Shown here: positions 1 to 64,000 of the stretch, in pieces
How positions within the stretch are numbered: the first letter of the stretch is position 1
Layout: every line of letters begins with the position of its first letter
Source of the DNA: a virus
Direction: 5' to 3' (one strand)
DNA length: 64,000 nucleotides
Virus record (IMG/VR): IMGVR_UViG_3300032291_001492
Span: 1 to 64,000 of that record
Translations under genes and position numbers: made by a program
Notes under the pieces: generated by a model
Seen by the model: only the letters and a program-made list of their open reading frames with translations
The model's database searches: none
What the model was told of the DNA's origin: nothing

Positions 1-681
1 ACCCAAATTACCTATATTAGCATTACCAGTAACTGACAATACACCCCCAGTTACTAAGTTAGCACCTGTGATGTTACCCGTAGCAGTAATTAATGCAGTT
101 CCAATATTACCTACGTTAGCATTACCAGTAGCACTAATCACACCACCTGTTACTAAGTTACCTGCGGTTACGTTACCAGTAGCAGTAATTAAACCACCTG
201 TACCAATATTACCTATATTAGCATTACCAGTAACTGACAATACACCCCCAGTTACTAAGTTAGCACCTGTGATGTTACCCGTAGCAGTTACAAGACCGGT
301 ACCAATATTACCTATATTGGCATTCCCTGATACACTTAACGTACCATTAACGTTTGCACCTGTACCTGTTATTACCGCAACGTTAGCATTTCCTGCACTA
401 CTAAATGTAATATTACCGTTATTTAAAACTTGAATGTTACTAGTACCGTTACTCAATCCTGATGTACTTACAGTAGTAAATGATAAATTACCTGCGCCGT
501 CAGTAGAGATAACTTGACCACTTGAACCGCCAGTAATTTTAACGTTACCAATTGCGTTAAGGTTCGCTACCCCTGTTGTAGTTATATTAGTAGTGGTTAT
601 GTCACCGTTAGCTAAAATAATATTAGCCGGTGTTTCGCCAACTGAGAAGCCTGCTACCGAATTTAATGCTTTAACTGCCAT
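1..681 (-). CDS. Gly/Asn/Thr-rich repeat fibre-like virion protein, 3'-truncated at window edge (MAVKALNSVAGFSVGETPANIILANGD...)
   Basis: Absent from the ORF track because it has no stop inside the window. ATG at 681 (cat at 679-681) follows a GATAAATA motif at 700-707. The frame stays open to position 1 with ~33-34-aa GNANIGNIGT...TATGNITGANLVTGG repeats. Shares the GNVKITGG..GQVISTDGAGNLSF motif with the 716-2788 protein. Confidence 0.8.
   Translation of the reverse strand, partial: MAVKALNSVAGFSVGETPANIILANGDITTTNITTTGVANLNAIGNVKITGGSSGQVISTDGAGNLSFTTVSTSGLSNGTSNIQVLNNGNITFSSAGNANVAVITGTGANVNGTLSVSGNANIGNIGTGLVTATGNITGANLVTGGVLSVTGNANIGNIGTGGLITATGNVTAGNLVTGGVISATGNANVGNIGTALITATGNITGANLVTGGVLSVTGNANIGNLG
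7..288. repeat. Coding tandem repeats; an identical 81-bp block at 7-87 and 208-288
   Basis: attacctatattagcattaccagtaactgacaatacacccccagttactaagttagcacctgtgatgttacccgtagcagt occurs twice, 201 bp apart, with a diverged unit between. Confidence 0.9.
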
Positions 682-699
682 GATTGTATCCTATATCTA

Positions 700-707
700 T
701 ATTTATC
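700..707 (-). promoter_or_regulatory. T4-type late promoter (GATAAATA)
   Basis: tatttatc on + strand, in the short gap upstream of the ATG at 681; resembles T4 TATAAATA. Confidence 0.65.
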
Positions 708-715
708 TAACATTC

Positions 716-2788
716 TTATACAGCATACGCTGTAATCAACATTTTGTATGTGATTGGATTAGAAGAACTTGGGGTTACCTTGAGTTCTAATGCCGGTGGT
801 ATTATTATATTACCTGCATTATAATCCACTTCAAAGTTACCCACACCACCATTTACAAACAGACTTGCGTATTCAGTAAACTGCACTGTTCCGTTGTAAT
901 ATAATGAACTAATTTTACATGATTGTCTACTTGGGCCAGCTGGCTCAGTAGCAATAATTTCAAATTCAACTCCAGACAAATCTGCTACAGGAATTGAATA
1001 TAATACTTGTGCAGGTGTTGTACTTGCAGTTGAAGCAAAATATACTAAACTAGTAGACCATTTGTATACTCCGGCTCCCATTTGGAAGCTGTTTGCAATT
1101 AAGTTACCACCTACTTGCAGTACCTTAGTGAAATCGTTATATGTTAAGAAAGCACTGCCGCCAAATACTCCATCATTATTAAATTGAACTTGTGTATTGG
1201 CTCCACCTGGAACGCCATTGCCACCGCCGCCGCTGGCTGACCAAGATAAGTTCCCGGATCCGTCTGTCTGTAATACATATCCATTTAATCCACCTGAAAT
1301 TTTTAAGTTAGCAACATTACCTAAATTAACGTTAGTTGCACCGGTGAAGTTTGCAGTTGCATTACTTTTAATAGATGGTACAGATAATATATTAGTTGCA
1401 CTATCATATACAAATCCTGTATCTCCTCCAAAAGAACCTGAATCATTGTATTGAACCATTTGGTTAGTGCCGCCAGGACTGCCTGTACTTGCAATCCATG
1501 ATAAGTTACCAGACCCATCAGTTGATAAAATATAACCACCAGAGCCACCTGTCATTTTGACATTAGCAACATTACCTAAACTTAAATTACCACTACTAAA
1601 TGTTACATTAGGTATGCCACCAAATAATCCGGCATTGTTATATTGTAATTGTGTGTTAATACCACCGGGTGATCCATTACCACCGCCGCCACCTGCTGCC
1701 CAAGCTAAGTTTCCTGCTCCATCAGTTTGTAAATAATAACCACTAATACCGCCTGAAATTCTAACATTAGAAATTGGACCTAAATTAGCAGTGCCAACCA
1801 TAGTTAAACTAGTTAGATTTCCTACAGAAGTAATATTTGGTTGCGCCGCGGTTGTTACTGTTCCTGCAATTGCGGCAATAGCGGCAGTACCTGCTTGACT
1901 AACTGTGCCTACAACGTTAGAACCATTGATATTTGTTAATCCGTTACCATTACCTACAAAGTTTGTTGCAGTTAGTGTATTTGTTGATTTATTAAATGTA
2001 AACGAACTAGAACCATTCATTGTTCCAGCATCATTAAACTGAACTTGTGTGTTTGAGCCTGCAGCCGGGGAAGTAATAGTCACCCAAGATAAATTACCAG
2101 ATCCGTTTGTAGTTAAAAATTGACCACTGTTGCCACCAATAATTATTACATTACCTACATTACCTAAATTTGCAGAACTACCAACTTGTAATGTAGTAAT
2201 ACTAGCAAAACCAGTAGTGCTGATATTTCCTAGATAGGCGGTGCCTGATGTAGTTATATTATTACCAATTGATAGATTGGCAGCTACAATAATATTGTCT
2301 GAATTTAATGTATTAGTTACATCGTTATATGTAAATCCAGCATCACCGCCAAAATCACCATCACTATTGTATTGTACTTGACTGTTTGCCCCACCTGGAC
2401 TACCATTACCGGCATTTCCACCTGTTTGTGCTGTCCATGTTAAATTACCAGATCCATCTGTTTGTAAAACAAACCCATTTGTACCACCGGCAATTTTTAT
2501 GTTTGCTACATTTCCTAAACTTAAATTACCACTACTAAATGTTACATTAGGTATCCCACCTAATATACCGTTATTATTGTATTGTAATTGTGTGTTAGAG
2601 CCACCTGGGTTAGCGTTGAAGGGTTGACCATTAGCATAGAAAAAGCTATTGGCGTAAACTTTATTAGCGGTGACATTACCTGTTAAGTTTAAAAAATTTG
2701 AAACTACATTACCATTTCCATCTATGACGGTGACGGAAGGTATTCCTACCGAATAACCAGTTAATGTATTGAATAATTCTGATGCCAT
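716..2788 (-). CDS. Repeat-rich fibre/virion structural protein (690 aa)
   Basis: About six PGGxNxQxQ[YF]NxxGxFGG modules alternate with GNVANxKIxGGxxGxxLxTDGSGNLxW modules, followed by a C-terminal globular beta domain. Late motif upstream. Confidence 0.75.
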   Translation of the reverse strand: MASELFNTLTGYSVGIPSVTVIDGNGNVVSNFLNLTGNVTANKVYANSFFYANGQPFNANPGGSNTQLQYNNNGILGGIPNVTFSSGNLSLGNVANIKIAGGTNGFVLQTDGSGNLTWTAQTGGNAGNGSPGGANSQVQYNSDGDFGGDAGFTYNDVTNTLNSDNIIVAANLSIGNNITTSGTAYLGNISTTGFASITTLQVGSSANLGNVGNVIIIGGNSGQFLTTNGSGNLSWVTITSPAAGSNTQVQFNDAGTMNGSSSFTFNKSTNTLTATNFVGNGNGLTNINGSNVVGTVSQAGTAAIAAIAGTVTTAAQPNITSVGNLTSLTMVGTANLGPISNVRISGGISGYYLQTDGAGNLAWAAGGGGGNGSPGGINTQLQYNNAGLFGGIPNVTFSSGNLSLGNVANVKMTGGSGGYILSTDGSGNLSWIASTGSPGGTNQMVQYNDSGSFGGDTGFVYDSATNILSVPSIKSNATANFTGATNVNLGNVANLKISGGLNGYVLQTDGSGNLSWSASGGGGNGVPGGANTQVQFNNDGVFGGSAFLTYNDFTKVLQVGGNLIANSFQMGAGVYKWSTSLVYFASTASTTPAQVLYSIPVADLSGVEFEIIATEPAGPSRQSCKISSLYYNGTVQFTEYASLFVNGGVGNFEVDYNAGNIIIPPALELKVTPSSSNPITYKMLITAYAV

Positions 2789-2817
2789 ATTTTATCCCGA
2801 ACTTTATTTTTATAATA

Positions 2818-2825
2818 TATTTATC
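2818..2825 (-). promoter_or_regulatory. Late promoter (GATAAATA)
   Basis: tatttatc upstream of the 2788 start codon. Confidence 0.6.
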
Positions 2826-2875
2826 AAAATATTGTATTTTAACCCATAGAAAAAAGCACCCATAAAATCTTTTTT

Positions 2876-2882
2876 CTAAATA
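2876..2882 (+). promoter_or_regulatory. Late promoter variant (CTAAATA)
   Basis: Ends 4 nt before the ATG at 2887. Confidence 0.5.
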
Positions 2883-2886
2883 CAAT

Positions 2887-3252
2887 ATGTTAACTAGACA
2901 ACCATCAAGACCATTATGTATACATTGCAATGTATCATTAGCAAAGCCTAATGGAATTAGTAAGCATGGATTTAAAAAGTGGCACAAGTATTGTGTTGAT
3001 TGTGCTAAAGGTGCATACAATACTACGTATGGTTATCTATTACATAAGAAAAATAAATGTGAGAAGTGTGGCTTTATTCCAGAAGACAACTGCCAATTAG
3101 ATATTATCTATAAAGACAATAACAAAAAGAACAAAGATAAAAATAATTTAAAGACATTGTGTGCAAATTGCAACAGGTTACACACAAAGAAAATGAAAGA
3201 AAAGAAAAAATCTATTTTAGATATAACAGTAGATACTGACCTTACTCTTTAA
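2887..3252 (+). CDS. Zinc-binding HNH-fold protein, apparently lacking the catalytic histidines
   Basis: Four CxxC pairs (CIHC, CVDC, CEKC, CANC). QLDIIYKDNNKKNKDKNNLKTLCANCNRLH matches the HNH pattern LDxDHxDGxxxN..NLxxLCxxCH but with H replaced by Y and N. Confidence 0.7.
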   Translation: MLTRQPSRPLCIHCNVSLAKPNGISKHGFKKWHKYCVDCAKGAYNTTYGYLLHKKNKCEKCGFIPEDNCQLDIIYKDNNKKNKDKNNLKTLCANCNRLHTKKMKEKKKSILDITVDTDLTL

Positions 3253-3623
3253 TAACTTTTTTCTTCAATTATAGTAGAACCCATCAATACATTTATTTTC
3301 TTTTTAAGTTCTGCACGATAGTCGTTTTTTATATATACTTGACGAGCCAATTTGATAAACTCATCATCAAATCTTTGCTCTTGTTCATGTTTACGTTTGC
3401 TATCTTCAATATCCCATAAATCCTGATTTACCGTTAGTAACTGTGTGTAGTACACATTTAATTCTAAAGGTGCTTCTAAATTATCTGCTATAGCACGTAA
3501 TTGAATTAATTCTTTAATCACGTTTTCGATTTTTAATGGATCAGAAATTCTAGCCACTTTAATTGTCAAGATTGTTATCTTGTCAAATAATTCTCCGATG
3601 CTTATTGGTGCCATGATTATCAT
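3249..3623 (-). CDS. DUF6165-like helical protein
   Basis: PISIGELFDKITILTIK N-terminus, LWDIED..R, ARQVY..ND.RA..KKKIN...S.I.EEKSY C-terminus match my recollection of this family. Confidence 0.7.
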   Translation of the reverse strand: MIIMAPISIGELFDKITILTIKVARISDPLKIENVIKELIQLRAIADNLEAPLELNVYYTQLLTVNQDLWDIEDSKRKHEQEQRFDDEFIKLARQVYIKNDYRAELKKKINVLMGSTIIEEKSY

Positions 3624-3626
3624 AAA

Positions 3627-4628
3627 TTAGTTTACCCCACACCTATCATTACACATTAATAGTCGACCGGCTTCAAATGTAGGAATTGACCAAGTTTTTT
3701 CAATTTTGTTAAACCAGGATATGCAGTGTTCTAAACTGTGTTCTAATGCATTATTTTCTTGCACAAAATCTCGAAACTGTACATTTGCAGCCTCATGGTA
3801 ATGTCCGTGTCCATAAGTTTTTGGGCTAAACCCTAGCCAACAACAAGGAGATACATCTCCTATACTAGAAATATAAATTGATTTTTGTTTTTTAGCAAGG
3901 CAATCAATATTTTTTATAGGTTTAAATGGCGCAATGTCTTTTAATAGCATTTTACGCTGAGTGCGTAATTTCCAAAGCCTATCAAAATCAATTATAACAG
4001 GACTACCTATTGTGTGAGATAGTTGCTTGTTTTTGTCAAATACCGGTGCTTGATTTCGTTCGCTATTTATTAGTTCAAATTTTTTAAATCCTAACTGTTG
4101 ACTTAGTGTTTGTGCAGTAGATTGCTGATGCCGATTGTGGTCAAAATCAATCATTTTCCATACAGCATTACCTCCGGCTGCAATAAAAATTTTAGCATTC
4201 TGAATCACAGTTGAGTACAAAGTATTTTGTCTATATAGACTATGTGTATCTTCTAGTCCGTCGATACAAAAAATTATCTCAACTCCTAATGTAGCTAGAG
4301 ATTGCCAATATTCTTTGTTTCTTGCACCTGCATTAGTACTGATTATGATTTTTAAATTACTTGAACAGGATCTAAAGTACTCAACAATTTCTACTGTTTC
4401 GGGATTCATTACAGCATCTCCAAAATTTCCATTTATATATATGTCATCAAGTTGCTGTACAAACTCACGTTGAAATATTTTCATTGCCTCTTCTAATGTC
4501 ATGTTATGTTCAACATATCCATCATTAAACTCATAGCCGTAAAAGTTTCTAGGACAGAGCGGGCAAGCCGCATTGCACAAACTAGAGATTTCTAAATGTA
4601 CGTTACGTATGTCAGCAAAATTATACAT
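3627..4628 (-). CDS. Radical SAM enzyme with C-terminal SPASM/Twitch-like Cys cluster
   Basis: CNAACPLC motif; GNFGD, STN and IDG motifs; C-terminal C..GDVSPCC...CNDRC. Likely start is MYNFAD at 4628, not 4718, because the longer frame overlaps the capsid terminator and a late promoter. Confidence 0.85.
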   Translation of the reverse strand: MYNFADIRNVHLEISSLCNAACPLCPRNFYGYEFNDGYVEHNMTLEEAMKIFQREFVQQLDDIYINGNFGDAVMNPETVEIVEYFRSCSSNLKIIISTNAGARNKEYWQSLATLGVEIIFCIDGLEDTHSLYRQNTLYSTVIQNAKIFIAAGGNAVWKMIDFDHNRHQQSTAQTLSQQLGFKKFELINSERNQAPVFDKNKQLSHTIGSPVIIDFDRLWKLRTQRKMLLKDIAPFKPIKNIDCLAKKQKSIYISSIGDVSPCCWLGFSPKTYGHGHYHEAANVQFRDFVQENNALEHSLEHCISWFNKIEKTWSIPTFEAGRLLMCNDRCGVN

Positions 4629-4651
4629 TATTAGGTTTAGAGTATTTGTTT

Positions 4652-4659
4652 TATTTATA
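4652..4659 (-). promoter_or_regulatory. Canonical T4 late promoter TATAAATA
   Basis: tatttata on + strand, between the capsid terminator and the radical SAM start. Confidence 0.65.
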
Positions 4660-4680
4660 TAGGATACCACATTCAAATAC

Positions 4681-4704
4681 AAAAAAGGCTCCGAAGAGCC
4701 TTTT
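4681..4704 (-). terminator. Rho-independent terminator after the major capsid gene
   Basis: Minus strand aaaaggctc-ttcg-gagcctttttt: stem, UUCG tetraloop and U-tract. Confidence 0.9.
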
Positions 4705-4746
4705 AAGTAACTTCCCATCCCGAGGGTAAAAAGTTTGATTCCGTTT

Positions 4747-5943
4747 TTATTGGAATGTCAAGTTTTGAACAGCGATCTCACCAACGTAGTCAGCAGCGTT
4801 ACCAAAAGATGACGCTGTGTTTGTCAATTCGATGTAACCATAACGTGTCATAAATGATACGACTGGTTCGAATGTTGATGGGTCAAGAACAACACCAGAA
4901 CTCATCAATGGAATATATGGGCAATAGAAAGCGGCTGCATCAGTCTCGCTTGAACCCTTATAACCAACTAATACTGGTTGTGTATCTGGAGCATAAGAGT
5001 TAACGAAAACTCTCATTGCACCATTCAATGTACCAACAAACTTAGTGTTTGTAGGTGCTTCGAATGTACCTTCTGTTGTACGTGCAAATGCGCTTGTTGT
5101 AGCAGACTGTAGAACAGTCAAGCTAGCTGGAGATACAACTGCCCAGTTACCAGCACCACGGCGTGTGCGTTGTGCGATCAAGTTAGCAACACGGTTGATC
5201 AAAACAGCTAAAGCAGCGTGTTCGTCACCAACGTATGTAGCTGTACCAGATACAGTAGCTTGGTTGTATGTATATTCAGTTGTAGCTAGAGTTGCTAGAG
5301 ACAATAGAATTTCTTGGTCGATTTCAGCAGTAATTTCTTGTGCTAAAGCGGCCATGATTTCTGCTTCAACGTCAATACCATGTTGGCTTTGAGCGTCTTG
5401 AGCCGCTTCAAATGTCCAACGTGCTTGCAACTTACGTGACTTAGCTTCAACAGCTTGACGTAAGATTTGTACGCTGATTTGTTTACCACCGTTGCCTTCT
5501 AAGGCAGCTGTGTCATTACCAGTGTAGAATGTTGATGTATCAGTTCCTAATGGAGTACGTGAATATGCTTGAGCAATCTTGAATGGACTCAATGCTTCTT
5601 CACCAGCTACTACGCTAGTTTGAGCCGCACTGTTGTCAGTCAAGTTGTTTGCATAACGTACACGCAATGTATGGATCTGACCAACAGGACCAGTCATGGG
5701 CTGAACGCCTACCAATTCGTTAGCGATAACGGTTGGCATTACACGACGGATAACTGGTAGAATCACACGGTTTAGTGTAGCGATATTACCTGCAGTTGTT
5801 GTACCGGCTGAAGATTCAGCTAGCAACTGCTTTTTGGTGTTTTCTAAAATAACACCCATTGTTGAACGGCGAGTTCCTTTTAAGCCTTCTAACAGAGCTT
5901 CCTTGGTCTCGTCCCAACGGCTTTCTAAGAGTACTTTTGACAT
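4747..5943 (-). CDS. gp23: Major capsid protein, T4 gp23-like
   Basis: LVGVQPMTGPVGQI, VEAKSRKLQARWTFEAAQD, EITAEIDQEI, FYCPYIPL, FEPVVSFMTRYG are gp23 hallmarks. AGGAG RBS present. Confidence 0.97.
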   Translation of the reverse strand: MSKVLLESRWDETKEALLEGLKGTRRSTMGVILENTKKQLLAESSAGTTTAGNIATLNRVILPVIRRVMPTVIANELVGVQPMTGPVGQIHTLRVRYANNLTDNSAAQTSVVAGEEALSPFKIAQAYSRTPLGTDTSTFYTGNDTAALEGNGGKQISVQILRQAVEAKSRKLQARWTFEAAQDAQSQHGIDVEAEIMAALAQEITAEIDQEILLSLATLATTEYTYNQATVSGTATYVGDEHAALAVLINRVANLIAQRTRRGAGNWAVVSPASLTVLQSATTSAFARTTEGTFEAPTNTKFVGTLNGAMRVFVNSYAPDTQPVLVGYKGSSETDAAAFYCPYIPLMSSGVVLDPSTFEPVVSFMTRYGYIELTNTASSFGNAADYVGEIAVQNLTFQ

Positions 5944-5973
5944 TTTATATTTCTCCTAATTTATGTCTTTATT

Positions 5974-7074
5974 TTAAAGCCCTGCCAGACGTTTGATATC
6001 GATAACGTTATCACGTTGTTCCATATCAACTTCTTTTTGTTTGGCAGATTTATCACCAGTTACCTCTTGTACACTTTCACGGATCATAGTCTTTGAAGAC
6101 TTTTTCTCCATACCAGTGTTAAGAACTGCTGGTAGATACTTATCGAAAGCGGCTTGTAGACGTGGTGTCTGGACGCTTTCTAGTAAGTTTCGCATTGTGT
6201 CTGCTTTTTCCTCATTTAGAGTAGATAACAAATCACCCATAGTCTTCTCACGTAGATTAGATTCTTTGATTATGCGAACTTCACGTTCCTTACTTTCAAC
6301 CAACTTTTGTGCTTGGTTTACTTTTGCGATAGATTCGGCTAGTTGTTCATCTTTTAACTGCAATGCATTCATTAGCTTGCGAGTTTCAGCTTTATCATTT
6401 AAATGAGTAACACTGAATTCACTAGCGAATGATTCAAAGATGCGGCGACCAAAGTTGTTTTCTCTAGCAACTTTAATGTCTTCCTTCAACTGACCCATTT
6501 CACCCTTTAGATGTTTAGTTACAACTTGGTTAATTCTAGATGCAGATTCAGCAACAAAACGTGCCTTCAATGTTTCTAGTTGTTTACGACCTTCAGCAAC
6601 TAACTTGACCTTAGCTTCAACAACAGCTTGTTTATCTTGTGTAAATTCTTTAATTTCACGTGCAAGAGCATGAACAATAAATTGTTCTAGCTTTTGTTGA
6701 TTTTCTAATTGAATTTTGCGTTCGCTACGCAGTTCTTTAATTTCTTCGGCTAGTTTAGTAACCATAAAATCATTGAACTTTGTTGCTGATTCACGCAATT
6801 TTTGTTGTGCTTTCACACGGTCTTCGTTCATTGCTTGTCTTTCAGTCTGAAATTCTTCAATTTCAGTTGTTAGACCTTCTGTAACCATTTTATCTAGGGC
6901 TTCAACCATCACGCTTCTGTCATGTTCATAACGTTGTGCGAATTCTTCTCGTAATTCGGCACGTACTTGTTCTCTAGCCTCATTCAATTTAGATTCCCAT
7001 GCTTCGTTTAATTCACGACCCACGTCCTCATTGATAAGACCACTTTCAAGTAATGGCTTGATAGCATCAAACAT
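5974..7074 (-). CDS. gp22: Prohead core scaffold protein, gp22-like
   Basis: Long E/K-rich coiled coil, FGRRIFESF motif, many [LI]xE protease sites, located between protease and capsid genes. Confidence 0.85.
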   Translation of the reverse strand: MFDAIKPLLESGLINEDVGRELNEAWESKLNEAREQVRAELREEFAQRYEHDRSVMVEALDKMVTEGLTTEIEEFQTERQAMNEDRVKAQQKLRESATKFNDFMVTKLAEEIKELRSERKIQLENQQKLEQFIVHALAREIKEFTQDKQAVVEAKVKLVAEGRKQLETLKARFVAESASRINQVVTKHLKGEMGQLKEDIKVARENNFGRRIFESFASEFSVTHLNDKAETRKLMNALQLKDEQLAESIAKVNQAQKLVESKEREVRIIKESNLREKTMGDLLSTLNEEKADTMRNLLESVQTPRLQAAFDKYLPAVLNTGMEKKSSKTMIRESVQEVTGDKSAKQKEVDMEQRDNVIDIKRLAGL

Positions 7075-7076
7075 GC

Positions 7077-7730
7077 TTATTCCCCTTTGTTAATTTTGAG
7101 ATCCTTTATAAGACGAAGGACTTCGCCTTTAAGATATCTCTGTACCTTTTTGTCACCGCCTTGAGCATCTTTTGCAATTTCTAACATTTTATGACCATGA
7201 CGCATATTCATCATGCCTTCATAAATTGCTTTAGGATATGCATTAGGTGCGCTTGGTTGAGCAACAATATCCACAGTGACTATTTCAAAGTCACTTACTT
7301 GGCCATTCATATCGTTAACGTTTCCGCTACCTCTACTACTGACTCCGAGTTTGACACCACTCTCCAACATGGTAGACACTAACTGTCCCATTGGAGTTGG
7401 TAAAATCTTTAATTTGCCGAATCCATTTGCTCCGTCCATCCACATGCTTGTTATCATATGTGATACACGATCCAAATTGATTTTTAGGTCATCAGGGTGA
7501 TCTACTTCACCTAATACTGAGTAGCCTTCTTGTATTTGTTTATTAAGAGTGTCAACGGCAGATTCGATTTCAGAAACAGGGTAAACACGCTCATTAGCGT
7601 TTTTTACCCCACCCTGAATGAAGATGCCCTTCATATAAAGGCTCTTCAAACTACCTTCACCTTCTTTGACCGATTCGACAACCATGCCGGCTCGGTCAAA
7701 AGTTAGGTGTTCTTTGAGATACAAAGCCAT
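7077..7730 (-). CDS. gp21: Prohead protease, gp21-like
   Basis: GIFIQGGVKNANERVYP, LGEVDHP, LPTPMG, LGVSSRGSG, DIVAQPSAPNAY. Confidence 0.95.
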   Translation of the reverse strand: MALYLKEHLTFDRAGMVVESVKEGEGSLKSLYMKGIFIQGGVKNANERVYPVSEIESAVDTLNKQIQEGYSVLGEVDHPDDLKINLDRVSHMITSMWMDGANGFGKLKILPTPMGQLVSTMLESGVKLGVSSRGSGNVNDMNGQVSDFEIVTVDIVAQPSAPNAYPKAIYEGMMNMRHGHKMLEIAKDAQGGDKKVQRYLKGEVLRLIKDLKINKGE

Positions 7731-7744
7731 TGCTCTCAGATTCC

Positions 7745-8575
7745 TTATATTCTACGCTTTACAGGCTTGCGTGATTCTGCAACCGGACTTCTAGAATTTA
7801 CACCATTGTCACCCTTTGACGGGGCAGGAGCTTTTTCTAAGTCTGCATTGTTTTGTGCAGGAGAGTTCTTGAATGATCCAGCGCCTTTAACGCTTGTCTC
7901 ACCTTTGCTGTATGCATTAGATGGAGCTTTTGGTCCTGTTGGGTTAGATTCTGCACCACCGGAGAAATTAACTGGCTTAGAATCCATTCCAGCTTGACCT
8001 GAGTTAGCTGTTACTGTTGATCTATTTTGTACGCCGTTGTCGCCATGAGTTACAGAAACTTTCTTCAATGTGATAGCTTCCATCATAGCATCTTCTTCGT
8101 CCATAGCATAACCCATTTCATTCATATCATCGTCCATTTCGCCGTCCATGTCGCTGTCCATATCATCCATGTCGCCGTCCATTTTGCCTTCTTCACCATC
8201 AGACATGATATCTTCAAATTCAGCCATCAACTGGTCTAATTTGTCTTCAATATCAGCAACACGGTCTTCTAGTTCTTCTTCACCGCCCATGTCCATACCG
8301 TCATCTTCGATATCGATAATCTCGTCATCACCTTCATCGTCAAAGTCGATTTCTTCTTCGTCTTCACCTTCGATGACACCGGATTGTTCAGCAGTGATTT
8401 CATCCATCATTTGACCGACTTGGCCTCCCATGCCTTCTTCCATTTCATCGTGCATCATGTTCTCATAGATTTCGCGGCTTTTCTCAACTACGATATCGTG
8501 AAATAATGCACGGGCTTGTTCTTCATTCTCATTAATGATTAAATCAATGAGTGTTTCAAATTTTTTGTTATCCAT
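7745..8575 (-). CDS. Highly acidic prohead core-like protein
   Basis: D/E/M-rich centre and basic C-terminus; lies between portal and protease where T4 has gp67/gp68; AGGAG RBS. Confidence 0.6.
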   Translation of the reverse strand: MDNKKFETLIDLIINENEEQARALFHDIVVEKSREIYENMMHDEMEEGMGGQVGQMMDEITAEQSGVIEGEDEEEIDFDDEGDDEIIDIEDDGMDMGGEEELEDRVADIEDKLDQLMAEFEDIMSDGEEGKMDGDMDDMDSDMDGEMDDDMNEMGYAMDEEDAMMEAITLKKVSVTHGDNGVQNRSTVTANSGQAGMDSKPVNFSGGAESNPTGPKAPSNAYSKGETSVKGAGSFKNSPAQNNADLEKAPAPSKGDNGVNSRSPVAESRKPVKRRI

Positions 8576-8609
8576 TGTATGTTTCTCCTAAGTAATGGCT
8601 TTGTAGAGT

Positions 8610-8616
8610 TATTTAG
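8610..8616 (-). promoter_or_regulatory. Late promoter variant (CTAAATA) for the core/protease/scaffold/capsid unit
   Basis: tatttag downstream of the terminator at 8628-8656 and upstream of the 8575 start. Confidence 0.55.
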
Positions 8617-8627
8617 TGAGTATATGG

Positions 8628-8656
8628 AAAAACAGCACAATAAGTGCTGTTTTTTT
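8628..8656. terminator. Bidirectional-looking intrinsic terminator
   Basis: aaaaacagcac-aataa-gtgctgttttttt inverted repeat with A/T tails. Confidence 0.8.
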
Positions 8657-8682
8657 ACGTTTTTGTTAAAACATATGATATT

Positions 8683-8904
8683 TTATGCAGGAGCAGCCGC
8701 GGCCTGTACACCATATTGTTCATGTACTTTTTTTAGATATTTTTGTTTTTCGTAGTTACGTACATCTAACATTTTTCTAAGTTTACGAATTTGTCTTAGT
8801 GTTAGTTTTGTTTTACGGCTTTCTTTCCATTTAGGTCTACTGTTGTCGCTTGCAACATCTTGATAGCCTTCTATAGCCGGGTCAAACATTTCCAATAATT
8901 TCAT
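8683..8904 (-). CDS. Small basic head-module protein (73 aa)
   Basis: RKTKLTLRQIRKLRKM motif; MKLLE start; GATAAATA at 8912-8919 directly upstream. Confidence 0.75.
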   Translation of the reverse strand: MKLLEMFDPAIEGYQDVASDNSRPKWKESRKTKLTLRQIRKLRKMLDVRNYEKQKYLKKVHEQYGVQAAAAPA

Positions 8905-8911
8905 AATATAT

Positions 8912-8919
8912 TATTTATC
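8912..8919 (-). promoter_or_regulatory. Late promoter (GATAAATA)
   Basis: Between the portal stop and the next ATG. Confidence 0.6.
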
Positions 8920-16456: not shown

Positions 16457-18532
16457 TTATTCTATATCTACTGCGGTACTGTATGTTGTAAAGCCGTTTT
16501 CTTTAATTACTTTTAGAACACTGGGTACACGACCTGCTAATTCTTCTCTATGGCTAACTAACCAAATAGATTTATGTCTTCTACGAGACATGTCTTTAAG
16601 AATCGCAATAGCATTTTCAACACCCATAGTGTCTAATCCGCTATCAATTAATTCATCAATAAACAATGTATTGATTGGGCTATATAAGTTTTCCCAAACA
16701 TCACGGAAAGCAAAACTCAAGCCTAAGATTAAACGATTACGTTCACCACGACTTAAATTATCAAAGTCAAGTTCACGACCCAATTCAGTAATTTCTACTT
16801 CTAGGTCATTTTTAAATACAACTTGATGAGGCAATCCAATACTATCTAAGTAATGAGTTAAACGTGCATTCAAGTATGACAAATTCTGGTCAATAATCTT
16901 TTTACGAACAAAACTATCTTTACTTGTTAGTACATCTAACAAGAATTTTTGATGTTCCATTGTTTTTGTTAGCTTGTTAATAGTATCAAAATCAGTAGAT
17001 TGTAAAGCATTCTTTTCCATCTCAACAACTTGTTCATTGTATGGGTCAGATTCAGCAGCCTTTGTTTCAATGTTATGTAACAAACCAGATACTTTACTGC
17101 GATGCTCAATTGCTTGTGCTTCGGTGTCATAATGTGTATTTGGCATAGTACCCACTTCAACTTCAGTCAATTCTATAAGTTGTTCTGCGTATGGGTCAAC
17201 TTCTTGTTCTTTTTCAAGAATTTTTGTACGAATATTTTCTGCTTCACTACCATGACGTATTGCTTCTGCTTCTGTTTTGTAATGTGTCTTTGGTTTTTTA
17301 TCTGCAACAATGATAACTTTATCTTTTTGTTCGTTCCATTGTTTAAGTAAAGACGTTACATGAACATTTGCTTCAATCAACATATGTTCTTTATCTTGTA
17401 ATACTTTGGTATGTTGTTCATCGTGAAAATCTTGTCCACAAGCATAACAAGTATGGTCACGTAGTGTAGCGACCTCTGTTTTAAGTTTTATGATTAACTT
17501 ATTTTCTTTGTCAATATCTTTTTGTAAACGTGCAAGTTCTTTATCACGTTCAGCCAACTCAACAGTTTTAATATTATATTCGGCTAAGGCTCTATGTGCT
17601 GATATTTCTTCAACAATGTCAATGTGTTGCATTTTAAATATAGCATGTTCTAAATCACCTATATCTTTTTCTTGTTTTTGTTTCCAAGCAACTTGTCTAG
17701 ATAATAATGCATTGTATGTGTCTTGTTGTTTTTTCTTTTGATTCCAAATTACTAATTCTTTGTGCGCTACTAATTCACTGTCAATGTCAATTTTTGAAAG
17801 TTCATCATATTGTGCCACTAATACAGCCAAATCACTTTCGTGTTTTTTACTCCATAGTACTTGTCTACGTTTTAAACTTTCAATTTGTTCTTTCACTCTT
17901 TTATTGGCTTCTTCTACTGCCTTAACTTTAAATTCTTCTTGTTGAATACTATCTTTGGTATTCTTCAACATTGTTTTAATAATTTCAGCTTTTTCAGATA
18001 ATAGTGTAATACCCAATAATTGTTCAATAATTTCACGTTGTTCATTTGCCTTTAATGACAAGAATGGTTCACTGTACGTATTCAATGCTACAATATGTCT
18101 AAACATACTACTAGACATATTCAGTACGCGGTCAATTGCTTGTTGAGTTTCTTTATTCTCACCCTGAGCATCATCTAAAGTTTTTTGTAAATCATTGTTC
18201 ACATAGAACCGTAGGATATTTGGTTTACGACCTCGTTCAATTTTATATTCAATGCCATGCACACTAAACTCAAGTGTGACCATCATGCCCTTTCCATTTG
18301 TACGATTAACTAAATTATCTTTTCTAATTGAGTTAATGGGTACACCAAACAATGCATAGCTAAGTCCTTGAATAAGACTAGTTTTACCCGTACCGTTACG
18401 TGCGCCGTCGCTACCTAAATCTAAGTTCTCACCTAGAATAAGTGTTAATTCTTTTTTGTCAAAGTCAACTGCCTGTGTTACTTGTCCAATAGATAGGAAA
18501 TTACGTAATGTAATATTTTTTAGTATAATCAT
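16457..18532 (-). CDS. gp46: Recombination endonuclease ATPase subunit (Rad50/SbcC-like, T4 gp46)
   Basis: RNFLSIG, Walker A NGTGKT, zinc hook CYACGQ, signature LSRGE, Walker B LFIDE..DSGLD, LVSH. Confidence 0.95.
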   Translation of the reverse strand: MIILKNITLRNFLSIGQVTQAVDFDKKELTLILGENLDLGSDGARNGTGKTSLIQGLSYALFGVPINSIRKDNLVNRTNGKGMMVTLEFSVHGIEYKIERGRKPNILRFYVNNDLQKTLDDAQGENKETQQAIDRVLNMSSSMFRHIVALNTYSEPFLSLKANEQREIIEQLLGITLLSEKAEIIKTMLKNTKDSIQQEEFKVKAVEEANKRVKEQIESLKRRQVLWSKKHESDLAVLVAQYDELSKIDIDSELVAHKELVIWNQKKKQQDTYNALLSRQVAWKQKQEKDIGDLEHAIFKMQHIDIVEEISAHRALAEYNIKTVELAERDKELARLQKDIDKENKLIIKLKTEVATLRDHTCYACGQDFHDEQHTKVLQDKEHMLIEANVHVTSLLKQWNEQKDKVIIVADKKPKTHYKTEAEAIRHGSEAENIRTKILEKEQEVDPYAEQLIELTEVEVGTMPNTHYDTEAQAIEHRSKVSGLLHNIETKAAESDPYNEQVVEMEKNALQSTDFDTINKLTKTMEHQKFLLDVLTSKDSFVRKKIIDQNLSYLNARLTHYLDSIGLPHQVVFKNDLEVEITELGRELDFDNLSRGERNRLILGLSFAFRDVWENLYSPINTLFIDELIDSGLDTMGVENAIAILKDMSRRRHKSIWLVSHREELAGRVPSVLKVIKENGFTTYSTAVDIE

Positions 18533-18535
18533 ATT

Positions 18536-19153
18536 TTAAAATTTAGAGAACCATTCAACTACTTGGTCATAGTTTGTAAAAACAGTACGTTTATAATCAG
18601 GTAGTTTTTCAGTACGATGTTCAATCGTTACATTATATAGGTTTAATGCAGGTATATCAAAAGGAAAGGACATGTCCTCATAATACAATGTGTAATTTTC
18701 GTAGGGTGTAGAATATTCATTCCATAAATAATCTTCATTTTCTTTTCTACGCATAAATTTAACAACATTCTTAAAATCTATTTCTATTTGCTGTTTGGTA
18801 AAATCATAAAATGATTCAACGTCTTGAGTTGGTCCGTCTTTTTCTATATTACGAAAATTATTACCAATATGATATATAGCCACTTCACTTAAAAATTGTT
18901 CACATTTATTTTTTCTAGTACATCTAAACACAAAGGGATTATTATATCTATCCAGTTCTTTTAATTTTTCAAACAGGTGTGTGTTTAATAGTAACTTGTG
19001 ATTAGGCAAATTATTCCAAGTATGTTGACCGTTTACTATTTCAGCTACTAAATTATCTACAAAACAGAAATCCCGATTTAATATATCAGCTAGGTATTTT
19101 GTCACACTAGTGCTACCTGAACGGGGCTCCCTAAACATCCATATATCTCTCAT
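18536..19153 (-). CDS. Putative sulfotransferase (Stf0-like P-loop fold)
   Basis: 5'-PSB-like PRSGSTS, 3'-PB-like R-KN..EQFLS, and LYYED motifs. Confidence 0.6.
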   Translation of the reverse strand: MRDIWMFREPRSGSTSVTKYLADILNRDFCFVDNLVAEIVNGQHTWNNLPNHKLLLNTHLFEKLKELDRYNNPFVFRCTRKNKCEQFLSEVAIYHIGNNFRNIEKDGPTQDVESFYDFTKQQIEIDFKNVVKFMRRKENEDYLWNEYSTPYENYTLYYEDMSFPFDIPALNLYNVTIEHRTEKLPDYKRTVFTNYDQVVEWFSKF

Positions 19154-19156
19154 AAT

Positions 19157-19378
19157 TTATTTTAATTTTCTAAAAAAACTGTCTTTGGCTAACGTTTCAG
19201 CCTTCAGTGTTCGTTCTAGTATACCTTCTAATTTGAGTTTAACACTGATTAAACTCTTTTGTTCTCTTAAGCTACCTAAATAAGAATGAGTATTAGTTAA
19301 CTCAGATAAAGCAATGCCCAAATATTTGTTTACTTTTATCAAAGATTCTAATTCTCTAACTTCTTTGGGTATCTTCAT
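19157..19378 (-). CDS. Hypothetical protein (73 aa)
   Basis: ATGA overlap with the gp47 stop; fills the operon gap. Confidence 0.65.
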   Translation of the reverse strand: MKIPKEVRELESLIKVNKYLGIALSELTNTHSYLGSLREQKSLISVKLKLEGILERTLKAETLAKDSFFRKLK

Positions 19379-20388
19379 AGATTGTTATAAATTTCTAATA
19401 GAATCTTTTTATCAAAGGTTGTGCTTTCAATGCTATTGATTTGATCAATAACAATCTGGTCAACAGATTCGAATTTAAGTCCGTCGTTCCCTTGTTGTTC
19501 TACTTGTTCAACTTTCATAGGTATCAATGTCATTTCACGCAATTTATGTTCTGGAATAAAAGTTTCACGTAAGAAGTTAGCTTCTTCATATGAAATATCA
19601 ATATCAAGATGTACTCTAACATGACTATCAATTAACAACAATCCTTCGGGATTTTCTAAGATATCACTAAGTTTATGTAATCTAAAAATAGGTTGTCTTG
19701 GCCATGAATGAAATACAGGATCTTGACCCCATTCTAATATCATCATGCCACGTGCATCATCACCGGCATCAGCATAGTTATGCGGGAACGCATTTCCGAT
19801 ATACCAAACATTCTTGCTTGCCTGACGTTTATGAAAGTGACCACTAAACACTTGATCAAATTGTTTCATATGATTAGTAGATATCTCCCCGTGATCGGGC
19901 ATCTCTACCATTGCATTCATATAGAAGTGTGGTAATTCAAAATGACCAAACAAATACTTGCCTGACATTTTTTGAACTTTTTTGTAATCATCACCTACTA
20001 ACCAAGGAGCAATACAAACATCACCTTCGTCAAAAAAATCGTTTATGATTCTAACATTGGGTAAATGTTTAGCCCACTCAACACTATGAATATCTCGGCG
20101 ATCACGATAATAAAGATCGTGATTACCTGGGATAAAATACACTTGATCAAACGCCGCACTTAATTTTTCTAATGCCTGCAGTCCAAACTGTAATGTATGA
20201 ATGTTAATACTTGCACGATGATGATTATAATCACCCAGAAAGAAACAGGTTTCGCAATTTTCTGATTTTGCTTTGGTAATAAACCAATCAACAAAATTAG
20301 CACAATCTTGATTGTGTACTAAACTGTTTGATTTTAAACCAAAATGAATGTCAGTAAAAACTGCGGCTTTTTTAAATAGGTTACTCAT
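19375..20388 (-). CDS. gp47: Recombination endonuclease nuclease subunit (Mre11/SbcD-like, T4 gp47)
   Basis: Metallophosphoesterase motifs DIHFG, LGD, GNHD, GHFE, SGHFH. Confidence 0.95.
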   Translation of the reverse strand: MSNLFKKAAVFTDIHFGLKSNSLVHNQDCANFVDWFITKAKSENCETCFFLGDYNHHRASINIHTLQFGLQALEKLSAAFDQVYFIPGNHDLYYRDRRDIHSVEWAKHLPNVRIINDFFDEGDVCIAPWLVGDDYKKVQKMSGKYLFGHFELPHFYMNAMVEMPDHGEISTNHMKQFDQVFSGHFHKRQASKNVWYIGNAFPHNYADAGDDARGMMILEWGQDPVFHSWPRQPIFRLHKLSDILENPEGLLLIDSHVRVHLDIDISYEEANFLRETFIPEHKLREMTLIPMKVEQVEQQGNDGLKFESVDQIVIDQINSIESTTFDKKILLEIYNNL

Positions 20389-20394
20389 GTGTTT

Positions 20395-20431
20395 ATTGTA
20401 TAGGGAGAGGGACTACTTTAGCAATCCCTCT
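20395..20431 (-). promoter_or_regulatory. Sigma70-like promoter (TTGCTA-N18-TACAAT) whose -35 lies inside an inverted repeat
   Basis: Minus strand agagggattgctaaagtagtccctctccctatacaat, ending 6 nt before the gp47 ATG. Confidence 0.45.
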
Positions 20432-20438
20432 GGTTAAA

Positions 20439-21350
20439 TTATTCTTCGTAAACCATTGCCCCGCCAGAGCCAGAACCTTGGCGTGACCAACTCGGATTGA
20501 GTCCGTTGATTTCTAAAATATCATCACGGATGTTTTGGTTGCGCTTTTCGGTATTAAGTACTCGGCAAAAACTATTAGTAATTGCGGCAGTGTAGTATGC
20601 AAATGGGTTAGCCGATTTTGCTTCATTGAAACGTAATCCAACATAGGTAAGTTGAAGAATGGCGCTGTTACGCATTTCATCATTGTAAGTATACCCACGC
20701 CAATTAAATTTCATCGCATATTTTTCACACATCATAATATACATACGGGCAAGTTTATTTGTAATTTGTCCATGATCTTTGCTAAATGAACCATTTTCTA
20801 GATCACCATTCCAATGACTTTTCCCTACACAATAGAATGTATTGTTACTATCAATTTTGTAATGTTGGAATGGTGGAAAATTAACTTTGACATGAACCAT
20901 ATCGTCAACTTCTGCTTTGGTTGTTACATCTTCTAGATCGGCAAAAATTTCATCGGGGTCAACTTCTTCAAATTCAAAAATATCTTTTGCTGTTTTCTTT
21001 TTAACTGTTTTGCGTGGTTGTTTTGGTGCAACCGGAATATGATCCCAAGTCATTATGCGAAACACTAAATCAGTAGTTGGTATACTTGTAGGGTCGGTTG
21101 TTCCCTTAGGTAACTCTAATTCTATATCTAATCTTAACGCTCTGGTTTCTCTTGCTTGCTGAATAGTTTCAGGTTTAAAAGCATATTCTAAACTATGTTC
21201 CATAGTATCTTGTGGCATATCAACAATGAAATCATATCTATGATATTCAGGCTTTGAAAAATAGCAGTAAGTTGTTTTGCTTTCGTGTATCTCTTTTAAG
21301 ATATCTTTGTTGTTTAAGTAATTTACAGGTTTTCTTGATGGTAAACTCAT
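20439..21350 (-). CDS. gp55: Late-transcription sigma factor, T4 gp55-like
   Basis: NYLNNKDIL, FNWRGYTYNDEM, FNEAKSANPFAYYT....NSF.R.L..EK. Confidence 0.88.
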   Translation of the reverse strand: MSLPSRKPVNYLNNKDILKEIHESKTTYCYFSKPEYHRYDFIVDMPQDTMEHSLEYAFKPETIQQARETRALRLDIELELPKGTTDPTSIPTTDLVFRIMTWDHIPVAPKQPRKTVKKKTAKDIFEFEEVDPDEIFADLEDVTTKAEVDDMVHVKVNFPPFQHYKIDSNNTFYCVGKSHWNGDLENGSFSKDHGQITNKLARMYIMMCEKYAMKFNWRGYTYNDEMRNSAILQLTYVGLRFNEAKSANPFAYYTAAITNSFCRVLNTEKRNQNIRDDILEINGLNPSWSRQGSGSGGAMVYEE

Positions 21351-21377
21351 GGGGTCCTTGTTGTTATCATACTGGTC

Positions 21378-21407
21378 ATTTTAACACTTTTGTATTAGAA
21401 AATGCAA
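21378..21407 (-). promoter_or_regulatory. Sigma70-like promoter for gp55 (TTGCAT-N18-TAAAAT, extended TG)
   Basis: Reverse complement ttgcat...tgttaaaat upstream of the gp55 start. Confidence 0.45.
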
Positions 21408-21442
21408 TAGATTTTGGATGAAGAGGGTAAATATAGCACTTT

Positions 21443-21458
21443 TATTTAGCGATAAATA
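21443..21458. promoter_or_regulatory. Back-to-back late promoters (CTAAATA - at 21443-21449; GATAAATA + at 21451-21458)
   Basis: tatttagcgataaata is a quasi-palindrome in the divergent gap. Confidence 0.55.
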
Positions 21459-21480
21459 TAAGCAAGGATAACAATATATT

Positions 21481-23322
21481 ATGCCAGCATGGACCCCCAG
21501 AGATTTAGCTAATCAAAGTTTTGTGGTATCGCAACTGTCACCAAAAGACAGAAGTTATGCATTAAACACTGTTACACGTGAGTTAGATAGTGCCCAACCA
21601 CGATTGGCTCAACAAGAAGCAGAACTGGCTGCGGCTGACGCGGCTTATAATAATAGACCTGACCGTCGAGTAATTAGAGAATTATTAGCTAAAGCACAAG
21701 ATCAAACATTGTCGCAAACAGAAAGAGATGCCTCTGCCGCAGAAGCCGCTAAATTACAAGATGAAAGAGAAAGACTTTCTGCGGCAGCAGACCAAGCGCT
21801 CCAAAAAGTTGAAAGAACAAGAGAATATGTTAATAACTTAACTGCTGGTCAAAGTAACCTATTGCAGGCAGGCGCAGTACCGCCCGGAGAAAATCTGTTT
21901 GCGGCACCTCCAGGGTATGAAGAAAGAAACGCACCGGCTGCCCAAGTACCTGATAGTCAAAATCCTAATCCAGTTCCAACGGCTGCAACTACGTTACCAG
22001 ATAATGCAGTCCCACCGGCAACAGGTGAAGCTACACAAGATCAAGCAAACGAAATCAATGCGGCATTAAGAGCAGAAGAACAACTTCAAGTTGAAACTGA
22101 ATTAGGTGCTACTGAAAACGAAGCTAATTTACTTATTAAAGCACAACGAGAAGCTGACCAATTAGAATATGAAACTCAATTAGGTGCTACCGAAGGCGAA
22201 GCTAATTTACTTATTAAAGCACAGCAAGAAGCTGACCAATTAGAATATGAAACTCAATTAGGTGCTACCGAAAGCGAGGCTAATTTACTTATTAAAGCAC
22301 AACGAGAAGCTGATGCAAATGAGTTTTCATTGGGTGCAACACAAGCAGAAGCTGATGTCATCAATGAACAAAAACAAGTTAGTGATTTTGAATCAGGATT
22401 AGGAGCTGCCGGTGCAACACAAGCAGAAGCCGATGCTATAAATAATGCATTGGCTAGCGCGGGTGGCGGAGCTAATAGAGGGTTATCAGGACCGTTAGCA
22501 AAGACTCGGGGTGCAGCTACAAACCAAGATGCAAGTAATTTTCAACAAAAACAAGATTGGCGAGTAAGACTAAGTTTAGCTCCTGGTTCAACATATCTAT
22601 ATAATAATAAAGGTAATGAAGGGATATTATTACCGTTAGCACAAACTGATGGAGTTATATTCCCGTACACACCTGCAGTTTCTGTTGCGTACAGTGCTTC
22701 ATATGATAATACAGAGTTGACACATAGTAATTATAAATTTTTCTCCTATAGAGCCAGTTCAGTAGACAGTATATCAATTACGTGTGATTTTACTGCACAG
22801 GATACTTTTGAAGCTAACTATTTGTTAGCAGTTATTCATTTCTTTAGATCAGTTACAAAAATGTTTTATGGACAAGATCAAAACCCCAAACCAGGAACAC
22901 CCCCTCCTTTGTGTTATTTAACCGGATTGGGTGCCTTTCAGTTTGATGCTCATCCATTAGCAATTACTGGTTTTACTTATAGTTTACCAACAGATGTTGA
23001 TTATATACGTGCAGGTGTGCCGACTACACAACCAGGTGTTAACAAAGGAGCCGCTATTCCTCCCACAGGATCATCTGGGGCAACTAATAGTAGATTACAA
23101 AGTTCTGGATTGCAACCAGGGGCACTAGCACCTCCGGTGTACTTTACGGAGAATGCAGGAACAAAAGAACCTACATATGTTCCGACTAAAATTCAAATGG
23201 CAATAACAGCAGTACCTATTGTAACAAGAAATGATATTAGTAACCAATTTAGTTTAAGAGAATATGGAACTGGTAAGTTATTAAGAGGAAGTAGAAATCG
23301 CAATGGCGGAGGAATTTGGTAA
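21481..23322 (+). CDS. Baseplate/tail-tube initiator-like protein (gp48/gp54-type C-terminal domain) with low-complexity N-terminal half
   Basis: DWRVRLSL, GVIFPYTP, THSNY, FTAQD..EA.YLLAVIHFFRSVTKMFYG, PPPLCYL.GLG..QF; first gene of the baseplate block. Confidence 0.65.
   Translation: MPAWTPRDLANQSFVVSQLSPKDRSYALNTVTRELDSAQPRLAQQEAELAAADAAYNNRPDRRVIRELLAKAQDQTLSQTERDASAAEAAKLQDERERLSAAADQALQKVERTREYVNNLTAGQSNLLQAGAVPPGENLFAAPPGYEERNAPAAQVPDSQNPNPVPTAATTLPDNAVPPATGEATQDQANEINAALRAEEQLQVETELGATENEANLLIKAQREADQLEYETQLGATEGEANLLIKAQQEADQLEYETQLGATESEANLLIKAQREADANEFSLGATQAEADVINEQKQVSDFESGLGAAGATQAEADAINNALASAGGGANRGLSGPLAKTRGAATNQDASNFQQKQDWRVRLSLAPGSTYLYNNKGNEGILLPLAQTDGVIFPYTPAVSVAYSASYDNTELTHSNYKFFSYRASSVDSISITCDFTAQDTFEANYLLAVIHFFRSVTKMFYGQDQNPKPGTPPPLCYLTGLGAFQFDAHPLAITGFTYSLPTDVDYIRAGVPTTQPGVNKGAAIPPTGSSGATNSRLQSSGLQPGALAPPVYFTENAGTKEPTYVPTKIQMAITAVPIVTRNDISNQFSLREYGTGKLLRGSRNRNGGGIW
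22093..22313 (+). repeat. About three 78-bp coding tandem repeats (ETQLGATExEANLLIKAQxEADQLEY)
   Basis: gaaact unit starts at 22093, 22171 and 22249; copies are near-identical. Confidence 0.92.
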
Positions 23323-23633
23323 TGGCAAGTAATAGTTTTTATCCGGCAACAAGCCCATATTATAACACGGATGTAGTTAATGATAAATTTTTAGATGTTA
23401 TGATAAACAGGTCTATACCTATGCAACCATCAGACATATATTGGGAAATAACACCAGTTTATGAGTATAGACCTGATTTGCTAGCATTTGACTTGTATGC
23501 AGACAGTAGATTATGGTGGGTGTTTGCAAGTAGAAATCCTAATAGATTAAAAGATCCTTATTTTGATTTTGTTACGGGTGTGGGTATATATTTGCCCAAA
23601 GCAGAATTGCTTAATCAATTACTGGGACTATAA
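23322..23633 (+). CDS. gp53: Baseplate wedge protein, gp53-like (LysM-like)
   Basis: YEYRPDLLAFDLY.DSRLWWVFA.RN; TAATG coupling with the upstream gene. Confidence 0.8.
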   Translation: MASNSFYPATSPYYNTDVVNDKFLDVMINRSIPMQPSDIYWEITPVYEYRPDLLAFDLYADSRLWWVFASRNPNRLKDPYFDFVTGVGIYLPKAELLNQLLGL

Positions 23634-26369
23634 ATGGCAACGGATCAAATATCTCAACAGAACAGAACCTATATTGCATCAGGCGGAATAGATGATGATT
23701 CCGGCACTGTGCAACGATTCGATGACGGATCTAGTATACAAACATTTGATGATGGTTCTACTATTGTTATTGATAATGAAGGTGCAATTAGTTCTACTCC
23801 TATACCACCTGAATATAGTAATGCAGGCACTACTCAAGCAGGAAAATCAGGTACACGATCAGCTAAAAATAAAAGACCTAAACCAGGCAAGAGACTTCAA
23901 AATCCTTTAGGTAATTTTAGTAGTTATACATATCAGATATCATTGTATATGATAACTCCTGAAGCATATAACACTTTTGTTCAATCAGGTAGAAAAAATA
24001 TATCAGCCTTTCAAGGAGTAGACAATACTAGTAAAGGTGCATTTTTAATCGCACAAAGCGGAGGTATTAATAACTCTACTACTAAACGTGCTCCTGAATT
24101 TGATTTAGATTTTTATATTGATGATTTAAAAATAAAAGCAGTAATTACCGGTAAAGAAACTTTAACAGCAACTAATATTGAAGAAATAAATTTCAATATA
24201 TATGAACCTTATGGATTTTCTTTTTTAACTAGATTACGAAGGGCATTGGATGCGTTAAATCAATCACCTCCTAGTAATGCAAATGCTGCCAATGGTGTAG
24301 ATGAAGAAGGTAGAAATGTTGGTATTGAAGTTCGTGCTGAAGATGGTACACTTTCTCAATCACGCCGAAATCCTGAAACAGGAGAACTTTATAATCCGGC
24401 AGTTGAATCAACTACTGGAACTCCTAATTCATCATCGGGAGGAAAAACTAGTCCACTATCAGCACAATCACAAAACCCCTCACGTCAATTTTTTATATTA
24501 GGAATACGTTTTCAAGGGTATGATAGAAATGGTAAATTAATTAGTACAAAAGACCAGTCAGGATATAATGCTGACCCTACGGGAAATGCAAATGGTGTAT
24601 ACGAAAGATTTTTTGATATTAAGATTCAAGAATTAAAATTTAAAATTGATGGTAGAATGGTTGTATATCAATGTACTGCGGTTGTTCCTAAAGTCAGTGA
24701 AGCAATGGGAACAAAACGAGGAATTATTGATAATGGTGTAACCATTGTAGGCGGAACAGTAAACGATGCATTTTTGGGGGAGACAGAAGGTAATATTGGA
24801 ATGTTTACTAAATTAAATAATGATCAAAAGAAATTAAAAACACAAGGATCAATTAATATACCTAATGAATTTACAGTTACATACTTAGGAAATACTGAAA
24901 TAACCGTTGGTGGTGCAAGTATTGTTAGTCCTGCCGATCTTGATAAGTTAAAATGGAAAATGACAAATGCAAAAACAACTACTGAAGTTAATGTAAAAAC
25001 AGAAGAAAAAAGTACAGTTGATAATACTAAAAGACAGATCACTATTAGACGCGGTGTTCCTATATTACAAGCAATACAACAAATAATTTCACAAAGTTCT
25101 TTTTTAGAAGCGGCATTAAACAAAGTTTATACTACTGTTGAAGAACCTGATACACAAGGCGAAGATGATGAAACTGTAAACTCTGATGAAAATACTATTT
25201 CTTGGTATAATGTAAGTCCTGAAATAACAATTTTAGGATGGGATGATTTAACAGGTGATTATGCATACAGAATTAATTATGTTATACAACCTTATTCTAC
25301 CCCAATAGTAAATAGCCCGTATGTAAAAAGGACTCCTAAATATTATGGTCCACATAAAAGATATGATTATTGGTTTACTGGAAAAAATAGTGAAGTATTA
25401 AAGTATGAACAAACATTTGATAATGCATATTTTACAGTTGCGATTGATCCGGGAAATAGCAAGCAAGCATCTGGCGGAGAACAACAAGTTCCTACCATAG
25501 CAAATAAACAACAAAATCAACCTAAACAAGGAGCATTGAATTTAGGCAGAGAAGCACAAAATTCATACATGACTAGTTTATTTGATCCAGGTGCATATGC
25601 TGAAGCCAAAATTTCAATATTAGGAGATCCTGATTTTTTAATGACCACTTCAGCAAGTAGTGTACAAGCTGTGTATGATCAATTCTATGGACCTGATGGG
25701 TATACTATTAACCCAAATGGGGGTCAAACATTTATTGAAATAAATTTTAAGGAACCACAAGATTATAATAATAAAGATGGTTTATTAAGCATTAATGAAT
25801 CTATATTATTTTATCCTTATCCTGATGAAGTTAGAAAAGATATTGATTCTCGCGGTGGTGGAATAAGTTATTTGGTAAAAACAGTCACTAGTAGTTTTAA
25901 GGGTGGTAAATTTGAGCAAGACCTTGAATTAGTAATTAATACGTTTGCTTCATTAACTAATACTCCTACAAATGAAGGAGCAAGACCCCAAGCTACAAAC
26001 AGCGTTGCAGCCGCAACCACTACTACTACTGCTGACCCTGCTAATATATCAGCCGCTGTCGCAACTAGAACAGGGGTTACATTAAATTCTACAGCCGGCG
26101 CCGGACGAGGTGGACGAGGAGGCCCAACAGCCGCAGAACTTGCTGCCTATCAAGTAAGCCAAGGAAAAGGCTTTCAACAATCACCACCTATAACTAATGC
26201 AACAGGTAATGTAACAGGTGGAGGAGCCGCATTTGGCAATCCAAATTTAGCAAGACAAGCTAATAAAGCTAGGAACAATCAAGCACAACAAGGTACTAAA
26301 ACAATACCTACAAAAACTGGACAAGTTCAAGATGATGACGGCGGAACTGGTACATATGTTGCGGCGTAA
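23634..26369 (+). CDS. Baseplate hub protein (gp27/gpD-like position)
   Basis: NPL..FSSYTY.ISLY, EPYG.SF, KRYDYWFTGKNSEV, ILGDPDFL, S.F.GGKFEQ.L; lies between gp53 and gp5. Confidence 0.65.
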   Translation: MATDQISQQNRTYIASGGIDDDSGTVQRFDDGSSIQTFDDGSTIVIDNEGAISSTPIPPEYSNAGTTQAGKSGTRSAKNKRPKPGKRLQNPLGNFSSYTYQISLYMITPEAYNTFVQSGRKNISAFQGVDNTSKGAFLIAQSGGINNSTTKRAPEFDLDFYIDDLKIKAVITGKETLTATNIEEINFNIYEPYGFSFLTRLRRALDALNQSPPSNANAANGVDEEGRNVGIEVRAEDGTLSQSRRNPETGELYNPAVESTTGTPNSSSGGKTSPLSAQSQNPSRQFFILGIRFQGYDRNGKLISTKDQSGYNADPTGNANGVYERFFDIKIQELKFKIDGRMVVYQCTAVVPKVSEAMGTKRGIIDNGVTIVGGTVNDAFLGETEGNIGMFTKLNNDQKKLKTQGSINIPNEFTVTYLGNTEITVGGASIVSPADLDKLKWKMTNAKTTTEVNVKTEEKSTVDNTKRQITIRRGVPILQAIQQIISQSSFLEAALNKVYTTVEEPDTQGEDDETVNSDENTISWYNVSPEITILGWDDLTGDYAYRINYVIQPYSTPIVNSPYVKRTPKYYGPHKRYDYWFTGKNSEVLKYEQTFDNAYFTVAIDPGNSKQASGGEQQVPTIANKQQNQPKQGALNLGREAQNSYMTSLFDPGAYAEAKISILGDPDFLMTTSASSVQAVYDQFYGPDGYTINPNGGQTFIEINFKEPQDYNNKDGLLSINESILFYPYPDEVRKDIDSRGGGISYLVKTVTSSFKGGKFEQDLELVINTFASLTNTPTNEGARPQATNSVAAATTTTTADPANISAAVATRTGVTLNSTAGAGRGGRGGPTAAELAAYQVSQGKGFQQSPPITNATGNVTGGGAAFGNPNLARQANKARNNQAQQGTKTIPTKTGQVQDDDGGTGTYVAA

Positions 26370-26392
26370 TAGATTTTAATTATTTTTAATAT

Positions 26393-29300
26393 ATGGAAAA
26401 TTATTTTAAACCAATAGGTACAACTAAAGAAAGCGAACCTAATGCAGGTGGAGGAGCAGTACGTTCTGAACCAGTATTAGCAGTAGTTAAAAACAACATT
26501 GATCCTACAAGGGGCGGAAGGTTACAAGTTTATATTGCAGACTTTGGAGCACCTGATCCCGATGATAGTTCAAGTTGGGTTACTGTTGGTATGATGGTGC
26601 CCTTCTTTGGTGCTACTCAAGGCAGCGGCGGTTCAGAAGGCTACGGCAGTTACACACAAAATCCAAGTTCATATGGTATGTGGTACAGTCCACCGGACAT
26701 AGGAAGTACAGTAATTTGCATTTTTATTAACGGTGACATGAGTTATGGTTATTATATTGGTGCAGTACCTAAACCAGAAGTATTGCAAATGGTTCCTGCT
26801 ATTGGTGCAACAGACAATGTTACATTAAATGAGGGTGAAGCAGAGAGTTACGGTGGTGCCACTGTACTTCCTGTAACTAATTTAAACACTGATAATTCAA
26901 CAATAGCAGATGGTGCAGAATTTTTAACTGAAGCAAAACCTGTACATAGCTATCTTGCATCAATATATTCACAGCAAGGTTTAATTCGTGATACTGTTCG
27001 CGGTCCAATTACAAGTAGCGCCCAGCGTGAAAGCCCATCACGTGTTGGCTGGGGTGTAAGTACTCCGGGTAGACCTATCTTTGAAGGTGGATTTACTGAT
27101 GAAAATATTGTTGATCAATTAGATGGAAACACACAGGGTGATATATATGGTTTAAAAGTAATTTCTCGCCGAGGTGGTCACAGCATTGTTATGGATGACG
27201 GTGATATTACTGGGCAAGATCAATTAGTACGAATAAGAACTGCATTAGGTCACCAAATTCTAATGAGTGACAACGGGCAATGCTTACACATTATACATAG
27301 TAATGGTCAAAGTTGGATTGAGTTAGGTAAAGAAGGTACTATAGATATGTACTCAACTAATTCAGTTAATATAAGAACACAGGGTGATTTAAATTTACAT
27401 GCAGATAACAATATTAACATCAATGCAAAAAAAGATTTAAACATTGCCGCAGATAACATAAAAATAACTTCAGAGAAAAATTTTAGTTTTAAAGCTGGGG
27501 CAAACTTTAACGGTTATGCTATGGGAACGTATACGGTAAAAGTTAATGGTTCAATGAGTATGTATTCAGAAGCCGAAGGCTCATATGCAAGTAGCGGAAC
27601 AATGTATGTAAATGGTGCTGTAGTTAATTTAAATACCGGCTCAAGTTCAACTGTAGCGGCTGAAGTGCCACCTATTCCTGTAGTTGCACACACTGATACA
27701 TTATTTGATAGTGTAAAAGGTTATGCAGCAGCACCTGGAAAACTTTTAAGTATTGTCAGTAGAGCACCGGCACATGCACCGTGGGCTAGTGCAGGACAAG
27801 GAGTAGATGTTAAAGTTTCTACTAATGCAAGTAGTGAATTACCAAAACCACCTAGTAGTGAAGTAGCACAAGCAAACAAAACGACAGCAGGAACTCCTAA
27901 CAATCCAACAAGTCCTGCAGTGGCAGCTACTGTTCCCCCTAGTGCTGAAGTAAGTCCGGCTATTGACAAAAATGTAACAGCCGCTATGGTAAGTGGGGTG
28001 GCATCACAAGCCGCCGCAACAGTACCTAATTTAAGTAGTCTGGGAGCAACTACTATAACAAATGCAACGGGACAATTAACTGCCGCAGTAGGTGCTTTAG
28101 CACAGACTCCTGCACAATTAGAAATTAGTAATGTATTAAAACCCGGATCTTCTACATTGATTAATGGATTGATTCAAGGTGGGGCTAATGTACAATCTGC
28201 AATGACAAGCAATTTGTTTAAAGGCGCTCCAGGAGCATCAAACTTAAATTCTTTAGTTCAAAATACTACAGCACAAGTAACAAGTCAGGTTGCTAACTTT
28301 ACACAGGCACAAGCAGGTCTTACTAAAATAGGATTAATGACTGGTAATGAAGCACCTGGACAAATTGCAGGAATTATTACTGCAGGATCACAAATTGGAT
28401 TGAGTGCCACAACAGATTTTGTTAAAAATGCTGGCGCCGCACTAACAGCCGGAGCAGGATCACTCGCAAGTGCTGTTTCTGGGGCAGGCAGTGCAATATC
28501 AGGTGCTATGTCAGCCGGTGGTTTCGCCGCAAATATGGCAACATCTATTACAGGTGGATTAAGTTCTATCGCTACATCATTAGATGGAATGTCAAAGGTA
28601 GCAGGTGCAGGTGTAAGTGGGTTGCTTGATAGTGCAAAAGGAATTTCCGGATCTGCGTTTTCTGCAATTACCGCATCGTTCAAAGCATTTACCCCCGGCA
28701 TACCGCAAAATTTAACAGCAATTGCTGAAAAGAACGCAAAAGCTGCCGCAGCCTCAGAAGCATCTTCGGGTGCAAATGCGGGACAACAGCTTGCTAGTGC
28801 AATATCTAATGCACCTGCAGGTTTAGCCGCGGCAGCAGGTGGATTAGCAAGTGGATTAGCAGGTGGATTAGAAAATTCAGTTGGTGCAGTTAGAAATGCA
28901 TTAGGTGGAATTACTGGTGCAACTAGCGGCGGTCTTTCTTCTATTGCAGGTGCAGCAGCCTCACTAACCAACTCAATATCGTCAGTCACTAGTGCAGCCG
29001 GTGTGACTTCGGTTACTTCTGCGTTAGGAACTGCATCTGCTATTAGTGGTACAATTTCTAGACTAACATCTAGTATTCCATCAAGTATACCCGGTCTTGC
29101 AAGTGGAGTAAATTCTTTACCCGGCGGAGTTAGTGCAATATCTTCTGTTGTCAATAATGCTACCGGAGCACTTAATAATGTTCCTGGATTGGGTGCAGTA
29201 TCAGCATTAGTAAAAAACACTTCATCATCAATATTAAATGGTGTATCAGGATCAGCTACTGCATTAAGTTCTTTAGCAGGACCTTCTGCAGGAGCTTTAG

Positions 29301-29884
29301 GTGGTCTGATAAATCAAGCAACAGCTGGATTAGGTAGTTTGGGTAGTTTGGGTAGTTTGGGTAGTTTGGGTAGTCTAGGTGGGGTAGATGTTGCTGGACT
29401 TGCACAAAAAGTAGCAGCCGGAACATCTTCTTTAACTTCTTTAGCTTCTACAGGATTATCTCCTGGTGCGGCTGCATCACTAGCGGCAGCGTTTAATTCA
29501 TTAAATTCAGGTGGCTCGTTGCCTATAAAGTTACCCACAGTGGCTGCAAATACTACAGATAGAAGCGAATTAACTTCTCAAATTGCATCAGTACTTGGAA
29601 GTCCAAAGATACCTGCTCCAAATTTTAGTGGAGGCATTTCAAGTGGTGCAAGGGCTCAAGTATCACGATTAGATGATTTACTTAAACAACAACAAAAGCT
29701 AGTAGTTGAAAAAGAAGAACAGAGTAAAGTTGTCAATACTGCCCGAAGAGCGTTTCTTGAGGCAAAAAATAATCTTCCAGAAGGTGACCCGCAACTTGAA
29801 GAAGCAAAAGTCGCTTATATTGCGGAAGTAAATAAATTTTCTGCAATAACTAAAAAGATAAGCGATATAGCTAACCAAGCATAA
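26393..29884 (+). CDS. gp5: Baseplate central spike, gp5/VgrG-like, with long Ala/Ser/Gly-rich C-terminal extension
   Basis: OB-fold VKNNIDPTR.GRLQV, SYGMW..PPDIG; RRGGHSIVMDDG, RIRT..GHQILM.D; beta-helix repeats; APAH.PW. No T4-lysozyme motif seen. Confidence 0.8.
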   Translation: MENYFKPIGTTKESEPNAGGGAVRSEPVLAVVKNNIDPTRGGRLQVYIADFGAPDPDDSSSWVTVGMMVPFFGATQGSGGSEGYGSYTQNPSSYGMWYSPPDIGSTVICIFINGDMSYGYYIGAVPKPEVLQMVPAIGATDNVTLNEGEAESYGGATVLPVTNLNTDNSTIADGAEFLTEAKPVHSYLASIYSQQGLIRDTVRGPITSSAQRESPSRVGWGVSTPGRPIFEGGFTDENIVDQLDGNTQGDIYGLKVISRRGGHSIVMDDGDITGQDQLVRIRTALGHQILMSDNGQCLHIIHSNGQSWIELGKEGTIDMYSTNSVNIRTQGDLNLHADNNININAKKDLNIAADNIKITSEKNFSFKAGANFNGYAMGTYTVKVNGSMSMYSEAEGSYASSGTMYVNGAVVNLNTGSSSTVAAEVPPIPVVAHTDTLFDSVKGYAAAPGKLLSIVSRAPAHAPWASAGQGVDVKVSTNASSELPKPPSSEVAQANKTTAGTPNNPTSPAVAATVPPSAEVSPAIDKNVTAAMVSGVASQAAATVPNLSSLGATTITNATGQLTAAVGALAQTPAQLEISNVLKPGSSTLINGLIQGGANVQSAMTSNLFKGAPGASNLNSLVQNTTAQVTSQVANFTQAQAGLTKIGLMTGNEAPGQIAGIITAGSQIGLSATTDFVKNAGAALTAGAGSLASAVSGAGSAISGAMSAGGFAANMATSITGGLSSIATSLDGMSKVAGAGVSGLLDSAKGISGSAFSAITASFKAFTPGIPQNLTAIAEKNAKAAAASEASSGANAGQQLASAISNAPAGLAAAAGGLASGLAGGLENSVGAVRNALGGITGATSGGLSSIAGAAASLTNSISSVTSAAGVTSVTSALGTASAISGTISRLTSSIPSSIPGLASGVNSLPGGVSAISSVVNNATGALNNVPGLGAVSALVKNTSSSILNGVSGSATALSSLAGPSAGALGGLINQATAGLGSLGSLGSLGSLGSLGGVDVAGLAQKVAAGTSSLTSLASTGLSPGAAASLAAAFNSLNSGGSLPIKLPTVAANTTDRSELTSQIASVLGSPKIPAPNFSGGISSGARAQVSRLDDLLKQQQKLVVEKEEQSKVVNTARRAFLEAKNNLPEGDPQLEEAKVAYIAEVNKFSAITKKISDIANQA
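29330..29379 (+). repeat. 9-bp coding microsatellite (ttgggtagt)n encoding (LGS)5
   Basis: Directly visible. Confidence 0.9.
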
Positions 29885-29897
29885 GACTAAATATATC

Positions 29898-30347
29898 ATG
29901 CCTACATACATCGGATTTAGTACAATTAATGCAAATAAACCAAGATCCACTGACCTTAATGCAGGGGCAGACGGAGGGACTGGTTCTATAACACAACCTG
30001 TAATTTTTGGTAAAAAATTTAGAATTGTTGACACACAATTAGTAATCCAAGATTTCTTAAATGCTTTGAATATACAACAAGGCGAAAAAGTAGGGAATCC
30101 GGGATACGGAACAACACTATGGAGTTTTGTATTTGAACCAAATACAGCAGATGTACAGTTTCAATTAGAAAATGAAATACGTAGGGTTGCAAGTTTAGAT
30201 CCCAGAATGATATTAAATTCTGTAAAGGCTTTTCCGCAGGATAACGGAATATTACTTGAAGTTGAAATGGCTATTGCCCCATTCAATGATGCATTTCAAT
30301 TGTCAGTTTTCTTTAATAACGCAACAAATACCGCAGTATTGCAGTAA
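29898..30347 (+). CDS. gp25: Baseplate wedge/sheath initiator, gp25-like
   Basis: D.LN.LNI.QGEKVGNP.YGT.LW..FEP, DPR; CTAAATA at 29887-29893 upstream. Confidence 0.88.
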   Translation: MPTYIGFSTINANKPRSTDLNAGADGGTGSITQPVIFGKKFRIVDTQLVIQDFLNALNIQQGEKVGNPGYGTTLWSFVFEPNTADVQFQLENEIRRVASLDPRMILNSVKAFPQDNGILLEVEMAIAPFNDAFQLSVFFNNATNTAVLQ

Positions 30348-30402
30348 CCCTAAAAATCCAGTGTTTTCAGGTATGATAAATACATGAAAGAGAACACGAT
30401 CC

Positions 30403-33400
30403 ATGGCTACAAGTTCAAGACAATCAGCAATATTCGGCGTAAATGACTGGAAAGCCATTTACCAAACTTTCCGTGAAGCCGACTTTAAGAGTTATGATTA
30501 TGAAACCCTTCGTAAAAGTTTCATAGATTACTTACGTATATACTACCCTGAAACATATAACGATTATATTGAGAGTGCAGAATTTATTGCATTGCTTGAT
30601 GTTATGGCATATATGGGACAAGGTCTTGCTTTCCGTAATGATTTAAATGCACGTGAAAATTTTATCGATACTGCTGAACGTAGAGATAGTGTTATAAAAT
30701 TAGCAAATCTAGTTAGCTATACACCAAAAAGAAATCTTGCTGGTCAGGGTTATCTTAAAATTAATAGTGTACAAACTACACAAAACATTACAGATTTAAA
30801 TGGATTTAATTTAAGTAATGTTCCTGTTTTGTGGAACGATCCTGCTAACCCAAATTGGTTAGAGCAGTTCAATACAGTAATAAATGCATCATTAGTTGAT
30901 GTTCAACGAATAGGTCGCCCAGCAAATTCAGCACAAATTTTAGGGGTAAAAACTGATGAATATACTATGCAGATTCCTGCTAATAGTATACCTGTAGTTC
31001 CTTTCAATTCTAGTGTTGATGGAATAAACATGAATTTTGAATTAGTTAGTGTAACTAGTGTTGGTGAAGATTATGTATATGAGATTCCTCCGCAACCAAC
31101 AAATAGATTTAACATGCTATATCGTAATGATAAATTGGGATACGGTAGTCCAAATACAGGATTTTTCTTTTACTTTAAACAAGGTTCGTTACAAACGTTT
31201 GATTTTAATTTAGCACAACAAATTTCAAATCAAGTAGTTGATATTGATATTCAAGGTATTAATAATACTGATACATGGTTATCTCAATTGACTGCAAATA
31301 ATGGATTGATTGGTCTATGGAAACAAGTTGATAACATTTATGCTAATGCATATCTACAAACTGAAACTAGTTTTAAAAAGATTTTCTCTGTTAATAGTAG
31401 ATTTAATGACCAAGTTAGTTATGTATTTGGTGACGGGGTGTTCAGTGAAATTCCAGTTGGTTCATTTAGAGCATATGTTCGTGCAGGCAACGCACTAACT
31501 TATGTAATTCAACCTACTGAAATGCAAGGCATTTCAATTTCATTTAGTTACATTAGTCGAGTTGGTCGTCAAGAAACATTGACTGTTGGATTGTCATTAA
31601 CAACTCCTGTTTCAAATGCTCAAGCACGTGAAACATTAGCTAATATTAAACAACGTGCTCCAACTCGTTACTACACACAAAATCGTATGGTTAACGGGGA
31701 AGATTATAATAACTTTCCGTATACACTTTATAGTTCTATTATAAAGAGTAAAGCAATTAATAGAAGTAGTGTTGGTGTATCACGTAATTTAGATTTGTTA
31801 GACCCAACAGGAAAATATTCAAGTACAAATACTTTTGCAGATGATGGCGCGGTATACTTAGACACAAATAATGGTTTTTCAATATTAACTATTAATAGTT
31901 CAGGTGATATCATTACCTTCTTATCTGACACACTAGCAGCCATACTTGCTGATAATCGTTCAATTCAATATTATATACAAAACTATACTAGATATAATGT
32001 TAATCAAGCATCAGGTGATGGCACAGTTTCTTGGCAAACTAGTACAGTCAATGCAAGTAGTTTGACTGGATATTTTTATAACCTTACAAATAATGTTGAT
32101 ACTCCTATTCCAACAGGAACATATTCTACATACAATGCAAAATATATAACAAAAGGTGCATTGTTAAAATTTATTGCACCTCCTGGTTTTTACTTTGATA
32201 GTAATAATCGTTTAGTTAGTGGAGTAGCAACACCAACAGATACTACTTTTATTTGGACAACTGTTTTAAATGTTGTAGGAGATGGCTATAATAACGGATC
32301 AGGTCAATTTGCAAATGGAACAGGCCCAATTACATTAAATGGATTTGTGCCTACTGAAGCCGTGTTATCAGTAATTATACCTGCATTTGACAATACGTTA
32401 CCAAATTCAGTTATACAAGAATGTATCATAAAACTTGAATTGCAACAAAACTTTTCATTAGTGTTTAATAACTCACTAACGATTGCACAAGATCGTTGGA
32501 GTGTTGAAGCATATAACGCAACTGGTTATTTTGTTAATTTTGAAAGTACTGGGTACAACAGATATACAGTTACATATCGTTCATTAGCTTATTATTTTGG
32601 TAGTGTAGCTGATACTAGATTTACATTTGATTCAGGTAAATTAGTTTATGATCCATTCAGTGGTAAAATTTTACAAGACTTTGTAAAAGTATTAGCAACC
32701 AATACTCAACCTAGTTCTAATTATCCACTGACTGCACCAGTTTCTGCTAGTATTATAGGACAAACGGTGCAGTCTGATGGTTATATTGATGACTTTGAAG
32801 TTGAAGTAGCAAGCATTGATGTTAATGATAGAACGGTTGTCGAGAATCCAGATTTTTTTAATCAGATTACTGGGTATGTAACTGGTAATACCAATGTTGG
32901 AATTTATGCATTTTTTGAAGAAGTACAAGATGCTATTAATTTATCTCGCTTGCAATTAATACCTACAGCAGATGTTGTGTATCAATATTCAACTACTAGT
33001 CAAATTGAAGTTGTAAAATATGAATACCCTGTAGGTCAGTTGTTTTATGCATCTTCAGAAAATGTATTTTATATAACTGTGCAAGATGAAACTATTAATA
33101 CTCCTTTTTATGTATTAGTATTGCAACCACAGTATAGTATGAAGCCAGGACGTCAAGGTTTACAATTCCAATATCGTCACAATAGTAATAACACAACACG
33201 TATTGATCCTGCTACTACAAATATTATTGATTTGTATGTAGTAACACAAGCATACTATACTGCATATCAAAATTGGATTCAAGATAGTACAGATACTGTA
33301 CCGTTACCAAGTAGACCTACTATCAATGAATTAAATCAAGAATACGGACAGATACAAGATTTTAAAATGTTAAGTGATAGTGTAGTTTTAAATAGCGTTG

Positions 33401-33774
33401 TGTTTAAACCATTGTTTGGCCCTAAAGCCGCAAGTGCATTAAGAGCAACTATTAAAGTGATTCAAAATAGTAATACAAATGCTAGTGTAAGTGAGATTCG
33501 TAGTGCAATATTGGCTTCAATGGATACTTACTTTGATATTAATAATTGGAATTTTGGTGACACATTTTATTTTAGTGAATTAGCCGCATACTTACACGCA
33601 CAAAACGGATCACTAGTCAGTTCAGTTGTTTTAGTACCCAATGATCCAACAATGCGTTTTGGAGATTTATATGAAATTAAATGCCAACCATACGAAATAT
33701 TTGTTAATGCCGCAACTGCTAATGATGTAGTAGTTATAGCCGCACTTACACCCGCCGAATTACAGATAGCATAA
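30403..33774 (+). CDS. gp6: Baseplate wedge protein, gp6-like
   Basis: DFKSYDYETLR, RENFIDTAERRDSV..LA.LVSY.PKR, FGDGVF..IP, IK..AP..YYTQNRMV.GEDY; GATAAATA at 30375-30382. Confidence 0.88.
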   Translation: MATSSRQSAIFGVNDWKAIYQTFREADFKSYDYETLRKSFIDYLRIYYPETYNDYIESAEFIALLDVMAYMGQGLAFRNDLNARENFIDTAERRDSVIKLANLVSYTPKRNLAGQGYLKINSVQTTQNITDLNGFNLSNVPVLWNDPANPNWLEQFNTVINASLVDVQRIGRPANSAQILGVKTDEYTMQIPANSIPVVPFNSSVDGINMNFELVSVTSVGEDYVYEIPPQPTNRFNMLYRNDKLGYGSPNTGFFFYFKQGSLQTFDFNLAQQISNQVVDIDIQGINNTDTWLSQLTANNGLIGLWKQVDNIYANAYLQTETSFKKIFSVNSRFNDQVSYVFGDGVFSEIPVGSFRAYVRAGNALTYVIQPTEMQGISISFSYISRVGRQETLTVGLSLTTPVSNAQARETLANIKQRAPTRYYTQNRMVNGEDYNNFPYTLYSSIIKSKAINRSSVGVSRNLDLLDPTGKYSSTNTFADDGAVYLDTNNGFSILTINSSGDIITFLSDTLAAILADNRSIQYYIQNYTRYNVNQASGDGTVSWQTSTVNASSLTGYFYNLTNNVDTPIPTGTYSTYNAKYITKGALLKFIAPPGFYFDSNNRLVSGVATPTDTTFIWTTVLNVVGDGYNNGSGQFANGTGPITLNGFVPTEAVLSVIIPAFDNTLPNSVIQECIIKLELQQNFSLVFNNSLTIAQDRWSVEAYNATGYFVNFESTGYNRYTVTYRSLAYYFGSVADTRFTFDSGKLVYDPFSGKILQDFVKVLATNTQPSSNYPLTAPVSASIIGQTVQSDGYIDDFEVEVASIDVNDRTVVENPDFFNQITGYVTGNTNVGIYAFFEEVQDAINLSRLQLIPTADVVYQYSTTSQIEVVKYEYPVGQLFYASSENVFYITVQDETINTPFYVLVLQPQYSMKPGRQGLQFQYRHNSNNTTRIDPATTNIIDLYVVTQAYYTAYQNWIQDSTDTVPLPSRPTINELNQEYGQIQDFKMLSDSVVLNSVVFKPLFGPKAASALRATIKVIQNSNTNASVSEIRSAILASMDTYFDINNWNFGDTFYFSELAAYLHAQNGSLVSSVVLVPNDPTMRFGDLYEIKCQPYEIFVNAATANDVVVIAALTPAELQIA

Positions 33775-33803
33775 GTAATATATAACAATAGAGATTTTAA
33801 AAG

Positions 33804-36800
33804 ATGGCAACAAGAATTAGAACGCTAAATTTTCTTCCAGAAATATTTAAAACACAAACCAATGCACAGTTCCTAGCGGCAACACTAGATCAACTTGTAG
33901 CACAACCTAACACAAAAAAGATACAAGGTTATGTGGGTAGTAGATTTGGTTATGGAGTAAATGCGACTGATTACTATGTTACTGAACCTACTAAAGTTAG
34001 AACAGATTATCAATTAGACCCCGGTGTCGTATTCTTAAAAGAAAATGATACTACTGCAAATGACTTTATTAGTTATCCTGGTATTGTTGATGGCATAAAA
34101 CTTGAAGGTGGATTAACTCAGGATAATAATAGACTATTCAACAGTCAATTTTATTCTTGGGACTCATTCACTAATCTAGATAAAATAATTAACTTTAATG
34201 AATATTACTGGTTACCAGATGGACCTGACCGTGTAATAATTTCTACGGATGTAGTGTTTAATTCGTCTAATTATCTAGTTCAAAGTTTATCAAATGAATA
34301 TTTAATTTCTTCTGAGTCTCAATCTGCAACAAGCAATCCTACGCTTACTTTATTGAGAGGCGGATCATATACTTTTAGTGTAAATCAAAATACACAATTT
34401 TGGATACAAGGTGAACCCGGTGTTACTGGATATAGCCCAACACAGCCCAACGTGCAAACACGTGACGTATTTGGAGTTACCAATAATGGTGCTGAGAATG
34501 GGGTTATTACATTTGAAGTTCCTGCACAGAATGCATTAAACGAATATAATTTTCCTCCTGGTCCTGCCGTAGGAGTTGTATCTTCATTACCGTTTAGTCA
34601 AATCAATGGTGCAAGAGTAACTGAAATAGGCGGAATTGATGGCGTTACAGCATTGGATGGTTTGACTGTGATGTTTTATAATACCGGCATAGCTGATGAA
34701 ATAGGTTATATTCAAAAATTTTACGATCAAACTTTATTTGATGAAGACGGTGGTGTTCCTTACAATGAAGCAACTGATTATCCCGGAACATCTGAATTTT
34801 ATAATAATTATGAAGGTGGTTTTTACAGCCCAGTAAATTCTAATTTTTACACAATTACTTTGTTAGGAGACCAATCTAATCCTATCATTCAACTTACCCC
34901 GGCAGGAATTATTCCTACTAATCAAACAATCACACCTACATTTGGTTCCGAGTGGGTAAACAGAAATTTTTATAGAAGTGTAGATGGTGCAATTGCTTTA
35001 GTTCCATATAACAGTGCAATACTAGACACACTATATTATCAAGACGGTACTAATCCAAATAAAGTTGGTATTATTAGATTAGCTAATAGCAATGTTTCTA
35101 ATTCATTAGATGTTGTTACTGAGATTTTAGGAAAGCCACAATATACTGCACCCAATGGAGTAGTATTTACAAATGGATTAAAAATTTTATTCCAGGGTAA
35201 TGTTACTCCTGAAATTTATAATAACACTGAATTCTATGTTGAAGGTGTAGGTACCGCAATTGAATTAATACCAGTTGCAGATTTAGTTAGCCCCGGTGCA
35301 TTTGCTGAAGGTTCTTATATTCCATTCGACACTACGCCATATGATGTGGGTAATTTTGATTCAAGTTTATATCTTTTAATAGATCCGGATTATATTACTA
35401 TTGCAAGAAATGCAATTAATAGAAATGCATGGTCACGTAGTAATAGATGGTTTCACATTGATGTTATAAATGCAACCGCAGATTATAATAATAATCCCGA
35501 ATTAGCCTCAGTTGCTACAATTTATAATAAAGCATCTCGTCCTATTATAGAATTTTATCCAAATCTTAGTTTATTCGATTCTGGTGTGATAGGTAAACAA
35601 CCTATCGATTTTATAGATTTTAGAACTACTGATGCATTTACATTGGTTGCAGGTCAACCTACATATTATCCTGATGTTGCAGGATATACAGGCTATTCTG
35701 CAACAATTGCACCAGTCTTAGCAGCCGTTACAAGTAAAACAGCAACTCAAACAGTTGGTTTGGTAAATCAAGTTATATTAAGTCCTGACACAGCAGGTAT
35801 ATACGTTAATGACACTATTGTGTTTGGTTTAGTAACTGCCGGAGGATTTGTTCCCGGCACTACGTACAAAATCGTAACTCCGGGAAACACTGATTTCACT
35901 GCAATAGGTGCATCTTCTAACGCGGTAGGTACTGTGTTTGTTGCAACAGGGGCAGGCTCAGGAACAGGTACTGCCGGAGATGTCGATTCAGAATTTGGTG
36001 GATTAATTGCCGGAGTAACTTATTATATTACTGAAATTTTTGGCAACAGAATAACAATCTCAACTGAAAAACAAGGTACAAGTGTTATCTTGTCATCTGT
36101 AGCGGGTTCTATGAGTACGTCAATATATCCTTACAGTACAACTATCACGGTTGCAACGGATGAGGTATTTGGATTATTTGAGGTTAACCAATATATTGCA
36201 GACTCAACAGGCATTCTTCCTGCAGTAACATTTATTAATGCAATAACAGAAGTCGGGTCTAATACAATCTTAACAGTTTCTTGGTATAACCAAGAAGTTA
36301 TCACCGGAACTTCAGTTGCATCTATTGTATCTGCTGATACTACTTTATCAAACTATGCTTTATTTGATGGGGCTAGAGTAGTTTTTGCTGCCGATACTAA
36401 TTTAAGTGTTAGAAACAAAATATATATTTCTCGTTTTTCTTCTATTGATGGTACAGGAACTCCTGTAATTACACTATCTGAAGCCTTTGATGGTCAAGTA
36501 TTACCGGATGAGCAGACTTCGGTTTATAGAGGATATAATTATAAAGGTAAAGATTTTTACTTTAATGTTGAAAATTGGCAACAAGCACAACAAAAAATTA
36601 CAATTAATCAGGCCCCTAAATTTGACATATATGATGAAAATGGTATAAGTTTTGGTGATAGCACAGTTTATATTGGTACGTCATTCACTGGTTGTTCACT
36701 ATTTCAATATGGCTTGGGAACAGGTATAAGTGATCCTGTTTTGGGTTTCCCATTACGTTATAGTACAGTAAATAATATAGGTGATGTTAGTTTTGATGTT

Positions 36801-39800
36801 ACACTAGATTCACAAACATTTAATTATGTTCAAGGAACAAATCCAATTACACAAAAAGTGAATACTGGATATGTATACAACTATACATCACGTACTAGCT
36901 TTGTAAGACAATTGGGTTGGCAAACAGCAGTATCACCTAGTGTACAATATCAAATTTTTGAATTTAATTGGTCAATCGATAATCCAATAACTAACTTTGT
37001 ATGTGATATAGCTCCGGTATCTTCTAGTTCAACTAATTGGCCAACTGTACAAGTTTATATAAATAATACCTATTTACCAGATACTGATTTTACAGTTTCA
37101 ACAACTGATAATACAACCACAGTTACTATATCTCAGATTGACGCTGTTAATACTGTAGTTCAGGTATTGATATTAAGTGATCAAGTAAGTTCTACTGCAT
37201 ATTATCAAATACCAATTAACTTAAGCAATAATCCTTTCAATGAAGATGTAACAACAGTTAATATTGGTGATATTCGCGGACAGTATCAAAGTATGTTCTT
37301 TAATAATCCAAATACTTTGGGACCAGTATTTGGACGTAACAACTTCCGTGATTTAGGAAATCTTGTTCCTTGGGGAAATAGAATTATTCAAAACAGTGCT
37401 TCACTTGTGTTGCCTGGAACATTCTTGCGTAAACAAAATCATAATTTGTTTAATTCTATTTTATACAACAGTAGACAATACATTACGTTTAAAAATTTAT
37501 TAATTGATACCGTAAACAATACAGATTATAATCGTATGTTGTCTCCGGCAGAAATGTTAGATGATGCAATGGATCAAATAACATCTACAAAAACAGACAG
37601 TCAACCATTCTTCTGGAGTGATATGTTGCCTTCTAAGGCACCTTATATTTCTAATACGTATTCTTTTGCAAACACACTGGATGTTAGTATATATCCTTTA
37701 AGCAGAATTTATGATTTTGACAAAGCAAATTATTATGGTGTATTGGTTTATCTAATTAGAGACAGTATCACCTCACAATTAATTTCTGGAGTGGATTATA
37801 CTGTAAGCACCAGTGCTCCTTCATTAACAGTTACATTAGATTTATTATCTAACGATCAAATTGTTATTAATGAATATAATCAAACATATGGTAGCTATGT
37901 ACCTAACACGCCTACTAAATTAGGTCTTTACCCTTCGACTATTCCAGCAGTTGTTGTCGATACTGCATATTTTGAACCTACATATTTTATAGTAGGACAT
38001 GATGGGTCATATAATAAATTGTTTGGATCATATGATAGTACTACAGGACAATTAGAAGATTTCAGAGATCAAGTATTACTTGAGTATGAGACACGTATAT
38101 ATAATAACTTAAAACTAAGCAACGTTATTCCAATTCAAACATATGAAGTAATCCCGGGTTTCTTTAGAGACCTTCAATATTCATATGATGAATTCTTAGA
38201 AGTTTATTCTGAATCTTTCTTGGATTGGGTTGGACAAAACAGAGTTGACTATAAAAGACAATTTTATAATCCAGTAAATGAATTTTCATATAATTATCGT
38301 AACAGCGGAAACAAAATAAACCGAGAAGCAATACAACAGGGATATTTTAGAGGATTGTATTTGTATTATTATGATACAACTACTCCTAATGTAACACCTT
38401 GGCAAATGATAGGTTATGCAGATCAGCCAACATGGTGGACTGAGCGTTATGGTCCTGCTCCATATACAAGTGATAACTTAATTTTATGGAACGATTTAGC
38501 AGAAGGTATAGATTGGAACAATGGTAATCCTGTAGTCATAACAGAATATATTCGTCCTGAGTTATTGCAAGTGTTACCAGTAGACAGTAACGGTGATTTA
38601 GTGTCACCTCTTACATCTATTGTTGGAAACTATAATAACAATATTTTCAAGCGTGATTGGAAAGTTGGCGATGTTGGGCCTACAGAATTTAGTTATCGTA
38701 GAAGCAGTACATGGCCATTTGATTTGATGCGTCTTTATGCATTAGCAAAGCCAGCTAATTTCTTTAACTTAGCAGTGGATGTTGACAATTACAAGTACAG
38801 TGCTGAGTTTGACCAATATTTGGTTAACAATAGAAGTCATTTACAATTAGGTGATATACCTATATATGGTTTAGGAACTCCTGCAACTAGCTATATTAAC
38901 TGGATAGTTGATTTTGAAAAACAAGTTGGCATTGATGCAACAACTGATATCACTACTTTATTAAAGAATTTAGATGTACGTTTGGTATATCGTGTAGCAG
39001 GGTTTTCAGATAAGAATTTGTTAAAGTTTTATGTTGAAAAAAGTTCAGCAAACACAACTAATAGTTCATTATTAATACCTGATGAAAGTTATTCTGTATT
39101 ATTATACGATAATCAACCATTTGATAGAATTGTATATTCTGGTGTAGTTATCCAAATAACAGAAAATGGTTATCAAGTATATGGAAATTCTCAAACTAAC
39201 GCATACTTTAAAATTTTATTGCCAAAAAATTCAGGATACAGTGAAACTATTGAAGTTGAAAATTTGTCAGTTAGGATAGCTGATCAATATACAGATAAAG
39301 TTGGTATTATTCCTTATGGTACAGAATTTTATAGCGTTCAGGAAGTTGCACAGTTTCTAAGTTCTTATGGAAAATACCTTGAAAACCAGGGTATGAAATT
39401 TGACCAGATAGAAAATGGTATTCCTGTTAATTGGGCTCAAATGATTGCTGAGTTTTTATATTGGTCGCAAATCGGTTGGGAAATTGGTAGTATAACTACA
39501 ATAAATCCTTCTGCCTCTACATTAGTAATTGACAAAGACAGTAGCGTTGTACAACCATTAACAGTAAGACAACGTAACTTTGTACTAAATCAAAACTTAT
39601 TTCCAATACAATCAATTGATTTAAATGTTGTTCGTCAAGATACTGCATTTACAGCACAACCATTGAATCAAGGTGATGCGATCAGTTATGGTCAATTTAA
39701 TATTAGTAACTTTGAACACGGTATCGTTTTTGACAACGTTACATTATTCAACGACATAATTTATAATTTAATTACTGGTTTACGTCAATATCGTGTATCA

Positions 39801-42800
39801 GTCCGCGGAGCTATAACAGCAGACTGGAATGGTACAGTTGATGCGGCAGGCTTCATTTTAAATCAAGACAACATCCAAGAATGGAATAGAGAAATTAAAT
39901 ATACCAAGGGTGAAATTGTTCTTTATAAAAATAGGTATTGGACATCTTTAACTATTGTACAACCTAAAGTATTATTTGACGAACGTGATTGGAAAGAAAC
40001 AAACTATAACGAAATTCAAAAAGGATTATTGCCTAACAGTCAAACTCGTTCTTTTGAAAGTACATTATACTATAACACTGATTCTGCAAACTTAGAAAAT
40101 GATGCAGATTTATTAAGTTTTAGTTTGATTGGATATCGTCCAAGAGATTACTTAGCACTTGCTGATTTAACAGATATCACGCAAGTAAACGTGTACAAAA
40201 ACATGATTAAAGAAAAAGGTACATTGAATGCAGCCAGTGCGTTCAAGGGTGCTAATTTACCACAAGGTGGAATTAATTATGACATTTATGAAAACTGGGC
40301 TATTAAATCAGGTGAGTTTGGTGGCGTATTAAACAACAACTTTATTGAATTTAACTTAAATCAAGCGTCATTGACAGGTAATCCAAGTATTGTTGGTTTA
40401 ACTAATGGAATATTTACTGATGGAGTACAACAAGAAGTACCGTTGTATTCTATATTCAATTATGGTAGACCAATAACTAGCCCTAATATATTACCTACTA
40501 TTTCAGCCTCTGAGCCTTCTTCATTATTCCCTACAGCAGGCTATGTCAATTACAATGACGTTAAAATGTCAAGTTATTATTATTCTGGTTTAGCTACTGC
40601 AACTAATGCTAGTGGAACAATAGTACCTATCAATGAATTTTATGTACGTGATTATGTTTGGTTAGCAAATTATCTATCTGACTGGAGAGTGTATACACCA
40701 GTCAGTTTAGGTTCAATCATTAATGCCAAGAATAATTTGAATGGTACCGTGACTATTACATTTAGCCAGGCTCATAATTTAACAAGATTTGAGTTATTTG
40801 GTATAACAAACTTTGATGTAGCAATTAATAACTATTATCTAGTGGCAGCAGTTGTTGATCCGGTTAGAGTCATTATTAATCTTTCATTGAGTCCTAGCAC
40901 ACTTAATATTGTGGGTCAAGGTATTGGTTTAAGAATGCAAAGTCAACGTGTAGCAACTGCACCTGAAATTGTTGATTTACCATTATTAAATAATGAATTC
41001 ACTAAATCAAAAGTTTGGGTTGATGAAAACAATGACGGCAGCTGGGCAGTATATCGTAAGAGTTTGAACTATCAGTATGATGCAGAAATCATTAGGGCTT
41101 CAAGCCAAACATTTGGTAGCGCAGTTGCATACACTACTCCTATGGGATACTTGATTGGTGATGCAGATGTTGGAGCAGTATACCGCTATACTTTTAATGC
41201 AGAAGCAAATACCTACACACTAGACCAAGCTATTACAAATAGCACTTCATTTGGTTCATATATATCTTATGCTGATGATTTATTTGTAATTTCAGAACCA
41301 ACAAGTGGTTCACCTAAAGTATATGTATATCAATTGATAACCACTACTCTAGTAGACAATCTGAATTCTTATCAAACTATTTCTGCACCAGGCGGAGTAA
41401 CTGACTGGGGTAGCACGACTGCTATTTCAGGTGATCAAAATTGGTTATACATCTCAGATACAGGTAATGCTAGAGTTTATGTATATCGCAAATCAACTCT
41501 TACCAACTTGTATGAAAGTGTAGGATATATTTCAGTAGCAGGTTTAACTTCTGCTGACAATTTTGGATTTTCGATTGCAACAGACTACTATGGTGATACT
41601 GTAGTAATTGGCGCGCCCGATCAAGACTATAATGTAAACACTGATAACTACGGATATGTGTACGTGTTTGCAAGAACAGTACAGAATTTTATAGCACCTT
41701 CTACCAGCCAATCATACATCCCGCAAACATTTGCATTGTCTTGGTCACCCGTCACAGTTACACAAACTGCAACTGCTACAGATAGTACCAACGATAGAAT
41801 CACGATAACAAGTTCTGCTGGTTTTAGTGTTAATGATCCTGTAGTATTCTCTGGTGATATTTTATCTTCTGGTGCAATTTCTCAAAATACTGTGTATTAT
41901 GTTTATGATAAACCAACAGCTACTACATTTAGAATTGCATCAACACGTAATGCAGCCGCACCAATTGAATTAACTACAGCTTCAGGCCCACCAAACATGA
42001 CTGTTACTGTACAAACAACACCGTTGTTTGTTAACATTAACGGAACATTGCTTGAAGATGATTCTTATGCAGTTATAGGGTCTACGTTATATGTTTACAG
42101 TGGATTAACCCCAACATTAAATGCAGGTGATATTCTTTCTGTTAGTGGATCAAATTTTGTATTGACACAAACATTAGACAACGGTCAGACACCACGTGTG
42201 GGTGTGCAGTTTGGACAAAGCGTAGATACAAATACATACGCTAATGAAATTTTAGTAGGTGCACCGTTTGAATTAAGTGCTGACAATTATGAAGGTGCTG
42301 TACATAGATTTACTAATGGTGGTGAAAAATATGGTTTTATTATTGGTACTGCTAATTGTAATATCACAACACCAAGAACAATTTTAATAAACGGATATCA
42401 AGTTATTTTACCAATAGGTAATGCAACAAATGCTTCAAACTTTATTAATGCAGCTAACATTCCCAATGTAAGTGCTACTTCTATTGACGGTAAATTAGTC
42501 ATTCAATTAGTTGACATTGCTATAGGATTTGCAGGTTCAAAACTTTCATTGACTGTGTTGAATTCAGCAACTCCTGCTGAAATGGGAATTAATATCTATA
42601 CAGCAACACAAACTATTGCTTGCCCACACTTAACTGGACCTACACAATTTGGAAGTGTAATTAAATTTAATGAGTTTGGTTCATTTATAGCTAGCGCCCC
42701 TACAGGAACTCGCTACTCAGCTACAACATTTGATTTTACAGATGATGAATTAGATAATGACACTGTATTTGATAACAATGCTACACAATGGATTGACACA

Positions 42801-45800
42801 TTTACCAATGCTGGTGCAGTATATATGTTTGATTATATTTCTGCATATAATGAAAGTTTAAATAATCCAGGTAAATTTGTATATGCTCAAAGTACAAATG
42901 CAGAAAATATTGATTACGGTTCGCAACCTTATTATGGTCAGGCATTAGATTTTAATGATAATAGAGTTACAGTAGGAACTCCTAATTTTAGACCAGGATA
43001 TGATAATGGTCAAGTAGTAGCATATACTAGTACTAGTACCGAACAAGACTGGGCAGTCTATAGAAGTTCTGCACCTATCGTTGATATAAATGGTATTGCA
43101 AACATTCAGTTATTCAGCGGATCATCTAATACAACATTAGACAACTTAGATTACTTTGATCCATTACAAGGAAAATTATTAGGGGCAATTAGAGAAAATA
43201 TTGATGTTATTTCTAATTCAGATCCTGCGGCATATAACTCTCCTAATAGCATACAGCGTGGTTTAGTATGGGGAGCAGACAAAGTAGGTCAATTATGGTT
43301 TGATACATCAAACACAAGATTTGTTAATTATCATCAAAATGATATTGTTTATAACAGCGCATATTGGGGTAGAATTTTCTCAGGCAGTGACGTTGCGGTA
43401 TATTCGTGGGTAGTAAGTAATGTTAGTCCACTCGACTATATTGGCCCAGGCATTCCGTATGATATTGATACCTATACTGTTAACGGAGTAATCAATGCAG
43501 AAGGCACTATTGTTCCATTATATTATTTCTGGGTAAGAAATACAAATATTGTATTTGAAAAGACTGGAAAAACATTAGCTGATTCTACATTAGAGGCATA
43601 CATATCTCAACCTCAAAACACCGGTATAAGTTATTTTGCACCATTACAACCTAACATTTTTGCTTTATACAATTCAGGTGATTATTTAAATGGTAATGAT
43701 ACTGTATTGCATATTGGTTATGCAACAGGAACTAACGATGATCCTATACACAATCAATATGAATTGATTCGTGCTGATTATGCAGATGATTTCTTGTCAG
43801 GTGTTCCGGGATCAGGTGCTGGATATCAAACACGTTCATCAACGGGTATAACAGAACCAATCTCATTGTATAATAGAATGTTAGATAGTATGTGCGGCGT
43901 AGATAATGCCGGTGCAGTAGTACCTAACCCATTCTTACCAAGAGCAGTTCAAACCGGTGTTCTTGCAAGACCGAGACAAAGTTTCTTCTATGATAGATAT
44001 GATGCATTAAAGAATTATTTACAATATGCCAATGAAGTATTAGCACAATTTCCTATAACAGAAATAAGAAATCCTTCATTCTTAAATACTACTGGTGCTA
44101 CGAACCCATCAACAGTAGACAATCCTGATTGGACAGGAAGTGTATTACCATTCTATGATACAACTAACTATTGGAGTTATATAAATTGGTGGGCGCCTGG
44201 TTATGATAATAATACAAAGTCTGCATTACAAGTTCCGATTTATGCTGATTTATCAACACTAACTGTTACACCTGGAACAATTGTTACTGTAGCAACAAAT
44301 GGCAATGGAAATTCAGAAACATATATCTATAATGTAGATGGTTCTTGGACCCGAATTGGATTAACAAACGGTACAATTGAATTTAGTAGTGCATTATGGG
44401 ATTACTCTACTTATAGACTAGGATTTGGTGACAATTTCTTTGATACTACACCGTATGATAACTACCCGTCAGAAGAAACTAGATATATTATTCGTTCTTT
44501 AAATGAAGAAATTTACAACAACGAATTGTTAATTTTCAGAAATAAAAGTTTAATTTTATTATTTGAATACATCCAGAGTGAAACATCTGAGAATCAAAAT
44601 TATTTGCCTTGGTTAAATAAAACATCATTCTTAGATGTATCACACACTATCCGTGAACTACGTCCAATTGAAGTATTCCAATCAGACAACGAGTTATTCT
44701 TGGAAGGTTACATGAATGAAGTTAAACCATATCATGTAGTTATTAAAGAATTCTTATTCAAATATACCGGCACTGATGTATACGAAGGTGACATCACTGA
44801 TTTTGATTTACCTGCACAGTACAACAGTTCAGTGCAACAGTTTATAACACCGGAATTAGTTTATTCTAATCCAAACGGTGATAATCAGTATTTACCAAAT
44901 GATCCTATATGGCAAACTGCCCCTTACATTCAATGGTTTAATAATCACGGAGTAAGTATTGTTGGTGAAAATGATTATCCTATATCAGTTTTAACATCAT
45001 ACATTGCGACAAATTCAAACTCATGTTATGTTGACAACGTAACCGGATTCCCTGTTACTGGAACAATTTTAATTGGCACTGAGTTGATTGGATATTCTAG
45101 TGTAAATCTATTAACTAACCAATTATTAGGATTAGCAAGAGGACTACAAAATACTGTAATACAACAACACATTCCGGGAGAAACAATCTTTATTGATTTG
45201 CCTGCTGTATTAGTGTTGAATGCAGGTAGATTGTATGACAATCCTCCTAAAATTACTGCAATAACTGATACTACTATATATCCTGAACCAACAGTACCCG
45301 CACAGTTTGAAGCTGTAATGGGCTTAGGTACTGTCATTGGTATAAATGTTATAAATCCTGGACAAGGATACGCAGTACTTCCTAAAATTGAAATTGATCC
45401 TGCTGTTGTTGTTGAAGTTAATAGTACTCAAGTAAATATTTCAAACAATACAATAGAACTTACTATACCTACATTACAAACAGGAGATTTGATTGTATAT
45501 CAGCCTGGTACAAACAGTACTGTAATAGGTGGATTAACTTCAGGACAAAAATATTATGTTAACTTGTTGGAAGTTTCTCCGGCTCCAATTATAGCACTTT
45601 ACGCTAGTTATATTGATGCTGATAGAGATCATAACCGTGTAGTTTTAACTAGCACTGGTTCAGGAGTTCAAAAATTAAACTTAGGTGCAGTTGCGTCTTG
45701 TATAACTAGCTCTGTACCAGTGAGAGAAAATAGTATTAATCTACGATTTGACAGAACTTCATATACTTCACAGGTAACTGAGTGGGCATCAGGTGATTTT

Positions 45801-48800
45801 TACGGTTCATTTTACGCAGGAACTTATTCAAATAGTGACCAAGTTTCATCTTCTTCAATAGCCTTGCAAAGCACTCAACCACCAATTGATACTATTTTGG
45901 CAAGTGCTCAGGGTGCAACATTTGAAATTTTAGATGCTACTAATGATCAAACATTAACATGGTCTTCACGTACAAGAGAAACAGTACAAACATACGGACC
46001 GGCTACTTTATATCCAAATGCTATAAGAATCAATCCATCAACAGGTGGCTCACCCGTTGCAGGAGAATTGGGTTCTACTGTAGGTTTCTATATAGGGATG
46101 CCAGTTAAATTCGTAGGTGCAACTGTAGGAAATTTAGTTAATGAAACTACTTACTATGTAAAATCTTTGGTAGATTTACCTAATCTAGTTACATCAAATC
46201 CGGAAGCTACTGGTTTTACTATATCAGCGACCGTAGATGAAGACGGTGTGCCAGGATCAACATTTGTTCTTTCAACTGCAACTGTTACGGCTGCTGGTTT
46301 ACCGATGTTTGTAGGTGAAGTCACTAATACTGCTGTGCTAACTATTAATTATAGCGGCATTAGAAACGCAACAGTTACTACATCAGGTACTAACACAATT
46401 ACAGTATTGCTTACTGCTACTGGACAAAATGGCACTAATGGATTATATACAGGTATACCTGTATACTTTACCGGAAATGTGTTTGGTGGAATTTCTGAGA
46501 ACGAGATTTACTATGTAACTACTGTTACTGGTCCACAGACATTCACTATGTCTACTCAAACAAATCCAACAACACTAACTATAACAGAAACAGATTCAGT
46601 TACTGATGCTATTACTTGTGACAGTACATTAACTCTTTCTCTTAATGAACCAATCGTGTTTACTGGAGATGTGTTTGGTAATATTGTTGAAGGTACACAA
46701 TATTACATTAGAGAACTATTCTCAGGAAATATAACGTTCTCGATTTCTGAAACTATTAACGGACCTGTATTTGCACTTGCATCTGACACTGGTTCTTGCA
46801 CAATGATAAGTCAAAAAGACACTGTAACATTACAAGATGATATTGGTTCTATGACAATGAATGTCAGCTTACCAGTAAGTCCAGGTCAAGTCAATGGACA
46901 ACTATTTACATTATATCCTACTTCTCAGCAATATATCAATCAAACAGGTGTAGTTACTAACTTGATAGAAAGAGACATTAATGCAACTCTTTCAACCGTA
47001 AACAGATTGTGCTTGTCAACTTTTACTGGCGGTATTTTAAATTTATATACTAACTTTGAGTTTGATGTTGCAAGCAATATAGGCGGACTAACAACATCAG
47101 GTGGACCATACATTGTAACTGCTGTAGGAACAACAACTGTTAACGTGTCTAGCACTAGTGGGTCAGGCAATTGGTTAACTGTACCATTAGATACTAATCC
47201 ATATACAACTGATGTGTTGTATTCTGGAATGCCAATAATATTCAGTGGGGTATCATTGGGAGGCGTATTATTAAATACAGTTTACTATGTAGATACTATT
47301 GACGCAAGCCCTCCAGTTGGCTCAGGAAGATTTACTATATCAGAAACTTCTGATTTGTCAAGTGGTATATTTGTAGTTACCAATGATAATGGTGACATGG
47401 TTGGTACAGGTGATCCATTCATTCAAGTAGCAGATACATTAAGTAATGCAACAGGTCCGGTGATGCTAACACAAACTGTTGGCACTACCCCAACATTCGA
47501 TGTAAGTTATATTTTAGGCGGTTACCGAGTAACAATTCAAAATCCAGGTAGTGTATTTGCAATTGACAACACTATAACTATTTTAGGAACTAATTTAGGT
47601 GGTACTACACCAGAAAATGATTTAGTGCTGACTGTTTCTTCAATTAATACTACTGGTGGAATAGTATCTACTATATGTAACGGAACACCTGCAGGCACAA
47701 CTGAACAATATTATTTTAAGGTTGTATCAGAAAATCAAGTAGAAGTTTACGAAAATGCAGCCTTAAGTGTTCCGGTAAGTGGACAAAATTTCCCTTATGT
47801 TGGAATCACTTCAACTACTGCTACGATAGCAACTGCTTCAAATGATAGATTTACAGTAACTAGTTCAGCCGACTTTAGTATAAATGATCCGGTTGTATTT
47901 ACTGGAACAGTATTTGGTGGAGTTACATTAGGTCAAACATATTATATTAAATCTAAACCAACAGGCACTACTGTTACTATTACAGAAACTGTAGATGGTA
48001 CCGTATTCAATATCACTACCAATGCTACAGGTTCAATGACAATGGCAAAATCAGGTGATTATGCACTATTACCGGAGCCATTCTTCTTTAGTCCTAGTAT
48101 CGTAAAATATAACAATCGTGTTTATCAATGTATCGTAAGTAACAATGATCCTGAATTTATTTTAGGTAAATGGGAACTATTAGATCCGGGTAATAGAAAA
48201 CTTAACGGGTTAGATAGAGTTATTGCATATTACAGACCTACTGTAAATATGCCGGGTGTTGATTTAACTCAATTAGTTACCGGTATAACATATCCAAACA
48301 GTACATATTTGGGTAATGCATTTGCTCCGGATGACGAATTTACAGTAGATGTTAATTTAACAGATCAACCATTTTACCCAACCGGAATTGATTTAAGCAC
48401 TATTATTTGGAATGGTATAAGCTATCTTGCAGGATCGAATGCAGAAACATACTCATCTATTAATTTAAGTGAGACTGGTTCATCTTGGGTCATCAATAAA
48501 ATTTCCAATCAACCAATTGGTATTACCGATTTGCTTTTTGCAGGAGGTAGTTATGTTCTAACTTCTAATAATCCAGCTACTCCTATACTAATAAGTGACA
48601 ATGGATTTACTTGGATTAGTAACGGAACATTTACTCCGTTTGATTCAACACCTTATGATATAACAACTTTTGATATATCTTCTGTAAATGTTCCTTCTCT
48701 GTTATTGAACGGAGTAGTTTACTATAACGGAATATACATTGCAGTGGGAAATAATATCATTTCATCTACTGATTTGTATTCATGGGTTGAACGTTATGCA

Positions 48801-51800
48801 TTCACAAGCACTACATTATCAAATGTATTAAACGATGTTGCTTATGTTAGCACTCCTGGATATACTGGATTTGTCGCAGTTGGATTAGGACAACGTTTAA
48901 TTAGTGGAACAGCAGTAAATGTTGCATTAATATTCACTAGTACGGACGGTTATAACTGGAATCAAGTATCGTTTACTGACACTGTATTCTCATTAAATGC
49001 GATTGCATCAAACAGCGGTAGCATTGTTGCAGTTGGTAATAATGGTATTATCTATGTTAGTTTCAATACTGTTAACTGGTTTGCACAAACATCACCGGTA
49101 TCAGAAAACTTAAACAATATTATTTGGGATAGTTATAATAATCAATTTGTTGCAGTAGGTGATAACGGAACTATATTGACCGGTGATGCTAATGGCAACG
49201 CATGGACAGCACGAACATCTGGCACAACAGAAGATATACAAAGTGTTGTTTGGAATAATGATGATGGCATTTATATTGCTGTTGGATTGAACAATACAAT
49301 TTTACAAAGTGCTGATGCTATAACATGGATCTCAATTGCTACATTTGAAGTATTACCGTCAGTCTATGATATTCAAGGTGATGCGTTTACTGCAGGTTAT
49401 GGTCCGGAAGAAATGGTTCCTGGGGTAGTATCTGATACTATTACTATGACTGTTGCGACCCGTCCAGGAACTAACTGGGATGAAACTGTTTATCAACATG
49501 TTGGATATAATGTAGTATCTATTGAATTATCACCAATTAATGCATTACAAACAGAGTACAGTTTTGTAAATATAACCTCTACTCCTGCACAATTAAGTGT
49601 GTTTATCATTGACTATACAACAGAATTAAGCACAACAATTTATCAAGGTATTGATTATACAATAGATTGGATCAACAAAGTTGTGACTTTGACAAATCCA
49701 TTAAGTTTTGTTACAGAAGGTACATCAGATAGATTACGTATTGATGTATATGAAGTTGGTAATGGTGATCAGTTAGTAAAAGCAAATACAGAAACTGATC
49801 CTATTAGATTAAACACCACTACTGGATTTCAAGAAATATATGTAAATGCTAATTATAGTGCAGACATTTATCAAGGTTCAGGTATTATTAGACCTAATAC
49901 TAATCCACTAGAAGCAATTGCGATTGCAACGGATGAAACAACAGATGCAATTACTTGTGAAAGTGTTGAGAATTTTGTATTGAACGGCACAATTACTTTT
50001 AGCGGAGCAGTGTTTGGTGGAATAGTAGAAGACCAAGTTTATTATGTAAAATCTATTAGTTATATATCAAACAGAATTACTATTTCTGAAATATTTAATA
50101 CAGGTTCAGGCACTGCAGGAGCAACGTTCCCGTTGACTACTGCAACCGGGTTAATGACTGCAATTATTCAAGTTGGTACCGGTACAGTATGGACACCTCC
50201 TAGCGTGTTCCACAATGGTACTAAACTAGTATTGGGTCATACTGCAAATATAACTAGAACTAAATCAGGAACCAATACTATAACTACGAATACTACCGGT
50301 GACTTAGTTCCTAATCTATCTATTAAGTTTAGTTCAACTATGTTTGGTGGAGTAATCGTACCGTTACAAACATATTACATTAAAACAATTTATGATGGAA
50401 ATGAATTTACAATTTCAGAAACACCAGGTGGCGCAGAATTAGAATTGACCAACGCTACGGGTGGTGCAATTTTCATATCAGGTGATTATGCGATTGGTAT
50501 TGCAGATAATGGCATTTCTGCTGCGGTGTTGTTGGCAAATGAATATGATGCATTAACAGACTATATCACTTATACTTTCTTTGGACAAACATTACCTGTA
50601 CAATATGGTTACACACTTCCGGAAGTGCAACTATTTGAAGGTGATGGATCAACTGCATCATTTACATTAACTAATTATGTGGGTGATAGTAATGTTACAA
50701 GTGCAATTGTCGAAATTGATGGTATAAGACAAACTATTTCTGCCTATAATATAAGTGCAATCTCTAACACTATATTGTTCAACACACCTCCGGCAAACGG
50801 ATCAACTATAGCGGTTACTTCATATAATTTGACAGACCGTCAATATTTTAATACACAATACGGCATTACAGGTTCTTCTGGTGCAACTACAACTACTATT
50901 GTAGTTAGTGACACAACCCATAGCGTGGGCACGTTTGACCAAGATACTCCAACTATTGAAACATTTGACCAAGATACTCCTAGTGTAGTTTTATATGACC
51001 AAGAATTAGATTGGCTAACACTGGGTTCAGGCTCAACAAGCAGTTTATCAATTAATTTCCCAATTGTATTCCAAGCACCAACTCTAGGTGGGTTAATTGC
51101 TGGACAAATCTATTATGTAGTAGAAATATTAAATTCAACTGATTTTGTTGTATCTACTCAAGTAGACGGAACACCCACAACAGTTACTACTGATAGTGGT
51201 TCAATGAATGGTGTGGTTAATGGATTAACAGTTGCTAATATAATTAATATTAATAATGCTATTTCTAGTCCTTTGACAACTGTATTAGTTACTGGAACTA
51301 CAGGTGGTGCATCAGATTATGTAGTGTGTGGTTCTACAACTGGACTAATCGTAGATCAACCAATTATATTTAAAGCCGCAATAACTACTGCTGGCTCATT
51401 TGTTGTAGGTAAAACTTATAAAATTACTACACTAACAGGTACTTCACAAGTGCAGTGGAATACTACTGCTGGAACTTCAGGAGTAACATATGTAGTGGGT
51501 GATATATTCACAGCCGCAACAGTTGGTGCTGGTACTGGTCAGGCGTTATTAACTGATTTGGGTGGAATTAATACATTGGGTGAAGTATATTTTGTTCGTT
51601 CTGTTGCAAGTGGAACTGAATTTACAATTAAAGATCAGTATGGAACATTAGTTAATCTAACTACTGCTAGCGGTAGTTTAGTAGGATTTATGGGTGGTCT
51701 ATCTGCAATTAGTGTAACAACTGGCATAGATCATAATCTATCGGAAAATGAAATAGTTCGTATTGATGGCACATTAGGTTCAGTACAACTTAATAACAAT

Positions 51801-53195
51801 ACATACTATACTAAAATAATAACTGACACTGAATTCTTGTTATACGATCAGCCATATAATCCAGCATTGAATGCAGTTAATTACCCAGTTACATTCTCAT
51901 CAACTTATATATCAGGCGGTTACGTTTGGTTAGATGGATTATTTACTGTATCATGTACTAATACAATTCGTACATCTTCAAATGGAAATAGAATTACAGT
52001 AGATAGCACTGAGTCATTAATTCCTAATACTCCTGTATACTTTACATCAATAGGTGAAAGTCAAGGTACTAACATATTAGGAAATATCTTAGCAAAGACT
52101 GAATATTATGTTTTAGCGGTAAGACCTGAAGTAACTGCTGGTAATTTTATTGTAGGCAATGAATATGAGATTGTAGATTTAGGAAATACTAATTGGAATA
52201 CTTGTGCCGGAACAGTTAGCGTAACTTATGCAATCGGAGATACTTTTGTTGCAGCCGCAACTGATCCAGGAACTACTGGTATTGCAACTGGTCTACAAGA
52301 GTTTACTATTACTGAAAACAGATTCCCTGATGAAGCTGAAGTTGTATTAACTAATGCTACTGGTAGTGTTGATGTATCACAATTCCAGCAAGTTAATGTT
52401 GATAGATTGTGGGTAACAATAAATGGATACAGAATCCCTTCTTCATTATTGAGAATTAATGAATATAATAATTTAAGTATTTTATCAACTGTTACTACCG
52501 GTGATGAAGTTATCATTACAAGTATGATGCCAACAGCAACACCTAATGAAAATGTATATTTGTTAAATGTAACTACAACAAATCAACCTACAGTTTATAG
52601 AGCAAACACTCAAACTAGAACTTGGTTAACTCAACCATTGAGTTTCACGGATGAAGTTATTTACTTAAATGATGCTACTAGGGTTACTGATTCTATAGTA
52701 CAAGAAGTAATTGCGCCCGCACCAGTTGACGGTAAATATAATATTGGATTAGAAGCTAATAAAAATGTAATATGTCACGTGACCGTGTACAACAATACAA
52801 CTTCAACTTTAGTAGATCCTGCTAATTTTGCAATTATTATCGTTAATTTGGCTCCAATATTACAAATTTCAGATGAAGTAAACACTGGAGATTCGTTGAC
52901 AATAACTACACTTGAGGGAAGATTGTTGTTTGTTAATGGAGAACAGATTGCGTTTGCTGAATGTGACATTATAAATAATACAGTCAGTGGATTAACTAGA
53001 GGGGCAAATGGTACAGGGGAACAAACTTTTATTCCGTTATATTCTGAAGTATTTGGTATTATTCCTAATAACAGAATGACTAATGTAACCTACGGGGCTG
53101 TGTGGAATTCTTACATTTATAATTCCGTAGACGGGGATCCATTGCAAATTAGTCAGACTATAGGTGCAAATTTCTTAAAAGTGGATAGAAGTTAA
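33804..53195 (+). CDS. Giant (6463 aa) multidomain baseplate/receptor-binding virion protein (gp7-like position)
   Basis: Uninterrupted 19.4-kb ORF after gp6. N-terminal LNFLPEIFKT..N..FL.ATLDQL; EVKPYH motif; FG-GAP-like propeller, repeated VFxGxVFGG..G..YY modules and AVGxNGTI propeller repeats. CATAAGTA motif at 33770-33777. Confidence 0.85.
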   Translation: MATRIRTLNFLPEIFKTQTNAQFLAATLDQLVAQPNTKKIQGYVGSRFGYGVNATDYYVTEPTKVRTDYQLDPGVVFLKENDTTANDFISYPGIVDGIKLEGGLTQDNNRLFNSQFYSWDSFTNLDKIINFNEYYWLPDGPDRVIISTDVVFNSSNYLVQSLSNEYLISSESQSATSNPTLTLLRGGSYTFSVNQNTQFWIQGEPGVTGYSPTQPNVQTRDVFGVTNNGAENGVITFEVPAQNALNEYNFPPGPAVGVVSSLPFSQINGARVTEIGGIDGVTALDGLTVMFYNTGIADEIGYIQKFYDQTLFDEDGGVPYNEATDYPGTSEFYNNYEGGFYSPVNSNFYTITLLGDQSNPIIQLTPAGIIPTNQTITPTFGSEWVNRNFYRSVDGAIALVPYNSAILDTLYYQDGTNPNKVGIIRLANSNVSNSLDVVTEILGKPQYTAPNGVVFTNGLKILFQGNVTPEIYNNTEFYVEGVGTAIELIPVADLVSPGAFAEGSYIPFDTTPYDVGNFDSSLYLLIDPDYITIARNAINRNAWSRSNRWFHIDVINATADYNNNPELASVATIYNKASRPIIEFYPNLSLFDSGVIGKQPIDFIDFRTTDAFTLVAGQPTYYPDVAGYTGYSATIAPVLAAVTSKTATQTVGLVNQVILSPDTAGIYVNDTIVFGLVTAGGFVPGTTYKIVTPGNTDFTAIGASSNAVGTVFVATGAGSGTGTAGDVDSEFGGLIAGVTYYITEIFGNRITISTEKQGTSVILSSVAGSMSTSIYPYSTTITVATDEVFGLFEVNQYIADSTGILPAVTFINAITEVGSNTILTVSWYNQEVITGTSVASIVSADTTLSNYALFDGARVVFAADTNLSVRNKIYISRFSSIDGTGTPVITLSEAFDGQVLPDEQTSVYRGYNYKGKDFYFNVENWQQAQQKITINQAPKFDIYDENGISFGDSTVYIGTSFTGCSLFQYGLGTGISDPVLGFPLRYSTVNNIGDVSFDVTLDSQTFNYVQGTNPITQKVNTGYVYNYTSRTSFVRQLGWQTAVSPSVQYQIFEFNWSIDNPITNFVCDIAPVSSSSTNWPTVQVYINNTYLPDTDFTVSTTDNTTTVTISQIDAVNTVVQVLILSDQVSSTAYYQIPINLSNNPFNEDVTTVNIGDIRGQYQSMFFNNPNTLGPVFGRNNFRDLGNLVPWGNRIIQNSASLVLPGTFLRKQNHNLFNSILYNSRQYITFKNLLIDTVNNTDYNRMLSPAEMLDDAMDQITSTKTDSQPFFWSDMLPSKAPYISNTYSFANTLDVSIYPLSRIYDFDKANYYGVLVYLIRDSITSQLISGVDYTVSTSAPSLTVTLDLLSNDQIVINEYNQTYGSYVPNTPTKLGLYPSTIPAVVVDTAYFEPTYFIVGHDGSYNKLFGSYDSTTGQLEDFRDQVLLEYETRIYNNLKLSNVIPIQTYEVIPGFFRDLQYSYDEFLEVYSESFLDWVGQNRVDYKRQFYNPVNEFSYNYRNSGNKINREAIQQGYFRGLYLYYYDTTTPNVTPWQMIGYADQPTWWTERYGPAPYTSDNLILWNDLAEGIDWNNGNPVVITEYIRPELLQVLPVDSNGDLVSPLTSIVGNYNNNIFKRDWKVGDVGPTEFSYRRSSTWPFDLMRLYALAKPANFFNLAVDVDNYKYSAEFDQYLVNNRSHLQLGDIPIYGLGTPATSYINWIVDFEKQVGIDATTDITTLLKNLDVRLVYRVAGFSDKNLLKFYVEKSSANTTNSSLLIPDESYSVLLYDNQPFDRIVYSGVVIQITENGYQVYGNSQTNAYFKILLPKNSGYSETIEVENLSVRIADQYTDKVGIIPYGTEFYSVQEVAQFLSSYGKYLENQGMKFDQIENGIPVNWAQMIAEFLYWSQIGWEIGSITTINPSASTLVIDKDSSVVQPLTVRQRNFVLNQNLFPIQSIDLNVVRQDTAFTAQPLNQGDAISYGQFNISNFEHGIVFDNVTLFNDIIYNLITGLRQYRVSVRGAITADWNGTVDAAGFILNQDNIQEWNREIKYTKGEIVLYKNRYWTSLTIVQPKVLFDERDWKETNYNEIQKGLLPNSQTRSFESTLYYNTDSANLENDADLLSFSLIGYRPRDYLALADLTDITQVNVYKNMIKEKGTLNAASAFKGANLPQGGINYDIYENWAIKSGEFGGVLNNNFIEFNLNQASLTGNPSIVGLTNGIFTDGVQQEVPLYSIFNYGRPITSPNILPTISASEPSSLFPTAGYVNYNDVKMSSYYYSGLATATNASGTIVPINEFYVRDYVWLANYLSDWRVYTPVSLGSIINAKNNLNGTVTITFSQAHNLTRFELFGITNFDVAINNYYLVAAVVDPVRVIINLSLSPSTLNIVGQGIGLRMQSQRVATAPEIVDLPLLNNEFTKSKVWVDENNDGSWAVYRKSLNYQYDAEIIRASSQTFGSAVAYTTPMGYLIGDADVGAVYRYTFNAEANTYTLDQAITNSTSFGSYISYADDLFVISEPTSGSPKVYVYQLITTTLVDNLNSYQTISAPGGVTDWGSTTAISGDQNWLYISDTGNARVYVYRKSTLTNLYESVGYISVAGLTSADNFGFSIATDYYGDTVVIGAPDQDYNVNTDNYGYVYVFARTVQNFIAPSTSQSYIPQTFALSWSPVTVTQTATATDSTNDRITITSSAGFSVNDPVVFSGDILSSGAISQNTVYYVYDKPTATTFRIASTRNAAAPIELTTASGPPNMTVTVQTTPLFVNINGTLLEDDSYAVIGSTLYVYSGLTPTLNAGDILSVSGSNFVLTQTLDNGQTPRVGVQFGQSVDTNTYANEILVGAPFELSADNYEGAVHRFTNGGEKYGFIIGTANCNITTPRTILINGYQVILPIGNATNASNFINAANIPNVSATSIDGKLVIQLVDIAIGFAGSKLSLTVLNSATPAEMGINIYTATQTIACPHLTGPTQFGSVIKFNEFGSFIASAPTGTRYSATTFDFTDDELDNDTVFDNNATQWIDTFTNAGAVYMFDYISAYNESLNNPGKFVYAQSTNAENIDYGSQPYYGQALDFNDNRVTVGTPNFRPGYDNGQVVAYTSTSTEQDWAVYRSSAPIVDINGIANIQLFSGSSNTTLDNLDYFDPLQGKLLGAIRENIDVISNSDPAAYNSPNSIQRGLVWGADKVGQLWFDTSNTRFVNYHQNDIVYNSAYWGRIFSGSDVAVYSWVVSNVSPLDYIGPGIPYDIDTYTVNGVINAEGTIVPLYYFWVRNTNIVFEKTGKTLADSTLEAYISQPQNTGISYFAPLQPNIFALYNSGDYLNGNDTVLHIGYATGTNDDPIHNQYELIRADYADDFLSGVPGSGAGYQTRSSTGITEPISLYNRMLDSMCGVDNAGAVVPNPFLPRAVQTGVLARPRQSFFYDRYDALKNYLQYANEVLAQFPITEIRNPSFLNTTGATNPSTVDNPDWTGSVLPFYDTTNYWSYINWWAPGYDNNTKSALQVPIYADLSTLTVTPGTIVTVATNGNGNSETYIYNVDGSWTRIGLTNGTIEFSSALWDYSTYRLGFGDNFFDTTPYDNYPSEETRYIIRSLNEEIYNNELLIFRNKSLILLFEYIQSETSENQNYLPWLNKTSFLDVSHTIRELRPIEVFQSDNELFLEGYMNEVKPYHVVIKEFLFKYTGTDVYEGDITDFDLPAQYNSSVQQFITPELVYSNPNGDNQYLPNDPIWQTAPYIQWFNNHGVSIVGENDYPISVLTSYIATNSNSCYVDNVTGFPVTGTILIGTELIGYSSVNLLTNQLLGLARGLQNTVIQQHIPGETIFIDLPAVLVLNAGRLYDNPPKITAITDTTIYPEPTVPAQFEAVMGLGTVIGINVINPGQGYAVLPKIEIDPAVVVEVNSTQVNISNNTIELTIPTLQTGDLIVYQPGTNSTVIGGLTSGQKYYVNLLEVSPAPIIALYASYIDADRDHNRVVLTSTGSGVQKLNLGAVASCITSSVPVRENSINLRFDRTSYTSQVTEWASGDFYGSFYAGTYSNSDQVSSSSIALQSTQPPIDTILASAQGATFEILDATNDQTLTWSSRTRETVQTYGPATLYPNAIRINPSTGGSPVAGELGSTVGFYIGMPVKFVGATVGNLVNETTYYVKSLVDLPNLVTSNPEATGFTISATVDEDGVPGSTFVLSTATVTAAGLPMFVGEVTNTAVLTINYSGIRNATVTTSGTNTITVLLTATGQNGTNGLYTGIPVYFTGNVFGGISENEIYYVTTVTGPQTFTMSTQTNPTTLTITETDSVTDAITCDSTLTLSLNEPIVFTGDVFGNIVEGTQYYIRELFSGNITFSISETINGPVFALASDTGSCTMISQKDTVTLQDDIGSMTMNVSLPVSPGQVNGQLFTLYPTSQQYINQTGVVTNLIERDINATLSTVNRLCLSTFTGGILNLYTNFEFDVASNIGGLTTSGGPYIVTAVGTTTVNVSSTSGSGNWLTVPLDTNPYTTDVLYSGMPIIFSGVSLGGVLLNTVYYVDTIDASPPVGSGRFTISETSDLSSGIFVVTNDNGDMVGTGDPFIQVADTLSNATGPVMLTQTVGTTPTFDVSYILGGYRVTIQNPGSVFAIDNTITILGTNLGGTTPENDLVLTVSSINTTGGIVSTICNGTPAGTTEQYYFKVVSENQVEVYENAALSVPVSGQNFPYVGITSTTATIATASNDRFTVTSSADFSINDPVVFTGTVFGGVTLGQTYYIKSKPTGTTVTITETVDGTVFNITTNATGSMTMAKSGDYALLPEPFFFSPSIVKYNNRVYQCIVSNNDPEFILGKWELLDPGNRKLNGLDRVIAYYRPTVNMPGVDLTQLVTGITYPNSTYLGNAFAPDDEFTVDVNLTDQPFYPTGIDLSTIIWNGISYLAGSNAETYSSINLSETGSSWVINKISNQPIGITDLLFAGGSYVLTSNNPATPILISDNGFTWISNGTFTPFDSTPYDITTFDISSVNVPSLLLNGVVYYNGIYIAVGNNIISSTDLYSWVERYAFTSTTLSNVLNDVAYVSTPGYTGFVAVGLGQRLISGTAVNVALIFTSTDGYNWNQVSFTDTVFSLNAIASNSGSIVAVGNNGIIYVSFNTVNWFAQTSPVSENLNNIIWDSYNNQFVAVGDNGTILTGDANGNAWTARTSGTTEDIQSVVWNNDDGIYIAVGLNNTILQSADAITWISIATFEVLPSVYDIQGDAFTAGYGPEEMVPGVVSDTITMTVATRPGTNWDETVYQHVGYNVVSIELSPINALQTEYSFVNITSTPAQLSVFIIDYTTELSTTIYQGIDYTIDWINKVVTLTNPLSFVTEGTSDRLRIDVYEVGNGDQLVKANTETDPIRLNTTTGFQEIYVNANYSADIYQGSGIIRPNTNPLEAIAIATDETTDAITCESVENFVLNGTITFSGAVFGGIVEDQVYYVKSISYISNRITISEIFNTGSGTAGATFPLTTATGLMTAIIQVGTGTVWTPPSVFHNGTKLVLGHTANITRTKSGTNTITTNTTGDLVPNLSIKFSSTMFGGVIVPLQTYYIKTIYDGNEFTISETPGGAELELTNATGGAIFISGDYAIGIADNGISAAVLLANEYDALTDYITYTFFGQTLPVQYGYTLPEVQLFEGDGSTASFTLTNYVGDSNVTSAIVEIDGIRQTISAYNISAISNTILFNTPPANGSTIAVTSYNLTDRQYFNTQYGITGSSGATTTTIVVSDTTHSVGTFDQDTPTIETFDQDTPSVVLYDQELDWLTLGSGSTSSLSINFPIVFQAPTLGGLIAGQIYYVVEILNSTDFVVSTQVDGTPTTVTTDSGSMNGVVNGLTVANIININNAISSPLTTVLVTGTTGGASDYVVCGSTTGLIVDQPIIFKAAITTAGSFVVGKTYKITTLTGTSQVQWNTTAGTSGVTYVVGDIFTAATVGAGTGQALLTDLGGINTLGEVYFVRSVASGTEFTIKDQYGTLVNLTTASGSLVGFMGGLSAISVTTGIDHNLSENEIVRIDGTLGSVQLNNNTYYTKIITDTEFLLYDQPYNPALNAVNYPVTFSSTYISGGYVWLDGLFTVSCTNTIRTSSNGNRITVDSTESLIPNTPVYFTSIGESQGTNILGNILAKTEYYVLAVRPEVTAGNFIVGNEYEIVDLGNTNWNTCAGTVSVTYAIGDTFVAAATDPGTTGIATGLQEFTITENRFPDEAEVVLTNATGSVDVSQFQQVNVDRLWVTINGYRIPSSLLRINEYNNLSILSTVTTGDEVIITSMMPTATPNENVYLLNVTTTNQPTVYRANTQTRTWLTQPLSFTDEVIYLNDATRVTDSIVQEVIAPAPVDGKYNIGLEANKNVICHVTVYNNTTSTLVDPANFAIIIVNLAPILQISDEVNTGDSLTITTLEGRLLFVNGEQIAFAECDIINNTVSGLTRGANGTGEQTFIPLYSEVFGIIPNNRMTNVTYGAVWNSYIYNSVDGDPLQISQTIGANFLKVDRS

Positions 53196-53210
53196 AAGAT
53201 AAATAAATAT

Positions 53211-53363
53211 ATGAACGAAAACTTGGAAAATTCAAAGCAAGAGCAACCCGAAAAATCTGGGCCAAAACCCAATGAACACGGTGGGTTTTATTTTTCTTCT
53301 AGTGTTAAAATAACAGATCCTAATAGCAAAGAAATATTAGTCCACATGCGAGGCGATAACTAA
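53211..53363 (+). CDS. Small 50-aa protein (MNENLENSKQEQPEKSGPKPNEHGGFYFSSSVKITDPNSKEILVHMRGDN), below the ORF-track cutoff
   Basis: Follows GATAAATA at 53198-53205; TAATG coupling to the next gene. Its KITDPNSKEI segment echoes KIYDPNNGEI at the start of the next protein. Confidence 0.75.
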   Translation: MNENLENSKQEQPEKSGPKPNEHGGFYFSSSVKITDPNSKEILVHMRGDN

Positions 53364-53983
53364 TGTCAGTAATTACACTATCATATAAAATAGAAGGATT
53401 TTTAAAAATCTACGACCCTAATAACGGGGAAATATTTGTAGATAAGAAAAATGCCATCAACTATGAAAATATGTCAGAAGCAATCGCTGACACTCTAAGT
53501 AGTCGTGGATACGGTGAAATATACGAGATGGCATTTGGAAACGGCGGGGCAAGCGTTTCCGATACAGGTGTCATCACATATTTGCCACCTAATACCACAG
53601 GACAAAATGCAGCCTTGTACAACCAAACTTACGCTAAAATAGTTGATGATACTAGCGTTTTTAACTTAGACCCAACTAGAAACAAAATGACAGTTTCGCA
53701 TACTACGGGCAAAGTTTACACAGATATTTTGGTTCAGTGTTTATTAGATTACGGCGAGCCTGCAGGGCAGGCAGCTTTTGACAATAGTACGTCAACAGAT
53801 TCAGCATATATTTTTGATGAATTGGGTTTACTTGCAAATTACGGTACAGATAATGATGGAAACGTCATTACTAGATTATTAACTCATGTGATTTTTCACC
53901 CCGTACAAAAGAGTTTAAATAGACAGATTCAAATAGACTACACAGTTAGAATTCAAAGTCTGACTAATTTAGTGACAATATAA
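53363..53983 (+). CDS. Baseplate/tail structural protein
   Basis: KKNAINYENMS, MAFGNGG, LDYGEP.GQ.AFD, FDELGL, LLTHVIFHPVQKSLNR.IQI.YTVRI. Confidence 0.7.
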   Translation: MSVITLSYKIEGFLKIYDPNNGEIFVDKKNAINYENMSEAIADTLSSRGYGEIYEMAFGNGGASVSDTGVITYLPPNTTGQNAALYNQTYAKIVDDTSVFNLDPTRNKMTVSHTTGKVYTDILVQCLLDYGEPAGQAAFDNSTSTDSAYIFDELGLLANYGTDNDGNVITRLLTHVIFHPVQKSLNRQIQIDYTVRIQSLTNLVTI

Positions 53984-54014
53984 GATAAATAACAGATATC
54001 GGAGAAATTTTAAA

Positions 54015-55259
54015 ATGGCATATACAATTGTAAAATCAAATGGACAGGTCTTAACCACCATCCCTGACGGTACTATCAATACTAGCAGTACATCATTAGG
54101 CTTACCCGGAAGAAATTTTGCTGGTTACGGACAGTACATTGACACAAACTTTGTCCATATGATGGAAAATTTTGCCGACACTGCCCCACCTGCAAACCCA
54201 TTGCAAGGTCAATTATGGTACAATACTAATGCTAATACGCTTTATGTATGTCCTGCTGACGGAACAGCAAACGCTAATGCATGGTTAGCACTGACTTCAA
54301 CCTCAGGTGGCGGAACAACAACATTTGGTGCGGTTACAATCACAGGAAATTTAACAGCAAATAATTCAACTATTACAAACGGAATTACTGCTGATACAAT
54401 CACAGTTAGATTAGCCACAGTAACAGATTTAGCTACCATTGCTAATGCAAACGTTACAACTGCTAATATAGGAACAACAAATACAACAACAATTTCAGCT
54501 GGTTCACAATCAACTAATGGCACATTGACTGGTGTGTGGACTGCTAATGGTTCAGGTACTGCAAACAGTGTTGCCGGAACAAGTATGTGGATCACTGGTG
54601 GTAACTTAGTTATCACCGGTGGTGCAAGTTTAGGTATCAGAACAGATAATTATTACTATGCTAACGGAACACCAATCAGTTTTGCTGGTACATATAACAA
54701 CGGTAATGTGTTTGACTATTTGACAGGATCAAATGCAGTTTCAAGATTTGGTGGCGCAATTGCAGTGTCGAGTATTACCACAGCTAATATAACAACAGGC
54801 GCTTCGGGTACAGCTGGTCAATTAACTGGTAACTTTACATTAAGTAGTGGTTCACGATTAAATGCAACATACGCTGACTTAGCAGAACGTTTTGAAGCAG
54901 ATGCTTCATATGATGCCGGTACAGTAGTTGAATTAGGCGGATCCAAAGAAATTACTGCTGTTCAGTATGAATTAAGCGAAGATGTATTTGGTGTTATATC
55001 TGACACAGCGGCTTATTTAATGAATTCAGCAGCCGGTTCAAACGATACTCACCCTCCAGTAGCAATGACTGGTCGAGTACAAGTTAAAGTAATGGGTGTA
55101 GTTAAAAAGGGTGATAGATTAGTTAGTGCAGGCAAAGGAATTGCTAGGGCAGCTAAAAAAGGCGAAGCTAATGCATTCAATACTATTGGTCGCTCATTAG
55201 CAAATAAAACTGATGAACAACTCGGCACCGTATTAGCAACCGTAGTTATTGCAAGATAA
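54015..55259 (+). CDS. Tail fibre-like protein with C-terminal intramolecular-chaperone (YADLAE) domain
   Basis: L.L.GRN.AGYG...ENFA...PP..P..GQLWY N-terminus; ATYADLAERFEAD, GVIS...AYLMN, VAMTGRV.VKV, KGDRLVSA; GATAAATA at 53984-53991. Confidence 0.8.
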   Translation: MAYTIVKSNGQVLTTIPDGTINTSSTSLGLPGRNFAGYGQYIDTNFVHMMENFADTAPPANPLQGQLWYNTNANTLYVCPADGTANANAWLALTSTSGGGTTTFGAVTITGNLTANNSTITNGITADTITVRLATVTDLATIANANVTTANIGTTNTTTISAGSQSTNGTLTGVWTANGSGTANSVAGTSMWITGGNLVITGGASLGIRTDNYYYANGTPISFAGTYNNGNVFDYLTGSNAVSRFGGAIAVSSITTANITTGASGTAGQLTGNFTLSSGSRLNATYADLAERFEADASYDAGTVVELGGSKEITAVQYELSEDVFGVISDTAAYLMNSAAGSNDTHPPVAMTGRVQVKVMGVVKKGDRLVSAGKGIARAAKKGEANAFNTIGRSLANKTDEQLGTVLATVVIAR

Positions 55260-55268
55260 GGAATAAAA

Positions 55269-56225
55269 ATGGCATACGCACAATTTGGTACAATTCAAGC
55301 CGCAGATTTTAACACATTAGTCGGTGGTGACCCGGTAACTTCATCAGGTACATTAAATGCTGTTTGGGCAACAGGTGGAACTAATGCTGGGTATGGTCAA
55401 ACAGCAGTGGCTAACGTAGCAGTTGGTGCCGTAGTTGCAGCAAATCAGCAATGGGCAAATTTGGTAACATATACTGCTAACTCGGCAACACATCAAGGCA
55501 CTTCAATAACTGCGGTGTCCGCACCGGTTACAGGCGGAACTATTACATATCTGTCTGCAATCCCTACAAACCTAACTTCAATTTATAATAGTAGATTAAA
55601 CGCAGCCACACAAGGTGCAACTACTTCTAATTCAGCGGTATATGGTAGTACTTGGACAGCTGGTATTACTTTTACACATACTGTTACCTTTGCAAATGGA
55701 AATGCCGCAAGATATTTCTTTAACTCAGGTGGTCAATTAAAAGTAACATGTTCACATGCAAACTCAACTGCTGGTATTAATTTATTATTAAATAATTTGG
55801 CAAGTAATGTGGGAACGGTTGTTATGAGTTCGCCTACATCAGGTGCAATCACAGTATCAGGTACATCTTATAATGGAATTACTAAGATTGGTGGGGGAGG
55901 TAATGCACCTACTATTAGTACTAACACAGGGTACTTTGCGTTGACTACATCCAATGCAACAATATTTACACAAACAGCAAGTACAGGTCCTTCTGGATAT
56001 CTGGGAACATTTATTCGTATGATTGCAAAATCAAATGGAACTCAAGGTGCAAACGGAGATGCAGGTAGTGTTATAACCATATACACTATTTGGGATGAAG
56101 TTCCGGACGGTCTTACTGCTGGTACAGGTTCAACCACAACTGTTACTGCACAAGCACCAGAAACAACTAATATAGCTAATACCTGGGGTGCAATAACTAT
56201 ATCAGGTACAGTTTCTGGTTCATGA
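55269..56225 (+). CDS. Virion structural protein (fibre-associated)
   Basis: Thr/Gly/Ala-rich beta protein with I.A.DFN, GYGQ and ARYFFN.GG motifs; AAGGA RBS. Confidence 0.65.
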   Translation: MAYAQFGTIQAADFNTLVGGDPVTSSGTLNAVWATGGTNAGYGQTAVANVAVGAVVAANQQWANLVTYTANSATHQGTSITAVSAPVTGGTITYLSAIPTNLTSIYNSRLNAATQGATTSNSAVYGSTWTAGITFTHTVTFANGNAARYFFNSGGQLKVTCSHANSTAGINLLLNNLASNVGTVVMSSPTSGAITVSGTSYNGITKIGGGGNAPTISTNTGYFALTTSNATIFTQTASTGPSGYLGTFIRMIAKSNGTQGANGDAGSVITIYTIWDEVPDGLTAGTGSTTTVTAQAPETTNIANTWGAITISGTVSGS

Positions 56226-56250
56226 TTTTTATTAACGTCTTTGTATCTAT

Positions 56251-56257
56251 CTAAATA
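56251..56257 (+). promoter_or_regulatory. Late promoter variant (CTAAATA) heading the glycosyltransferase/radical SAM operon
   Basis: Followed by AGGAG RBS and the ATG at 56273. Confidence 0.55.
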
Positions 56258-56272
56258 CTCTTAGGAGTACAC

Positions 56273-56578
56273 ATGGATACAAAGACATTGATTTCCGAAG
56301 CTAAAGCCCGCTTCAATCACAACTCAGCCAAAGCATACTTAAAGGACAAGTACGATAGTAAGTTTATCGTAGCAGACCAATCAGGGCTTTGGAGAGCCGA
56401 CTTAGAAACTATTAATTTTTTAACTGCCTACACAGATGAATGGGTTATTTTAATTGACACCTTTAAAAATCCAGTCAGAGTAAACAGAGTTACTCTACTT
56501 GAAAAACTTTCTGAAACATACAAATCTGTTATGGATGATTGGTATACAGAATGGACTGAATTAGAGAAAAAAAGATGA
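56273..56578 (+). CDS. Hypothetical protein (101 aa), first gene of the operon
   Basis: Strong RBS; ATGA overlap with the next gene. Confidence 0.8.
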   Translation: MDTKTLISEAKARFNHNSAKAYLKDKYDSKFIVADQSGLWRADLETINFLTAYTDEWVILIDTFKNPVRVNRVTLLEKLSETYKSVMDDWYTEWTELEKKR

Positions 56579-57378
56579 GTAGAGGGGCATTATTATTTGC
56601 ATTTAATAGTCCTAAATTTAACTACTATGACATGGCAGTAGCAACTGCTAAACGCATTAATCACTTTTTGGACATTCCGGTTACTATAGTAACGGATAAC
56701 GAATCATTGCCTGAAAATCAAAGTTACACGTTTGACAATGTTATATTAGCAGAGGCTGACAAAAACAATAAGCGTGACTGGGGTATGTGGATAAATAAAG
56801 GTCGATATCGTGCTTTTAATTTAAGTCCATATGATGAAACTTTGTTGTTAGATACTGATTATATGGTAAATTCAAATAAGTTATTAAAAACTTTTGATTT
56901 ACCTACTGATTTTTGTTGCCATGATACAACTAGTTTCCTAATGTATCCTGATGCCGCACAAGAAGTACTCAGTTCATATAGTTTTAAAACACTATGGGCA
57001 ACTGCAATTACTTTTAAAAAAACAAAAAGATCAAAATTAATATTTGATTGTTTAGAAATGGTTCAGAAAAATTTTGAACATTATGCAAACCTTCATGGTT
57101 TTATTTCTGTAACTTTTCGCAATGACTATGGATTGACGTTAGCTACTAGAATAGTTAACGGACATACTACTCCTATAGAAGACATAATTCCCTGGAATCT
57201 ATTACACGCAGGTAAAAACACCACCATATATAAAAATAGTGATGATGAATTTAATACTGACTATACTATAATGTTTGATAATTGGAATAAAGGTAAAATT
57301 CGCAAAGAATATATAATCATTAAAGATACTGACTTTCATGTTATGAACAAAGAAAACTTTTTGGAGTTAATCAAATGA
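56575..57378 (+). CDS. GT-A-fold glycosyltransferase-like protein
   Basis: GALLFA.N....Y..MA...A, VTIVTD, SPYDETLLLDTDY (DxD), FRND. Confidence 0.7.
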   Translation: MSRGALLFAFNSPKFNYYDMAVATAKRINHFLDIPVTIVTDNESLPENQSYTFDNVILAEADKNNKRDWGMWINKGRYRAFNLSPYDETLLLDTDYMVNSNKLLKTFDLPTDFCCHDTTSFLMYPDAAQEVLSSYSFKTLWATAITFKKTKRSKLIFDCLEMVQKNFEHYANLHGFISVTFRNDYGLTLATRIVNGHTTPIEDIIPWNLLHAGKNTTIYKNSDDEFNTDYTIMFDNWNKGKIRKEYIIIKDTDFHVMNKENFLELIK

Positions 57379-58139
57379 CCAAAGGTTTTGTAATAATGGC
57401 ACAAAATACAACAAATGTGAAATATACTAACTGTGCCAAAGCCTTAGAAAAAAGTATAAAGCGTGTTATGCCAAACGCTAATGTTACTATTGTTACTACT
57501 GAAATGCTGCCTCACGGAGATTTGGCTCCCGCGAGTGATTGGAAATTAATAAACGATTGGCAAGTCTATGAAGCAAGTCCATATGATGAGACTATTAAAT
57601 TAGAAGCAGATATGTACATTCCTAGAAGTATTGAACATTGGTGGGATATATTATCTCAAAAAGATGTTGTGGTGTGTAATACTATTAGGAATTTTAAACA
57701 AGAAATTTCAGATGTACGAGTATATCGTAGATTTATTGATGATAATAATTTACCAGATGTATATAACGCAATTACATATTTTAAGAAATCGGATACAGCT
57801 AAACAATTTTTTTACATTGTGAGAAATGTATTTGATAATTGGAAAGAATATAAAGCTATACTAAAATGCAATCCGGAAGAACCGGCGACAACTGATTGGG
57901 CGTATGCAATTGCATGTCATATTATTGGTATTGAAAAAACAATGTTACCTAACTTTACCGAAATGAGTATGGTACATATGAAACAATTTATTAACAATAC
58001 CCCTACAGAAAATTGGACAGATACATTTGTTTATGAATGTTTGCCCAATCAAATTAGAATTCAAACCGTACCGCAATTTTATCCTTTTCACTATCATATA
58101 AAGAACTTTAGTGATAAAATATTAGAAAGTATGAAATGA
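57375..58139 (+). CDS. Second GT-A-fold glycosyltransferase-like paralogue (ExD variant)
   Basis: GFVIMAQN....Y..CA..L..SI, SPYDETIKLEADM, TDWAYAIA, HMK, PFHYH.K. Confidence 0.65.
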   Translation: MTKGFVIMAQNTTNVKYTNCAKALEKSIKRVMPNANVTIVTTEMLPHGDLAPASDWKLINDWQVYEASPYDETIKLEADMYIPRSIEHWWDILSQKDVVVCNTIRNFKQEISDVRVYRRFIDDNNLPDVYNAITYFKKSDTAKQFFYIVRNVFDNWKEYKAILKCNPEEPATTDWAYAIACHIIGIEKTMLPNFTEMSMVHMKQFINNTPTENWTDTFVYECLPNQIRIQTVPQFYPFHYHIKNFSDKILESMK

Positions 58140-58492
58140 ATACCGAAGACACCTCATCAGATTTTGTAATAATATGGGAACCCCCTAAACTAGAAACACC
58201 TGAGTTTAGGTTATATTATGATAGCACCGGCGCAGTAATATGTTACACCGGTGACAAATCTATGCAGGGTAATTATATTGTAATTGATGCACATACATTT
58301 GCTGCCGCAAGACCTGATGTAAGAGTTATCGATGGTAGGATATCTAGTGTTGCACCTAATGCAGTAGTTTATAAATTAATGCCAGACAATATCGAAGGTA
58401 AAGACTGTCATATTGAAGATATAAGTGTATTAGTTGATGAATTATATACTGGCAAAAAGCAAAAATGGAAATTAAACATATATGAACTCTGA
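58136..58492 (+). CDS. Hypothetical protein (118 aa)
   Basis: EFRLYYD..G.VICY motif; overlaps both neighbours. Confidence 0.75.
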   Translation: MNTEDTSSDFVIIWEPPKLETPEFRLYYDSTGAVICYTGDKSMQGNYIVIDAHTFAAARPDVRVIDGRISSVAPNAVVYKLMPDNIEGKDCHIEDISVLVDELYTGKKQKWKLNIYEL

Positions 58493-59435
58493 TGATATTA
58501 TTGATGTTGCGGATTTAGATTGTGTATATCTAAGCTATGATGAACCACAAAAAGAAGAATTTTGGATTAAGATAAAAAATATGGTGCCTTGGGCAAAACG
58601 TGTTGATGGTGTAAAAGGAAGTGATGCCGCACACAAAGCCGCAGGTGAAGCAAGCGACACGGAACGTTTCATTCTAATTGATGGCGACAATATGCCAAAC
58701 GAAGATTTCTTCAATATTCAATTAGATTTTACAAACAAAGATCCTTCATTTAAGAAAGCACAGTTTCGTTGGAAAGCAGTAAACAGTATTAATGGTTTGC
58801 GTTATGGTAATGGTGGCATGAGTAGTTGGACAAAAGAATATGTTGCTAATATGAAAACGCATGAACATCAAACAGAAGGTGATGTATCTCGCATTGCTGA
58901 TTTCTGTATGGGAGGTAATGATAATTTATATTGGGCTATGTACAATTGCTACAGCACAACATACCCTAACTACACACCCTTTCAAGCATGGCGTGCAGGA
59001 TTCCGTGAAGGTGTTAAAATGAGTTTAGACAGAGGTGCAAGACCTTCTGTTGAAGCGTTTAAAGAAACAGTAGCAAGTAGAAATTTAAATAATCTAACTA
59101 TCTGGCACAACGTAGGTATGGATGTAGAAAACGGTGAGTGGGCGATAATGGGAGCCCGTATGGGTACACATATGACTATGCTCACTGATTGGGACCATGC
59201 TAATGTTCAATGGTTTGATAATTACATTGAGATGTGGAATAAGATCAAAGACGAAGATCCATTAGAACTATCAGAAATATATGGCATCGAACTAAAAACT
59301 AAATTGGATTTGCCAATGTGTGCATTAGATAGTGACCAAAGTAAATTTTTTAAGCGTCACTATAAAGCAGATTTTCATAACTTAGATCCATTAGTAACTG
59401 AGATGGATGTAATTCGTAGAATTGAAGGATGGTAA
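58482..59435 (+). CDS. Glycosyltransferase-like protein (GT-A, DGD)
   Basis: YLSYDEP, KRVDGVKGSDAAHKAA, RFILIDGDN, NGL.YGNGG, QAWRAGFREGVKM. Confidence 0.6.
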   Translation: MNSDDIIDVADLDCVYLSYDEPQKEEFWIKIKNMVPWAKRVDGVKGSDAAHKAAGEASDTERFILIDGDNMPNEDFFNIQLDFTNKDPSFKKAQFRWKAVNSINGLRYGNGGMSSWTKEYVANMKTHEHQTEGDVSRIADFCMGGNDNLYWAMYNCYSTTYPNYTPFQAWRAGFREGVKMSLDRGARPSVEAFKETVASRNLNNLTIWHNVGMDVENGEWAIMGARMGTHMTMLTDWDHANVQWFDNYIEMWNKIKDEDPLELSEIYGIELKTKLDLPMCALDSDQSKFFKRHYKADFHNLDPLVTEMDVIRRIEGW

Positions 59436-60829
59436 TGAGTAGCGAACAGCAACGTATAAAAGACATTAAGATTAAAATTGAGAATGAAGTAGGTCCAACC
59501 TTCTGTCTTGCTAAATGGCACCATGTTACTATGTACCTACAGTCAGGAGAAACACATAGTTGTTATCATCCACAACCTCATAAAATTCCAATTAGCGAGT
59601 TAATAGACAATCCTTCAGCGTTACATAATACACAACAAAAAAAAGAAGAACGTAAACTTATGTTAGATGGTGGTAAACCATCCGGTTGCCAGTATTGCTG
59701 GAACATTGAGAGTATGGGTCCTGACTATATTAGTGATAGACATATACGCAACGCTAGCATATTCACAGAAGAACGATATGAACAGACTGTCAAAGGTCCT
59801 TGGAATCAAAATATAAATCCAGAATACTTAGAAATTAACTTTGGTAACGAATGTAATTTCAAGTGCGGCTATTGTCATCCTAAGTATTCTACTAGTTTCT
59901 ATAATGAAATTAAAAAGAATGGCCCTGTCACTACAGTAAAAAATCATAGATGTGACATTGACTGGATGACACTTTATCAACGTGAAGAAGAAAATCCATA
60001 CGTTGATGCATTTTGGAAATGGTGGCCCGAATTACGTAAAACATTAAACATTATGCGAGTAACCGGCGGCGAACCTACGATGCATACTAGCACATGGAAA
60101 TTGTTGAAAGAGATTGAGCAAGATCCTATGCCTTGGTTAGAACTAAATATCAATAGTAATTTAGGAACTAAAACTGCACTAGTAGAAAAATTAGCTGATA
60201 GTGTTAAAAAATTAGTAGACAATAAAAAAATACGTGCATTCAAATTGTTTACTAGTCTGGATACATGGGGTGAACGTGCAGAGTACATTAGAACCGGATT
60301 AGATTTAGAATTGTGGGAAAAGAATTTTCACACATATTTGACCCGTACAGATAGTCCAATCACATTTATGATAACCTTTAATATATTTTCAGTCACTACA
60401 TTTAAGTCATTACTTGAAAAAATGTTAGAATGGCGTGAACAATATGGTTGGTATGAAGATATAAAAAGCCATCGTGTTAGATTTGACACCCCGTATTTGC
60501 GAGACCCAATTCAATACGATATGAATATATTGCCTAAAGAAGAATTCATGCCTTATATGAATGATACACTGGCATTTATGAAAGCTAATGTAGATGATGA
60601 AGCCAGTAATAAATTTACAACAGTTGAATATGAAAAATTTAAACGTGTTGTTGATTATATGGCTGAGACAGTATATCCAGAAAGTAAATTGATTGAAGGT
60701 CGAAGAGATTTTTATAATTGGTTTAATGAACTAGATGAACGCCGCGAAAATGATATGTTATCTGTGTTTCCTGAAATGTTAGGATTTTATAGATTATGTC
60801 AAGAGGTTAACCAAACACATCCAAAATGA
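59435..60829 (+). CDS. Radical SAM enzyme with N-terminal Twitch-like domain (#1)
   Basis: FCLAKW..HSCYH...CQYCW N-terminal cluster; CNFKCGYC; TGGEP; NSN; TSLD...AEYIR.G. Start MSSE via TAATG coupling. Confidence 0.88.
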   Translation: MSSEQQRIKDIKIKIENEVGPTFCLAKWHHVTMYLQSGETHSCYHPQPHKIPISELIDNPSALHNTQQKKEERKLMLDGGKPSGCQYCWNIESMGPDYISDRHIRNASIFTEERYEQTVKGPWNQNINPEYLEINFGNECNFKCGYCHPKYSTSFYNEIKKNGPVTTVKNHRCDIDWMTLYQREEENPYVDAFWKWWPELRKTLNIMRVTGGEPTMHTSTWKLLKEIEQDPMPWLELNINSNLGTKTALVEKLADSVKKLVDNKKIRAFKLFTSLDTWGERAEYIRTGLDLELWEKNFHTYLTRTDSPITFMITFNIFSVTTFKSLLEKMLEWREQYGWYEDIKSHRVRFDTPYLRDPIQYDMNILPKEEFMPYMNDTLAFMKANVDDEASNKFTTVEYEKFKRVVDYMAETVYPESKLIEGRRDFYNWFNELDERRENDMLSVFPEMLGFYRLCQEVNQTHPK

Positions 60830-62103
60830 CAGAAAAAATATCAAACAATAAAGAATTCGATCTTACGCAAAGTAAAACTTTTTGCATGTCTCCTTGGATA
60901 CACTTGTACTCAAGTCCTAGTGGTGAGGCAGCACCGTGTTGTATTGCTGAATCATGTGCCCAGGGCGGAGTGGGTAACACTAGAACACAATCATTAATGG
61001 AAGTAGTTAATTCACCTAAAATGAATCAACTACGAAATGATATGCTATCTGGGGTAAAGAATAAAGAATGCGATAAATGTTACATGCATGAAGATCAAAA
61101 CTTATTAAGTTCACGTAATATGCTTAATACTAGATTTGGTCCTAATTTCTACGATGAAGTTATTGAAAATACAAACATTGACGGATCATTGGCTAAATTT
61201 AAAATGAGATATTTTGATATTCGTTTTAGTAATATATGTAATTTTAAATGTAGAACATGCGGTTCCGGCTTTAGTACACAATGGGAACAAGAAGATTTAA
61301 AAAATAATGTTTACCATGCAAAAATAATTCCAAAAAATGATAATCCAGATTTTTTAAAAGAAATATTTGATCAAATAGATTTTATGGAAACCGCTTATTT
61401 TGCGGGCGGTGAACCCTTAATCACAGAAGAACATTATATTTTGTTAGAAGAAATGATACGAAGAGGTCGTACTGATATCCAACTAAGGTATAATACAAAC
61501 TTAAGCAATTTTAAATTTAAAAACAAAGATTTATTATCTTTATGGAAGCATTTTAGTAAAGGGGTCGATATATATGCAAGCATTGACCATTACGGAGAAC
61601 GTGCAGAGTATATAAGACACGGAACAGATTGGGGAGTAGTAGAAAGTAATTTTTTACAAGCTAAAAAAACTCCCTATTTAAGAGTGAATATGAACACTGT
61701 ATTAAGTGTTTTTAATTTTTTAACAATACATGAATTTTATCAATATCTAATAGATAAAAAATTATATACTCCTAATAGTAGTGTTTATACACTATATAAC
61801 ATGTCAACTCCTGATTATTTGGCTTGTCATATTTTGCCCTTAGATTATAAAGATGTTGGAAAAAATAGTATTGAAAAAACTATGCGATTATTAAAAGATA
61901 AGAGATTTAAAAAACACCATATAACGCAACTATCAGATACTATTCCTTGGATTTATTCAAAAGATTCATGGGATGAAAACAAATATCAATTTAGAAAAGA
62001 AGTAAAAAGATTAGACTCAATTAGAGGGGAAGATTTTTCAAAAACTTTTCCTGAATTAGCTCCGTTGTTACTTCCAGATCGTAATAAATTTTTCCCTATA
62101 TGA
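60826..62103 (+). CDS. Radical SAM enzyme with N-terminal Twitch domain (#2)
   Basis: FCMSPW..PCC...CDKC; CNFKCRTC; FAGGEP; YNTN; SID...AEYIRHG; LD.IRGE.F..TFPEL. Confidence 0.9.
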   Translation: MTEKISNNKEFDLTQSKTFCMSPWIHLYSSPSGEAAPCCIAESCAQGGVGNTRTQSLMEVVNSPKMNQLRNDMLSGVKNKECDKCYMHEDQNLLSSRNMLNTRFGPNFYDEVIENTNIDGSLAKFKMRYFDIRFSNICNFKCRTCGSGFSTQWEQEDLKNNVYHAKIIPKNDNPDFLKEIFDQIDFMETAYFAGGEPLITEEHYILLEEMIRRGRTDIQLRYNTNLSNFKFKNKDLLSLWKHFSKGVDIYASIDHYGERAEYIRHGTDWGVVESNFLQAKKTPYLRVNMNTVLSVFNFLTIHEFYQYLIDKKLYTPNSSVYTLYNMSTPDYLACHILPLDYKDVGKNSIEKTMRLLKDKRFKKHHITQLSDTIPWIYSKDSWDENKYQFRKEVKRLDSIRGEDFSKTFPELAPLLLPDRNKFFPI

Positions 62104-63326
62104 ACAAAAATTATCTATTAAATGATAGCAAAACGTTTTGTATGTTTCCGTGGGTACATCTAAATGTAACTCCCAAAGGTGATATATATCCTTGCTGTAG
62201 TAATGACTATACGCAACCCTTCGGAAACACAAAAGAAATAACATTAAAACAGGCATTTAACAGTGAACCAATGAAGCAATTGCGATTGGACATGTTAAAT
62301 GACAAACCTAATAAAATATGCAATTTCTGTTACAAGCACGAAGAAGCAGGTCCGCATAGTTTTAGAAATTACAGTAAAGAACATTTTGGAAAACACTTTG
62401 ATGAAGTTGTGCCCACTACGTTAGAAGATGGAACTGTTCCTGAATTTAAGATGCATTACTTTGACATTCGTTTTAGTAACATATGTAATTTCAAATGTAG
62501 AACATGCGGTAGTGAGTTTAGCAGTCAGTGGGGAGCAGAGATGCGAGCTAATCATGATCCTAAGCATCCCATTATTATTCATGCTGATGAAAAAGGTAAT
62601 TTATTGCGTGAAGTACTAGAACAAGTAGAACACATTGATTTGGCATATTTTGCAGGTGGAGAGCCCACACTTACCGAAGAGCATTATATAATGCTTGAAG
62701 AAATGATACGTAAAGGCCGCACTGACATTACATTACGCTATAACACAAACGCTAGTAATATCAAGTTTAAAGATTATGATTTACTAGACATGTGGAAGCA
62801 CTTTAAGAAAATTGAATTGAGTTGCAGTGTTGACCATTATGGTGAACGTGCAGAATGGCTACGTCATGGTACTGATTGGGGATTAGTTGAAAGTAATCTG
62901 TTAAAGTTCCGTGAATTAGATTATGTTAGTTTTCAAATGAACACTGTATTCAGTATCTTTAACTATAGTACAATTGGTGAATTTTATCAGTACTTAAAAG
63001 ACAAGAATATTATTAGAGCAGAAGATTGGTATCATAGTTTGTACTTGGCAGTACATCCTAGTTATTATAGTGCTAAGAGTCTACCCAAAGAATTAAAAAT
63101 TGAAGCCGCAAAGAAAGCACTTGATTGGGCAGATAAGAATACAGGTGATCATACCTCATTATCACGCTTAGTTACTGATGCAGTAAACTTTGCTACAGAC
63201 GATGACATATGGACTGAAAATAAAGAAACTTTCATGTTGCATACAGGTTCAGGAGATAGAATTCGTAATGAAAGTTTCTGGAAAACATTCCCTGAATTAA
63301 ATAAATTGATGGATTTAACGGAGTAA
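62100..63326 (+). CDS. Radical SAM enzyme with N-terminal Twitch domain (#3), close paralogue of #2
   Basis: FCMFPW..PCC...CNFC; YFDIRFSNICNFKCRTCGS identical to #2; FAGGEP. Confidence 0.9.
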   Translation: MNKNYLLNDSKTFCMFPWVHLNVTPKGDIYPCCSNDYTQPFGNTKEITLKQAFNSEPMKQLRLDMLNDKPNKICNFCYKHEEAGPHSFRNYSKEHFGKHFDEVVPTTLEDGTVPEFKMHYFDIRFSNICNFKCRTCGSEFSSQWGAEMRANHDPKHPIIIHADEKGNLLREVLEQVEHIDLAYFAGGEPTLTEEHYIMLEEMIRKGRTDITLRYNTNASNIKFKDYDLLDMWKHFKKIELSCSVDHYGERAEWLRHGTDWGLVESNLLKFRELDYVSFQMNTVFSIFNYSTIGEFYQYLKDKNIIRAEDWYHSLYLAVHPSYYSAKSLPKELKIEAAKKALDWADKNTGDHTSLSRLVTDAVNFATDDDIWTENKETFMLHTGSGDRIRNESFWKTFPELNKLMDLTE

Positions 63327-63328
63327 AA

Positions 63329-64000
63329 ATGCAAGACCCAATAGTTGTAGAGAATTTAGTAAAACATGGTAAACACTTTTGTGTATTACCCTGGGTCCAC
63401 TTTCATTCATGGCCTGATGGCAGAGTTATGCCTTGCTGTGTTGCTGATAGTAATATGCCAGTGGCTGAGATTAAAAAAGATGAATCTATCATACAAATGG
63501 TTAATAGTGAAGATTTCAAAAAAATGCGTACTGCTATGTTAGCTGATGAACCAGTTGAAGCATGTAAGCGTTGCTATGACCTAGAGTTAATGGGTACTTG
63601 GACAATGCGTTTAAGTCATAATAAACGCCGAGGATTAGAGTATGTTAATCATATAAGTGAAATTACAGAAGATGATGGTAGTTTGACGGAATTCAAAATG
63701 AAATACATGGATTTACGTTTTAGTAATATGTGTAACATGAAGTGCCGTAGTTGTGGTCCTGGCTGTAGTAGTTTATGGGCACAAGAGTTTATTGATGAAC
63801 GTGGCGTGGATGTATACGAAGAATATTTTCACACAAAAAAAATTGTAATTAACAAAGCAGAAGAAATGGGCTTTATGAATAAATTAAAGCCATATCTAAA
63901 AGATGTTACTGAGGTTTATTTTGCTGGTGGTGAAATTATTATCACCCCGGAACATTATGAATGTTTAGATTATTGGATTGAGAATGGCTTAAACGAACAA
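63329..64000 (+). CDS. Radical SAM enzyme with N-terminal Twitch domain (#4), 3'-truncated at window edge
   Basis: Manual translation: MQDPIVVENLVKHGKHFCVLPWVH...PCC...CKRC...DLRFSNMCNMKCRSC...YFAGGEI; GGAG before the ATG at 63329. Confidence 0.88.
   Translation, partial: MQDPIVVENLVKHGKHFCVLPWVHFHSWPDGRVMPCCVADSNMPVAEIKKDESIIQMVNSEDFKKMRTAMLADEPVEACKRCYDLELMGTWTMRLSHNKRRGLEYVNHISEITEDDGSLTEFKMKYMDLRFSNMCNMKCRSCGPGCSSLWAQEFIDERGVDVYEEYFHTKKIVINKAEEMGFMNKLKPYLKDVTEVYFAGGEIIITPEHYECLDYWIENGLNEQ

Follow-up and report, generated by a model that had tools for sequence, protein, structure and literature searches.

A late-type phage operon of glycosyltransferase-like and radical SAM genes behind the fibre genes, possibly building a glycan on the virion

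The DNA analysed here (the window) comprises positions 1 to 64 000 of IMG/VR record IMGVR_UViG_3300032291_001492, a 95-kb contig from a giant (jumbo) T4-like phage (Gp23, Gp20). Downstream of the baseplate hub and wedge genes (26393-33774) a single ORF encodes a 6463-aa protein, parts of which resemble ORF361 of the cultured Ralstonia jumbo phage RsoM2USA, a protein detected in virions by mass spectrometry (PMC8504454). Three fibre-region genes follow (Table 1). The second encodes a Peptidase_G2 intramolecular-chaperone domain, matches a virion-structural PHROG and shares 42% identity with RsoM2USA ORF355 in its N-terminus; the third is present in duplicate in some relatives. In the fibre proteins, neither a glycosylation motif nor an acceptor could be recognized. 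An operon of glycosyltransferase-like and radical SAM (rSAM) genes lies directly behind them in the same orientation, as a preliminary description of this DNA had proposed.

Table 1. Fibre-region genes and operon. Positions refer to the window, or to the whole contig where marked; A to K and R1 to R4 are our gene labels.
Feature	Position	Strand	Remarks
6463-aa virion (baseplate/fibre-complex) protein gene	33804..53195	+	single ORF; candidate acceptor
Three fibre-region genes	53363-53983, 54015-55259, 55269-56225	+	directly upstream of operon
TAAATA, T4-type late-promoter core	56252-56257	+	15 nt before first ATG of operon
Operon head, nine ORFs	56273-64000	+	overlap-chained
A, 101-aa protein	56273..56578	+	without family match; kept in close relatives
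B, GT-A-fold glycogenin-like (GT8-like) glycosyltransferase candidate	56575..57378	+	D93-T-D95 motif
C, paralogue of B	57375..58139	+	E-A-D replaces DxD
D, 118-aa protein	58136..58492	+	without family match; kept in close relatives
E, predicted GT-A (GT2-like) domain and helical C-terminal domain	58482..59435	+	nearly invariant D67-x-D69
R1, N-terminal-Twitch rSAM	59429..60829	+	NF033640, 312.7 bits; phage-specific orthologous group
R2, N-terminal-Twitch rSAM	60826..62103	+	NF033640, 381.8 bits
R3, N-terminal-Twitch rSAM	62100..63326	+	NF033640, 369.5 bits
R4, N-terminal-Twitch rSAM	63329..64000	+	cut by window end; NF033640, 357.9 bits for whole contig gene
Short rSAM	contig 64585
F	contig 65556
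SDR epimerase/dehydratase	contig 66872
G, SGNH-like	contig 67846		motif level only
B12-rSAM	contig 68717
H	contig 70641
I	contig 71585
J, SGNH-like	contig 72670		motif level only
UDP-sugar dehydrogenase	contig 73453
Methyltransferase	contig 74646
B12-rSAM	contig 76568
K, SGNH-like	contig 78817		motif level only
Carbamoyltransferase	contig 79664
1510-aa repeat protein	contig 81172-85704

The ORF listing confirmed nine chained genes at the head of the operon, joined by overlaps of 4, 4, 4, 11, 7, 4 and 4 nt and one 2-nt gap. The ninth is open at the window end and stops at contig position 64600. The operon itself is truncated by the window and extends to ∼ 85.7 kb on the contig (85704), giving a total of ∼ 30 kb; the sugar-pathway enzymes encoded downstream belong to the same overlapping chain. 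Altogether it encodes at least eight transferase-like proteins, seven rSAM proteins and several further tailoring enzymes, although searches gave no solid assignment for the F/H/I family or for G, J and K. A hydrophobic (membrane) segment is absent from all 28 proteins, and the operon contains no initiating transferase, flippase or polymerase. The motif at its head is indeed the one used by the structural genes: 17 of the 62 contig genes, among them portal, baseplate and fibre genes, have TAAATA in the 45 nt preceding them, where ∼ 1.5 would be expected. No plus-strand terminator-like site was found in 53000-60000, hence none that separates the fibre genes from the operon. The promoter motif and the analogy with T4 predict late expression.

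Pfam, NCBIfam and PHROGs gave no function for A to E, and the three glycosyltransferase-like genes anticipated from the sequence were recovered by fold prediction. The model of B is moderately confident overall (pLDDT 59, N-terminal half confident); its best Foldseek matches are glycogenin and GT6 (E 3e-5), the VIA comparison with glycogenin gave Z 11.1 (rmsd 3.6, 158 residues aligned), and the Atlas lead was PF03407/PF01501. Glycogenin is a protein-glycosylating GT8 enzyme. C aligns with B over its full length and shares the motifs SPYDET..L(D/E)xD, FKK and FH. E was modelled with pLDDT 93, and its residues 6-165 match B4GALNT1 (VIA Z 9.4), STIV A197 (8.5), SpsA (8.0), SunS (8.0) and A64R of PBCV-1 (7.8). 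Its family comprises 1154 representative clusters, and some members are fused to GT-B domains. We thus regard B, C (by paralogy to B) and E as predicted GT-A-fold transferase candidates.

The following four ORFs score well above the cut-off (170 bits) of NCBIfam NF033640 (N_Twi_rSAM, N-terminal-Twitch radical SAM), in agreement with the suggestion of at least four Twitch rSAM enzymes. Each has an N-terminal Pfam SPASM match (residues 20-86 in R2, whose rSAM core spans 133-272) and a CxxxCxxC motif farther along; R1 carries C142-x3-C-x2-C and N-terminal cysteines 26, 45, 87 and 90. R2 and R3 are 49% identical (blastp). In the tree every paralogue is an old orthologous group. R2 and R3 are sister groups that together are sister to one bacterial subfamily, and R1 groups with RsoM2USA ORF349 and with the L018 and L025 copies in a clade of 100/100 support. 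Searches of the PDB and the literature found no characterized NF033640 member, and none of the solved structures matches the proteins significantly in sequence, so the chemistry that the preliminary description drew from BtrN, anSME and AlbA is putative here. The nearest architectures are those of BtrN and MoaA, which likewise combine a CxxxCxxC core with one auxiliary four-cysteine cluster domain and act on a sugar-like cyclitol or a nucleotide; their Twitch domain is C-terminal, whereas that of NF033640 proteins is N-terminal.

Synteny supports the proposed link with the fibre genes. RsoM2USA has the order fibre gene, small ORF, B, C, ORF, E, R1, second E-type domain, directly behind genes whose products were detected in virions. 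Its ORF353 and ORF352 (32% identity to C) are the orthologues of B and C, and its small ORF holds the position of A without detectable similarity. An E-type domain with DxD adjoins R1 in every phage examined; in one phage group a 2OG-Fe(II) oxygenase gene lies between them. A core of the E-type domain, R1-R4, the short rSAM, a B12-rSAM and K is retained in phages only 50-65% identical. We infer that B-C-E-R1, common to RsoM2USA, is the oldest part of the operon. For R2-R4, one B12-rSAM (b) and the SGNH-like proteins, the resemblance is to clusters of a Bacteroidota order, probably Chitinophagales. Such clusters are frequent there (69 of 301 genomes); they hold four to seven NF033640 paralogues, and the neighbouring genes include GDSL, B12-rSAM, GT32-like, Caps_synth, carbamoyl-, sulfo- and methyltransferase genes and, in one genome, a gene for a fibre-like secreted protein.

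The downstream SDR, UDP-sugar dehydrogenase, carbamoyltransferase, B12-rSAM and methyltransferase genes make a multi-step glycan pathway the natural reading, and a late cytoplasmic pathway for glycan building and tailoring is well supported. The SDR, dehydrogenase and radical enzymes would make or alter nucleotide sugars, the GT-A enzymes would pass them to an acceptor, and rSAM, B12-rSAM, methyl-, carbamoyl- and acyl-transfer enzymes would then decorate the sugars, so that a soluble cytoplasmic pathway would assemble and heavily tailor an oligosaccharide. Each rSAM paralogue probably has its own C-H functionalization (oxidation, epimerization, deoxygenation, C-methylation or C-C coupling). 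The acceptor could be virion protein, DNA or the host envelope. The 28 proteins without a hydrophobic segment make a soluble acceptor likely, and the recurrence of fibre gene-B-C-E-R1 in a Ralstonia phage, with a host of another phylum, argues for a phage-intrinsic, fibre-linked role. We infer that virion protein is the most likely acceptor, and tentatively propose (probability roughly 0.45) that the operon equips virion proteins synthesized concurrently with an unusual glycan, foremost the fibre proteins and giant baseplate-fibre proteins whose genes lie immediately upstream. The preliminary description had envisaged such a late virion-decoration pathway; its coupled late-type operon and glycan enzymes stand, and its virion acceptor is the most likely of the candidates. 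Against a virion role, distant family members in Vibrio phage K566 lie among small non-structural genes, away from the fibres.

Virion glycosylation by phage glycosyltransferases has been described for mycobacteriophages (Freeman 2023, as cited in PMC12619734). Those systems (Che8/Corndog/Myrna type) also have soluble transferases that are encoded beside structural genes and would act in the cytoplasm on virion proteins. However, they have one to few glycosyltransferases and no rSAM proteins, and their virion glycosylation is demonstrated, whereas here it is proposed. PBCV-1 and mimivirus likewise use viral GT-A and nucleotide-sugar enzymes; independently of the membrane machinery of the host, these enzymes furnish capsid or fibril proteins with atypical, methylated glycans. 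E resembles their A64R (PDB 2p6w, Z 7.8) and R655 (PDB 9crz, Z 7.0) at fold level only (8-10% identity), and these eukaryotic giant viruses lack rSAM tailoring.

The acceptor might instead be the host envelope, which we consider unlikely, though less so than the readings that follow. Soluble phage enzymes would feed a host lipid-linked glycan pathway, encoded in a homologous rSAM/GDSL cluster, and so alter or increase a glycan or glycolipid of the cell surface at a late stage of infection, e.g. for receptor masking on cells and debris (sparing progeny) or exclusion of other phages. Lipid-linked intermediates at the inner membrane face are accessible to soluble glycosyltransferases. R2-R4 and B12-rSAM b are 25-35% identical to homologues in the Bacteroidota clusters, which carry genes characteristic of envelope glycans (GT-C, UbiA, GT32-like and Caps_synth); since GT-C and UbiA, encoded next to the bacterial counterparts, are membrane proteins, the pathway may originally have been lipid-linked. 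Neighbours on the contig also look lipid-remodelling (Metallophos and GT4). However, the phage operon has neither such membrane proteins nor the initiating transferase, flippase and polymerase, which disfavours self-contained export of a surface polysaccharide. B, C, E and F/H/I homologues were not detected in the sampled Bacteroidota clusters, B-C-E-R1 adjoins fibre genes in a phage that infects a proteobacterium, and a pathway that starts late would have little opportunity to export its product before the cell lyses.

DNA hypermodification appears somewhat less probable again. GT-A enzymes would glycosylate hydroxymethylated pyrimidines, with the remaining enzymes tailoring the sugars, and so shield the genome from host nucleases. 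E has the same structural neighbours (TarP, JGT, PBCV-1 A64R) as the phage GT-A enzymes that glycosylate 5hmC, and such pathways may include epimerases and second glycosyltransferases (bioRxiv 10.1101/2023.12.21.572611); rSAM enzymes occur in thymidine hypermodification pathways (PMC8989533). Thymidylate-synthase-family genes lie 8-11 kb past the operon in two relatives, and RsoM2USA holds a second, divergent copy (85 bits). However, the relatives' copy scores as canonical ThyA (354-364 bits), our contig has no such gene, and both RsoM2USA copies are > 100 kb away from the module, although genes for DNA modification tend to be clustered. A search of five contigs of the lineage, which are fragments, recovered no Tet/JBP dioxygenase, but the control gave no match there either. 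In known hypermodification clusters (T4 α/β-GT; 5mYOX- or ThyS-linked GT-A/GT-B) the transferase genes are accompanied by cytosine methyltransferase, TET-like dioxygenase or thymidylate-synthase homologues and by replication genes; the operon described here adjoins fibre genes, has a late-type promoter and encodes a far larger pathway. With at least eight transferase-like proteins and many tailoring steps, the glycan would far exceed the one to few sugars known on DNA.

Slightly more doubtful still is a RiPP-like role, in which the Twitch and B12-rSAM enzymes would modify amino acids in a virion protein such as a fibre (epimerization, C-methylation, cross-links) and glycosylation would be a side activity. 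Most characterized SPASM/Twitch enzymes act on peptides, and there were weak matches to sactipeptide, DynA and YydG maturases; the rSAM core, however, comes closest, again weakly, to MoaA and viperin, whose substrates are nucleotides. In one bacterial cluster the family is joined by five PhyH dioxygenases, a WelO5-like enzyme, a methyltransferase, B12-rSAMs and a secreted fibre-like protein, a set reminiscent of proteusin tailoring, and the 2OG-Fe(II) oxygenase of one phage group might be read similarly. No precursor peptide, RRE domain, leader peptidase or exporter was seen, and the constant partners of the family are GT-A, SDR and GDSL proteins. A diffusible aminoglycoside- or nucleoside-like molecule made late, e.g. 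against competitors, is very improbable: in its combination of enzymes (Twitch rSAM, B12-rSAM methyltransferases, carbamoyltransferase, SDR, dehydrogenase, glycosyltransferases) the operon resembles aminoglycoside or tunicamycin-type clusters, but the annotated proteins include no aminotransferase, cyclitol synthase, exporter or resistance gene, and the operon lies amid virion genes behind a late-type promoter. If instead the glycan is carried by virion proteins, the organelle with which the particle contacts its host would bear a glycan coat, which is testable in RsoM2USA, a cultured phage with the same core module.

Our ORF calls agree with the nine chained ORFs and junctions of the preliminary description, and the overlapping gene chain carries on past the window end along the contig (95,465 bp; an estimated ∼ 27% of a genome) to about 85704. 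The operon is real, and it is bigger than first described. The contig also codes for a Gp23-type major capsid protein, a Gp20-type portal, a prohead protease, gp46-like proteins, the baseplate hub and wedges, and a 6463-aa ORF. Its nearest isolates by capsid protein (∼ 65% identity) are the jumbo myophages Vibrio phage 2.275.O and Pseudomonas PA5oct with its relatives. From the T4-type structural genes and these neighbours, we infer that the window comes from a T4-like jumbo phage. At the DNA level, blastn of the stretch against the phage collection gave no match.

The late-type motif that was said to head the operon and to be common to the structural genes is indeed present, as TAAATA at 56252, 15 nt 5′ of the first ATG. 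The T4 late-promoter consensus is TATAAATA, with TAAATA as its core. Of the 62 contig genes, 17 have TAAATA no more than 45 nt before their start (about 1.5 expected), including those for the portal and baseplate, the fibre gene at 54015, the operon head and the internal gene at 76568. Neither sigma-70-like nor terminator-like signals exceeded chance in the 53-60 kb interval, and no plus-strand terminator was found between the fibre genes and the operon. This pattern suggests a T4-type late transcription unit with a TATAAATA-like element shared with virion genes. The metallophosphoesterase and GT4 genes beyond the 1510-aa protein were excluded from the operon, having upstream motifs of their own. 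In some close relatives (L010:3439-5369 and L014:3473-5399), the gene that closes the fibre region just ahead of the operon is tandemly duplicated (65-77% identity), which fits a variable part in receptor binding.

Positions of the features discussed, and gene order of the RsoM2USA module
Source	Feature	Position or order	Description
Contig	rSAM, 363 aa	3627-4718 (−)	29 nt downstream of Gp23-type major capsid gene, same strand
Contig	6463-aa ORF	33804-53195 (+)	
Contig	Last fibre-region gene	55269-56225	
Contig	A-E	56273-59435	first five operon ORFs
Contig	R4	63329-64600	
Contig	Short rSAM	64585	
Contig	F	65556	
Contig	SDR	66872	epimerase/dehydratase
Contig	G	67846	
Contig	B12-rSAM	68717	PF02310 + PF04055
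Contig	H	70641	paralogue of F and of N-terminal part of 628-aa methyltransferase
Contig	I	71585	as H
Contig	J	72670	
Contig	Dehydrogenase	73453	UDP-glucose/GDP-mannose dehydrogenase family
Contig	Methyltransferase	74646	628 aa
Contig	B12-rSAM	76568	PF02310 + PF04055
Contig	K	78817	
Contig	Carbamoyltransferase	79664	NodU/CmcH-type
Contig	1510-aa protein	81172-85704	= L009:7173-11705
Contig	Metallophosphoesterase and GT4	85955-87868	
RsoM2USA	ORF361	1	giant protein, part-similar to 6463-aa ORF
RsoM2USA	ORF358	2	SDR
RsoM2USA	ORF355	3	fibre gene; N-terminus 42% identical to 54015
RsoM2USA	ORF354	4	small ORF
RsoM2USA	ORF353	5	B-like
RsoM2USA	ORF352	6	C-like
RsoM2USA	ORF351	7	
RsoM2USA	ORF350	8	E, 41% identity
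RsoM2USA	ORF349	9	R1, 35% identity, 283 bits
RsoM2USA	ORF348	10	second E-type domain, DxD kept
RsoM2USA	Thymidylate-synthase family	7739-8398 (−)	second, divergent gene
Distant relatives, one group	P4H-type 2OG-Fe(II) oxygenase	L025:4210-4779	
Vibrio phage K566	Three rSAM genes	161548-165950 (L066)	

The operon holds seven radical SAM (rSAM) genes. At least four Twitch enzymes had been proposed, and the HMM check bears this out: R1-R4, encoded from 59429, all exceed the curated cut-off (170 bits) of NCBIfam NF033640, the N-terminal-Twitch rSAM family, with whole-protein scores of 312.7, 381.8, 369.5 and 357.9 bits over model positions 1-398. The CxxxCxxC motif (residues 142, 138, 129 and 135) lies ∼ 110 residues past an N-terminal SPASM-type cysteine domain (in R2, for example, residues 20, 38/39, 82 and 85), and Pfam SPASM matches span residues ∼ 14-88 in R2-R4. 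No characterized or solved NF033640 member was found in the PDB or the literature; a PDB sequence search with R2 gave nothing useful, and searches on the family name and on rSAM/Twitch/glycan combinations returned nothing on the family. Recent tandem expansion of the four genes was rejected, since each paralogue forms a separate, old orthologous group in a maximum-likelihood tree. R1 groups with ORF349 of RsoM2USA, a cultured Ralstonia jumbo phage (support 100/100), and R2 with R3 is sister to one bacterial subfamily (91/76).

None of A-E obtained a function from Pfam, NCBIfam or PHROGs. Three had been described as glycosyltransferase-like; structure supports GT-A folds for B and E, with C a paralogue of B, and none of the three has a Pfam glycosyltransferase match. 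B and C are paralogous over their full length and share the motif SPYDET..L(D/E)xD. The model of B is of moderate confidence only (pLDDT 59; the N-terminal half is good). It matches glycogenin (GT8) first (Foldseek E 3e-5; VIA Z 11.1, rmsd 3.6 over 158 residues); the top 25 VIA rows are all glycogenin (Z 11.1 to 9.6), followed by IspD (9.6) and GT6 (9.2). The DxD of B is D93-T-D95, of which D95 is invariant across both families; C has E-A-D. Neither protein has a Pfam match to PF01501 or PF03407; a feature-based Atlas lead connects B to these two families (score 0.96), the same direction as the glycogenin match. A PDB sequence search with B gave nothing useful. This moderate-confidence model consistently matches GT-A retaining transferases, which suggests that B and C have a GT-A fold nearest to GT8.

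The family of E comprises 1154 clusters when grouped at 50% identity, and the model of E (pLDDT 93) has an N-terminal GT-A domain and a helical domain. Residues 6-165 match B4GALNT1 (Z 9.4), STIV A197 (8.5), SpsA, BcsA and SunS (8.0) and PBCV-1 A64R (7.8). Nucleotidyltransferases of the same fold score slightly lower (Z 7-8), so that fold alone does not fix the transferase class. Both aspartates of D67-x-D69 are at least 90% conserved in 66 family members, and the motif is kept by every R1-adjacent E-type copy, being lost only from the C-terminal copy in the 1510-aa protein. There is no match between E and Pfam GT2 (PF00535), one family member reaching 20.3 bits against a cut-off of 23.3; some members are fused to GT-B domains (GT28/EryCIII-type). 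A glycosyltransferase is the best reading of E, though not a proven one. More than 8000 close E homologues were scored, some on contigs of up to 361 kb; metagenomes contain this phage lineage in great abundance.

The genes beyond the window add further tailoring functions. Both B12-rSAMs have the architecture of class B (B12-dependent) rSAM methyltransferases, a B12-binding domain followed by an rSAM core, with a weak match to TokK. G, J and K carry invariant G-C-S and N..G..N and further SGNH-like blocks; SGNH/GDSL proteins are defined by blocks I (GDS), II (G), III (GxN) and V (DxxH), and hhalign aligned G/J/K with the bacterial GDSL family weakly, over blocks I-II only (P 4e-4, probability 34%). 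The F/H/I family may carry a fucosyltransferase-like 'TEK' motif. PDB profile searches with F/H/I and with G/J/K gave no match. In the 1510-aa protein, 13 copies of a ∼ 67-aa motif, [FY]D[FYW]xWxP..YIYxFG..GGPxY, precede a C-terminal E-type GT-A domain that has lost its DxD. The motif looks like the hairpin after the DxD strand of the E-type domain, and the repeat number differs among relatives (1000-1700 aa); a PDB sequence search of the protein and an Atlas search of the repeat region gave no usable match.

Taken together, the parts point to a soluble pathway that lies behind the fibre genes under a late-type promoter and combines enzymes for nucleotide sugars with several transferases and a large set of tailoring enzymes. 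We put the probability that the operon is a glycan pathway of some kind at about three in four. Sugars would first be activated or altered, then moved by the GT-A enzymes onto a soluble acceptor, and decorated last, with methyl groups from the B12-rSAMs and SAM methyltransferases, carbamoyl groups and possibly acyl groups from the SGNH-like proteins; R1-R4 would contribute radical C-H chemistry to this decoration.

NF033640 also occurs in bacteria. In an even sample of 401 Bacteroidota, 4 exceeded its cut-off; in one order, probably Chitinophagales from the source names of the homologues, 69 of 301 genomes matched at E ≤ 1e-40 and 44 exceeded the cut-off, mostly with at least five copies in a cluster. 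Roughly one in four of the genomes sampled from the order holds large clusters of this kind, and the chemistry is therefore relevant to bacterial glycobiology. Chromosomal clusters (L041-L054) hold 4-7 NF033640 paralogues, about three GDSL-family genes each, and B12-rSAM, GT32-like, carbamoyl- and sulfotransferase genes. In eight clusters, 45 of 115 ORFs are rSAMs (40 with a SPASM domain) and about 14-22 are GDSL-family proteins; the remainder includes four B12-binding proteins, GT32-like and Caps_synth proteins, and one carbamoyltransferase, sulfotransferase and SDR each. One genome has an extra methyltransferase-GT2 fusion and a GT-C, and cluster L042 holds five PhyH dioxygenases, a WelO5-like enzyme and a secreted, fibre-like T9SS protein with an endosialidase-chaperone domain. 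By tblastn, phage proteins matched the bacterial clusters only for the rSAMs, B12-rSAM, carbamoyltransferase and SDR; B, C, E and F/H/I gave no match. A scan of genome contigs with R3 had a sole match, a contig of 1.7 kb in the bin of a Flavobacteriaceae MAG; this contig is probably phage DNA.

Such host-like clusters could mean that the operon remodels the host envelope via host lipid-linked machinery. We consider this unlikely, as the operon is without any membrane component and the module is conserved in a Ralstonia phage. In 27 of 28 operon proteins no 19-residue window exceeds Kyte-Doolittle 1.6 (one borderline case in the methyltransferase), and Pfam revealed no initiating transferase, flippase/transporter or polymerase families of a Wzx/Wzy- or ABC-type surface-polysaccharide set in the operon.

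Relatives were present at 19 IMG/VR loci. Close relatives keep the fibre genes, A-E, R1-R4, short rSAM, F, SDR, G and B12-rSAM in order. Distant relatives (50-65% identity) have the core E-type domain - R1 - R2/R3 - R4 - short rSAM - second B12-rSAM - K without A-D, their E-type domain being joined to a different repeat region. In distant phages this other repeat (..HVWxLD....WAxK) is joined to a predicted-active E-type domain, and one group has an oxygenase gene between the E-type gene and R1. The expected synteny with the fibre cluster holds for close relatives and RsoM2USA; A-D are absent from distant relatives, and three distant rSAM relatives of the family in Vibrio phage K566 are not next to fibre genes. 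These three lie together among small hypothetical genes, and their branches in the tree are very long. Jumbo phages of Bacteroidota that carry core glycosyltransferases are described in a paper on 'moraphages' (PMC12619734); no tie to the present lineage was found.

RsoM2USA (MG752970.1) has a complete genome of 343.8 kb. Mass spectrometry detected ORF361, ORF359 and ORF356 in its virions, and ORFs 347-354 are annotated as hypothetical (PMC8504454). The 6463-aa ORF and ORF361 (2541 aa) share patches of 20-36% identity. The order fibre - B - C - E - R1 is kept in phages with hosts of different phyla, which favours a phage-intrinsic, fibre-linked role for the module. The most likely acceptor is a virion protein, the fibre complex foremost, to which we give slightly less than even odds.

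DNA sugar hypermodification would place the sugars elsewhere, and appears quite improbable. A cluster of that type would have a glycosyltransferase beside enzymes that form 5mC/5hmC (a C5-methyltransferase with a TET-like dioxygenase) or beside a hydroxymethylase of the thymidylate-synthase type. E shares structural neighbours with DNA-acting phage GT-A enzymes, and relatives carry thymidylate-synthase-family genes, with a divergent second copy in RsoM2USA; against this, no such gene adjoins the module, the promoter is late-type and the pathway seems too big for a DNA adduct. The divergent RsoM2USA gene scores 85 bits (canonical copy 242 bits); its product is possibly a pyrimidine hydroxymethylase, in which case that phage would have modified DNA. 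In two relatives, a canonical-scoring ThyA gene is located 8-11 kb downstream of the operon. Relative G002 (121 kb; L061-L063, contig 78662, 90352 and 110201) has seven NF033640 genes above the cut-off and a second mini-module, SDR - short rSAM - ORF - NF033640, directly after a thymidylate synthase gene whose score (364 bits) is like that of a canonical ThyA. PF00303 had no match on our own contig, ∼ 27% of a genome; a Tet_JBP search of five contigs of the lineage (13-35% genome fragments) also had none, and its control matched nowhere either. Direct RiPP-like protein modification is, in our estimate, very doubtful, and a small molecule as product most improbable. Among the annotated ORFs, we noticed no precursor peptide with a recognition (RRE) domain and no leader peptidase or exporter of a RiPP maturase system.

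For the glycan pathway, we tentatively propose that NF033640 is a new radical glycan- (or glycoprotein-) tailoring class, and that T4-like jumbo phages may put a radical-SAM-modified glycan on their fibres via an ancient fibre-linked module of B, C, E and R1, enlarged by paralogues that have bacterial relatives; the glycan might mimic a host glycan made by homologous bacterial clusters. A fibre glycan would affect how the particle recognizes its host, how stable it is and how defences recognize it, and a radical-SAM-modified one would be a kind of virion modification not yet described for any virus. Because the core module is present in cultured RsoM2USA, its target and chemistry are open to direct test.

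Few systems of virus-encoded glycosylation are known (mycobacteriophages, chloroviruses, mimiviruses and DNA glucosylation), and none of these is known to use radical SAM chemistry; here, in contrast, rSAM genes, four of them from NF033640, and glycosyltransferases share one late-type operon. No characterized phage pathway with such an architecture was found, as had been stated. Read as a glycan pathway, the operon is virus-encoded glycosylation machinery of a new make-up, centred on an rSAM family also widespread in one bacterial order. A separate rSAM gene follows the major capsid gene; its 363-aa product has no N-terminal Twitch match, and its sole relatives in the phage collection are rSAM genes of Campylobacter CP220-type phages (26% identity).
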